Notes: generated from the letters alone by a model not told the origin. DNA of 64,000 bases from a virus (IMGVR_UViG_3300032896_000001:32001-96000), one strand, 5' to 3'; positions 1 through 64,000 are shown, numbered from the stretch's first letter. Made by a program: numbers and translations.

Positions 1-8532: not shown

Positions 8533-10026
8533 ATGACCGCACCAGCGCAGAACATCAGCGAGGAGACCCTCGCGGAGATCCAGAAGGCCCAGACGCCGGG
8601 CATCTACGAGTCGACCGGGATCTGGTCGTACGACCTGTCCGGCCTCGTGTCCCTCGTCCCGGTCGTGACCCCGTTCCGGGATCTCGTCGCACGCGAGAAG
8701 GTTACTGACGGTAACCCATTTGCCGTGTGGCGCGCATTGATGAACGTCAATAGCTCCCAGCTAGACCCGGCAATGGGCATCGACTACGCCGCGAACGAAG
8801 CCACGTTCAGTGAGCAGGACTTCCAGGCGAAGTACGCCCCAACCGGCTACGCCGGCCTCGTCACCCAGGACGCGTTCGACTTCGCGACCGGCTACGCGGA
8901 CCCCTACGCCGTCGCGACCTTCCAGACCCTCAACCAGGTGCTGATCGGCGACGACCGCAAGCAACTCGGCGCGCAGTCCTTCGCCCTCGCCGCCGCCGCC
9001 GCCCCGTCGATGACCACCGCCACCACCGGCGGCACCATCGCCCTCAACACCACCGTCTACATCGGCGTCGCGGCCCGCACCGGCTCCGGCTTCTACTACG
9101 GCTCCGGCAACAGCCAGGGCAACAGCAACAGCGTCGAGACCGGCGGCAGCACCTCCACCAACACCGTCACCGGCACCGTCACCGCCATCCGCGGCGCCGT
9201 CTGCTACGACTGGTTCCAGAGCAGCAACGGCACCGTCTGGTACTACTACACGACGACCACCGTCAACTCGGTCACGATGACCAAGGTCATCACCACCAAC
9301 CAGGCGCTCCCCACCACCATCCCCGACCTGTCCGCCAACTGGAACGGCGTCGCCGGCGTCCCCACCTACAACGCGGCGGCTGACAACGGCTCCGCGAACG
9401 CCGACGACTACGACGGGTTCCTCGCCAGCCTCTCCGGCGACTACTCCTCCACCGGCCAGTGGGTCAAGCCCGGCACCGGCACCGCCAACCCGTCCCAGTG
9501 GACCTCCCTCAACGGCGCCGCCCTCACCCTCGGCGGCGGCACCGTCAACGAGATCGAGGAATACCTCTTCCTCACCCTCTGGAACGCCGTCAAGTGCTCG
9601 CCCACCGCGATCATGATGAACGCAGCCCAGGCGCAGGAAGTCGCCAACCTCATCCTCGCCAGCGGCAGCGCGACCACCTTCCTCAACACCGACGCCTCGG
9701 GCCGCATCAGCGTCACCGCCGGCGGCCGCGTCGGGGAGATCGTCAACGCCCCCGCCGGCGGCGCCACCGTCCCCATCGAGGTCCACGTCTCGCTGCCCCC
9801 GGGCACCATCATCGCGAGGACCGACCGGGTGCCCTTCCCGCAGGCCAACATCAGCAACGTCCTCGCGATGCGCTGCCTCCGCGACACCGCCCAGTTCGAC
9901 TACGGCATCGCGCGAGTCGCCGGGACCAAGGGCGGGGGGCCCCGCAAAGAGTTCGAGATAAGGTCAGTCAGTGCCCTGGCGAACCGCGCGCCGGTAGCCA
10001 TGGCTGTGCTGTCAAACGTCTCCTAG
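8533..10026 (+). CDS. Major capsid protein
   Basis: Synteny, AGGAGG RBS, very high codon bias, Thr-rich internal insertion. Confidence 0.75.
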   Translation: MTAPAQNISEETLAEIQKAQTPGIYESTGIWSYDLSGLVSLVPVVTPFRDLVAREKVTDGNPFAVWRALMNVNSSQLDPAMGIDYAANEATFSEQDFQAKYAPTGYAGLVTQDAFDFATGYADPYAVATFQTLNQVLIGDDRKQLGAQSFALAAAAAPSMTTATTGGTIALNTTVYIGVAARTGSGFYYGSGNSQGNSNSVETGGSTSTNTVTGTVTAIRGAVCYDWFQSSNGTVWYYYTTTTVNSVTMTKVITTNQALPTTIPDLSANWNGVAGVPTYNAAADNGSANADDYDGFLASLSGDYSSTGQWVKPGTGTANPSQWTSLNGAALTLGGGTVNEIEEYLFLTLWNAVKCSPTAIMMNAAQAQEVANLILASGSATTFLNTDASGRISVTAGGRVGEIVNAPAGGATVPIEVHVSLPPGTIIARTDRVPFPQANISNVLAMRCLRDTAQFDYGIARVAGTKGGGPRKEFEIRSVSALANRAPVAMAVLSNVS

Positions 10027-10179
10027 CTGGGGCGACAAGACAATTCAAGGGTTTTCATCGCACCGTACACGTGTTCTACCTCGGCATGATAGGCTCTTGG
10101 TAGTAATCAGGCGGCCCGGTCGGTGAGTCACCACCGGCCGGGCCAAGCCTGCCAACCCGCCATCACCGGGAGACAGACC

Positions 10180-11250
10180 GTGATCAACCCTACGGAAGAA
10201 AACCCTGCTCGCAAGGGCGAGCCGTGCCCTCTCGTGGAGAACGGCAAGATCTGCGGGGAGCCCGTGTTCGCGCGCGGGTGGTGCTCGAAGCACTACACGA
10301 CCGCGAGGCGCTTCGGCGACCCGCTGTTCCCTGTGAAGCGCCGCGGCAAGCAGGGCGGCAAGTGTCTCGCGCCCGAGGGGTGCGACAAGCCGGCCAAGGC
10401 GCACAATCTCTGCGAGAACCACCGCAGGCTGATGGCCAAGTACGGCGAGACGACACCCTCGCGCGAGCGGCGTTTCTGGGCGAAGGTCGACAAGAGCGGC
10501 GGCCCCGACGCCTGCTGGCCTTGGACCGGCTGGTGTCAGAAGAACGGCTACGGCCAGTACGGCTCCACTCGCAACGGCTCGAACCTGGTCCACCGCATCG
10601 CCTACGAGTACCTAGTCGACCCCATCCCGGACGGCCTCGTACTCGACCACCTGTGCCACACGGCCGACCCGCAGTGCGCAGACAACGACGCCTGCCCGCA
10701 CCGCAAATGCTGCAACCCGAAACACGGGGAGCCCGTCACCAGGCGCGAGAACATCGCCCGAGGTCGAGGCGGCGACTCGTGGGGCTACGTGCCCGATCCC
10801 ATCCCGGCCCCGGCCGAGAAGCCGATCAACTGCGTCAAGTGCGGCCGCACGGACAAGCCCGTCTACAAGAGCGGCATGTGCCGCCTCTGCTACCGCAAGC
10901 GTCACGAAGACCCCGCTTTCATGCCCCGGGCGGAGCGAACGCTCGAGGTCCGCTTCTGGTCCAAGGTCGACAAGGACGGCCCGCTCCCTTATGAGCGGCT
11001 TGACCTGGGGCCGTGCTGGATCTGGACCGCCGGCATCAATAAGACGACCGGCTATGCCCGATTCGCCGTCAAGCATGGCGAGATGATGGACGGCCACCGC
11101 CTCTCGTACCTAATGGCCCACGGCTCGATCCCCGAGAAGCACGACGTGCATCACGTGTGCCTCCGGCGGGCCTGCGTTAACCCGGCCCACCTCGAGGCCG
11201 TGACTCGATCTGTCAACCTCGCCGAGCGGAAGAACCGCCGGAGCAGGTAG
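10180..11250 (+). CDS. Double-HNH homing endonuclease
   Basis: Two RFWxKVDK..CW.WT..HR..LDHLC/HHVC..C.NP.H units. Confidence 0.85.
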   Translation: MINPTEENPARKGEPCPLVENGKICGEPVFARGWCSKHYTTARRFGDPLFPVKRRGKQGGKCLAPEGCDKPAKAHNLCENHRRLMAKYGETTPSRERRFWAKVDKSGGPDACWPWTGWCQKNGYGQYGSTRNGSNLVHRIAYEYLVDPIPDGLVLDHLCHTADPQCADNDACPHRKCCNPKHGEPVTRRENIARGRGGDSWGYVPDPIPAPAEKPINCVKCGRTDKPVYKSGMCRLCYRKRHEDPAFMPRAERTLEVRFWSKVDKDGPLPYERLDLGPCWIWTAGINKTTGYARFAVKHGEMMDGHRLSYLMAHGSIPEKHDVHHVCLRRACVNPAHLEAVTRSVNLAERKNRRSR

Positions 11251-11252
11251 GC

Positions 11253-11302
11253 GCAGCGGAACGGCCCCGGCGGGACTGCTCCGCGCCGGGGCCGTTCGCT
11301 GT
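11253..11302. terminator. Hairpin between convergent genes
   Basis: AACGGCCCCGGCG / CGCCGGGGCCGTT. Confidence 0.7.
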
Positions 11303-11307
11303 CGGGG

Positions 11308-12201
11308 CTAGGGCAGGTCGGGCTCCTGGCTGTCGTCCCACGGGCCGAATTCCTCCGGCGGGAACATGATCTCCGCGACGTCGGCCGGGGTCATCCCGAG
11401 GTCGCGGGCGACCTTCTTGACGGGCGACGGGTGACCTTCGGGGACCTCGTTCCAGGCGTCCCAGACGTCCTTGAACATCTGCTTCGTGCGAATGAAGGCG
11501 GCCTCTTCCGCGTCCTCGGCCGTTGTGGCGTCGTCGGGGACCGCGAACCGGGCGGCCTCGCGCTCCACGTCCGGGACGTCCTCGGCGGACTCGAGGACGA
11601 GCTCGGCGGCGCGCGTGAGCCGGTTGGCGATCAGGAGCGCCTCCTCGGGCGACAGCATCGCGTACGCCTGCTGGCGGTCGTCCCCGTCGATTCCAAGCCC
11701 GACCATGCCGGGGGTCATCCCGAGGTCGCGGGCGACCTTCTTGACGGGCGACGGGTGACCTTCGGGGACCTCGTTCCAGGCGTCCCAGACGTCCTTGAAC
11801 ATCTGCTTCGTGCGAATGAAGGCGGCCTCTTCCGCGTCCTCGGCCGTTGTGGCGTCGTCGGGGACCGCGAACCGGGCGGCCTCGCGCTCCACGTCCGGGA
11901 CGTCCTCGGCGGACTCGAGGACGAGCTCGGCGGCGCGCGTGAGCCGGTTGGCGATCAGGAGCGCCTCCTCGGGCGACAGCATCGCGTACGCCTGCTGGCG
12001 GTCGTCCCCGTCGATTCCAAGCCCGACCATGCCGGGGTCGTGGCCGGGCGCGCCGCAGTCGTCGCATTCGAAGGCGCCCTCGGGGGCGAAGACGTGCTCG
12101 ACGGCGATGCGGTCTCCGCCGCAGTCCCCGAAGACGACTCCGATCGTGCGGGTGCGCATCGGGATGCCCTTGCTGGCGGCTTCGGGTTCGCTCTCGCTCA
12201 C
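11308..12201 (-). CDS. Hypothetical protein with internal 108-aa duplication
   Basis: Duplicated MVGLGID...DLGMTP. Confidence 0.7.
   Translation of the reverse strand: MSESEPEAASKGIPMRTRTIGVVFGDCGGDRIAVEHVFAPEGAFECDDCGAPGHDPGMVGLGIDGDDRQQAYAMLSPEEALLIANRLTRAAELVLESAEDVPDVEREAARFAVPDDATTAEDAEEAAFIRTKQMFKDVWDAWNEVPEGHPSPVKKVARDLGMTPGMVGLGIDGDDRQQAYAMLSPEEALLIANRLTRAAELVLESAEDVPDVEREAARFAVPDDATTAEDAEEAAFIRTKQMFKDVWDAWNEVPEGHPSPVKKVARDLGMTPADVAEIMFPPEEFGPWDDSQEPDLP
11387..12037. repeat. Exact tandem duplication, period 324 bp
   Basis: 11387-11713 matches 11711-12037. Confidence 0.95.
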
Positions 12202-12572
12202 GGGTTCTCCTTGGGGTCGATGATTCGAAGGTTGGACAGGTCGTTGTTGCGCGGGTCGCCGTCTATGTGGTGGACGACGCGCCCGTCTTGCGGAGTGATG
12301 CCTGCGCGGCGGCGTCCGGCCCGGAGCGCGGCGGCCTTGTCGCGGTACTCTTCCGCCGCCTCCACGTCGGCCAGGAGGGCGTCAAGGCCGGCGAGCCAGT
12401 CGGCGCTGACGAGGACGGCCGTCCCGTCGAGTCGCAGGCGGGCGCTGTCGAGCGCGGCCACGAGGACGTCGTTCATGCCCGCTCCGCGCTGCGCCGCCGA
12501 GACCTTGAGCCAGCGGTGGAGCTCTGGCGGCAGTTTCGCGAGGAACCTAACCCGCTTATCTTCATTACTCAT
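12198..12572 (-). CDS. Ribbon-helix-helix + HNH-motif protein (leaderless)
   Basis: KLPPELHRWLKVSAA; VHHIDGDPRNNDLSNL; TAAGCT 7 nt before ATG. Confidence 0.7.
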   Translation of the reverse strand: MSNEDKRVRFLAKLPPELHRWLKVSAAQRGAGMNDVLVAALDSARLRLDGTAVLVSADWLAGLDALLADVEAAEEYRDKAAALRAGRRRAGITPQDGRVVHHIDGDPRNNDLSNLRIIDPKENP

Positions 12573-12601
12573 GTAATCAAGCTTATCAGATAAGGAGCGC
12601 C

Positions 12602-13069
12602 ATGGACCTCTACTCGAAGGTCGGCGCCGACTCTCACGTCGACCCCGTGCACGGCCGGTTCACCCCAGACGAGGAGACCGGCGCGTTCCACTTCCCCGAC
12701 GAGGTGTCGGACGCGATCGGCGGGTTCGCCGTCAAAGGGAAGAAGTTGTGGGAGAACGAGACGGAGCGGGCCGACCGGATGCACGGCCTGGACCTCGCCC
12801 GCCGGCGCGATCCCGCGACGATGCTGACGATGCAGGAGGAGAACGTCGCGCTGATGCGGCAGCTGACGCAGCTGACCGCGCAGCTCGCCGCAGTCCAGAT
12901 CGGCCAGGCCGCGCCCGCGGCCCCGTCCGAGCCCGCCGTCGCCGCCGAGGCGACCGTCGAGCCCGTGGCCGAGCCTGGGGTCGAATCCGCCCCCGAGCCG
13001 TCGCCTGAGCCGCGCGCAGCCGCCGTGAAGGCCTCCCGCACGCCGAAGGTCGCGGCGAAGCCCGCATAA
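12602..13069 (+). CDS. Head-associated hypothetical protein
   Basis: AAGGAG RBS; follows capsid. Confidence 0.7.
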   Translation: MDLYSKVGADSHVDPVHGRFTPDEETGAFHFPDEVSDAIGGFAVKGKKLWENETERADRMHGLDLARRRDPATMLTMQEENVALMRQLTQLTAQLAAVQIGQAAPAAPSEPAVAAEATVEPVAEPGVESAPEPSPEPRAAAVKASRTPKVAAKPA

Positions 13070-13202
13070 CCCCGCAGCACCCCGTTTCCGCCCCCGCGAG
13101 CGCCCGCTCCGGAGGTTTCGTCATGCCCCGCCTCCGCGGCCGGGCAGCCGCCCCAGCCCGACCCGCGCGGCATTCCCCGCGCCAGCCCACCGGAGGTAAA
13201 CC

Positions 13203-13862
13203 ATGCCGAACTCAGTGCTCGTGACCGGCGGCAACAACGGCCCCCTCGCGACGGAGAACATCAGCACCCCGGCGACGTTCAACGCCGAGATCACCGCCCT
13301 CGGCGGCATCAACACGCAGCAGCTCCCCGCCGGGTACCTCGGCCAGTCGATCAGCTCCGACGTCCTGTCCGCCACGGCGGTGGTCCTGACGACCGCCTAC
13401 GGGTACCTCACCCGGGTCGTCGTCCCCGTCGCGGGCGTCACCTCCTACCTGGACGTGATCCTCACCGCGTACGGTTCGCCGACCGGGGCGATCTGGGGGC
13501 TCTACACCGGCTCCGGCGTCAACCCGGTCGCCTGGACGGCGGAGTCCCACGCGAGCATCACCGGCAACGGGCTCACGTCCGTCCCCTGGGTGACGCCGGC
13601 GAGCATCGCGGCGGGGACGTACTACGTGTACCAGTGCTACACGGCCACCACCCCGTCGATGCCGGGCGTCACCGCGACGTCCACCGGGTCCGCCGGGGCG
13701 GCGATCATGAACCCGAACTGCTCGCTGTCCGCCACGGTTCCCACCCTGAACTCGGCCGTCCTGACATCGGGCGCCCCGACGACGATCGGCTCGACGACCC
13801 AGCTCACCTGGGGCACCTCGTGGGCGTTCGCGGCGACCAAGCTGTGGTACGGGATCCGGTAA
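13203..13862 (+). CDS. Virion structural/decoration protein
   Basis: GGAGG RBS; Thr/Ser/Gly beta-rich. Confidence 0.65.
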   Translation: MPNSVLVTGGNNGPLATENISTPATFNAEITALGGINTQQLPAGYLGQSISSDVLSATAVVLTTAYGYLTRVVVPVAGVTSYLDVILTAYGSPTGAIWGLYTGSGVNPVAWTAESHASITGNGLTSVPWVTPASIAAGTYYVYQCYTATTPSMPGVTATSTGSAGAAIMNPNCSLSATVPTLNSAVLTSGAPTTIGSTTQLTWGTSWAFAATKLWYGIR

Positions 13863-14300
13863 CCGCCTGCACCGGCAGTCCGGCTTGACGTGCACCATGA
13901 TCCCGCCCGGGGTCCGGTGGCAAGGGCCTGCGGGCTGCGGGATGACGTTGCGGAACGGCGTGAAGACGACCGGCTTGTACCGGGGCGCCTCGCCGACCCG
14001 CGCGCCCGCAGCGTAGGCCCAGGTCTTCTCCAGACCCGCGCGCCCGCAGTGACCGCAGGTGTCCTCTTCCTCGGTCACCGTCCAGACGGACCAGCATTCC
14101 CGGCACCGCCACGACTCGCCGACGGCCAGCGTCTCGAGGCGGGGCCGGGATAGGCAGCGGTGGCGGGTGACGGCCTCGTCGCACGTCTTGCACCCGCTGT
14201 CGCCCGTCATCAGCCACCGGTTGCCGAGAGGCGTCCCGCACTCCGGGCAGCACGCCGGGGCCAAGTCGTAGGCGAAGATCCCCGTCTCGTTCTCGCTCAC
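13860..14300 (-). CDS. Cys-rich Zn-binding protein; formal ORF continues to 13212 through a TTA at 13862-13860
   Basis: Multiple CxxC, ends HVKPDCRCRR then antisense low-complexity sequence. Confidence 0.6.
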
Positions 14301-14746
14301 GGGTGCAACTCCAGCGTGAAGCCGTGTGCCCGGGGCTCTCGCACGAGCATCCCCTGCCCTCCGGTCATGTCCGCGTCGTCGATGTCCGCGCTTCCGCCCA
14401 GCTTCCGGACCAGCGCGGCGACGATGTACGACGAGTCGACGGCCTCGCGCCGCATCTTCCGGTCTGCGCAGTCAAGGCTCTCCAGCGTCGCAGTCAACTC
14501 CTCGCGCAGCCGCATGACCTCCTGCGCCCATTCCAGCAGCGTGTGGGTTTCCAGGTGCGCCCTGACGACCTCTTCGGCCGCCATGGCGCGGTCGCGGAGG
14601 AACCGCCAGATGTCCGCATCCGAGGTGATCGCCTCGCCTGGTGGCGGCGGCGGGCCGGTCCCCTTCCAGGGGCATGCGGCCAGCGGGCACTCGTAGATCG
14701 TCACCGGCATCGTGACCTCAGCCCGCGGCGGCGTGCTCTCGCTCAT
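14297..14746 (-). CDS. Hypothetical protein (leaderless)
   Basis: YECPLAAC..HLETH; CATCAT 7 nt before ATG. Confidence 0.7.
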   Translation of the reverse strand: MSESTPPRAEVTMPVTIYECPLAACPWKGTGPPPPPGEAITSDADIWRFLRDRAMAAEEVVRAHLETHTLLEWAQEVMRLREELTATLESLDCADRKMRREAVDSSYIVAALVRKLGGSADIDDADMTGGQGMLVREPRAHGFTLELHP

Positions 14747-14786
14747 GCCGTCAATGATGGCGCAAGCCGGGAGGTGGCCTCCTCCC

Positions 14787-15770
14787 GTGCCCTTGACTAC
14801 GCCCTACGTTTCCGTCCAGATGCTGGTTGACGCGCCTACCGGTGTGAGCTGGTCGCTCCTCCCGAAGCCGAAGGCGACTACGGCCCAGAATTACGCCGAG
14901 CTCAATAACTGCCTGTGGCGCGCGACGAGCATGGTGGATACCTACTGCCGGCAGGCGCTCCGCTCCACCCTCGCCGTCGAGTACCTCAACGGCCCCGGCG
15001 TCCCGCGGTGCAACGTCGACCCGAACACCGGCAACGGGGTGCTGCAGACCCGATGGTGGCCGGTCACGGAGATCCTCGCGATCCAGGTTTCCTCCAGCCG
15101 GAACTTCGACAACAACTACACGCCGGTCACCGCAGGGCAGTGGCGCATCCGCCACCCGCTCATCTCGATCGGCGACTCGGCCAGCGCGACGGCCCCCGAC
15201 GGCGGCTGGACGATCGACGTCGCCCCCGGGTGGATCACCTGGTCCGCGTGCGGGCGCGGGCCCGTCCCGGGGTCGTGGTCGGGCGGCGGCGGACGGGGCG
15301 GCACGCTGGTGCAGCTCGCCTACTTCAACGGCTGGCCGCACACCTCGCTCACCGGGGACGCCGAGGCGGGCGATACCGAGATCAACGTCGACGACGTGAC
15401 CGGCTGGACGAACGCGTCCGGGTTCGTGTACGACGGCTCCGCGACCGAGGCCATGTCGGGCGCGTCCGTCGCCGCGACGACCCCGGTCACGCTGCCGTAC
15501 GACGCCGGCACCGCGCAGGCCGGGCCGGGGACGATCACCCTGTCCTCGCCGCTGAACTTCGGCCACCAGGCGGGGACGGTCGTCTCCGCACTGCCGGCCG
15601 ATGTCATCTACGCGACGATCCTCGCCGCGGCGGTGCAGGCGCTCACGGGCGGGACGGACGCGATCACGATCCAGTCGATCGGCGGCGAGCACTCCTCGCC
15701 GCAGCCGACGGCCGACGGGATGACGAAGCAGTACCAGGCGCTCCTGAACGAGTACCGCCGGGTGATGTGA
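14787..15770 (+). CDS. Head-to-tail adaptor
   Basis: RATSMVDTYC..Y.NGW..LPADV..AT..LLNEYRR; synteny. Confidence 0.7.
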   Translation: MPLTTPYVSVQMLVDAPTGVSWSLLPKPKATTAQNYAELNNCLWRATSMVDTYCRQALRSTLAVEYLNGPGVPRCNVDPNTGNGVLQTRWWPVTEILAIQVSSSRNFDNNYTPVTAGQWRIRHPLISIGDSASATAPDGGWTIDVAPGWITWSACGRGPVPGSWSGGGGRGGTLVQLAYFNGWPHTSLTGDAEAGDTEINVDDVTGWTNASGFVYDGSATEAMSGASVAATTPVTLPYDAGTAQAGPGTITLSSPLNFGHQAGTVVSALPADVIYATILAAAVQALTGGTDAITIQSIGGEHSSPQPTADGMTKQYQALLNEYRRVM

Positions 15771-15779
15771 GGGGGCCGG

Positions 15780-16283
15780 GTGCTCGACAGCGTCCAGTGT
15801 TACGTCCGCGGCATTCTCGACAACCTGCCGATCCCGGTCGCGGGCATCCCGCCTCTGACCGCATGGGTCACGCCCCCGGCGCTCGAGCAGGCGGACGGCC
15901 CGAGGGCTCACGTGTGGGGCGGCACCGTCCCTGTGAGCAGGCAGACGGCGCCGCGCGGCCAGGGTTTCAAGAAGTTCCCGTGGACGATCGACGTCTACCT
16001 TGTGTACCTCACGACCCCGGACGACGGGCTCGCGTCGGAGCCGTTCCCGAAGATCATCGACGCGGTGATGTGGGCGTTCTTCACGACGACGATGCCGTTG
16101 TTCATCAGCGCCGAGGGCGTCCCGATGGGGCCCAATGCGGTGAACGAGACCGACACGCAGATCCAGAAGATAGGCGAGTCGCCGCGCCTGCAGTACCCGC
16201 CGGAGAAGATGGTCGGCCCGATGCAGATGCTCTGGTACACCGCGTTGCTGCAGGTCGACGTCGAGGAGGTCGTCCAAGCGTGA
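15780..16283 (+). CDS. Tail terminator-like protein
   Basis: Synteny, size. Confidence 0.5.
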   Translation: MLDSVQCYVRGILDNLPIPVAGIPPLTAWVTPPALEQADGPRAHVWGGTVPVSRQTAPRGQGFKKFPWTIDVYLVYLTTPDDGLASEPFPKIIDAVMWAFFTTTMPLFISAEGVPMGPNAVNETDTQIQKIGESPRLQYPPEKMVGPMQMLWYTALLQVDVEEVVQA

Positions 16284-16738
16284 GCATGACCATGACGGTC
16301 TCCGGCGCGGACCGGTCGCTGAAGTTCGACTGGCAGGCCGCGAGCCGGGCGTGGGCGGCGGACGTCGAGCCGCTCGCGTCGAGGGCGGTGAAGATGGCGT
16401 CCCCGGTCGGGGCCGGGCCGACCGCGGGGAAGCTGCGGCAGTCGATCGGCTCCCGCCTCGAGCCCTCTCCGTCGCAGATGTGGGTGGTCCTGTTCGGCAC
16501 CGTCCCGTACCTGCCGTACGTCATCGGGGGCACGAGGGCTCACCCGATCGCCGCGAGGAACGCGAAGGCGCTGCGCTGGCTCGAGAACCGGGGGCACGGG
16601 CCGATCGCGTACGCGAAGAGCGTCCAGCACCCCGGGACCAAGGCCAACGACTTCCCCGAGCGGGCCATCTCGCCGCTGACGAGCCTGATCCTGCAGAGCT
16701 TCGCCGACGCCGCGAGGGAGGCCGTCATTGTCGAGTAA
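16280..16738 (+). CDS. HK97 gp10-like neck protein
   Basis: SPV..GKLRQSI..PYLPYVIGGTRAH..VQHPGTKANDF. Confidence 0.75.
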   Translation: MSMTMTVSGADRSLKFDWQAASRAWAADVEPLASRAVKMASPVGAGPTAGKLRQSIGSRLEPSPSQMWVVLFGTVPYLPYVIGGTRAHPIAARNAKALRWLENRGHGPIAYAKSVQHPGTKANDFPERAISPLTSLILQSFADAAREAVIVE

Positions 16739-16970
16739 CGAACGGGTGCGGCTCCGGTACACCGGAGGCCACCCGACCACGTTCACCCACCACGGCATCG
16801 GCGAGGTAGAACCCGGGGCGGAGTTCGAGGTCCCGGCGGCCGACGCCGGCCGGTACACCCGCAGGGCGGACGTCGAGCCCGTGACGGCCAGCGGCAAGCG
16901 GAAGCCCAAGGGCGCCGCCGCGCAGGCCGACGGCGGCGCGGACGGCGCCGAAGGCGCCGAAGGCGAGTAG
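16728..16970 (+). CDS. Small structural-region protein
   Basis: VRLRYTG..VEPGAEFEVP. Confidence 0.65.
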   Translation: MSSNERVRLRYTGGHPTTFTHHGIGEVEPGAEFEVPAADAGRYTRRADVEPVTASGKRKPKGAAAQADGGADGAEGAEGE

Positions 16971-16977
16971 CGAGGCG

Positions 16978-17148
16978 CTAGCCGAGGTGCGCGGCGGACC
17001 AGAACGCCATCGGGACGGCCGCCGCCTCCCCGATGAGCAACCCGGTCACGGCGACTGAGATCGACGCCCGCAGCAGCCCCCGCGCGAACAGCGCGCAGCC
17101 GCCGGGGAACAGGACGGCGGCGAGCGCGAGCTCCCACCATCCGCTCAC
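16978..17148 (-). CDS. Small membrane protein
   Basis: Two hydrophobic segments, GTGA overlap. Confidence 0.55.
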   Translation of the reverse strand: MSGWWELALAAVLFPGGCALFARGLLRASISVAVTGLLIGEAAAVPMAFWSAAHLG

Positions 17149-17525
17149 AGCCGTATCACCGCGAAGTCCACCCGCAGGCTGATCGCGCGCTGGACCGCAG
17201 GCTTCACCAACTCCCCGGCGAGCGTGCGGACCAGCGGCGTGAGGCTGCCGTCGAACCGCATCCGCGGGCACTCCGACAGATGCCACCCGGCAGGCTCGAG
17301 CGCCGCCAGGGCGTCCTCCGCCCTCGCCAGCAGCGCCGCCCGGACCCCCCTAGCGGTGGCCGGCATCTCGTCTGCGGCGATGACGACCGACTCGAACTCG
17401 TACGGGCCGAACGGCAGATCGATTCGCAGCGCCGGGCGCCTGATGTCCTCGACGTGCAGCCATGGCCTGACCAGCTCGGCAATCGCCGTGATCTCGCTTG
17501 CTCCCGTGATCTCAGGCCAGCTCAC
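17145..17525 (-). CDS. Hypothetical protein
   Basis: Coupled overlap. Confidence 0.6.
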   Translation of the reverse strand: MSWPEITGASEITAIAELVRPWLHVEDIRRPALRIDLPFGPYEFESVVIAADEMPATARGVRAALLARAEDALAALEPAGWHLSECPRMRFDGSLTPLVRTLAGELVKPAVQRAISLRVDFAVIRL

Positions 17526-17896
17526 GGCTTCCACCCCGGCTTGTACTCCGGGTGCTTGTCGTAGGCGGACACGAGCGACATGAGCGTCCGGAACGCCAGG
17601 TTGGCGTGTGGCGCCGGGAACGGCGACCCGTACCGGGCATGGCCGGCGTTGAACCCCGGCTGCCTGCTCATGGCCCGCTCGCAGTCGGCGACGATGCGCC
17701 GCTTGGCCGCGATCTCGCGCAGCGTGCGGGCAGGGCGGCCGCAGTTGCAGTCAGGGTCACGGCGAGCCGCGTCCGCCATGTCTTCCGCGTACAAGAGCGC
17801 GTCGCACTGCCCCACGTCGTGGACGGCCCATGCTCGCGCCTCTTCCTCGTCGAGCCTCGCCGCGTAGAACGCCGCGATCTCGCCTGTCTCGTCCAT
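17522..17896 (-). CDS. DUF6221 family protein (leaderless)
   Basis: FYAARLDEEE..PARTLREIAAKRRIV..AYDKHPEYKPGWKP. Confidence 0.85.
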   Translation of the reverse strand: MDETGEIAAFYAARLDEEEARAWAVHDVGQCDALLYAEDMADAARRDPDCNCGRPARTLREIAAKRRIVADCERAMSRQPGFNAGHARYGSPFPAPHANLAFRTLMSLVSAYDKHPEYKPGWKP

Positions 17897-17962
17897 GCCG
17901 CCAGCATGCCATTCCCGGCACGCGCCCCGCCCACGCACGCACCAGAGCAAAGGAGGAGCGCC

Positions 17963-18946
17963 GTGGCTTACCCAGCCCTAACAGAGCGCCCAGGATCGCT
18001 GTCCGCCACCGGCTTCGCGGTGGAGACCGACTTCGGGGAAGCGGTCAGCGCGACCACATTTCTCCCCATGACCAGCAACGGGATGGAGTACGACCCGGGC
18101 TGGTTCTCCCCGACGCTGATGATGGGCGACCGGGACAAGCAGGTTTTCAACCTCGAGGGCGAGGCGAAGAACGTCGGGACGATCGAGGGGCCGCTGTTCC
18201 CCTCGAACGCGATCCCGCTGCTGGTCGCGGCGATCGGCACGGACGCGGTGACGGGCTCGTCGCCGTCGTACACGCACACTTTGAGCCAGGCGAACACGCT
18301 CGCGTCGCTGACGGTCGAGAAGAACCTCGGCAACTACCAGAGCCTGCAATTCGCCGGGTGCAGGGTCGGGAAGTTCTCGGTCAAGGCGCCGGTCGGCAAC
18401 GACCCGGTGATGATCAGCGCGGACATGTCCGGGCAGTCGGTGGCGATCCTCACCAGCCCGACCGCGATCAGCGTCACGAACGAGCTGCCGTGGGTGTTCT
18501 CCGAGGCGTCGTTCTCCCTCGGCGGGTCGGCCCGCGCGGACATCACGAACGTGACGCTCGACATCGACAACGGGCTGAAGGAGACCTGGACGTACTCGGG
18601 CGAGCACGGGCCGTCGTTCATCACCCCGGTCAGCCTTCACGTCTCCGGCACCTGCGACGTCGTGTGGACGAGCCTGAACGCGGCGACGTACGGCGACTTC
18701 ACCACGATGCTCGACCAGACCCTCGGGGCGCTGTCGCTCTCGTTCACCCACCCCGGGGGGAGCGGCGCGTCGGTCACGTTCAACTGCCCGCAAGTCGTCC
18801 TGAGCAAGTTTGGGGCAGATCTAAAATTCGACGACGTAATCATGTCGAGCTGGTCCTGGGAGGCGAGCCGCCCGCTAAGCGGCGGCAGCGAGTACACCAT
18901 CCAGGCGGTCGTGGTGAACTCGGTTTCCACCGCCTACACCGGCTGA
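17963..18946 (+). CDS. Major tail (tube) protein
   Basis: AGGAGG RBS; ETDFG..YTHT..SLTVEK..FAGCRV; followed by a terminator. Confidence 0.8.
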   Translation: MAYPALTERPGSLSATGFAVETDFGEAVSATTFLPMTSNGMEYDPGWFSPTLMMGDRDKQVFNLEGEAKNVGTIEGPLFPSNAIPLLVAAIGTDAVTGSSPSYTHTLSQANTLASLTVEKNLGNYQSLQFAGCRVGKFSVKAPVGNDPVMISADMSGQSVAILTSPTAISVTNELPWVFSEASFSLGGSARADITNVTLDIDNGLKETWTYSGEHGPSFITPVSLHVSGTCDVVWTSLNAATYGDFTTMLDQTLGALSLSFTHPGGSGASVTFNCPQVVLSKFGADLKFDDVIMSSWSWEASRPLSGGSEYTIQAVVVNSVSTAYTG

Positions 18947-18969
18947 CCTGCGTCTTCCTAGCCATTCTC

Positions 18970-19000
18970 AGCCCCTCGGATAACCGTCCGAGGGCTTTTT
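18970..19000 (+). terminator. Intrinsic terminator
   Basis: CCCTCGGA/TCCGAGGG + TTTTT. Confidence 0.75.
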
Positions 19001-19028
19001 CATTCCCGCACAAGAAAGGCTTTCCCGC

Positions 19029-19529
19029 GTGGGCTTTCTCGCCGCATCCGGTTACGAGGGCACCGAGGAGATAGACCTCGGCAACGGGTACTGGGTGAAA
19101 ATCAAAAAGTGCATCAGCCACGCCGAGTACCAGCGGGTCCAGGACCACCTCGGCGGCGGCAAGATGAGCGTGAACATGGACGGGAACCGGTTCGCGCAGA
19201 TGGACGTGGGCGCCTCCCAGGTGGAGCTCGTCGCCGCCTCCGTCGTCGACTGGAACCTCGACGACGACAACGGGGAGAAGTGGCCGCTGACCCCGCCGGC
19301 CGCCCTGAAGGCGAGCCTCGCCCGCCTGCCGGCCCCCGCGTTCATGAAGGTCTACAAGGCGTGCGACGAGCTGAACGGCCCCCGCAAGGGGACTGATGCC
19401 GTCAACTTTCCTGACGAGCCTGTCGGCGGCGATACGGATGGGGACGGCGGGGCCTCCGATATTCCAGAAGTTCCTGATGGAGCGGGAATGGTGGACGCAG
19501 CTGGGGATGGCGGGCACGCCGCTTTCTGA
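19029..19529 (+). CDS. Tail assembly chaperone (G)
   Basis: Between tail tube and TMP; VVDWNLDD. Confidence 0.75.
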   Translation: MGFLAASGYEGTEEIDLGNGYWVKIKKCISHAEYQRVQDHLGGGKMSVNMDGNRFAQMDVGASQVELVAASVVDWNLDDDNGEKWPLTPPAALKASLARLPAPAFMKVYKACDELNGPRKGTDAVNFPDEPVGGDTDGDGGASDIPEVPDGAGMVDAAGDGGHAAF

Positions 19530-19626
19530 GCGGCCCCACCGGGAAGTCGCCGACTACGAGCTGATCATCGCGATGCTGCGGCGAGACGAGAACGCCCGCG
19601 CCGCGCAGGCGAACAGGCGCAAGTAA
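19408..19626 (+). CDS. Tail assembly chaperone T extension (frameshift product)
   Basis: +1 frame FLTSLS..EREWW..PHREVADY; no RBS or start of its own. Confidence 0.65.
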   Translation, partial: FLTSLSAAIRMGTAGPPIFQKFLMEREWWTQLGMAGTPLSERPHREVADYELIIAMLRRDENARAAQANRRK

Positions 19627-19664
19627 GCCGCACCGGCCCCCCTTACCCCGTCTGGCGGTGAGCG

Positions 19665-22600
19665 GTGGCAGGCGCCGAGAGCTTTACCGTGCTTGCGATC
19701 CTCGAGGCCCGTGATGCGGCCAGCGAGATCTTCGCCAAGATCGACGAGTCTCTCGACAAGTTCGGCGAGACCGCGGCGAAGGCGGCGGAGACCGCCAGGG
19801 GCGCGGGCGACAGCATCGACGAGTCGCTGCTCCACACCGCCTCCGGCGCCGACGCCCTGGACCTCGCGACCGCCCGGGTGGTCGCGACCCAGGAGAAGGC
19901 GACGCGGACGGCGGAGGCGCAGGCCGATGCCGAGCGGGCGCTGCTGGAGGCGTACCGGGCCTCGCAAGGGGCGGCGGACGACGATGTCGCCTCGCAGTAC
20001 CGGCTCCTGGAGGCCCAGCAGCTGCTGACCGCCAAGTCGAAGGAGAACGCGGCGGCGCAGAAGGACCTGAGCGCCGCGCAGAAACTCCAGGCCGACACGG
20101 CCGAGGCGGCGGCCGCGAAGAACGACGAGGCGGCCGCCAGCACGACCGCCGTGAAGGACGCCAGCGAGGCCGGCGGGATCAGCCTCGGCACGATGGGGAA
20201 GGTCGCGGGCATCACCGCCCTGGGCCTCGGGGTCGCGGCGGCGGTCATGGTCAAGGCCGCCGGGAACTTCCAGTCCAGCACCACCCACCTGGTCACTGAC
20301 GCGGGCGAGTCCGCGTCGAAGCTCGCCATGGTGCAGGCCGGGATCCTGAACGTGTCGACGGCGACCGGCACCGCGGCCTCCGACGTCACGACCGCGATGT
20401 ACCACATCGAGTCCGGCGGGATGCACGCCCAGGAGGGGCTGAACGTCCTGAAGGTCGCCGCGGAGGGCGCGAAGGTCGGCAACGCGGACCTCGGCACCGT
20501 GTCCCAGACGCTCGTCGGCACCCTGAACGCCTACTACGGCAGCACGATGAACGCGGGCAACGCGACGCAGCGGTCCACGTCGATGATGAACGAGCTCATC
20601 GCGATCGTCGGGTCCGGCGACATGACGATGCAGCAGCTCGCCTCCTCCATCTCCTCTGTCGCGCCGATCGCGTCGAAGGCCGGCATCAGCCTCGCCCAGG
20701 TCGGCGGCGCGATCGCCACGATGACCAGCCAGAACATGTCCGCCAACCAGGCGACGCAGGATCTCGCGCACACCATCAGCGCCCTGCAGAACCCGTCGTC
20801 GATCCAGACGGCGGAGATGGCTCAGCTCGGCCTGAGCTCGACGAAGGTCAGCCAGAACCTCGGCAAGGAAGGGCTCACCGGGACCATCGCCACGCTGACC
20901 GGCGCGATCACATCGCACATGGGACCGGCCGGCACCGTCCTCATGAACGCCTTCAACCAGAGCAAGACCGCCTCGGCGGACGCGAACACGATGCTGTCGA
21001 AGCTGCCCGCCTCGATCCAGTCGGTCGCCAAGGGGTACCTCGACGGGACGGTCAGCTACAACACCTGGTACGCGGCGACGAAGAGCCTGCCGCTGGTGGC
21101 GCGGACGATGGCGGACCAGTTCGCGTCGACCGCCGGGAAGGCCCACGGGTTCAACAGCATCCTGGCCGCCGGGGGCCCCGCGGCGCAGACCTACAGCGCG
21201 GCGCTGTCGAAGATGATGGGCGGCCAGATGGGCCTCAACACGGCCCTGATGCTGTCCGGGAAGAACCAGGGGACTTTCGACAAGAACGCCGCGACCGCCG
21301 CGAGGGCCGCCGCCGCGGGGGGGTCCGCCGTCCAGAACTGGGCGGCGATCCAGGGGACGTTCAACCAGAAGGTCGACGTCGCGAAGACCGGCATCGAGAA
21401 CACCGGCATCGCGATCGGGACCGCCCTGCTGCCCGCCGTGACGTCGGTCCTGTCGGCGATCACCCGGGTCATCATCCCGATCGCGGAGTGGACCGCCAAG
21501 CACCGGACCCTCACCGAGGTCATCTTCGTCTCGGTGACCGCGATCGCCGCCGTGATCGCGGTCATCGCGATAGCGAAGAAGGCGTTCGACGCCGTGTCCG
21601 GCGCGGTGAAGACCGTGCAGGCCACCCTCAAGGCGCTCGGGATCATCTCCAAGGAGACCGCCGACACGCAGGCCGCCTCGGCCGAGTCCGCCGCGGCGGC
21701 GCAGGAGTCGTCGTCGGCGGAGGCCTCGGCGGCGATGACGGCGGACGCCGAGGAGGTCGCGGCCGCCAACGACGAGGCGGCCGCAGAGTCGTCGGCGTCC
21801 TGGCTGACGGCCGCGACCGAGCAGATCGCCACGGCCGCCGGGTGGGTGGCCGAGCAGGCGGTCAAGGTCGCCTCGGTCGTCGCGTCCAACGTGGCGGCCG
21901 CCGCGACGACCGCGGGGGCGTGGGTCGCTGCGGGGGCGCAGCAGGTCGCCGGGGCGGCCGTGTGGGTGGCGCAGACCGTCGCGAAGGTCGCCGTCATCGT
22001 CGCGAGCAACGTGGCCGGGGCGGCCGTCACCCTGGCGGCGTGGGTCGCGGCGAACGCCGCGATGCTGCTGGGGATCGCCCTGATCGTCGCCGCCGTCGTC
22101 GCGGCGGTCCTGTTGATCGTCAAGTACTGGAAGCAGATCTCGGACGCCGCCAAGGAGGCGTTCGATTTCGTGATCCAGATCGCCGAGACCGTATTCGACT
22201 GGGTGAAGGCGCACTGGCCGCTGCTGCTCGCGATCCTGCTCGGGCCGTTCGCCGTCGCGGCGCTGGAGATCGCCGCCCACTACAAGCAGATCCTCAAGGC
22301 CGTGTCCGACGCGATCGACTGGGTGAAGTCCAACTGGCCGCGCCTGCTGGAAATTCTTACCGAGCCGATCGATTCTGCTGTCACGTGGATAGAACAGAGA
22401 TTCGATCAGATACGGTCCGGGGCGGCGTCCCTCGTCGGCGACCTGGTCCATTTCTTCACCACGCTTCCCTCTCGCATCATCGGCGCCCTCGGCAACGTCG
22501 GCTCGATGCTGTTCGGCGCCGGCGAGAAGATCATCCAGGGGCTCATCAACGGCATCGAGAACATGGTCGGCTCGGTGGGGTCCGCGATCGGGTCGATCGC

Positions 22601-22985
22601 CTCGACCATCAAGTCGTTCCTGCCGTTCTCCCCGGCCAAGCGCGGCCCGCTGTCCGGGGCGGGCGACCCGTCGAACTCCGGCAAGTCGATCGCGAAGAAG
22701 CTCGCGCAGGGGATCACCGCCGGGAAGGGCGAGGTCGCCGCGGCCGCGCACGCGCTCGCCGGGTCGGTGACGACCGGGACGTCCGGGGGCATGGGCGGGC
22801 TCGCGCTCAGCGCCGCCGGCGGCGCGGGCGCGGCGGCCGCGGGCGCGGGGGGCGTGAACCTCACCATCGACCTGCGCGGGGCGTCGATCATGAGCGACAG
22901 CGACGTCAACAACCTGGTGCGCAAGCTCGGGCCGGCCGTTGTGAAGGCTCTGAACCAGGCCGGGATCAAGGTGAGGATGCCTTGA
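19665..22985 (+). CDS. Tape measure protein
   Basis: 1106 aa, Ala-rich helical, periodic W/F, LPFSPAKRGPLSG. Confidence 0.95.
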   Translation: MAGAESFTVLAILEARDAASEIFAKIDESLDKFGETAAKAAETARGAGDSIDESLLHTASGADALDLATARVVATQEKATRTAEAQADAERALLEAYRASQGAADDDVASQYRLLEAQQLLTAKSKENAAAQKDLSAAQKLQADTAEAAAAKNDEAAASTTAVKDASEAGGISLGTMGKVAGITALGLGVAAAVMVKAAGNFQSSTTHLVTDAGESASKLAMVQAGILNVSTATGTAASDVTTAMYHIESGGMHAQEGLNVLKVAAEGAKVGNADLGTVSQTLVGTLNAYYGSTMNAGNATQRSTSMMNELIAIVGSGDMTMQQLASSISSVAPIASKAGISLAQVGGAIATMTSQNMSANQATQDLAHTISALQNPSSIQTAEMAQLGLSSTKVSQNLGKEGLTGTIATLTGAITSHMGPAGTVLMNAFNQSKTASADANTMLSKLPASIQSVAKGYLDGTVSYNTWYAATKSLPLVARTMADQFASTAGKAHGFNSILAAGGPAAQTYSAALSKMMGGQMGLNTALMLSGKNQGTFDKNAATAARAAAAGGSAVQNWAAIQGTFNQKVDVAKTGIENTGIAIGTALLPAVTSVLSAITRVIIPIAEWTAKHRTLTEVIFVSVTAIAAVIAVIAIAKKAFDAVSGAVKTVQATLKALGIISKETADTQAASAESAAAAQESSSAEASAAMTADAEEVAAANDEAAAESSASWLTAATEQIATAAGWVAEQAVKVASVVASNVAAAATTAGAWVAAGAQQVAGAAVWVAQTVAKVAVIVASNVAGAAVTLAAWVAANAAMLLGIALIVAAVVAAVLLIVKYWKQISDAAKEAFDFVIQIAETVFDWVKAHWPLLLAILLGPFAVAALEIAAHYKQILKAVSDAIDWVKSNWPRLLEILTEPIDSAVTWIEQRFDQIRSGAASLVGDLVHFFTTLPSRIIGALGNVGSMLFGAGEKIIQGLINGIENMVGSVGSAIGSIASTIKSFLPFSPAKRGPLSGAGDPSNSGKSIAKKLAQGITAGKGEVAAAAHALAGSVTTGTSGGMGGLALSAAGGAGAAAAGAGGVNLTIDLRGASIMSDSDVNNLVRKLGPAVVKALNQAGIKVRMP

Positions 22986-23007
22986 CGCGCAGGGCGGGGG
23001 GGTCTGC

Positions 23008-24390
23008 GTGGTCGCCAGGCCGAACCTGACCCTGACCCTCACCCCTCCGGGCGGCAGCCCGGTCCAGGTTCAGTCGATGCTCGCCTACGAGGGCCACAGC
23101 AACGACTTCACCATCACGCAGAACTTCGGCCGGCAGGGCGACACCGCGTCGTTCCCGCTGGTCGACGAGTACTCGGGGACGCCGAACCTGGCCTATGTCG
23201 AGCCGATGACGCTGGTGTCGCTTTACGACGGGAACTGCTCGCAGACGCTGTTCGCCGGGGTCGTCAGCGACCCGAACCTGTCGCCGACGAGCCCGACCCG
23301 CAACGAGTGGACGCTCAACTGCACCGACTACACCTATTACGCGGACAAAGCGATCGTGCACGGCGTCTACAACGGGCTGACCGCGGACGTGGTGATCGTC
23401 GACCTGGTGGCGCAGGCGAACTGCGGGATCAGCGCCGCGACGGTCGCGGACGGCGGGTTCGTCGCCCCGGGTCCGGTGCTGCCGAACCTGATCCTCAACT
23501 ACGGCAGCCTGAGCGACGCGTGGCGGAAGCTGGCGACCCTCGCCGGGGCGGCGACCCCGTACGGGTGGTACGTCGACCAGAACCGGGCGCTCCACTTCTT
23601 CGACGCGAGCACGGCGATCGACTCCGGGGTGACGGTCACCACGACGCCGACCGTCGGCGGGTCGACGACCCAGTGCCACATGCTGCTCGACAATACGAAC
23701 AATTACGAGTGGGATGGCACATCATTGCACAATAAGGTACTTGTGCAGGGCGCCACCCAGACGATCTCGCAGCCGACGAGCGGGCCCGCCACGGACGTGT
23801 GGCTCGCCGACGGCGCGCAGCAGGCATGGCCGCTCCGCTACACCGTCTCCGGCACCCCGTCGCTGACCGTCGGCGGCGTCAGCCAGACCGTGACGTCGGT
23901 GACGCCCGGGACCGCCTCCCCGTCCGGCTGGTCATGCCAGCAGAACGCGTTCGGCCAGTACTTCCTCTGGTCGTCGACCCCGCCCGGCGCCGGGAACGTC
24001 ATCGAATGCTGGTACTCCTACCAGGTGCCCGTCGTCGCCCAGGCCACCGACTACAGCTCCGTCGCCACCTACAACGGGCCGAACGGCGGGGTCTTCGCCG
24101 AGTTCATCTCCGACACGACCCTCACGACCGCGCCGATGGCATTGGCCCGCGCGCAGCAGGAACGGCAGGAGTACGCGTTCGCCGCCGAGAAGTGCACCTT
24201 CAACACCAGCGAGGACTTCCTCGGCTGGGTGAGGGCCGGCGACACCTTCACCTACGTGAACCAGTTCATCCCCGACTCCGAGCGGTCATGGGCGCTCGGG
24301 GTGAACGACACGTTCATCTGCACCGCGAACACCATCACGTTCGGCACCGGCGGTTATCGCCAAATGCAGCCGACCGGGGTCCGGCTCTGA
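23008..24390 (+). CDS. Minor tail / tail-tip hub protein
   Basis: Follows TMP; WYVDQNRALHFF. Confidence 0.7.
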   Translation: MVARPNLTLTLTPPGGSPVQVQSMLAYEGHSNDFTITQNFGRQGDTASFPLVDEYSGTPNLAYVEPMTLVSLYDGNCSQTLFAGVVSDPNLSPTSPTRNEWTLNCTDYTYYADKAIVHGVYNGLTADVVIVDLVAQANCGISAATVADGGFVAPGPVLPNLILNYGSLSDAWRKLATLAGAATPYGWYVDQNRALHFFDASTAIDSGVTVTTTPTVGGSTTQCHMLLDNTNNYEWDGTSLHNKVLVQGATQTISQPTSGPATDVWLADGAQQAWPLRYTVSGTPSLTVGGVSQTVTSVTPGTASPSGWSCQQNAFGQYFLWSSTPPGAGNVIECWYSYQVPVVAQATDYSSVATYNGPNGGVFAEFISDTTLTTAPMALARAQQERQEYAFAAEKCTFNTSEDFLGWVRAGDTFTYVNQFIPDSERSWALGVNDTFICTANTITFGTGGYRQMQPTGVRL

Positions 24391-24485
24391 CGTGAAGAGC
24401 AAGGGCGGGGCTTAACCGGACGTGACCCGGAGGCGCTCCCGCCGCCCAAGCCACGCCTACATGATAACCGGGGGTGGCCTGACCG

Positions 24486-24695
24486 ATGCCCGGCGTCTTC
24501 CGCCCGTCCACACTCGCGGACGTCCTCAACACGATCCAGCAGCAGGCGATCGGCGACACCGACACCAGCGTCTCCGGGGTCGGCTACATCGCGGAGGCCG
24601 ACGACCAGATGACCGTGGCCGACTCCGCGACCGCGACGGCCGGGACGAACCCGACGTGGGGAAACGGCGAGTGGGGCTCGGTGGCCTGGTCATGA
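24486..24695 (+). CDS. Small tail protein
   Basis: Ends WGNGEWG; coupled to next gene. Confidence 0.6.
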   Translation: MPGVFRPSTLADVLNTIQQQAIGDTDTSVSGVGYIAEADDQMTVADSATATAGTNPTWGNGEWGSVAWS

Positions 24696-25213
24696 TCGCC
24701 GCCGAGGGCATCCCGCTGAACGGCCGGCTGTCGGTCTCCGTCATCCGCCCGGACGGCACGATCCGCGACCGGCGCGAGGGCCGCAACGTCGTCTGCGCCG
24801 CCGGGTACACCGCGCTCGCGGCGGCGCTCGTGTGGTCCGGGATCCAGGACCAGGCGAACAACCTCGGCGTCACCTCCCCGACCTTCCTGACTCCCCTGTA
24901 CGGGGCGGTCGGCAGCGGCTCCGGCACCCCGGCCAACAGCGACACGGCGCTGTTCTCCGAGCTCGGCCGGCAGACGGTCGGGGCGGGGGCGTCGAGCCCG
25001 GCCACGTCGAGCATCCCGGCCGAGGCGACGTTCCTCTTCTACTTCCCGCAGCAGCTCGCGACGTGGACCGTCACCGAGGCGGGGGCGTTCGCCGGGGGAA
25101 CCTCCGCGGCGGGGTCGGGGACGCTGCTCGACCACTGGGCGTTCAGCCCGTCCGTCACCGTGCCCACAACCGACACGCTGCTTTTGCAGATCAGTCTGCT
25201 GCTAGGGCCTTGA
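24692..25213 (+). CDS. Minor tail protein
   Basis: NVV..G..AVGSG..P..SDTALFSELGR..VTEAG. Confidence 0.7.
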   Translation: MIAAEGIPLNGRLSVSVIRPDGTIRDRREGRNVVCAAGYTALAAALVWSGIQDQANNLGVTSPTFLTPLYGAVGSGSGTPANSDTALFSELGRQTVGAGASSPATSSIPAEATFLFYFPQQLATWTVTEAGAFAGGTSAAGSGTLLDHWAFSPSVTVPTTDTLLLQISLLLGP

Positions 25214-25294
25214 ATTCGAAAACAGCCGCTCGCAGCGCCATCTTACCGGGCCTGCCGCCCCCGCGCTCGTTCTCGCAGTCACCGGGGGTGAGCG

Positions 25295-26017
25295 TTGCCC
25301 ACCCCGGCATGGCTAGGCGCGACCAGCGGATACAACGCGTACGCAGGCCAGATAAACCAATTCTTGGGCGTTCACGCCATTTCGTACATTTATCAGGGCG
25401 TCGAGACCGCCATCGAGCCGACCCTCGGGAGCGGGACCGTGAGCAGCGACGGGCTTTACGTCGCCCAGTCGTTCGCGACCGCCGCGGGCCAGACCGCGAT
25501 CGGGTACGTCACGGCGGAGGTCGGGGTCACGGGGTCGCCGGGGCCGCTGGCGGTCAGTGTCCAGGCGAGCTCCGGCGGGGCGCCGTCGGGGACGGCGCTG
25601 GTGACGACGATGCTCCCGGAGGAGCTCGCGGGGACTCCCGCGTCGGTGATGCTCCCGGTGACCGGGCTCACGGCGGCCACGACGTACTGGATCGTCTTCG
25701 CCGCGGCCGGCGACGCGAGCGACTACTTCACCCTTTACAAGAGCAACCAGACCTCCGGCGTTTCCACCAGCGCGAACGGCACGTCGTGGACCGCGCAGGC
25801 TTACGGGATCGTGTACGCCGTGTACGACCAGTCGCCCGTCGCGCCGCTCGCGGGCACATGGGAGGACTCCGGGGCCCGCTGGACGGCCCTGGCCTACAAC
25901 GGGTCCGGGCAGCTGTCGGGGCTGAAGGAGTTCACGACGGGGCAGTCCGCGGCCGGCTACACGGCGTCGTCCCGGGCGCTGTCGTACTCCGGGACGCTCC
26001 CGGCGGGGGTGGCCTAG
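25295..26017 (+). CDS. Tail protein, paralogue of 26623-28506
   Basis: VAQSF..YWIV; TWEDSGAR. Confidence 0.7.
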   Translation: MPTPAWLGATSGYNAYAGQINQFLGVHAISYIYQGVETAIEPTLGSGTVSSDGLYVAQSFATAAGQTAIGYVTAEVGVTGSPGPLAVSVQASSGGAPSGTALVTTMLPEELAGTPASVMLPVTGLTAATTYWIVFAAAGDASDYFTLYKSNQTSGVSTSANGTSWTAQAYGIVYAVYDQSPVAPLAGTWEDSGARWTALAYNGSGQLSGLKEFTTGQSAAGYTASSRALSYSGTLPAGVA

Positions 26018-26587
26018 ATGGCGAGCACGATCGAGCTGCTGCTGCTCGCCCTGCGGGACTCCCGGCCGCCCGTCGCCTCGTGGACGAGCATCGCGACCCA
26101 CGCCAACGCGAACTCGACGACGCCGCTGCAGCTCACCGACGCGTGGACGATCCCCGCCTACGACGCGCAGCCGGGCACCATCTACGAGGTGGAGTGCCCG
26201 TTCTCCGGGCTGTGGGAGGGCGAGGCGCTCACCTTCGAGATCAGCGTCGACGGGTCGTCCTCGGGGATAGCGGACGTCACGGTCGGCGCCGTGTTCCTCT
26301 CCTCGGCGACCACGTTCGCGGGGACGGTGCGGGCGAAGATCCAGTTCACCGCGACGGGGGCGTCCGGGAACTTCACGGCGTTCATCGACGGGACGATGGG
26401 CGACCTGGCGGCGAACCGGATCTCCGGGTCCAGCGGGAACACGGTGACGCTCAACGGGCAGGGGCTCACGAACGCCCTGAACACCACCACGTCGCACACC
26501 ATCCAGCTCAGCACGGCATGGGGCGCGGCGGCGACGGGGCAGACGGTCACCGGGCAGGGCAGCACGTACACCCGGAAGGGCCCGTGA
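26018..26587 (+). CDS. Tail-associated beta-rich protein
   Basis: Abuts previous gene. Confidence 0.65.
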   Translation: MASTIELLLLALRDSRPPVASWTSIATHANANSTTPLQLTDAWTIPAYDAQPGTIYEVECPFSGLWEGEALTFEISVDGSSSGIADVTVGAVFLSSATTFAGTVRAKIQFTATGASGNFTAFIDGTMGDLAANRISGSSGNTVTLNGQGLTNALNTTTSHTIQLSTAWGAAATGQTVTGQGSTYTRKGP

Positions 26588-26622
26588 CGGCGCCCCCTGG
26601 CCGGGAACCCTAGGCGGCCCCG

Positions 26623-28506
26623 GTGCCCTTCATCGTCGACGAGGGCGGCTCGGACGCGCTCCTCGCCGAGGACGGGAGCAGCCTCCTCGCCGAGAGCTCC
26701 ACGCCCGGGCCGGGATGGCAGGCGGCCCGCACGGGCCTGCCCGGCGACGCCAGCGCGGTCAACTACCCCGCCCAGGCCGGCCAGTTCCTCATCACCCACG
26801 CGATCGCCCCCGTGTACGCCGGGAACCAGATCGTCGCCTCGACGGGCGCGGCCGACTGGTCCGGCGTCCAGTGGGTGAGCCTCGGGGCCTCCGACGTCGA
26901 CCAGCCGTTCACGATGCCGTCCGGGTCGACCGCGGTCGGCCGGGTGACGCTTCCGCTGTCCCCGGCGGGGAACGGCGCCGACGTCACCGTGTCGCTGTGC
27001 GCGGACTCCGGCGGCGCCCCGGGCTCCGTCATCGTCTCGACCCGGGTCCCGGCGGCGCACCTGGCGCAGCTCGCCGCCCCGTCCGGCCTCGGGTCGGGCG
27101 GGCCGCTCGCGACCGCGCAGAGCAACACGATGATGTTCGGCGCCGGGACGACCGCCGCCTGGGCGCAGCCCGCCGTGTCGCTGAACGGCTCCGGGAACTA
27201 CGCCGCGCCCGTCACCAGCGGGAACTACACCATCCTGCTCGCCGGGTTCGACGCCACGGCGTCCGCCGCCGTGGCGACCGTGGCGACGATCGCCTACCTC
27301 GGCGGCGGCGCGATCTCGGGGCCCGTCCCGCAGCCGTCCGTGCCGCAGGCCGCGTTCCAGGCGATGGCCGCCGCCACCGCGGACACGGTCGTCTTCGCGG
27401 GCGGCACCAGCGGCCCCGGCCACTACTTCGCCAGCGTGTGGACCGCGTCGTGGGACCCGTCGACCGGGACGGTCGGGGCGTGGACCGCGCAGACGTCCCT
27501 CCCGGCGGCGGTCGTCTCGGGCGGCATGGCGGCGTCGGGCAGCACCGTCTACGTCGCCGGCGGGAACACCGCCGACACCGCCGCCACGTCGACCGCCGCG
27601 GTCTGGCAGGCCAGCGCCGTCAACGGGCAGATCCAGTCATGGGCGGCGGGCCCGTCGCTGCCGCAGGCGGTCAGCGGCCCCTACGTCGCGGTCGTGAACG
27701 GGTGGCTGGTCGTCGCCGGCGGCGCGAACGCCTCCGGGACGGCCGTCACGTCCGTGTGGTGCTCCCAGATCCAGGCGGACGGCTCCCTCGGGGGCTGGCA
27801 GCCGGGCCCGTCCCTGCCGGCCCCCGCCTACGCCTACTCGCCCGGCTGGAACCTCGCCGTCGCCGGGGACGCGATGTCCGTCGTCGCCGGCAGCACGACA
27901 GGCGGCGCCACCACCGAAACGCAGACGCTGACCGTGACCGCGGACGGCCCCGCCCCCGCATGGCAGGTCATGCAGGTCTACAACGCAGGCGGCCAGTGGC
28001 AGACCGCGGCCTACCCGGGCGCGGCCGGCGGGTCATGGGAGGTCTTCAACCTCCACCTCGCCACCTACGACACGGTCCCCCTCGTCCCCCTGCCGATGAT
28101 CTCCGTCCCGCTCCCCGCCACCGGCCTCACCTCCGGCGGGACCTACCACATCCTCTGCCACCAGGACGCCGGCGGCGACCTCAACGACTACACGACGCTC
28201 GGCCTCGACCCGTCCGCGCTCCCCGCCCCGGCGCAGACCCGGCCGAACGCCGGCGGGTCGTGGACCGGGCAGCCCGACGGGTACGCGGTCATCGCGTCCG
28301 TGTGGGACCAGACCCCCGGCGGGCGGATCCTCCACACCTGGGAGGATTCAGGCGCGAGGATCACGACCATGGTCTACGCCGGGGCGGGCGGGCAGCTCCT
28401 CGGCCTCTGCGAGGCGACGGAGTTCGAGGACGGGACGATGCTCGCCGCCGTCACCCAGGTCACCTACACCGGCTCGCTCCCGGCCGGGACCGTGCAGCTC
28501 GCGTAG
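26623..28506 (+). CDS. Tail protein with Kelch-like beta-propeller
   Basis: Repeats W..GPSLP..VYVAGG. Confidence 0.7.
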   Translation: MPFIVDEGGSDALLAEDGSSLLAESSTPGPGWQAARTGLPGDASAVNYPAQAGQFLITHAIAPVYAGNQIVASTGAADWSGVQWVSLGASDVDQPFTMPSGSTAVGRVTLPLSPAGNGADVTVSLCADSGGAPGSVIVSTRVPAAHLAQLAAPSGLGSGGPLATAQSNTMMFGAGTTAAWAQPAVSLNGSGNYAAPVTSGNYTILLAGFDATASAAVATVATIAYLGGGAISGPVPQPSVPQAAFQAMAAATADTVVFAGGTSGPGHYFASVWTASWDPSTGTVGAWTAQTSLPAAVVSGGMAASGSTVYVAGGNTADTAATSTAAVWQASAVNGQIQSWAAGPSLPQAVSGPYVAVVNGWLVVAGGANASGTAVTSVWCSQIQADGSLGGWQPGPSLPAPAYAYSPGWNLAVAGDAMSVVAGSTTGGATTETQTLTVTADGPAPAWQVMQVYNAGGQWQTAAYPGAAGGSWEVFNLHLATYDTVPLVPLPMISVPLPATGLTSGGTYHILCHQDAGGDLNDYTTLGLDPSALPAPAQTRPNAGGSWTGQPDGYAVIASVWDQTPGGRILHTWEDSGARITTMVYAGAGGQLLGLCEATEFEDGTMLAAVTQVTYTGSLPAGTVQLA

Positions 28507-28682
28507 GCATCTGACCGGCAGGCCGGGGAGGGGCGCGCAGCGGCGGTTTCTGCGGCTTCACGCCTCCTCGCCGCCGCCGAAGCGGAGCCGCGTCAGGCGG
28601 CGGGGCGCGCCCCTCTCCATCGCACGACTCGCCCGCAGGGCCCGGATGCGGACCGCCCGGAGCCGCCGCGAGGGAGGCGGCT

Positions 28683-29129
28683 GTGCAGTGGCTCCCCATC
28701 GCCCACGGGCTGGCCGCAGGCGCCGCGATCATCTCCCAGGGACCCGGGGCGTCCCTCACCCCGGCCGACTCCGCGAGCTCCAGCGTCGTCGGGTACGTGC
28801 TGGGTTTCGGTCCGCTGGGGATCGTGGCCCTCGCCATGGCGTGGCTGCTCTACAAGGGCTGGCGGCTGGTCCCGCCCGGATTCGAGTCGTCGGTCCGCGA
28901 CGCCGCCCGCGCCGACGCCCGCGCGGACCTGATCGCGGAGCGGGACCGGATCCTGACGGAGAAGCAGGCCGTCGAGGACCAGCGGGACGACGCCCTCACC
29001 ATCGCCCGCGACCAGATCGCGCCGCTTCTCTCCCAGTTCGTCGGCACGACCTCCGCGCTGGTGCCGCTCCTGCAGGAGATCATCCGCGATTCCCCGGCCC
29101 GGCGCCGCAGAGGAGGCGCCGCCCCGTGA
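28683..29129 (+). CDS. Membrane protein, holin-like
   Basis: LGFGPLGIVALAMAWLLYKGW + coiled coil. Confidence 0.55.
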   Translation: MQWLPIAHGLAAGAAIISQGPGASLTPADSASSSVVGYVLGFGPLGIVALAMAWLLYKGWRLVPPGFESSVRDAARADARADLIAERDRILTEKQAVEDQRDDALTIARDQIAPLLSQFVGTTSALVPLLQEIIRDSPARRRRGGAAP

Positions 29130-29377
29130 CCGAACCCGACGTGAGGGCCAGCGCGGAACGGGTCCGGGCCGAGGCCGCCGCGCTCCCGTCCGCGGCGGAC
29201 ATCCGCACCCTCGCTGACCGCGCAGTCGCCCTCGGAGGCACCCCCGATATGAGCCTGGACGAGATCCGGACGCTCGCCGACCAGGCCGTCGCGGGCGCCG
29301 AGCAGGTCACCGTGCTCCTGCGGCGGCTGTCGGACCTCCTCTCCGACGCCGCCCCGCCCGCAGGGGGTGGCCTGTGA
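29126..29377 (+). CDS. Small helical protein
   Basis: AGGAGG RBS, coupled. Confidence 0.6.
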   Translation: MTEPDVRASAERVRAEAAALPSAADIRTLADRAVALGGTPDMSLDEIRTLADQAVAGAEQVTVLLRRLSDLLSDAAPPAGGGL

Positions 29378-29511
29378 GCGACACCGAGGTCCGGGCCGTC
29401 ATCGGGGAGCTCGAGCAGCTCATGGAGGCGGTGCGCGGCAACGTCGCCGCCCTCCAGGCCATCCTCACCGACACGCCGGAGGTCACTGGTGACCAGCCCG
29501 CCCCAGCCTGA
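29374..29511 (+). CDS. 45-aa helical protein
   Basis: GTGA overlap, high GC3. Confidence 0.5.
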   Translation: MSDTEVRAVIGELEQLMEAVRGNVAALQAILTDTPEVTGDQPAPA

Positions 29512-30043
29512 CCCGGACAGCGCGATCGGGACCGCGCAGACGCTCGCCGCCGCCCTCGACGGCATGGCGGAACGCCTCGCCGAGGTCAACGCGAGCAGCG
29601 AGACCCGCGACGCGCGCCTGACGAAGTACGGGCGGGCGAACCGGCATCGCATCTGGGTGACGTACGCGCTCCTCGCCGTCGACGTGGCGCTCACGATCAT
29701 CGTCGCGTTCCTCGCCGTGCAGGCCGGGAACGCGTCGAGCCGGGCCGAGTCCGCGACCGCGCGGGCCGCCGCCGCGACCGCGGCCGAGGCCGCCCTCCAC
29801 ACCGCGCAGGTCTCCGGGTGCGTCGCGGGCAACCAGGAGCGGTCCGGGGAGCTGGCCTTGTGGACCTACCTGTTCAAGGCGTCCAAGCCGGCGTCCAAGG
29901 CGCAGGCGCAGGCCATCGCGAAGTTCATGGGCCTCGTCGAGTCGACGTTCGCCCCCCGGGATTGCAGTGCTCTGTACTCGCTGACACCACCTAAGCAGCG
30001 GGGATTACAGTCCGGTCGGCATTCCATGCCTTCCCTATCTTGA
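29489..30043 (+). CDS. Membrane protein in lysis cassette
   Basis: One TM helix, coiled coil, two Cys. Confidence 0.65.
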   Translation: MTSPPQPDPDSAIGTAQTLAAALDGMAERLAEVNASSETRDARLTKYGRANRHRIWVTYALLAVDVALTIIVAFLAVQAGNASSRAESATARAAAATAAEAALHTAQVSGCVAGNQERSGELALWTYLFKASKPASKAQAQAIAKFMGLVESTFAPRDCSALYSLTPPKQRGLQSGRHSMPSLS

Positions 30044-30338
30044 TGCGGCTGATCGCGGTCTGGCTAACGCCGTAGCGGGCAGCGATGTCAACCTGCCTCT
30101 CGCCTGCGGCCAGGGCGACGTGGATCTGCGCCACTTCCGCTTCGGTTAGCTTCGCAAAGTGGCACGCGCTCCCCCCGGGCCTCATGGTTACGGCGCGGCC
30201 CTGATGCTCTGACCTCGGCCGGGGAACGAGGTGTCGCGGGTTGCAGCACAAGCGGTGGGCGCACATGCCGGGCTTGCAGTCCCCGTCGCGTACGGCCTGG
30301 TTGTGGCAGTCGTGGTCGACTTCCCACCCGGTACCCAA
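29991..30338 (-). CDS. N-truncated HNH + HTH protein (possible remnant)
   Basis: VDHDCHN..CCNPRHL; AKLTE..IAARYGVSQTAISRI. Confidence 0.7.
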   Translation of the reverse strand: MGTGWEVDHDCHNQAVRDGDCKPGMCAHRLCCNPRHLVPRPRSEHQGRAVTMRPGGSACHFAKLTEAEVAQIHVALAAGERQVDIAARYGVSQTAISRIKIGKAWNADRTVIPAA

Positions 30339-30369
30339 ATTCTATCAGTGGCGAAGGGAGCGCAGGCCG

Positions 30370-30918
30370 ATGGCTCTCGATGACCGCGTGGTGGCCGCGC
30401 ACGAGCAGGCCGGAGCGCACTATGAGCGCCGCACCCTGCGGGAGGTCGTCGCCTACCCGGAGCATGGTCCCCGCGAGTCGGATCCGCATTACAAGATCTT
30501 CAACGCGGCAAAGCACCATCTCGTGCATGTCCTCGGCGTGGGCTGCTGGATAGGCGGCGCGACCCTCGCGCAGGTCAAGGCCGGGCTGCCTGACGGCCAC
30601 CGCTGCGCGGGCGCGACGCAACTCGAGGCGCACCACGCCGTCGCGGAGTTCTCCGGGCTGAACGAGATCGACTGGCAGAAGGTCGCGAAGGACTTCCCGC
30701 AGGCGGAGCTGCACTCGGACGAGGATTTCCTACGCTTTGCGGAGTCAGAGGGCGGGCTGACCATAGTCTGCGACAAGCATCACAGATTCGCAGGTACAGG
30801 AATACATTCCGTCACATATCCCGCGTGGCTGCTAGACCGCTATGCGCGCGACGATTGGGAGTTCCTGGCCCCGGCCGAGGCTAAGAAGCCAGACGCCGCC
30901 AAACGGCCCCGGGTCTAG
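30370..30918 (+). CDS. His/Cys-rich HNH-like protein
   Basis: PEHGPRESDP..GCWI..LEAHH..CDKHHR..GIH. Confidence 0.65.
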   Translation: MALDDRVVAAHEQAGAHYERRTLREVVAYPEHGPRESDPHYKIFNAAKHHLVHVLGVGCWIGGATLAQVKAGLPDGHRCAGATQLEAHHAVAEFSGLNEIDWQKVAKDFPQAELHSDEDFLRFAESEGGLTIVCDKHHRFAGTGIHSVTYPAWLLDRYARDDWEFLAPAEAKKPDAAKRPRV

Positions 30919-31476
30919 CTCGCGCCCGGCCCGCTTCTCGGCGACGTGAAGCCTGCGATGGGCGCTCAAACTCGGAAGCGCGATGAGGTTGGCCGGGCAG
31001 TTGTCGGCGCGGTCCCTGTTGCGGTGGTGCACCTGCTCCTCGGTCGTCAGCAGTCGCCCTAGGTGCTGCTCGGCGACGAGTCGGTGCTCGTGGACGTAGC
31101 GGCCACCGTGGACAAGCTTTCCCTGGTAATCGTCCGGCGGGAGAACGCGCACGTAGCCGCCGCCGTCGACGAACCTGCCGCCCTTCCACTTGCCGGACTT
31201 CTCGCGGCGGTTCGGGCTGTCCGCCTGCGCCGCCGAGATGCGTTCGCGGTGAGTCTCGCTGCCGAACAGGCTTGCGTCCGGGTAAAGCCGGAGCACCGAA
31301 TAGCAGCTCTTGCAGAGCCCCTTCGAGAACGGCAGGCGCACCTGCCCGCACCGGGCGCAGGCGACCGGCGTTCCGTTCTCGTACCGCCAGCGGACGTAAC
31401 AGGGCGAGCACATCTTGCGCCCGACGAACGTCCGAGTCTTTCCGCAGCGAACGCACTCCCCAACAGTTCTCGGCAT
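30832..31476 (-). CDS. HNH endonuclease (leaderless)
   Basis: WKGGR..YVHEHRLVAE..VHHRNRDRADN..NL; TAGAAT 7 nt before ATG. Confidence 0.85.
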   Translation of the reverse strand: MPRTVGECVRCGKTRTFVGRKMCSPCYVRWRYENGTPVACARCGQVRLPFSKGLCKSCYSVLRLYPDASLFGSETHRERISAAQADSPNRREKSGKWKGGRFVDGGGYVRVLPPDDYQGKLVHGGRYVHEHRLVAEQHLGRLLTTEEQVHHRNRDRADNCPANLIALPSLSAHRRLHVAEKRAGRELDPGPFGGVWLLSLGRGQELPIVARIAV

Positions 31477-31538
31477 GAAGTTAATTCTACATGATCAGTT
31501 GGGCGCTGGTATTTCGATGAAGTGATCGGGGTGACTAG

Positions 31539-31947
31539 GTGACCTCCAAGAACCGCGCCTCCCTGCTGACCACGACCGAGCTCTACCACCTCGACCAGGG
31601 CCTGCCAGGTGATCAGCCGGGCGTTCGGCGGCCAGTGCCCGTACCTCGTCGGCACGGCCGGGGTCGGCGGCGCGGAGTCGTACCGGGACGTTGATGTGCG
31701 GCTCATGCTCGACGACGCCGAGTTCGCGACGGCGTGCCCGACCCGTGAGCGGTGGGAACTGCTCTGCCTGTCGGTAAGCGCCTACCTCGCCTCGCGCACC
31801 GGGTTGCCGATCGACTTCCAGATTCAGCGGAAGGCCGAGGCGCTCGAGAAGTTCGGCGACTGCCCGCGCAACCCGGTCGGGCTAGTCAGAGGCGGCCGGG
31901 TCTTCGCCGGGGGCGGCGACGGGACGCCCGACTGGGGGTCCTCATGA
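31539..31947 (+). CDS. Minimal Pol-beta-type nucleotidyltransferase, frameshifted near 31598
   Basis: YLVGT..YRDVDVR..LPIDFQIQ; one extra G splits the N-terminus. Confidence 0.65.
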
Positions 31948-32059
31948 GGGTTCACGTCTCTTCGAAGCCTGGTGCGCCGAGTTTGCGGGAGCTCGGCGCA
32001 CCGGATTACCTCCCGCTCCCGGAGGCGGCCGGGCCGGTCGTGCCGCTGAACGCCGGGCC

Positions 32060-32770
32060 GTGACGACTTACTGGTGGGTCGACCGCGCGTTGCCCGGCAT
32101 CGTCAACGGCGTCATCATGGCCGCGGCCCTCGCCGTCCTGCACCTGCTCATGCGCCGCTTCATCAGGCGGACGACCAGCGAGCAGACCGCCACGATAACC
32201 GGCTCCGCGCCGACCAGACCCGGCAGCGTGAAAGAGGCGACGATGACCGAGACCCCCGCAACTGCGACCGCGACCCCGCCGCCGCCACGCAATCATGGCG
32301 GCCTGTACGCGCACATCCCGCACCCTCACATCGCCGCCCGCGCCGAGGCGGGCCCGGTCAAGATCGCCGACCAGATCCCGCAGGCCGAGGGGAAGTCCGG
32401 CCTCCGCCGCTGGTACACGAGGGGCAACGCGTGGCTCGCGGTCAAGGTGACCGCCGGGGTCGGGTCCATGACGTGCGCCTGGCTCTTCTGCCTTCTCGCG
32501 ATCGCCGGGCTGCCGACCGCGCTGCAGCCGGGGAACATCGGGTTCCTGTTCTGGTTCTCGAGCGACCTGCTGCAGCTGACGCTCCTGAGCGTGATCATCG
32601 TCGGCCAGAACATCCAGGCCAGTGCATCGGACAAGCGCTCCGAGCAGACTTACCGCGACGCCGAGGCGGTCCTCGCGGAGGCGCTGAAGATCCAGGAGCA
32701 TCTCGCGGTCCAGGATGACGTGCTGACGAGACTGGCCGCCGCGATGCAGGCGAAGGACGCGGCCTCGTGA
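32060..32770 (+). CDS. DUF1003-like membrane protein
   Basis: VTAGVGSM..LQLTLLSVIIVGQN..DKR; possible inner start at 32242. Confidence 0.75.
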   Translation: MTTYWWVDRALPGIVNGVIMAAALAVLHLLMRRFIRRTTSEQTATITGSAPTRPGSVKEATMTETPATATATPPPPRNHGGLYAHIPHPHIAARAEAGPVKIADQIPQAEGKSGLRRWYTRGNAWLAVKVTAGVGSMTCAWLFCLLAIAGLPTALQPGNIGFLFWFSSDLLQLTLLSVIIVGQNIQASASDKRSEQTYRDAEAVLAEALKIQEHLAVQDDVLTRLAAAMQAKDAAS

Positions 32771-33627
32771 GCATCGCGACGGTCCCCGGCTACGACGCGA
32801 CCCACGGCAACATCGGGTCTCTCCCCTCGGGTCAGGCGATGGGCTACGCGACGGGCTCCCCGTGGGTGGTCTGGACGGGCGCCGACTGGGACGCTCACCC
32901 GGGGGCGCTGCGGGTCGACCAGGACCCGGACGCCGCCGACCCGACCGCAGACATCCTCGACGTCGAGAACGGGGCGGCTACCCCCGCTGACGCCCCGGGC
33001 TGGTACCGGAGGGCGCTCGCGGACTACGAGTCGGCTGCGCGCCCGGGCCAGCGACGGCCTGCGGGGTACGCGTCGCTGGACAGCGTCACGAGCCTCGTCA
33101 ACGCGTTCATCGCCGGGGGCGTGACCTCGGCCGGGCTGGTGATCGCGGACTACAGCCTCACCGAGGCGGAGGCGGTCGCGCTGGTTGCGAACGCGTCCGG
33201 GCCGTTCCCGGTCGTCGGGGTGCAGTGGCGAGACGCAGGTCTTTATGACTGCGACGTCTTCTCCGTCCCGTGGCTCGAGGCGGTCTCCGGGAAGCCGGCG
33301 CCGTCCCCGCCCCCCGTCACGTACGGCCGCCCCAGGTCCCTGCGGGCGTTCGGCGGGAAGACCTCCGTCCGTCTTGAGTGGGAGCCGCCCGGCACCCCCG
33401 GCCTTCCCGACCCGGCCGAGTACGCGATCTACATCTACGCCGGGGCGGTGTGCGACCGGTCGACGCTGGTCCCGTCCTACCCGCGCACGGCCCGCTCGTC
33501 GGCGCCGTGGGAAGGCGGGTCGCTGCCGCAGGGCGAGGCGTTCACCGCTCACGTCGTGGCGGCGGGCGCGAACGGCGAGAACGTGCGGCCGTTCACGTAC
33601 TCGACCGCGACTTTCTCGACCGGCTGA
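32767..33627 (+). CDS. Putative endolysin: GH25-like muramidase + FN3-like domain
   Basis: LDVENG..YAS..IADY..VQW..DCDV; VRLEWEPP. Confidence 0.6.
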   Translation: MSIATVPGYDATHGNIGSLPSGQAMGYATGSPWVVWTGADWDAHPGALRVDQDPDAADPTADILDVENGAATPADAPGWYRRALADYESAARPGQRRPAGYASLDSVTSLVNAFIAGGVTSAGLVIADYSLTEAEAVALVANASGPFPVVGVQWRDAGLYDCDVFSVPWLEAVSGKPAPSPPPVTYGRPRSLRAFGGKTSVRLEWEPPGTPGLPDPAEYAIYIYAGAVCDRSTLVPSYPRTARSSAPWEGGSLPQGEAFTAHVVAAGANGENVRPFTYSTATFSTG

Positions 33628-33682
33628 CCGTGACCGGCCTCAAGCACCCGCCCGCCGACCCCGAGAGCGGAGGCCGGGCGTC

Positions 33683-35092
33683 GTGACCAACTACGAGATC
33701 ACCCAGCTGTCCGCGATCGCGAGCGCTTCGATCCTGCCCGCGGTGATCCTCCCCGTGGTCGACCCGAATGACACGTCGACCGCTCCCGCTGGTGCCGGCG
33801 GGTCGAACAAGCAGATGACCCTGTCGCAGATGCTCCCCGGCTACCTGTGGCCGTCGGGCGACACGACGGGGGCGAAGGACGCGGCGGCGATCAACGCGGC
33901 GGTGTCCGCGCTGCCGTCGGGCGGCGGGGCGATCACCCTCGCCCCCGGCGCCTGGTACCTGGTCCCCGGGACGGTCACGATCAGCGTCGCCAAGCCGGTG
34001 TGGTTCCTCGCGTACGGAGCGACGTTCAACGCCGTCGGGACGACCTCCGGGCCGCTGTTCAACATCTACGACAGCAGCAGCATCATCCCCCGGAACTACT
34101 CCGGCGGGGGTTTCCTCGGCGGCACCTTCTACGTCAACGGGACCAACGGGTCCTACGCGCTGCACGTCGGGGACATCTTCCAATGGCAAATCGACGTGCG
34201 CGTTTTCAACAGCGCGGGGACCGCGGCGAAGGGCGTCTACTTCGATAACCGGTACTACTGGACCGAGGAACTCCGGGGCGTCATCTACACCGAGGGCTGC
34301 GAGGTCGTCTACGACAACTCGGCCGGCTCCGCGGGGACCGCCACCGGGTCGTTCGACCGGAACTCGATCATCCACAACATCAACAACGCGATCGGCGGGG
34401 CGTCGCCCGGCGTGTGCAACGGGGTTGTCCTGCAGGGCGGGGCGGTCATCGGCGACCCCGCGGGGATGATCATCCAGGGGAACATGCTGACGGCCACCAC
34501 CCAGTACGCGGTGCTGCTGTTCACGGGCTCCAACTCGCAGGGGTACTCGGGGATGAACAGCGGGTCCGTCATCTTCGGGGTGGAACTCGACGACAACGCG
34601 CACACCGCCCCGTACACGATCCAGTTCGGGTCGACGTCGAACCAGTGGTACAACGGCAGCGGGTCGATGGACTTCGCCGCCGCCGCCTACTCATTCACCG
34701 CGAGCAACAAGAACGGGAACTTCACGTTCTACGGCCTGATCAAGGGCGACGCCAACCTCGCGTCCGCGACGAACAACTGGACGACGAGCTTCAACTTCCA
34801 GGGCGGCATCGCCCTCGGCGACTACAACACCGCGCAGACGATCGCGTCGAACGGGACGATCAGCCCGGCCGGCCCCGGCTACTGGCCCGTCACCAACAGC
34901 GGGGCGGTCACGGGCGTCATCCTCGCGACGGGCGCCTACTCGGGGCAGCTGCTCGCCATCGGGAACGAGGGAAGCGGCACGATCACGTTCGCCGCGTCCG
35001 GGTCGAACGTCGCGCAGGGGAACACCGCCGTCATCGCCGCGAAGGCATCCCGGACGTTCTACTGGGACACGAACACGAGCCTCTGGTACTAG
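33683..35092 (+). CDS. Tailspike / beta-helix receptor-binding protein
   Basis: GDTTGAKDAAAINAAV..GGAITLAPGAWY, Asn/Gly-rich. Confidence 0.7.
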   Translation: MTNYEITQLSAIASASILPAVILPVVDPNDTSTAPAGAGGSNKQMTLSQMLPGYLWPSGDTTGAKDAAAINAAVSALPSGGGAITLAPGAWYLVPGTVTISVAKPVWFLAYGATFNAVGTTSGPLFNIYDSSSIIPRNYSGGGFLGGTFYVNGTNGSYALHVGDIFQWQIDVRVFNSAGTAAKGVYFDNRYYWTEELRGVIYTEGCEVVYDNSAGSAGTATGSFDRNSIIHNINNAIGGASPGVCNGVVLQGGAVIGDPAGMIIQGNMLTATTQYAVLLFTGSNSQGYSGMNSGSVIFGVELDDNAHTAPYTIQFGSTSNQWYNGSGSMDFAAAAYSFTASNKNGNFTFYGLIKGDANLASATNNWTTSFNFQGGIALGDYNTAQTIASNGTISPAGPGYWPVTNSGAVTGVILATGAYSGQLLAIGNEGSGTITFAASGSNVAQGNTAVIAAKASRTFYWDTNTSLWY

Positions 35093-35286
35093 CGCCTCAC
35101 GCGGCCCTGGCGAGGGGTTCCCGGGCCGTCGGGGGCGCGTTCCGCCGGGACCGCGCCCGTGCGCCGCCATGAGCGCCGGAACCGGCGGCACTCGCACAGC
35201 GGGCAGTCGGCCCCCGCCCGGTGGTGGCGGTGGGCATCGCGGTCATGACCGCAGCGGCAGGGGCGCGAGCGCAGCCGGGAACGCAT
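35089..35286 (-). CDS. Small CxCGH Zn-binding protein (leaderless)
   Basis: CRCGHDRDAHRHHRAGADC..C.C; TAGATT 7 nt before ATG; paralogue at 47981. Confidence 0.6.
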   Translation of the reverse strand: MRSRLRSRPCRCGHDRDAHRHHRAGADCPLCECRRFRRSWRRTGAVPAERAPDGPGTPRQGRVRR

Positions 35287-35341
35287 GCCGCTAAATCTAC
35301 GGGGCCCGCGGGCCTCTCCCTGCTCCCGGAGGTGGCCGCGC

Positions 35342-36466
35342 GTGCCGACGACGATCGCGAGCATCCTCGCCGGCCGGAACGCGGGCCGGGTCGACATCCC
35401 CATCCTCGGCGACTCGGTGACCGAGGGCTACGGGGCCAGCGCGTTCACGACCCGGTACGTCGAGCAGCTGAACACGCTGGCCAGGCAGGCGTACCCGACG
35501 ACCGCGGGCGGAAGCTCGGGCGGCCTCGGCCTCATCCCCCTGGCGCCGGTGATCTCGATGCTGTTCACGTGGCCGGTCGCGGGGGACACCGCCGGCGGGG
35601 CGATCGACGTCGGGCCGATCCGGTACTCGGTGTGGGAGTCGGCGTCGGAGGGGTCGGCGGCCCGGACCTGGACCGCCCCGGCGGGCACCACGTCGGTGAG
35701 GCTCATGTACTTCGACTCGGCCGCCGCCGGCACGTTCAGCTACCAGGTCGGCGCCGGGGCGGCGACGGACGTCTCCAACAGCGGCGCCGGGGTCGACGGG
35801 GCGCTCACCGCGCCGATCCCCATCGGCGGCGGGGAAGTCCTCACCATCGCGTGGGTGAGCGGGAACGTGTTCTTGCACGGCATCGTCCACTACGCGGGCG
35901 ACGAGGGCAGCGGGATCACGTTCCACGCCTGCGGGCACTCGGGGTCGACTGCGAGCACCGCGTCGTCCGGGTGGATGCAGACGGGCAGCGGCTTCGACTG
36001 GCGCCCGGCGATCGCGAGCCTGATCCCCGCGGCGGGCGCGTTCGGGGTGTTCCTGGGCCTGAACGACGCGAGCGCGTCAGTCGGGGACGAGACCGCCGCG
36101 CAGTTCCAGGCCGACCTGGAGAACATGTACGCCTACCTGCGGGGCAACGCGGCCCTCGCGAGCCTGCCGCTCCTGGCGGTGGTCCCCTACGACGCCGGGA
36201 TCACCTACGCCGACGCGGGCGGCTACCCCGCTTACGTCGCGGCGGTCGAGGCGGCGGCGGCGCACGACGGCAACGCGCAGGTCGTCAACCTCGGGGCGAC
36301 GATGCCGTCGTACGCCGCCGACCCGGCCTACTACTACAACTCGGTCCACCCCAACGACTCGGGGCACCTGCTGGTCGCGCAGATCATCGAGGGCGCGCTC
36401 GCGCCCCCCGCCCCGCCGTCCCCGGGCGCGTCGGCCGTCCCCGCGTTCCTGACCATGAGCACCTAG
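35342..36466 (+). CDS. SGNH/GDSL esterase
   Basis: GDSVTEG, GHSG, GLND, VHPNDSGH blocks. Confidence 0.85.
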   Translation: MPTTIASILAGRNAGRVDIPILGDSVTEGYGASAFTTRYVEQLNTLARQAYPTTAGGSSGGLGLIPLAPVISMLFTWPVAGDTAGGAIDVGPIRYSVWESASEGSAARTWTAPAGTTSVRLMYFDSAAAGTFSYQVGAGAATDVSNSGAGVDGALTAPIPIGGGEVLTIAWVSGNVFLHGIVHYAGDEGSGITFHACGHSGSTASTASSGWMQTGSGFDWRPAIASLIPAAGAFGVFLGLNDASASVGDETAAQFQADLENMYAYLRGNAALASLPLLAVVPYDAGITYADAGGYPAYVAAVEAAAAHDGNAQVVNLGATMPSYAADPAYYYNSVHPNDSGHLLVAQIIEGALAPPAPPSPGASAVPAFLTMST

Positions 36467-36474
36467 GAGGCGCC

Positions 36475-36768
36475 GTGATCATCACCGGCCAGGCGGCCGC
36501 GACCACCGCGGCGGCGGAACTGTGCGCCGTCCCCGAGGGGGCGTGCCTGATCACCTTCACGTCCGACCCGGCGAGCGCCGGCACCGCGTACATCATCGGC
36601 CTCAGCCCCTCCGGGGGCGGCCAGTCGTCGTCGTCGCAGGGCCTGCCGCTGGCCGCGGGCGGCACCGTCACCACCGCGACGTACGGCACCTCGAAGGGCA
36701 CGACGCTGCAGGTCGCCTGCGCGACGGGAACCGCCGTCGTCGGCTACCTGATCAGCACATACAACTGA
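36475..36768 (+). CDS. Small structural protein
   Basis: AGGAGG RBS. Confidence 0.65.
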   Translation: MIITGQAAATTAAAELCAVPEGACLITFTSDPASAGTAYIIGLSPSGGGQSSSSQGLPLAAGGTVTTATYGTSKGTTLQVACATGTAVVGYLISTYN

Positions 36769-36815
36769 CCCGGGCCGGACGGCGCCGCCCGGGACGACAG
36801 GAAAGGGGGCCGTTC

Positions 36816-37064
36816 GTGGACGGCGAGACGCGGGACCAATTCCGGGAGCGGATGCGCTCCATCGGGTTCATGGCCGGAGGCCGGACCCGGGACAAGGTGG
36901 CGACGATCACCCGCCCGGAGGACGACCCCGGGGCGGACGCCGGCCAGCGGGCGAAGCAGGTCACCGACGAGCTCGGCACCGTCATCACCGAGTCCGACAA
37001 CCGGCAGGACGTCAACATCCACCCGGTGACGCACGTCGCCGAGATCAGCATGCTAGGAGACTGA
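36816..37064 (+). CDS. Hypothetical protein
   Basis: RBS, codon bias. Confidence 0.65.
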   Translation: MDGETRDQFRERMRSIGFMAGGRTRDKVATITRPEDDPGADAGQRAKQVTDELGTVITESDNRQDVNIHPVTHVAEISMLGD

Positions 37065-37070
37065 TAGCAG

Positions 37071-37610
37071 ATGGCCTGGTCCAGCTCCGGCGAGTCCGGA
37101 TTCTTCATCGCCACCATGATCGCCGGGCTGACAGCGGCGACCCAGACCGGCACTCCCACCGCGATCAACATCAACGAGAGCTCGGAGCAGAACCTGAGCC
37201 TCGTCTCCGGGTCGGCGGTCAGCTACACCAACGCGCCGCTCCAGTACGGCGCCGCCGCCCCCGGGTGGACGAACGCCGACGAGGTCACAGGCACCGGCTG
37301 GAGCACCGGCGGCGTCCTGCTCTCAACTGCCACCTCCACCAACGGCGACGTTGTGCCCACCACGACCATCACCGGCTCCGGGCCCTATGTTCTGACGTAC
37401 AGCTGGACGCACGCGCTGAGCGTGGCGAGCACGACGCTGACAGGCATCTACGGGTGCCTGATCTACTTCCCGAACATCACCGCAGGGGTCGCGTCGAAGC
37501 CGGAGATGCTCGCGCTGTACTTCGGCAACACCGCCTACAACACGGTCAACGGCACGTTCGGCATCACCCCGTCCGGGTCGGGCCTCGCCGCCCTCACCCT
37601 GACCGCGTAG
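37071..37610 (+). CDS. Structural (appendage) protein
   Basis: EVTGTGWSTGG..L..FG..NGTF motif. Confidence 0.7.
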   Translation: MAWSSSGESGFFIATMIAGLTAATQTGTPTAININESSEQNLSLVSGSAVSYTNAPLQYGAAAPGWTNADEVTGTGWSTGGVLLSTATSTNGDVVPTTTITGSGPYVLTYSWTHALSVASTTLTGIYGCLIYFPNITAGVASKPEMLALYFGNTAYNTVNGTFGITPSGSGLAALTLTA

Positions 37611-37620
37611 GGGGCGGGTC

Positions 37621-38250
37621 ATGGCATCGCAGAACTGGGTGGCGCTCCTCAACCCGGGCATCACGCCGACCGGGCCGGGCGTCACGTTCACGGAGTCCGC
37701 CACCACCGCGGTCCTGTCCCCGCAGCTATCGGGGTCTGCGGCCGATTACGCGGTCGTGAACGCGGCCGGGCAGCCGTATGGCTGGCAGGTCGGCACCCTG
37801 CTGCGGGTGACGGCCCGCGGGTGGATCACGACCAGCACGACCACGGGCACGCTGACGATCTTCCTGCGCGCGAACAAGGGCAACGCCGGGTCGACGTTCG
37901 TCACCCTGGCCACGCCGAACGGGATCACGACCGGCGCCACCGCCGTCACCGGCATCCAGTTCAAGCTGGAGGCGATGATCCGGTGCACGGCGGTCGCCAG
38001 CTCCGGGAGCACGCTGAGCACGCAGGGCGAATTGAACCTGTTCAACAACCTCGCGGCGGTGGCCGCCAACCCGATCGCGCTGTCAGCGTCACCGCCGCCC
38101 GGCTTCGCGCTGCCGATGCCGAACATCTCGGGCGAGACGGCGGCGGCCGTCGACACGACCCAGGCGCAGGGCATCGAGCTCGCCGCCACCGGCACGGCGG
38201 CGTCGGGGACGATCGCGTGCACGCAGTGGCTCGTCGAGCTGCTCGACTAG
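37621..38250 (+). CDS. Structural beta-rich protein
   Basis: GTLLRVTARGWIT. Confidence 0.7.
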   Translation: MASQNWVALLNPGITPTGPGVTFTESATTAVLSPQLSGSAADYAVVNAAGQPYGWQVGTLLRVTARGWITTSTTTGTLTIFLRANKGNAGSTFVTLATPNGITTGATAVTGIQFKLEAMIRCTAVASSGSTLSTQGELNLFNNLAAVAANPIALSASPPPGFALPMPNISGETAAAVDTTQAQGIELAATGTAASGTIACTQWLVELLD

Positions 38251-38278
38251 ACGGGCCGGGGCACTAGGGAGGGTTCGG

Positions 38279-38464
38279 ATGGGTCGCGAGGTTCCCGCGG
38301 TGACGGCCGTCATCAGGATGCAGCCGAGCCCCGTGGAGATCTACGCGTGCGCCGCCCACGTCATGGCCACCATCCGCGAGCTCGGCGGGAAAGACCTCGG
38401 CCTGCGCCCGGCGGACCCCGGCATCCACGGGTGCAAGGGCTGCTGGGATGACTGGCCGGCCTGA
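38279..38464 (+). CDS. Small hypothetical protein
   Basis: RBS, TGATG coupling. Confidence 0.45.
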   Translation: MGREVPAVTAVIRMQPSPVEIYACAAHVMATIRELGGKDLGLRPADPGIHGCKGCWDDWPA

Positions 38465-41010
38465 TGGCGTCGGTCGTCCAGTCGGCGATCATCAACCAGT
38501 CCGGCAGCAGCTGGTCGGGGTCGTTCGGCTCTAACGTCACCGCCGGCTCCTCGGTCGTGCTGCTCGCGACCGCCGCGAACAGCACGACCGCCATGTCGAG
38601 CTCCGCGCCGACGTTCAACGGGGCGTCGGTCGCCGGGTCATCCCAGCTGTGGTCGGAGAACTTCGGCGCGAGCAGCATCGCCTACTCCACCGGCTGGCTG
38701 ATGCCCAACGTCGCCGGCGGGTCGGCCGCCGTCGGGCTGACCGTGACCAACGGCACCAACTTCGGCAGCGGCGCGACCGGCACGTGGGGCATCGAGGTGG
38801 CCGCGCTCGGCGCGAGCCCGACCACGGTGGCCGCCGCGGCGGCGGGCGGCTCCAGCGCGGCGTTCAGCTCGGGGGCCACCGGCAGCGCCACGGGCACGGG
38901 CATCGCCGTCGCCTGCTGCGTGGGATTCGGGCAGACCGTCGCGCAGTCGGGCGGCGGCTGGACGAACCTCACCCAGATGTCCAGTGATTTCGGCATCTGC
39001 GGGTACCAGCTCGTCAGCAGCGGCACCGTCACCTACGCCGGCACGCTGAGCACGGGCAACTGGGCTGTCGGGGCGACGATCATCCTGGCGACGCCGGCCG
39101 CCGCCTCCCAGGCCGTCGCGTACCCGGTGGCGCTCCCGCCGGGCCGCAGCTCGCCGATGGCCTTCCCGTGGACGCCGGCGCCCTTGCCGGTGCAGCCGCC
39201 GTACGGGGTCGGCGCCACCGCCACCACCGCGGTCCTCGCCGGCTCGGCGTCCTTCCCCTCGCCGTCGGTCGAGGCCGACGAGAACCTGACCACCACCGTC
39301 CTCGCCTGCTCCGCCTCGTTCCCGGCGCCGATGGTGAGCGCGGGCGAGACCGCCACGCCGTCCGTCCTGGCCGGGTCCGCGAGCTTCCCGGCCGCCACGG
39401 TGACTGCGGGCGCCACGATCACGCCCGCGACGCTGTCGGCGTCGGTCGCGTTCCCCGCCGCCGCGGTGACGACCGGCGAGACCGTCACGACCGTCGTGCT
39501 GGCGGCCTCCGCCGGCTTCCCGGCGCCGTCGCTGCGCGCCGACGAGATCCTCACGACGTCCGTGCTCGCCGGCGCGATCGCGCTGCCGCCCCCGGCGGTC
39601 AGCGCCGGCGAGACCGTCACCACGACACTGCTGCCGGGGTCCGCCTCCTTCGCCGCGCCGGCGATCAGCGCCGGCGAGACCGTCACCGCGGCGGTTCTGG
39701 CCGGATCGGCGTCCTTCCCCGCCCCGGGGGTCGGCGCGGGCTCCGGGGCCTCGCCGTCCGCGCTTCCCTGCGCCGTGTCGTTCCCCGCCCCGACGGTCAC
39801 CGCGGGCGGCGGAGCCGCCGTCACGCCCGCGGCCCTGGACGGCGCCGCCTCGTTCGCCTCGCCGGGCATCCGCGCCGACGCGAACCTGACCGCCGCGACC
39901 CTGACGTGCGGCGTCGCCTTTCCCGCCGCCGGGCTCCGCGCGGACGTGAACCTGACCAGCGTCCTGCTGGCAGGGTCCGCCGCCTTCCCGGCCGTCACGA
40001 TCGGCGCCGGCGAGACAGTCACCCCTTCCCCCATGGACGGCTCGGCAGCGTTCCCGGGGCCTGCGGTCGGCGCGGGCAGCGTCGCCGCCCCCGCCGCCCT
40101 GGCGGCCAGCGCCGCCTTCCCCGCGGCCACGGTGGCAGCAGGGTCGGGCGCCACGGCATCAGCGCTGGCCTGTTCGGCCTCGTTCCCGGCGGCCGCCGTG
40201 TCCGCAGGCTCGGGCGCCGCACCCGCCGCGCTCGCAGGGGCAGCCGCGTTCCCCGCGGGGAGCTTCCGCGCGGACGCGAACCTCACGGCCGCCCTGCTGC
40301 AATGCGCGGCCGCGTTCCCCGTCCCGTCGATCTCCGCCGGGGGCAGCGCCACCGTCGCCCCGGCCGTCCTGGCCGCCGGCTCCGCGTTCCCCGCCCCGGC
40401 GCTCTCCTCGGGCGAGACCGCCGCCGCCGGCCCGCTGACCGCAAGCGCATCATTCCCCGCGCCCGCGCCGGCCGCCGGGTCCGGCGTCGCCCCGGGCGCG
40501 CTGAGCGGCACCGCCGGATTCCCCGCCCCGCAAATCAGCGCAGGCGAGACCGTCACCCCGGCCGCACTCGCCGGCGCCGTGTCGTTCCCCGCCCCGACTG
40601 TCTCAACCGGGTCGGGGGAGACCATCATCCCGGCGCCCCTGGCCGGCTCCGTCTCGTTCCCCGCCGCCGTCACGGGCGCGGGCGCGACGGTCACCGCCGG
40701 CGTCCTGCCCGGCGCCGCGGCGTTCCCTGCGGCCGGGCCGACCGCCGGGACGGTCATCACCCCGGTGGCGCTCAGCGGGACCGCGGGCTTCCCGGCGACC
40801 GCCGTCACCACCGGGTCCGCCGTCATCCCCGCCGCGATGACCGGCTCGGCCGCGTTCCCCCCGCCGGATGTCACCGGCGGGGCGGGCGTCGGGATCGTCT
40901 TCACGGCACTCGCGTCCCGGCAGCTCTGGTCCGCCGGCCCCGCCCGGCAGCTCTGGTCATCGTCGGCCGCCCGGCAGCTGTGGTCCGCCTCCGCATCCCG
41001 GAACACCTGA
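38464..41010 (+). CDS. Long fibre/appendage protein with about 23-aa repeats
   Basis: About 24 copies of L-A-G-S-A-S-F-P-A-P-x-V-x-A-G-x-x-V-T-P. Confidence 0.75.
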   Translation: MASVVQSAIINQSGSSWSGSFGSNVTAGSSVVLLATAANSTTAMSSSAPTFNGASVAGSSQLWSENFGASSIAYSTGWLMPNVAGGSAAVGLTVTNGTNFGSGATGTWGIEVAALGASPTTVAAAAAGGSSAAFSSGATGSATGTGIAVACCVGFGQTVAQSGGGWTNLTQMSSDFGICGYQLVSSGTVTYAGTLSTGNWAVGATIILATPAAASQAVAYPVALPPGRSSPMAFPWTPAPLPVQPPYGVGATATTAVLAGSASFPSPSVEADENLTTTVLACSASFPAPMVSAGETATPSVLAGSASFPAATVTAGATITPATLSASVAFPAAAVTTGETVTTVVLAASAGFPAPSLRADEILTTSVLAGAIALPPPAVSAGETVTTTLLPGSASFAAPAISAGETVTAAVLAGSASFPAPGVGAGSGASPSALPCAVSFPAPTVTAGGGAAVTPAALDGAASFASPGIRADANLTAATLTCGVAFPAAGLRADVNLTSVLLAGSAAFPAVTIGAGETVTPSPMDGSAAFPGPAVGAGSVAAPAALAASAAFPAATVAAGSGATASALACSASFPAAAVSAGSGAAPAALAGAAAFPAGSFRADANLTAALLQCAAAFPVPSISAGGSATVAPAVLAAGSAFPAPALSSGETAAAGPLTASASFPAPAPAAGSGVAPGALSGTAGFPAPQISAGETVTPAALAGAVSFPAPTVSTGSGETIIPAPLAGSVSFPAAVTGAGATVTAGVLPGAAAFPAAGPTAGTVITPVALSGTAGFPATAVTTGSAVIPAAMTGSAAFPPPDVTGGAGVGIVFTALASRQLWSAGPARQLWSSSAARQLWSASASRNT

Positions 41011-41019
41011 GGAGGCGGC

Positions 41020-41358
41020 GTGCAGACGCTAACCCAGTCGGTGCTGAGCACCCAGTACGTGCAGACGCTGATCGCCGTCACCAGCGTCAGCGGCGACTAC
41101 GACCCGACCACCGACACGATCGCGTGGGCGTTCACCAGCGCGAACGCCTACCCGGCCGTCTCCCCGTCCGCCTGGACCGACGGCGAGTGGATCACCTACC
41201 CCGGAGACCAGTGGTGGGCTCAGATCCTCGTCGGGCCGGCCGGGGCCGTCACCCTCGCCACCGGGACATGGCAGGCATGGGTAAAGATCAGCGATTCACC
41301 CGAGGTCCCGGTATTGCAGCCGTTCCTGCTCCAGATCGTGTTATGGCGGAATTCGTGA
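41020..41358 (+). CDS. Small structural protein
   Basis: GGAGG RBS; ILVGP..WVKISDSPEVPV. Confidence 0.75.
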   Translation: MQTLTQSVLSTQYVQTLIAVTSVSGDYDPTTDTIAWAFTSANAYPAVSPSAWTDGEWITYPGDQWWAQILVGPAGAVTLATGTWQAWVKISDSPEVPVLQPFLLQIVLWRNS

Positions 41359-41451
41359 CCCGTTGACCGCTAGAATGTACGAATAAGGCCCCCGCGCCTG
41401 CGCTAACAGGCGCGAGGGGTAAAGCAAGCCAACCTGATCGGACAGGCTGAC

Positions 41452-42198
41452 ATGAGCAAGCGTAAGCCGCTCGAAGAACGGTTCTGGCCTAAGGTCGACA
41501 AGAATGGCCCCGTCCCCGAATACCGGCCCGACCTCGGCCCGTGCTGGGTGTGGACGGCATGCCTCGCTTACGGCTACGGCAAACTCACCGACGGCGGCAA
41601 GCACGGCGTGTCGCTGTCGGCCCACCGAGTCTCCTATGAGCTGCTTGTGGGCACGATTCCCGACGGCCTGGAGTTGGACCACCTGTGCCGCGTCCGGGCC
41701 TGCGTCAACCCCTTCCACCTTGAGCCGGTCACGCGGGCCGAGAATATGCGCCGGGCGATGGAGGCCAAGACCCACTGCGACAAGGGCCACCTGTTCGATG
41801 ACGCGAATACGCGCTGGTATAGAGGCGGCCGACGATGCCGCACTTGCGACAGAGCCGCCGCCCGGGTTAAGCGGCAGCGGCCGGCCGTTCCCGGTACCAG
41901 ATCCACGTCGGTCACCGTGAAGCTGAGCGAAGCGGATGCGACGCTGATCGACACTGCCCGCGAGCGCCTGGGACGCCCAGCATGGATGCGCGCCGCAATG
42001 CTCGCGGCGGCCGAGGATGGCGCGAGCGCTCCCGGGAAGCGGGATCGGCAGGTTGAGGCGTTGCGAACCGTCCAGGTTCACATCCCGGCCGCCCCGGAAG
42101 AAATCGAGAAGATCGACGCCGCGCGGGGTGACGTGCTGCGCGGTGTCTGGATTCGCCGGGTCGCGGTCGCCGCAGCCCTCGCTCGTCACGCAGCATAG
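41452..42198 (+). CDS. HNH endonuclease with two C-terminal RHH-like repeats
   Basis: RFWPKVDK..LDHLCRVRACVNPFHL..THCDKGH. Confidence 0.85.
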   Translation: MSKRKPLEERFWPKVDKNGPVPEYRPDLGPCWVWTACLAYGYGKLTDGGKHGVSLSAHRVSYELLVGTIPDGLELDHLCRVRACVNPFHLEPVTRAENMRRAMEAKTHCDKGHLFDDANTRWYRGGRRCRTCDRAAARVKRQRPAVPGTRSTSVTVKLSEADATLIDTARERLGRPAWMRAAMLAAAEDGASAPGKRDRQVEALRTVQVHIPAAPEEIEKIDAARGDVLRGVWIRRVAVAAALARHAA

Positions 42199-42271
42199 CC
42201 TCGCAAACTCTCAGATCCAAAGCCCCCGGCACTTACCTGCCGGGGGCTTTCCCATTGCCCAGGAGGCCTCC

Positions 42272-43165
42272 TTGACCACTCCCGCCCGCGTCCCCGGCAA
42301 GCGGGGCAGGCTCCCCGCCAAGCGCCTGGCTATGGGCTACCTGCACTCGTACCTCAAGGCCCCGCTTCCCGCCCCGGCCTACCCGGTCGACGTCCGCGCG
42401 GGCATCCCGGACGGAAATTGGCAGATGCTCGGCAACGGACCCGACCCGACGTGCACGGTCGCGCCCGAGGGCGTCGGCGACTGCACGTTCGCCGGCCGCC
42501 AGCACTACCGCATGGCGAAGGCCGCCCACTACGGCGAGACGGAGACCTGGGAGACCAGCAACGCGCTCGTCGAGGAATACCTCGCCTACGACGACGGCCA
42601 GGACGGGGGCGCAGTAATCGCGGACCTTCTCCTGTCCTGGTACAAGGCGGGCACGATCCTTGCGTTCGCCCCGGTCGACCACACCGACCCGGCGGCGGTC
42701 GACTCGGCGATGCAGGAGTTCAAGGGCGTCTACGCCGGCGTCAACCTCACCGACGACGCCGACCAGCTGTTCAGCGACGGCCAGCCGTGGACGACCGCGA
42801 ACGGCGAGCAGCCCGACCCGAACGACGGGCACTGCATCGTCAAGGTCTACGCCGACGGCAAGGACTCCGACGGGTGGGTTACGTGGGGCGCCTACCAGCA
42901 GTCCACCAGCGGGTGGACGAAGGCGTGCCTCACCGAGGCGTGGGCGATCATCACCAGCGAGGATGAGGCGGCCAAGGTCGACATGACCTCCCTCCTCGCC
43001 GACATCGAGGCACTCGGCGGAACCGAGCCCGTGACGCCGACTCCGGCCCCCTCGCCCGCGCCTGTTCCCGGGCCTGACCACAAGAGCCTCCTTGCCGAGC
43101 TCGCAGCCATCGTCCGGGAGGACGCCGCCAAAGCGGTCGCCTGGCTCCACTCCAAGGGCCTCTAA
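42272..43165 (+). CDS. Papain-like cysteine peptidase (possible second lysin)
   Basis: MLGN..GDCTFA..GHCI..VTWG; AGGAGG RBS. Confidence 0.7.
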   Translation: MTTPARVPGKRGRLPAKRLAMGYLHSYLKAPLPAPAYPVDVRAGIPDGNWQMLGNGPDPTCTVAPEGVGDCTFAGRQHYRMAKAAHYGETETWETSNALVEEYLAYDDGQDGGAVIADLLLSWYKAGTILAFAPVDHTDPAAVDSAMQEFKGVYAGVNLTDDADQLFSDGQPWTTANGEQPDPNDGHCIVKVYADGKDSDGWVTWGAYQQSTSGWTKACLTEAWAIITSEDEAAKVDMTSLLADIEALGGTEPVTPTPAPSPAPVPGPDHKSLLAELAAIVREDAAKAVAWLHSKGL

Positions 43166-43240
43166 GCCCCCCAAGCTCTCACCGGCTCAAGCCCCGGCCG
43201 TCCGGTCGCGGGCTCTTTTCATCCACGGAAAGGCAAGCAA

Positions 43241-43498
43241 ATGACAACTCCCGCTCCCGTCCCCGCCCCGCCCGTCTCCGAGCCGCACGGTTTCGTGGAT
43301 TGGCTCCGCGACCACCTGGTCCCCGACTTCAAGGAGATCGAGGCCGACGCCGAGAAGGCCCGCACGGTCATCCCGCTCGTCGAGGCTTACCTCCCGAAGA
43401 TCACCGCCGCGGCCGAGGCCGACCCCGCGATCGCCGCCGCGATCGCGCCTCTCGTGAAGGAAGCGACGGAGATCCTGGCGGTGCTCGCCGGGCTGTAA
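43241..43498 (+). CDS. Small protein
   Basis: RBS, codon bias. Confidence 0.7.
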   Translation: MTTPAPVPAPPVSEPHGFVDWLRDHLVPDFKEIEADAEKARTVIPLVEAYLPKITAAAEADPAIAAAIAPLVKEATEILAVLAGL

Positions 43499-43545
43499 GC
43501 TCTCACGAGAACGGCCGCCGGGTTCACGAAACCAGGACGCCGAAG

Positions 43546-43641
43546 CGAAGCGCCTCGCCGCCCCTAGTGGGTGGCGAGGCGCTTTTCGCGTGCCCGGAAA
43601 CAACAGCGCCCCGCCTTCCCGTGAAGGGACGGCGGGGCGCT
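43546..43641. terminator. Two hairpins at the convergence of late and early arms
   Basis: AAGCGCCTCGCC/GGCGAGGCGCTT; AGCGCCCCGCC/GGCGGGGCGCT. Confidence 0.75.
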
Positions 43642-43651
43642 CGACGTGTTC

Positions 43652-43729
43652 GCCCTGACGGCTGGAGTCTAACCAGCGATCACCCGGAAGCAAGAGCCAG
43701 GCCGCACTATCGCGCGCGCACGCCGGGGC
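43652..43729 (-). ncRNA. Degenerate tRNA-like cloverleaf
   Basis: Four stems in tRNA order; T arm GCTGG-TTAGACT-CCAGC. Confidence 0.55.
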
Positions 43730-43752
43730 TTGGCGCCAACTATAGCGGGCGC

Positions 43753-45175
43753 TCACGTGGTGCCGAGGTAATTCCCGGCAGCGTCCTTGACGGGCAGCGC
43801 CCCGGCGACGATCCCGCCCGGGACCTCCATGCCCGCCAGGTCCGGTCGCAGGCCCTTCCCGGAGAACGCCCCCGCCCGCCGCAGCAAGGCCGCCCATGAC
43901 GGGTCGGAGATCTCCACCCCATGGACAAGCTCGGGCGTCGGCGTGAACTCCGCGACGGCCCCCGTGGCGCGGGGCGCGGTCCATCCCCGCGTGCCGGGGT
44001 CGACGCCCATTTCCGCGCAGGCGGCCTCGACGTCGGCGCGCGTGCAGCGCGCAGTGCCGTCGATGACGTCCCACGGCATCGGCAGGAACGCCCACACCTT
44101 CGTGTCGGGGTCCACGTCGCCGCCGCTCGATCGATGCCACCAGACGAGGTCGGCCGCCATCAGGCGCATAACCTTACCGGGCAGGAACGGCTCGAGCAGA
44201 GCCTCCGCGCCCGACGCGACCGCGCAGTTCAGCCAGCCGGCGCGGGCCGCGTTGTACGCCTGCGCCATCGTGTTCCACGTCGAGGAGTCCATGCCCCGGC
44301 GGACGATCATCGACAGGCGGTTCACGCCCTCCGGCCAAGCCCCCCGGAGCTCGGCCGAGGTCTCCCGCATGACCGACCACCAGCGGCCCGTCAGCGCGCC
44401 CCGCTGCTCATCCGATAGTCGCTCGAGAACTTCGGGCCTCGGGTGCGCCATGGCCAGGATCTCGAAGTCCGCGTCCCGTGATGCGAGGACGTGGCGGAGC
44501 ATGATGTCCGCCGCCTGGTCGATCGGGTTCTCCTTCGACGCGAGCGTGAACAGGCGGCGCCTGTTCCGCCGCGAGGCGAGGTAGGCGATGAAGCACGCCG
44601 ACGCCGGGTCGGCCGCGAACCGCCCGGGCGGGATGTCGCAGGTGAATCCGGAGCGGCCGATGAGGATCAGCCGCCGGAGATGCTGGGCGCGCTCCATCCG
44701 CGCGCACTTGCCCTCGAGGTTCCGCAGGACCCGGATGCGGCGGTTGTAGCCGCGCCGCGACTTGAGCGCGGGAAGCTCAACCCGGTGCTCGGCGAGAGCC
44801 CCGTAAAGGGAGGCGCGGCCCGCCCGGTCGAGGCGGTCGGCCTTCCAGTCGTCGCCCCACTGCCATCCGCCGACGACGTGCCCCATCCCGGCGATGAAGC
44901 CGCGCACCTGCCCCGGGTCGGCGGGATCGATGCCCTCGCCGCCGAAGCCGAACACCCGGGCCGCCGAGGCGAGCTGAGCCGAGCAGTCGCCCGGCCGCTC
45001 GAAGTCGTCCGGCATCGACGAGTACCGCCACGCCGGCCGGGCGGCGGCGACCCGCTGAAGCTCGTGCTTCAGCCCTGACGGCCACGCCCTGTTCCCCGCG
45101 AGGATGATCCGCGCCACGTCCTCCGGCATCGCCCCGCTTGTCGAGGGTGCCGTGCAACTCTTCCAGCCAGCCCAT
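43753..45175 (-). CDS. Large hypothetical protein (about 473 aa), apparent frameshift near 45132
   Basis: 458-aa ORF; MGWLEELHGTLDKR joins MPEDVA if one G is removed. Confidence 0.75.
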
Positions 45176-45333
45176 GCCTTCGATTCTCCCTGCCGTCGCT
45201 AACGGTTTTCCGGGTGCGGGACGCTGTGCGCGCCCCTATGCTCTCCACTGCCGCTGTAATTGACGATGCGCTCCCCGCCCCCTCGCCAGCCGATGGTTCC
45301 GGCGGGCGAGGGGGCGGCTCTGCGTTTCCGGGG

Positions 45334-45840
45334 TCAGACCTCCATCGCCCTCGGCGCGCCGAGTGAGGTGTCGGAGAGCATCGCGGCGAGTTGGTCGCCC
45401 ATGGCCGTCTCGGCGGGCCGGATCTCCCCGCGGCTCACCCGGTCGATCGCCTCCTGCCAGCGGGCGCTCGTGTCGACCGGGTCGACGGCGATCCGGTCGA
45501 GGGCCTCGCGGTGTGCCTCGGGGACCCGGAACCGGAAGGTCAGGTACGTGGCGTCGAGCGTGTCGTCGGCGTCTCGCAGGTACAGGGGATGAGCGGCGAG
45601 CGCCTCGTTGCAGGCGGCGTAGCAGGACTCCGGGGCGTGGGCGGTGCCGTCCTCCGCGCAGCAGCACTCCCGGTACGGGCCCCCGGTGCGGGTGTAGACC
45701 GCGATCACGAGGCCGTAGGCCGTCCGCTCCACCCAAATATCGCGGAAACGCTGAACCACCGGGCTCCCGAGGACGGGCAGCAGCAGCGCCGCCCGCTCGT
45801 CCTGGCGGCCGTCCGCGACCGCTATCTCATACAGGGACAT
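45334..45840 (-). CDS. Hypothetical phage protein
   Basis: RFRD..YTRTGG..HPLYLRDADD..DATY. Confidence 0.75.
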   Translation of the reverse strand: MSLYEIAVADGRQDERAALLLPVLGSPVVQRFRDIWVERTAYGLVIAVYTRTGGPYRECCCAEDGTAHAPESCYAACNEALAAHPLYLRDADDTLDATYLTFRFRVPEAHREALDRIAVDPVDTSARWQEAIDRVSRGEIRPAETAMGDQLAAMLSDTSLGAPRAMEV

Positions 45841-45900
45841 CTGCTCGTCCGTTCCTTCGTCGTCGTCTTCGGCCGGAACGCCGGCCGGGTCGGGGCTGTT

Positions 45901-46101
45901 CTAGTAGTCGCGGCCAATGCAAACGCTCTCAGCGTTGCAGCCGTCAATCCACCGGCAGCCGGCGGGGAAAAAGCAATCGCCGGAGGCCTCGCTTTCCTCT
46001 TCGTCATCGTCGGTCTCGGGGTCGGATTCCGGCTCGGGAGGCGGTGCCGGACGTGGTCTCGGTCCCGGGAGCCCGGGGGGAATCATCGGCGGGCGCGGCA
46101 T
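45901..46101 (-). CDS. Small Pro/acidic/Cys protein
   Basis: Starts 2 nt after the upstream stop. Confidence 0.4.
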   Translation of the reverse strand: MPRPPMIPPGLPGPRPRPAPPPEPESDPETDDDEEESEASGDCFFPAGCRWIDGCNAESVCIGRDY

Positions 46102-46103
46102 GG

Positions 46104-46991
46104 CTACTTCGGCTCGGGGAAGTTCTTCGGGGTGAGGCCGCCGGCCGGGAGCTTGTACAGGCTGACCGCCGTGTTCCCCGCCCGGTAGTGGTTCCACGCG
46201 AGGACGAGGAGGAACAGCTGCTCGTGCTCGGTGAGCCGCTCGTCGTTCTCCTTGGCCCGCCAGATCTTCGCGCGGAGGGTGTGGACCGGGTGCCCGGCGG
46301 ACAGGTCCGCCCCGTCGAGGAGGCGGGCGAGGAACCATTCGGCCTGCTCCGGGCTCTTCCGGTTGAACAGCAGCCACGCCATGCCGAACACGACCGGCCG
46401 CACGGACCGCATCTTGGGGCGGGCCGACATGGCGAACGACACTGCGTCGCGCAGTTCCGGGTGGGCGTCGAGGTAGCCGCCCATCTCGGCGTGCGTCGGC
46501 TCGCCGTCGCTGCCCCGCTGCCGCACCCGCCCGCCCCGGTCCCAGACGCACGCCGACCGGGCCAGCGCGGCGAGAAGGTTCGCGTTCTGCTCCCCGGCGA
46601 GGGCGAGCACGTCGCCCATTCTCCGCTTCGCCCCGGTGTCGATCGTCTTCTGCGTGTCACGGGGCAGCCCGGTGACGACGAACGTCTCGAACGGGACCTC
46701 CGCCATGATGCACGCGGTGAGCCGGTGCTGGCCGTCGAGGAGCGTCCCGTCGTCGGCGATCTTCACCGTCTCCCCGTTGACGTCCCACTTCCCCTCCCTC
46801 ATGTCGCGGGCGAGCTGCGCGGCGAGGGGGTAGCGGAGTGGCCGGTTGCCGTCGTTGCGGGACAGCCACTCCTTCGCCATGCCCGGCGTCACCGTCATCA
46901 GAGATTGCGCGACCTGCCTGCGGGGGATGCCGCCAACTCGCCCTTCCGGGTCGGGGGCGATGAAGATGGGCGCTGCCGCTGTCGCTGTCAT
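46104..46991 (-). CDS. ParB/Srx-like (DGQHR) domain protein
   Basis: NRPL..DM..G.W..LLDGQHRL..IDTG. Confidence 0.75.
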   Translation of the reverse strand: MTATAAAPIFIAPDPEGRVGGIPRRQVAQSLMTVTPGMAKEWLSRNDGNRPLRYPLAAQLARDMREGKWDVNGETVKIADDGTLLDGQHRLTACIMAEVPFETFVVTGLPRDTQKTIDTGAKRRMGDVLALAGEQNANLLAALARSACVWDRGGRVRQRGSDGEPTHAEMGGYLDAHPELRDAVSFAMSARPKMRSVRPVVFGMAWLLFNRKSPEQAEWFLARLLDGADLSAGHPVHTLRAKIWRAKENDERLTEHEQLFLLVLAWNHYRAGNTAVSLYKLPAGGLTPKNFPEPK

Positions 46992-47092
46992 ACTGGTCTC
47001 CTGTTGCTCGATCGGTTCAAATCGGGACCGCGCCCGGTTTCGTTGGCTCTAGGCCGGGCGCGGTAACGCCTGCCTGACGGTTGCCGTCAGCT

Positions 47093-47416
47093 TCACTCGC
47101 TGCGGGTCAGCGGAATCCCGGCCAGCAGCGAGCGGACCTCGGTCTCCCGGTAACGCCGGTGCCCTCCGAGGGTGCGGATCGACGTCAGCTTCCCGGCCCT
47201 CGCCCACCTGGTGACCGTATTCGGGTCGACACGGAACATCGTGGCCACCTCGGCCGGGGTCAGCAGCGCCTCGGCCTCCGGGACGCGGCGGCCCGCGTGC
47301 GAGGGCGCCGGGGGCTCGTCGAGCAGGTGCGGGGCCTGCCTCCGGATCGTGTCCAGCAGCCTCTCCGGTGTCGTCCTGCCGACGAGCTCAATCGTCGTCT
47401 TGTTCTGCGCGCTCAA
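47093..47416 (-). CDS. bldC: BldC-family MerR-like developmental regulator with N-terminal extension
   Basis: LLTPAEVATMFRVDPNTVTRWARAGKLTSIRTLGGHRRYRETEVRSLLAGIP. Confidence 0.9.
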   Translation of the reverse strand: MSAQNKTTIELVGRTTPERLLDTIRRQAPHLLDEPPAPSHAGRRVPEAEALLTPAEVATMFRVDPNTVTRWARAGKLTSIRTLGGHRRYRETEVRSLLAGIPLTRSE

Positions 47417-47481
47417 TTGCGTGCCCTTCCCTTCCTTAAGACTTCCCGTCCGGAGCCGCCGGGCGGACCGGTGAACTTCTG

Positions 47482-47592
47482 TCACCCGAGATGGCGGATC
47501 GCCAGCCGGCAGAGCATGAACAGGCCCGCGGCGGCCCACACGACGGCGATCGGGCCGCCGACGATGAGGACCGGCACGAGCGCGATGGGCAT
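47482..47592 (-). CDS. Small membrane peptide
   Basis: Single hydrophobic segment. Confidence 0.4.
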   Translation of the reverse strand: MPIALVPVLIVGGPIAVVWAAAGLFMLCRLAIRHLG

Positions 47593-47624
47593 GCGCTCGA
47601 GCCGCGGCGCGCGGTGCCGCCCGC

Positions 47625-47984
47625 TCACGACGGCGCTCCCTGCGGGACGGGGCGGAGGGCCGGCCCCGGCTTCGGCATGCTCCGGAGCATCGCGGCGAGC
47701 CTCGCCCGCGCCTTGTGGCCGAGCGCCTTCAGCGTCCGCCTGCGCTTCCGCCGCCGCCAGTTCTTCCACGAGATCCACGCCCAGCCCGCCGCCCCTGCGG
47801 CGTATATCGCGGAGGGGAGCCAGTGCCCGCCCGCCGCGTCAACGGCCGCCGCCAGGCCGAGCGTGACTGCGGCGGCAGCAGCCCACATCGCCGCCCTGCC
47901 GTACCGCCCGCGGCCGACGGCATTGCCGCACAGCCACGCGCTGACGACGCTCAGCAGCCCGATGGCGAAAGCCGGAAGACTCAC
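47625..47984 (-). CDS. Membrane protein with basic tail
   Basis: Three hydrophobic helices, WRRRKRRR. Confidence 0.65.
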   Translation of the reverse strand: MSLPAFAIGLLSVVSAWLCGNAVGRGRYGRAAMWAAAAAVTLGLAAAVDAAGGHWLPSAIYAAGAAGWAWISWKNWRRRKRRRTLKALGHKARARLAAMLRSMPKPGPALRPVPQGAPS

Positions 47985-48193
47985 CCCCGCCCCCTCGCCG
48001 CCGCCCGGAACGCGGGGCACGCCGCCCCGCCGCAGCGCCCGCAGTCCGACCCCGGGCGGTAATGCTCGTGGCACTCGCGGGCGCAGCCGCAGGCGCACGC
48101 CCGGGCCAGGGCGCGCAGCCGCCGCCGGGCCGGCCGCGAGACCCGCCTGGGGGCCGGCCGGGCGCCCGCCGCGCCGCCGCCGATCTTGAGCAT
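47981..48193 (-). CDS. Small CxCG Zn-binding protein
   Basis: CACGCARECHEHYRPGSDCGRC; AAGGAGG RBS. Confidence 0.65.
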   Translation of the reverse strand: MLKIGGGAAGARPAPRRVSRPARRRLRALARACACGCARECHEHYRPGSDCGRCGGAACPAFRAAARGRG

Positions 48194-48272
48194 GCAGTCC
48201 TCCTTGGTGGCGCCCCCCGCGCCGTCCGGTTCTCGCGGCCGGGCGGCGCGGGGGGCTGTCGTGCTTGCCGGG

Positions 48273-49265
48273 TCAGCTGGCGGCGGCGCAGGCCCCGGTG
48301 ATGTCCCCGGTGTTGGCGTTGAACGCCTGCACCATCGTTTCCTGCACCTTCGGCGAGGTGCAGTTCTCGCTGGTCGCAAGGTAGGTGAACGAGTAGTCAG
48401 GCTGGCTCACCGCGCCCGCCCCGGCGGACGACGCGATCTTCGTGCCGGCCGGGAAGAACGGCGCGTACCAGGCGGCGTCGCCGCTGCCCGACGCGTACGA
48501 GTCGTTCAGGTTGTTCACCGTCGCGGGCACCCCGGAGGAGCTGAGGGAACCCGAGTCGGCGTAGAACTCGAAATCAAACGAGCCGTCGAGCGTCCCCTGC
48601 ACGATGCCGTCGATGGCCTTCCCGCCGAGGGGGGAGTTCGCCCCCGCGAGGGTCTGGAAGGTCCCGTCCATCGACGCGGTGCCCGTGTAGTAGTAGCAGG
48701 TCGCGTTGCCGGCGGGGGCGTTGGAGCACTCCGACAGGTCGGCGGCGGCGTGCCGGGTGATGCTGACGTCGAACGCGAAGTCGTCCAGCGCCCAGATCCC
48801 GCCGTTCGCCAGCGTGAGCGGCTCGGTCCCGCTCGCGCTGTCCGGGTCGTTGCTCACCGAGATGTCGGCGGACGCGGTGACCGGGGCGGCGTTCGCCCCC
48901 GGGGCCCCCGCGGGACCCGCAGGGCCCGCCGGGCCGGTCGCCCCGGTCGCCCCGGTCGCGCCCTTCGGCCCCGTCGCCCCGGTCGCGCCCGCGGCTCCCC
49001 TGGGGCCGGTCACGCCCCAGTAGACGAGGAACGAGCCGGACGGGCAGGTGGTCCCGGACGTGTTCGACTCGAAGACGCGCTCCAGCACCCGGCCGGAGCC
49101 GGTCACGCAGCCGTGCAGGGTCCCCGCGGGGATGGAGACGGCGGCGGCGCTCGCGCCGAGCGCCCCGGTCGCGGCCATCGCGATGCCGCCCCCGGCCAGC
49201 GCGAGGGCGACGGCGCCCCCGCCGACGGCGATCCGCAACGGCATCCGCCTAACAGACTTCAACAT
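48273..49265 (-). CDS. Secreted collagen-repeat protein
   Basis: Signal peptide, Gly-X-Y repeats, Cys pairs; GAGGAG RBS. Confidence 0.75.
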   Translation of the reverse strand: MLKSVRRMPLRIAVGGGAVALALAGGGIAMAATGALGASAAAVSIPAGTLHGCVTGSGRVLERVFESNTSGTTCPSGSFLVYWGVTGPRGAAGATGATGPKGATGATGATGPAGPAGPAGAPGANAAPVTASADISVSNDPDSASGTEPLTLANGGIWALDDFAFDVSITRHAAADLSECSNAPAGNATCYYYTGTASMDGTFQTLAGANSPLGGKAIDGIVQGTLDGSFDFEFYADSGSLSSSGVPATVNNLNDSYASGSGDAAWYAPFFPAGTKIASSAGAGAVSQPDYSFTYLATSENCTSPKVQETMVQAFNANTGDITGACAAAS

Positions 49266-49648
49266 GGAACTACTCCTCGGTTTAACGGACCTGCCCGGGT
49301 TATCCCGGGCAGGGGCCTGTGGGGCGGCGAGCCGCCGCTGCGGGGGCCGCGCGCGGACCCGGGGCGGCCGCGCGGCCGCCACCCGGGGTCCGGGGACCTC
49401 CCCTATCTCGTCCTCCGCGACCCTGAGCGCCTCCCGCTCGCCGGCGCCGAGCAGGCCGAACTGGTCCCCCGCGGCCGGCCTCGCGTGCGCGGGGGGCCCT
49501 GCCGCCGCCGGCGCCGCCTGCGCGGCCGCCATCCCCGCGAGCACCTCGAGGGCGCTGAGCTGATCGCCCGTCGCCGGGCCGGTGCACGGGCGCCCCCCTA
49601 GCCGCCAGTCGTTGGGCAGGGTGTCGTCGTTAGGGATGGTGGGGGTGC

Positions 49649-49942
49649 TCACGCGGCGCTCCGCCTTTTCTGCTGCTTGGACCTCGAGGCCGCGGTCGCG
49701 ACGGTGCGCGGCGCGGCCGGCTTGTTCAGTCCCCTGGCTATCTCCGCGAGGTTCGCGGGGGAGAACACGATCGACCTGCCGACCCGCGTGCACGGGAACA
49801 GGCCGCTGCGGGCCCTCTTGAGCAGCCAGTAGCCGGTCGTCTTCCCCGAGGGGTCGAGAATGCCCGCCGCCTCGGCGGGCGTGTAGTGAACGGGGGCGCC
49901 GACTGCGGCGAGCTCCTCCGGGGACGGCCGTGCCGTCGTCAT
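49649..49942 (-). CDS. Excisionase-like HTH
   Basis: YTPAEAAGIL..RVGRSIVFS; next to the switch. Confidence 0.7.
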   Translation of the reverse strand: MTTARPSPEELAAVGAPVHYTPAEAAGILDPSGKTTGYWLLKRARSGLFPCTRVGRSIVFSPANLAEIARGLNKPAAPRTVATAASRSKQQKRRSAA

Positions 49943-50193
49943 TGCTCCTCCTGCTCTGCCTGCTCTGCCTGCTCGAGTCGAGCGAGCAGGTCCGCGTACC
50001 GGGCTGCGCGCTCGCCGTGCGGCATCTTCCGTCCCGCCTCCCAGTCGGCCACCGTCGGCTGGGTCACGCCCACCGCCTCGGCCACCTCGGCCTGCGACAG
50101 GCGGGATCGCTTCCTGATCTCCCGCACCCGCCCGCTGGCCACGTCCGCGCGCAGGCGCGCCAGCGTCACGGCGCTGTCCGCCGATATCGTCAT
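49939..50193 (-). CDS. Cro-like XRE HTH
   Basis: LSQAEVAEAVGVTQPTVADWEAG. Confidence 0.85.
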   Translation of the reverse strand: MTISADSAVTLARLRADVASGRVREIRKRSRLSQAEVAEAVGVTQPTVADWEAGRKMPHGERAARYADLLARLEQAEQAEQEEQ

Positions 50194-50275
50194 AGGATTC
50201 CTTCCGACCACACATGGGGATACTAATCCTATTTCAGGATGCGGCGCGACTACATAGCCATGTAATGTCTGATCC
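50194..50275. promoter_or_regulatory. Divergent lysis/lysogeny switch region
   Basis: AT-rich; TAATGT 7 nt before the repressor ATG; palindrome TACAT-N4-ATGTA. Confidence 0.65.
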
Positions 50276-50785
50276 ATGTCATCGGATGACGAGCGACTCC
50301 GCGGCGAGCGGAAGGCGTTCGGCGAGAACCTCCGCGCCGTCCGCGAGCGCCGCGGCACGGGCCAGCGGGAACTCGCCGCGCGCATGGCCGCGCAGGGCTA
50401 CCCGTGGCACCAGAACACGGTCACCAGGGTCGAGGCGGGCGACCGGTCCGTCTCCTTCTACGAGGCGATGGCCCTCGCGGCGCTCCTCGGCGTGACGACG
50501 GACCGGTTCACCTGGTCGGCCCCGGAGGCGGCCGAGCGGGAGATGGCCGCCGCCGCCGCCGCGCGGCTTCGCGGGGCGTGGCGCGAGCTCGCCCTCGCGA
50601 AGGCGCGGCTCGACGACGCCCGCGACGCCGCGGCGCGCACCGCCGAGCGCGGCGCGAAGTCGGAGTTTCCCCGCGTCGCCGAGGCGGCGCGCGGGATCGC
50701 CGAGGACATCGAGGACTGCACGGCCGAGCTCGCGCTCGCCGAGGCGGACAGGATCAGGGAGCGCGACGAGAAAGGCGGCGGCTGA
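50276..50785 (+). CDS. Immunity repressor (XRE HTH)
   Basis: FGENLRAVR..QRELA..WHQNTVTRVEAG; divergent from cro, coupled to int. Confidence 0.8.
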   Translation: MSSDDERLRGERKAFGENLRAVRERRGTGQRELAARMAAQGYPWHQNTVTRVEAGDRSVSFYEAMALAALLGVTTDRFTWSAPEAAEREMAAAAAARLRGAWRELALAKARLDDARDAAARTAERGAKSEFPRVAEAARGIAEDIEDCTAELALAEADRIRERDEKGGG

Positions 50786-52470
50786 TGGCGTACGCGGAGA
50801 GAGTGCCGTCCCCGAGGGGCGACTACTGGCGGGGCCGGTACAGGGATGCGGGCGGGGGCTGGGTGACCGTCCGCGACGAGAACGGCGATGTCATCCGGTT
50901 CGCGCTCAAGCAGGACGCGAAGAACGCCGCCGACGACCGCCAGTCCGACGTCCGCAACGGCCGGGTGGCCAAGCCGGCGTCCGAGATGACCTTCGCCGAC
51001 TGGGCCGAGGAATGGTACGGGGGGCTGAACCTCGCCTGGTCGACGATGGCGGGGCGCAGGCGCCACCTAGACGATCACCTCCTCAAGGAGTTCGGCGCGG
51101 TGCGCCTGGCCGACATCACCGAGGCGATGATCGGCGCCTGGGAGATGAAAGAGCGCAAGGAGGGCAAGAAGCCCGCCAGCATCGCGACATGGCGCGGCAC
51201 CCTTCACACCTGCCTCGAGGACGCGGTGCCCGAGATCATCAGCCAGAACCCGGCGCGCCGGAAGGGGAACCGCGGCAAGCGGGCGGACAAGGGCAAGGGC
51301 CGCGGGCCGGAGAAGCCGTTCACCGACGCCCTCGGCGTGCTCCTTATATCCGAGCGGATGGCGATCCTCACCGGCCAGGACCAGGAGTTCGTGATGAGCC
51401 AGGCGTCGTTCTGGGGGGCACTCCGCCTAGGCGAGCTCGTCGGCCTCGAGCGGCGGTACCTCCGGACGGAGGGGCTGCGGGTGGAGTGGCAGCTGCACCA
51501 GCTCGACCTCCAGCAGGCGAGGGAGGGCGAGGCCGACGTCGCGGCGACGATGCGGGCGGAGGCGCCCGGGGGCCTCCTGCGCTGCCCGCCGAAGGACAAC
51601 TCGTTCGGCGACGTGATCCTCGCCCCGTTCATGACGGCGATGCTCGACGGGTTCGCGGCGTCCCGCCCGGCCCGCTCGTGCCCGTGCCACGGTCACGCCT
51701 ACCTGTTCCGGGGGTTCGGCGTCCCGTCCGGCGGCCGGGCGCCCGACGGCTCCGTGACGCTGGCCGACCTGGCCGCGATCGCGGGCGTGTCGCCGACCAC
51801 GGCGCGCAAGGCGCTGACGGGCGCGGCCGGGATATCGGCGGTCGTGCGGAAGCGCGTCGAGGAGACCGCGGCCGCGACCGGCTTCGCGCGCCGCCGCGCG
51901 GCGGCCGACCCGGCGTGGCACTGGCGCCGCAGCGCGTTCGAGGCGCTGGTGTCCGCTGCGGCGACCGGCGAGCTCCCCAAGGCCGGCCGGGGGCTGCCGA
52001 AGCGCCCCGTGCCGCTCGGCGGCGAGTGGCCGGGGACGCGGCTGAGGGGGCCGGGCGCGATCAGCCGGGCGACGCTGCGCTGGGAGCCGGTGGCGCCGGG
52101 CCTGACCCCGCACCTGATGGCGCGCCACTCGATGCGCACGCTGATGGAGGAGAAGCGGATCCCGCACATCATGTCCGAGACCCACCTGCGGCACGACATC
52201 CCCGGGGTGTCGGGGGCCTACCGCCACGTGACCGACAACATGAGGGAGGAGCTCGCCGCGATGATGACCGCGGAGCACGAGAGGGCCCTCGACGCCCGGC
52301 TCGCGATGTCGCCCCGCTCCCCCGTGGCGGTCCTCGACGCGATGCTTCTCGAGCGCTCGGAGGCCCGGAAAATCCGGGCCGTCTCCAGAATCTCACCAGA
52401 ACATGACAATGCGGTAGTTTCCCTCCCGACCGGTACGCGGCCTGACCTGCGGAGGGATGGTCGTGCGTGA
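50785..52470 (+). CDS. int: Tyrosine integrase with inserted LacI-type HTH
   Basis: R (LRLGEL), K (PKD), H..RH, H, Y (GAYRH); VTLADLAAIAGVSPTT. Confidence 0.9.
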   Translation: MAYAERVPSPRGDYWRGRYRDAGGGWVTVRDENGDVIRFALKQDAKNAADDRQSDVRNGRVAKPASEMTFADWAEEWYGGLNLAWSTMAGRRRHLDDHLLKEFGAVRLADITEAMIGAWEMKERKEGKKPASIATWRGTLHTCLEDAVPEIISQNPARRKGNRGKRADKGKGRGPEKPFTDALGVLLISERMAILTGQDQEFVMSQASFWGALRLGELVGLERRYLRTEGLRVEWQLHQLDLQQAREGEADVAATMRAEAPGGLLRCPPKDNSFGDVILAPFMTAMLDGFAASRPARSCPCHGHAYLFRGFGVPSGGRAPDGSVTLADLAAIAGVSPTTARKALTGAAGISAVVRKRVEETAAATGFARRRAAADPAWHWRRSAFEALVSAAATGELPKAGRGLPKRPVPLGGEWPGTRLRGPGAISRATLRWEPVAPGLTPHLMARHSMRTLMEEKRIPHIMSETHLRHDIPGVSGAYRHVTDNMREELAAMMTAEHERALDARLAMSPRSPVAVLDAMLLERSEARKIRAVSRISPEHDNAVVSLPTGTRPDLRRDGRA

Positions 52471-52641
52471 GCTACCGAGCCCCTTCGCCAGTACAAGGGG
52501 GTCCGCGAAAAAATCTCGTGCAGTTGTCGCAGGTGACAACGCTGCGTGTTCGGCCGCCCAGGTAGCGGCTGCGCGTTCCGGGGCGTTCCCGTGCGCTCCG
52601 GGGTTCTCCGGGGCGATGTCGTCCCCAGATCGTCCCCAGAA
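52381..52641. other. Putative attP region
   Basis: Paired arm-type CCAGA repeats at 52381-52401 and 52621-52641; 10-bp phased repeats 52571-52620. Confidence 0.6.
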
Positions 52642-52656
52642 TTGGAGCGCACGCGC

Positions 52657-53091
52657 GTGACGCGAGTGACGACGAGCCGCGAGGTGCCCGCGTGCTGGAC
52701 ATGGCCGGCCCCGACGGCGGAGGCCCTGGAGAAGGTCCGCCGCCGGATGGTCGCCGACGCCGAGCAGGACGGCGTCGGCTGGCGCCCCAGCCCCCAGGAC
52801 GTCCGCTGGGAACTGATGGATCAGTGGAAGCGCGGCCGGTGCGCGATATGCGGCCGGCGCACAGGCAGGCTGATCGAGGATCATGATCACGAAACCGGGC
52901 TGTTCCGGGGCTGGCTATGCCGGGCCTGCAACACCTGCGAAGGGTATGCAGGGGACCGCGAGCCCTTCGCCGCGTACCGTGAGCGGAGCCCGGCCATCAT
53001 CTTTAACCTCAAGTCGCAGTACTCCAACCTCTACGCCTGGGGGTCCTCGACGAACGTCACGCCTCCCGCATCTTCTCCGGGTCAGCGATGA
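52657..53091 (+). CDS. Endonuclease VII-like protein
   Basis: CAICG..EDHDHETGLFRGWLCRACN. Confidence 0.8.
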   Translation: MTRVTTSREVPACWTWPAPTAEALEKVRRRMVADAEQDGVGWRPSPQDVRWELMDQWKRGRCAICGRRTGRLIEDHDHETGLFRGWLCRACNTCEGYAGDREPFAAYRERSPAIIFNLKSQYSNLYAWGSSTNVTPPASSPGQR

Positions 53092-53320
53092 ACGACCCCC
53101 CGTACGTCGAGTACTCGGCGGTCCAGTAGATCTGGACGACATTGCGCCCGCGGTCGTCGGTCCACCAGGCGCGGACGTCGACCGGGTGCCACTGCTTGTC
53201 GCCGAAGAGGAACTCCCACCCGGTCTCGCTCTCGTCCCGGTGCCAGCCGGTGTCACGGCGGGTCGTGTCGCGGGACAGCGCCACCTCGAGGGCGGGGGAG
53301 TTCCTCGGGCTCGGCGGCAT
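53057..53320 (-). CDS. Hypothetical protein
   Basis: Trp-rich, 87 aa. Confidence 0.6.
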   Translation of the reverse strand: MPPSPRNSPALEVALSRDTTRRDTGWHRDESETGWEFLFGDKQWHPVDVRAWWTDDRGRNVVQIYWTAEYSTYGGSFIADPEKMREA

Positions 53321-53330
53321 GAGAGTAGGT

Positions 53331-53675
53331 CTACCCAGCTAATTGCCAGCCGGTGACAGGTAATTGCGGTGCTGACGCCCGGACGACGCGCCTGGCAAGG
53401 GCGGCAAGCTGCGAGTCCCCGCGCCATGAGTCGTCACCCGGTTCCCACGGCTGCGTGTAGCCGCTGACCGGGGAGCCGGAGTGCGCGTGAACGCCGGGGC
53501 TGCAGATGTTGCGATCGGCCGGCACGCGCCAGCGGTCGCCCTGGTCGGTGTCCTCGTTGTGGCAGCACTCGATCAGGGGGCAGAGGCAGAGCAGGCCGAG
53601 GTGGCGGTCAACGCCTGTTGCGTCGCGGAACCGGCGGTTGTCGATCAGGTCCGACCAGCGATGATGCCCGCTCAC
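53331..53675 (-). CDS. Hypothetical protein
   Basis: GTGA overlap; two TTA codons in the last 10 codons. Confidence 0.55.
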   Translation of the reverse strand: MSGHHRWSDLIDNRRFRDATGVDRHLGLLCLCPLIECCHNEDTDQGDRWRVPADRNICSPGVHAHSGSPVSGYTQPWEPGDDSWRGDSQLAALARRVVRASAPQLPVTGWQLAG

Positions 53676-54106
53676 CGCTCGGACTCGTTCTGCTTGATGT
53701 GGTGCGCGGCGGCGATCCACCAGGCGGCGTCGCGGTCACTGGCCGCAGACCGCTCGGCCTCGGTGCAGCAGGCGTCGTAGAGCGCGGCGACGGGCGGTTC
53801 CATGCCCTTGTAGCACGGCTTCTGCGGTCGGAGCCCCCGCTTCCTCGCGGCGAACAGGTGCCCGAGCTCGTACTCGGCGCGCAGCGGCTTCAGGTCGTCG
53901 AGGGTCCTCCGCAGGAGCGGCACGTCGGCGACCATGATCTCCTCGAAGTCGGCGGTCGCCCAGTGGAACAGGTCATTGCACTCGGCGAACAGCCGCGTCT
54001 CGCGGTTCGCGCCCGGGGTCATGTCGACTCGCCAGATGAGCGCGGCCTCGAAGTCCTCGGCCTCGGCGAAGAGGGCGAAGACCTCAGCGGCCTCGTACGG
54101 CGTCAT
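53672..54106 (-). CDS. Hypothetical protein (leaderless)
   Basis: CNDLFHWATAD..RPQ; TACGCT 6 nt before ATG. Confidence 0.75.
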   Translation of the reverse strand: MTPYEAAEVFALFAEAEDFEAALIWRVDMTPGANRETRLFAECNDLFHWATADFEEIMVADVPLLRRTLDDLKPLRAEYELGHLFAARKRGLRPQKPCYKGMEPPVAALYDACCTEAERSAASDRDAAWWIAAAHHIKQNESER

Positions 54107-54466
54107 GATCCGAGCGTAGCCCCGGAAAGCGCGGACCCGGCAGCCAAGGGGCCTGCCGGGTCCGGCACTGTCACGGGGCGCGGCGGCGGCTGGCCAGGTG
54201 CCGCCCGCGGCTTCAGGTCACCGCGCCCCGCTGCCCGGGACCTGGCCGCGCCGCGCAGTGGTGCGGCGCGCGGCGTTGTCCGGCGGTTCCCGGGCCGTTC
54301 TTTACGTAGCGCGGCGCCGGGCCAGAGTGATCCGGCCCGGCGCCGCTTCTCCATGGCGGGGAGGCAGGGAGCGAACTGTCTCAGCCGTCGCCGCTGGCCG
54401 GCTCGCCCTACGCCGGCGATCCCGTCCCTGTGCGCCATCCCCTTATTGGGAAGCCCGCAGGTGATC

Positions 54467-54784
54467 CTAGCCGACGCGCAGCCGCCCGCATTCGCGTGCC
54501 TCGAACATGACGGTGATCCCCTTGGCCTTCGCCTGCCGTCCGAAGCAGGCGGGGCACAAGATCCCGTGCAGCGACCCGTGGGCCTCCGCGTACAGGTCGT
54601 CGGGCGCTCTCCAGAGCGGGAACTTGCGCCCGCAGTCCTGGCAGTGCTCGCCTATCTCGAACAGCGGGTGGAGGACGAAGTCCGCCCACCACAGGCGCAG
54701 CAGCCCGGCGGGCGACGTCGGCTTGCGGCCGGTCCGGATCGCCCATCGCAGGCGGCCGAGCGCGCCGGGCTTGACCGCGGTCAC
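54467..54784 (-). CDS. Zn-finger protein
   Basis: CQDCG..ILCPACF. Confidence 0.65.
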   Translation of the reverse strand: MTAVKPGALGRLRWAIRTGRKPTSPAGLLRLWWADFVLHPLFEIGEHCQDCGRKFPLWRAPDDLYAEAHGSLHGILCPACFGRQAKAKGITVMFEARECGRLRVG

Positions 54785-54996
54785 CCGGCCGGCTGGCCGA
54801 ACCGGTCGAACTCCCCGTTCCTGACCCCGCCGATGAAGGCACGCATCTCGTCCGGCGTGAAGCGCAGGACCGGGCCCTGCGGATCCCGGCTGTTGCGGAC
54901 TCCGACGACGCTGCCGCCGAGGTCGGCCACCTCCACGCACGTGCCCGCCCCGGAGTCGCTCAGCGTGCTTTTCACCCACTCGGCCCCGCCGCTCAC
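54781..54996 (-). CDS. DUF397 family protein
   Basis: WVKSTLS..CVEVA..VGVRNSRDP.GPVLRFT. Confidence 0.9.
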   Translation of the reverse strand: MSGGAEWVKSTLSDSGAGTCVEVADLGGSVVGVRNSRDPQGPVLRFTPDEMRAFIGGVRNGEFDRFGQPAG

Positions 54997-55256
54997 CCCG
55001 CGCTCGCGAACCGGTCGAACTCGCCGAGACGGACGCCGCCGATGAACGCGTCCCACTCGGCGGGGGTGAAGGACAGCGTGCCGCCTTCGGGGTCCCTGCT
55101 GTTGCGGACGAGGATCGCGCCGGTTTCCAGGCCCGCCACCTCCACGCAGGCGCCGACGGCGACGCTCCGCGAGCTTTTGACCCACGCGACTTCGACGCAG
55201 TTTCCGTTGGCGAAGCTGAGAGAGCTCTTGATCCACTCCGGGCCCGACTGTTGCAT
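54993..55256 (-). CDS. DUF397 family protein with duplicated WxKSS..CVEVA motif
   Basis: WIKSSLSFANGNCVEVA WVKSSRS..CVEVA..VRNSRDP. Confidence 0.9.
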   Translation of the reverse strand: MQQSGPEWIKSSLSFANGNCVEVAWVKSSRSVAVGACVEVAGLETGAILVRNSRDPEGGTLSFTPAEWDAFIGGVRLGEFDRFASAG

Positions 55257-55499
55257 GACGCTGCCTCCGTTGTTCCGATTTGCCATCTTTGACTACTTAT
55301 TGTTCCCGAATCGTTTCCCTCTGTACAGGTCGCGGAGCCAGCGGGCGAGGCGCTTCACCGGAGCCACTGCTCCCATAGATCGGGCCTCCAGATGGTTGTC
55401 GGAGTCGGGTAGCCGGTCATGGTGGGCGCGCAGACGACCGTCACCGTGATCCCCGATGTGCGGGTCACGGATTCGGCGAGCGGCCGGCCCTCGTCCTGG

Positions 55500-55718
55500 T
55501 TATCCGCCATTGCCGCCGCCCTCCGTTTTCCGCCCGCAGGTCGGGCAGATGCCCAGCACCATCATCGCGCCCCGGCGGAGCACGTCGCTGACCGACTCGC
55601 CGTTCTCGTCCGCGAGTTGCCGCAGTGCCGTCACCACATCGCCGGGAAGCCGGAAAGAGGTCATCTCGCCGCGCCCCTTTCCCGTCGCCGGGCTCGCGTC
55701 ATTCGCAGGCTGGGTCAT
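55500..55718 (-). CDS. CopG/RHH DNA-binding protein
   Basis: TSFRLP..LRQLA..SVSDVLRR. Confidence 0.7.
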   Translation of the reverse strand: MTQPANDASPATGKGRGEMTSFRLPGDVVTALRQLADENGESVSDVLRRGAMMVLGICPTCGRKTEGGGNGG

Positions 55719-55947
55719 CGGCCGCCTCCGGGTCGTCACGAAACGAGCGCCAGTCAACCTCGAGCCACGCCAGTCCCCGGCCCTCGCTGACCTCGGCCAC
55801 GACCGCGTCGGCCATGATGCCGTCGAACGGCTCCACCGCGAGTACCTTGTCACCAGCGGCGACGGGGCCGCTGGCCTTCGCAAGGTGCCCGTATGCACGG
55901 CCGTTGCGGTCGCGCTCGTTGAAGTCGACGGGGATTCGGACGGTCAC
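55699..55947 (-). CDS. Hypothetical protein
   Basis: IPVDFNE; coupled. Confidence 0.6.
   Translation of the reverse strand: MTVRIPVDFNERDRNGRAYGHLAKASGPVAAGDKVLAVEPFDGIMADAVVAEVSEGRGLAWLEVDWRSFRDDPEAADDPACE

Positions 55948-64000: not shown

Follow-up and report, generated by a model that had tools for sequence, protein, structure and literature searches.

A BldC-family regulator and a tandem DUF397 pair in a temperate actinophage, and their association across uncultured viral genomes

BldC oligomerises head to tail on AATTNNNN(C) direct repeats and controls developmental genes. The BldB family is still poorly understood. The BldC protein of S. coelicolor and S. venezuelae (SCO4091; PDB entries 6AMA and 6AMK) is a MerR-like wHTH protein of 68 amino acids without an effector domain; it delays entry into development (PMC6428758). 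BldB is a poor match to the DUF397 family and carries an N-terminal extension, and BldB paralogues hetero-oligomerise (PMC10294661). In Streptomyces, development protects against viruses: it limits the spread of phages, mycelium that is mature or sporulating withstands infection, and soon after infection developmental genes are repressed (PMC10117723). Host-type regulators captured by phages have been described for actinobacteriophages in the form of WhiB- and Lsr2-type proteins, in an account that does not mention BldC (Sharma et al. 2021, PMC8612146). Gp36 of mycobacteriophage D29 and Xis of phage Pukovnik are small, monomeric, phage-encoded wHTH proteins, and their assembly on direct repeats is cooperative (PMC12266134); for the high-GC actinophage Hau3 it was proposed that rare TTA codons in the terminase gene sense the state of the host (PMC10732093). 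The capture of BldC together with DUF397 proteins by phages appears undescribed, since no account of it was found in the searchable literature.

The window analysed here, 64,000 nucleotides long, is part of an IMG/VR virus record of 105 kb with a completeness rating of 100%. Genes for terminase, portal, tape measure and minor tail protein as well as lysis-region genes lie on the same contig as the lysogeny genes, i.e. an integrase, an Xis-like gene and two XRE genes (Pfam, PHROG); the record is that of a tailed, temperate phage of ~105 kb whose host is a mycelial (filamentous) actinomycete, and the window comprises its late, lysogeny and early regions. A WhiB gene is also present. Compared by megablast, in pieces of 10 kb, with 50,697 GenBank phages, the window gave no match. 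A small, Cro-like XRE gene (49939..50193, minus strand; HTH_3 and HTH_31, ribosome-binding site and ATG at 50193) heads a leftward early operon that continues with an Xis-like HTH gene, a candidate excisionase (49649..49942, minus strand; phrog_1840 excisionase, E = 8e-5), whose ATG overlaps the stop codon of the XRE gene, and then with membrane and collagen-like genes, BldC and a ParB-like gene. Divergent from this operon and upstream of the integrase lies a CI-like XRE gene (50276..50785, plus strand; 169 aa, HTH_31 in Pfam, phrog_3 repressor) with orthologues in the records L005, L188, L006 and L076. The tyrosine integrase (50788..52470, plus strand; phrog_1 integrase, E = 1e-24) has a 91% orthologue in L005/L186. 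A second leftward operon, 7.4 kb from the BldC locus and separated from it by the integrase module, holds two DUF397 genes; as the preliminary description had stated, the genes are not contiguous. That this pair lies outside the phage, beyond the integrase, was considered and rejected: since the close relative L005 shares genes on both sides of the integrase and also has a DUF397, the pair belongs to the phage.

The preliminary description had placed a BldC-like protein in the early arm and, indeed, the open reading frame 47093-47539 (minus strand) matches HTH_17/MerR and the NCBIfam model NF033787 (HTH_BldC) with 101.1 bits, above the curated cut-off of 77 bits for membership of the BldC family. 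The chains of BldC in the PDB were matched with E = 6.5e-33 (6AMA) and E = 9.5e-31 (6AMK). The start codon is likely the TTG at 47416, which has the ribosome-binding site GGAAGGGAAGGG upstream and gives a long-form BldC gene of 107 aa (47093..47416, minus strand). The BldC wHTH core of the protein is preceded by a conserved N-terminal module of ~35 aa and by a disordered linker; in the AF2 model a helix (residues 17-27) is followed by a stretch with pLDDT below 50 (residues 36-49) and then by the wHTH. The TTG start is supported by homologues of 100-128 aa, in which the additional N-terminal stretch is conserved. Unlike Streptomyces BldC, the phage protein is therefore not a stand-alone wHTH of ~68 aa without an extra domain. 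The long form was also considered as a phage-specific trait; this was rejected, since it was seen in only two other viral loci but on many short metagenome contigs.

The wHTH core of the phage protein is identical to that of S. coelicolor BldC in 48 of 52 residues, and identity to Streptomyces BldC is about 83% over 66 aligned native residues. Five of the six residues that contact DNA are kept, namely R30 and K36 in the helix and H46, R47 and R48 in the wing. The sixth, the base-contacting K26, is nearly invariant among homologues but is N in the phage (codon AAT), which may mean weaker or altered DNA binding or a recent defect. The nearest cellular sequences come from Streptosporangiales (89% identity, against 86-88% for Streptomyces); hence the host of the phage need not be Streptomyces. 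Other viral BldC copies are 55-90% identical to the core of the phage protein and occur in very different phage backgrounds, and an alignment of the seven best copies has R30, K36, R47 and R48 among its invariant columns, a pattern that points to selection for BldC likeness. Generic MerR-like HTH proteins from cultured actinophages show at most 51% identity.

Such a protein could serve the phage itself. BldC would then work on phage DNA, either as a recombination directionality factor (RDF) or as a regulator of transcription or packaging like D29 Gp36 or Pukovnik Xis, an HTH regulator of the phage would be modulated by the DUF397 proteins, and host development would not be the target. BldC is structurally Xis-like, D29 Gp36 is a BldC-like regulator of phage genes (PMC12266134, PMC5859096), and many BldC homologues are named "excisionase family" in the source databases. 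In the phage described here BldC is encoded 3.4 kb from the integrase, within the operon headed by the Cro-like XRE gene, and among the neighbours of viral BldC genes integrase is the commonest family (15 of 80 loci), with DUF397 second. This vicinity to integrases, together with the Xis-like structure, means that a phage-internal role also fits and counts against an action on host development. However, a separate Xis-like gene adjoins the switch, and an RDF is expected to co-evolve with its integrase and att site, whereas viral BldC copies from diverse backgrounds are 55-90% identical to cellular BldC. D29 Gp36 and Pukovnik Xis share no more than the fold with BldC, whereas the present protein is a BldC at the level of sequence. 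A scan of the 105-kb record for at least two NATTN4C sites phased by 9-11 bp found none, against 0.8 expected, which is weak evidence against a target on the phage genome because BldC reads DNA shape loosely; AATT occurs in the window at the expected frequency (30 versus 29). On balance, we regard a purely phage-internal role as somewhat unlikely.

The two DUF397 genes noticed in the preliminary description are real members of their family. Gene 1 (54993..55286, minus strand; 97 aa) matches PF04149 in two stretches with E = 3.4e-26 and gene 2 (54781..54996, minus strand; 71 aa, supported by the frame plot) with E = 1.6e-19, corresponding to 91.6 and 70.3 bits at a cut-off of 24; both match phrog_10815, and the conserved motifs are seen in the alignment. 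The GTG start of gene 2 overlaps the stop codon of gene 1, of which it is a tandem paralogue with 73% DNA identity, and gene 1 has one added copy of the N-terminal "W.KSS.S..CVEVA" hairpin. A genome search revealed no DUF397 gene in the record besides this pair. A protein identical to the product of gene 2 is on record (P0121) on a contig of 134 kb. Directly downstream, in the same operon, lies a gene for a small CxxC...CxxC protein of ~100 aa (54467..54772, minus strand; frame plot) without a match in Pfam or PHROG. With BldB and the WhiJ-associated DUF397 paralogues the phage proteins share the motifs KSS.S, C.E and VR(N/D)S and the C-terminal GEFD, and like cellular DUF397 genes, which often occur in small tandem copies, they are arranged in tandem. 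Cellular DUF397 genes are paired with a WhiJ-like XRE gene, which combines HTH_31 with a C-terminal domain, and often also with an AbaA-like gene; in the phage neither adjoins the pair, and the hairpin of gene 1 is duplicated. The nearest HTH_31 genes are those of the phage switch, 4.5 kb away, and a predicted complex of the CI-like XRE protein (50276-50785) with the product of gene 2 scored 0.00, which carries no weight for or against an interaction; the PDB contains no sequence relative of DUF397. A search for HTH_31 in 25 DUF397-bearing records gave no match in 14, a long XRE gene within ~1 kb was present in only five, in which DUF397 is 47-53% identical to the phage copy, and none of the searched records with a DUF397 at least 60% identical to the phage copy had an adjacent long XRE gene. 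The label "BldB-family" given in the preliminary description holds as far as DUF397 membership is concerned, but the proteins are probably better termed generic DUF397 than BldB, judged from their strong match to the DUF397 consensus, set against the published description of BldB.

Orphan, tandem DUF397 copies are also what a counter-defence decoy would look like. Xre-DUF397 has been described as a mobile, TA-like module, and multi-copy DUF397 detached from HTH proteins was noted in conflict systems (Makarova 2009, PMC2701414; Kaur 2020, PMC7159879); a DUF397 protein without partner could titrate or poison such modules of the host, with BldC as unrelated accessory cargo. The phage DUF397 proteins form a tight subfamily, with 26 of 28 sequences 56-77% identical to the phage copy on otherwise unrelated contigs, and often bear extra N-terminal hairpin repeats, in line with this idea. 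We nevertheless consider it improbable, because DUF397 is not known to have a toxic or defensive role and experiments favour developmental regulation (PMC10294661), and because a decoy leaves unexplained the specific association with BldC, including one pair of overlapping genes.

This association emerged from a comparison across viral genomes that the preliminary description had proposed beforehand. DUF397 was found in 32 of 79 other BldC-bearing IMG/VR records and in none of 13 long, terminase-matched actinophage contigs with a GC content of 57-70%, a small control set of contigs that, like all the others, carry no host assignment (Fisher p = 0.003 for all records). Terminase-related contigs served as controls because other probes yielded too few loci (three for integrase, eight, on short contigs, for WhiB, and one for tape measure). 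DUF397 was present in 21 of the 41 BldC-bearing records with a completeness of 90% or more, and in seven of the 15 with direct terminal repeats. For the 37 records also typed for WhiB the association had a Fisher p of 0.0002, whereas WhiB itself was not enriched with BldC (14/37 versus 8/13 controls). Viewed from the other side, BldC was present in eight of 29 DUF397-bearing records; these came from a pattern scan with a narrow alignment, a first one being too diverse, and represent close relatives only. The two genes are also close to each other, with DUF397 at most 10 kb from BldC in 16 of 80 viral loci but only three of 80 cellular bldC loci (p = 0.0025, ~6-fold). In one complete phage with terminal repeats the BldC-like and DUF397 genes overlap by 4 nt, and a relative encodes a double-BldC protein beside its DUF397 cluster. 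Both families are nearly absent from cultured phages, and no close BldC was found in the cultured phages that bear DUF397 (Picard, Mojorita, Success, Darolandstone and PIS 136). Across the genomes of uncultured actinophages BldC and DUF397 show a clear, non-random association, which is a statement about association only.

Shared descent may account for part of this pattern. Seventeen of 33 co-occurring records fall into one loosely linked neighbourhood group, with 7-14 groups overall, so that the records are partly related and not independent events, and the share with DUF397 drops as BldC becomes less similar to the phage copy (5/5, 21/50 and 6/24 in the three sets). Both genes usually lie in the accessory region near the integrase. 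They might therefore be passengers, i.e. host genes that large temperate phages of mycelial actinomycetes often capture and gather in their lysogeny or early accessory region, without a joint function and associated through host range, lifestyle and descent. Against this, WhiB, another captured host regulator, does not follow BldC, the control contigs are actinophages too and similar in GC, few cultured Streptomyces phages have DUF397 (four distinct phages were matched) and the pair with the 4-nt overlap exists; we judge mere co-capture to be quite improbable.

The third element of the preliminary description was the occurrence of in-frame TTA codons only at gene ends. Naive calling of open reading frames gave seven of them in the ~29,200 codons of the 105-kb record, three of which are non-coding: the TTA at 42233 lies in the loop of an intrinsic-terminator-like hairpin (42219..42250, plus strand) upstream of the true TTG start of the next gene at 42272, and those at 50265 and 50226 fall within the divergent promoter region, which is AT-rich and precedes the ATG at 50193. 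The four real codons are all found within the last 12 codons of three genes, 2 to 12 codons ahead of the stops. One (30005..30007, plus strand) precedes the stop of ORF 29489-30043 by 12 codons, and GC3 changes from 0.94 ahead of this TTA to 0.50 between it and the stop. The second (41341..41343, plus strand) is five codons before the stop of ORF 41020-41358, where GC3 drops from 0.92 to 0.60. The remaining two (53363-53361 and 53342-53340, minus strand) are in the last ten codons of ORF 53331-53669, where GC3 drops from 0.85 to 0.50, and both are part of a GCAATTA-N14-GCAATTA direct repeat that closely precedes the next gene. By chance ~6% would be expected so near the stop, yet all three genes show it; the pattern is real, although it comprises three genes only.

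Position alone would fit a device that depends on bldA, in which translation would stall or end at the old stop when the UUA tRNA is scarce and yield short C-terminal extensions when it is present, and UUA has been proposed as a host-state sensor for phage Hau3 (PMC10732093). The codons stand, however, where coding composition ends, and the L005 orthologue of 41020-41358 ends in ...LLQIV followed by TAG at the exact position of the TTA, itself one mutation away from TAA or TGA. Among 723 genes of other viral loci three of seven TTA codons in C-terminal halves belong to the last 15 codons, where AGA, TCA and CAA, which also differ from a stop by one step, are enriched as well; in these unrelated loci of high GC, too, GC3 falls after a near-stop TTA, in the same direction. 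Among five related records the 53331 gene had no orthologue and the 29489 gene just a weak one (29% identity) that does not cover the TTA-bearing tail, and none of the three genes could be assigned a function by family match. No TTA was thus found in a functional coding part and conserved in orthologues. While the Hau3 codons head frame-breaking inserts within an essential gene, those described here stand at former stops of three genes, in one case not conserved in a relative. Most simply, the terminal TTA codons would be lost stop codons, past which the reading frame continues through 2-12 codons that resemble non-coding sequence, and a bldA-dependent device is very unlikely.

The proposal that the phage touches three layers of the bld network is therefore reduced to two: the association of BldC with DUF397 stands, but the TTA layer fell with the GC3 values and the stop codon in L005. 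The reading we favour, tentatively and at slightly less than an even chance, is that BldC and DUF397 are captured host-type regulators used to interfere with host development. The phage BldC could bind the AT-rich direct repeats of developmental promoters, or co-polymerise there head to tail with host BldC, and thereby prolong a vegetative, phage-permissive state, while the DUF397 proteins could hetero-oligomerise with BldB paralogues of the host and so alter the expression of WhiJ-controlled genes. The location in separate operons on either side of the integrase module and the asparagine at position 26 speak against it.

A more specific version, drawn by analogy and clearly unlikely, is that BldC-type wHTH and DUF397 proteins form a functional pair, in which BldC-type filaments would be modulated by DUF397 in the manner assumed for BldB paralogues and WhiJ regulators, and that phages of mycelial actinomycetes carry the pair as a portable module which holds the host vegetative or re-times its development. 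If this were true, the bldC and bldB branches of the Streptomyces developmental network would be linked in a way not recognised so far. The repeated pairing in phages suggests that the two proteins may act in one pathway, one that, to our knowledge, host genetics has not shown.

Lost stop codons offer a simple and general explanation for near-end TTA codons in high-GC phages. BldC and DUF397 extend the list of host regulators captured by actinophages beyond WhiB and Lsr2, and a phage with a near-copy of the development-delaying BldC and with members of the BldB family would be a natural candidate for a viral counter-measure against host development.

The ORF at 47093-47539(-) matched the HTH_17/MerR family and scored 101 bits with the NCBIfam model HTH_BldC (cut-off 77). 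The crystal structure of BldC from S. coelicolor (6AMA) aligned with the phage protein with an E value of 6.5e-33; 48 of 52 core residues were identical and the identity amounted to ~83% over 66 aligned native residues. Of the published BldC contact residues K26, R30, K36, H46, R47 and R48 (PMC5859096), R30, K36, H46, R47 and R48 are kept, and K26 is replaced by N (codon AAT) at a position where K is nearly invariant among homologues, including that of the close relative L005, an IMG/VR contig. Translation probably starts at a TTG codon at 47416 with a ribosome-binding site, giving a product of 107 aa (47093-47416(-)). The extra N-terminal part is real, since a module of ~35 aa is conserved in many homologues of 100-128 aa from metagenomes; in an AlphaFold model it comprises a short helix (residues 17-27, pLDDT ~80) and a disordered linker (36-49), followed by the wHTH domain. 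This long form was found in only two other viral loci. The best cellular matches came from Streptosporangiales (Nonomuraea, Microbispora, Streptosporangium; 89%), followed by Streptomyces (86-88%) and, therefore, the host is a mycelial actinomycete, not necessarily Streptomyces. BldC is described to form head-to-tail multimers on AT-rich direct repeats (PMC5859096), and a scan of the record revealed no phased BldC-type repeat array in the phage's own DNA; a phage-internal function of BldC, Xis-like or regulatory, is conceivable but rather doubtful.

PF04149 (DUF397) was matched by two genes, 54993-55286(-) (gene 1, E=3e-26) and 54781-54996(-) (gene 2, E=2e-19), which overlap stop to start and share 73% DNA identity; no further copies were found in the record. 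The pair lies within an extended leftward operon made up of small genes without assigned function; a weak ribbon-helix-helix candidate is encoded upstream of the pair, and a gene for a CxxC protein follows it. The same operon also encodes a protein of the HIT (histidine triad) family (56279-56815). A protein identical to the 71-aa product of gene 2 (P0121) was recorded on three contigs, the longest of 134,377 bp, indicating that the same or a near-identical phage is present in other assemblies. The DUF397 proteins of phages are a tight subfamily: of the 28 sequences that were compared, 26 are 56-77% identical to the copy of this phage. They often carry one to three extra N-terminal hairpins ('W.KSS.S..CVEVA') before the full domain, as seen in gene 1 (window 54993-55286) and in several IMG/VR records such as G038, G051, G011 and G019. 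They resemble canonical DUF397 proteins more than orthologues of BldB, which itself has been reported as a poor DUF397 match (PMC10294661). No XRE gene adjoins the pair. When 25 DUF397-bearing viral records were searched for HTH_31, 14 were without any match, and a long WhiJ-like XRE gene at a distance of at most ~1 kb from DUF397 was found in only five, where the DUF397 proteins are 47-53% identical to the copy of this phage. It is unlikely that the pair serves as a decoy in counter-defence. In a predicted complex of the CI-like XRE protein with DUF397 binding was unsupported, a result that carries no weight for or against.

The preliminary description had put forward the hypothesis that the phage may sense or delay differentiation of its host by touching three bld layers through BldC, DUF397 and terminal TTA codons, and the co-occurrence of the first two was borne out as an association. 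In cultured phages, BldC with at least 60% identity was found only in one unannotated faecal contig; 220 weaker matches, from phages of Microbacterium, Brevibacterium, Mycobacterium, Gordonia and Arthrobacter, were generic MerR-like HTH proteins, with no Streptomyces phage among them. DUF397 was found in four cultured Streptomyces phages and one Saccharomonospora phage. IMG/VR contained 139 contigs with a close BldC relative, 80 of which were fetched for analysis. DUF397 was encoded anywhere in 32 of 79 BldC-bearing records, whose co-occurring loci are not all separate (only 7-14 neighbourhood groups, one with 17 of 33), in 21 of the 41 that are at least 90% complete and in 7 of the 15 with direct terminal repeats; in the latter, host flanks cannot explain its presence. 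As controls, a small set of 13 long contigs related through terminase (57-70% G+C) was used, which are actinophages since 8 of them carry WhiB; neither DUF397 nor BldC was found in any of the 13. The difference in DUF397 between BldC-bearing records and controls gave p=0.003 (Fisher), or p=0.0002 when restricted to the 37 records in which WhiB was scored as well, whereas WhiB was not enriched with BldC (14/37 vs 8/13). In the reverse direction, 8 of 29 DUF397-bearing records encoded BldC. DUF397 was located within 10 kb of BldC in 16/80 viral loci compared to 3/80 cellular bldC loci (p=0.0025), in 12 of the 16 on the same strand, and when all neighbours were clustered against each other, only the integrase accompanied viral BldC more often than DUF397. 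The tightest linkage in this analysis was seen in L185 (IMGVR_UViG_3300043313_000502), a complete phage genome of 56 kb with direct terminal repeats, in which genes for a 74-aa BldC-like protein and a 65-aa DUF397 protein, both on one strand, have an overlap of 4 nt (5774-6192). In L171 (IMGVR_UViG_3300049440_000308), which is related to this phage, two BldC-type wHTH domains follow one another in a protein of 133 aa (7514-7915), which is encoded 1.3 kb from a DUF397 gene cluster. That BldC and DUF397 are passengers without a joint function is quite improbable.

The 105,095-bp virus record, of which the window represents bases 32001-96000, is classed by IMG/VR as linear and 100% complete; the G+C content is ~70% all along the window, in which no tRNA genes were found. 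The window encodes a tape measure protein (19665-22985) together with a minor tail protein, and large terminase and portal are encoded in the record upstream of it; genes for a tail protein resembling a depolymerase and for a GDSL esterase follow. The lysogeny switch (49.6-52.5 kb) comprises a small Cro-like XRE gene (49939-50193(-)), then an Xis-like gene that overlaps it (49649-49942(-)), and, on the opposite strand, a gene for a CI-like HTH_31 XRE protein of 169 aa (50276-50785) and a tyrosine integrase gene. Near-identical DNA was not found among 50,697 GenBank phage records; the proteins of L005 are 85-97% identical to those of this phage over a stretch that begins with the tail genes, includes the integrase and continues past it. 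Since L005 and this phage have genes in common to either side of the integrase, the DUF397 locus is part of the phage rather than of flanking host DNA. The early operon contains an ORF (48273-49793), located between the Xis-like gene and BldC, with collagen-like Gly-X-Y repeats and an N-terminal membrane/signal segment. Besides, an exact direct repeat of 327 bp with a period of 324 bp (11387-12037) forms an in-frame tandem duplication within the ORF 11308-12201(-); the duplication may have arisen recently or may be an artefact of the assembly. A 540-bp repeat (window 909-1445, record 475-1013; 92% identity, 32.4 kb apart) means that small minus-strand genes are present in two paralogous copies. 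Of the 30 AATT sites in the window, three are clustered at 5443-5501, within the intergenic region that separates the leftward genes ending at 5415 from the divergent rightward late genes beginning at 6172.

Simple ORF calling gave seven in-frame TTA codons in the ~29,200 codons of the record. Three were rejected as coding: one falls into the loop of a hairpin terminator (42219-42250) that precedes the true TTG start, and two lie ahead of the ATG at 50193, within an AT-rich region of divergent promoters. The four real codons belong to three genes without assigned function, ORFs 29489-30043, 41020-41358 and 53331-53669, and are located 2-12 codons ahead of the stop; in each gene, GC3 amounts to 0.85-0.94 before the TTA and to 0.50-0.60 over the stretch that begins with the TTA and ends at the stop. 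In the gene 41020-41358, the L005 orthologue ends with TAG exactly at the TTA position and the ORF of this phage extends five codons beyond. Among 723 genes called with confidence in other viral loci of high GC, three of seven TTA codons in the C-terminal half fell into the last 15 codons (expected: 11%), with GC3 falling in the same direction after near-stop TTA; AGA, TCA and CAA, which are one step from a stop, were also enriched near gene ends. The simplest reading is that TTA was purged from gene bodies and the survivors are former TAA/TGA stops or recruited intergenic sequence. The GC3 drop at each TTA and the TAG of L005 explain away the proposed TTA layer, and a bldA-dependent device is very improbable. 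Sensing of the host state by UUA has already been published for the Streptomyces phage Hau3 (PMC10732093), but no sign of it was seen here. Both 'terminal' TTA codons of one ORF are supplied by a direct repeat, GCAATTA-N14-GCAATTA (53340-53367), ~20-45 nt upstream of the start of the downstream gene (53057-53320), which could be a promoter or operator element. Minus-strand TTA codons at 131-133 and 13860-13862 were rejected as they are TAA stops of plus-strand ORFs; since GC3 of the plus-strand ORF 13203-13862 is 0.98, the minus-strand reading there is probably an antisense shadow ORF.

Cellular BldC acts on developmental promoters and prolongs vegetative growth (PMC6428758), and BldB-family proteins do not bind DNA but hetero-oligomerise and influence WhiJ-controlled genes (PMC10294661). 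Furthermore, development limits the spread of phages, and the early stage of infection is marked by repression of developmental genes (PMC10117723). The phage BldC is near-identical to cellular BldC across many phage backgrounds, which is most easily explained by a function that depends on host-like behaviour. Phage BldC would occupy host BldC sites or join host BldC filaments, and the partner-less DUF397 copies would plug into the host BldB/WhiJ network. Both loci belong to leftward operons that begin on the Cro-like side of the switch or past it, an arrangement suggestive of early expression. Actinophages are already known to have captured the host regulators WhiB and Lsr2 (PMC8612146), and a literature search revealed no paper on phage-borne BldC orthologues or a BldC-DUF397 pairing. 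The association of BldC with DUF397 is one new, testable lead and, judged from sequence comparison, we tentatively propose that the two may act on host development by behaving like, or joining, the regulators of the host.
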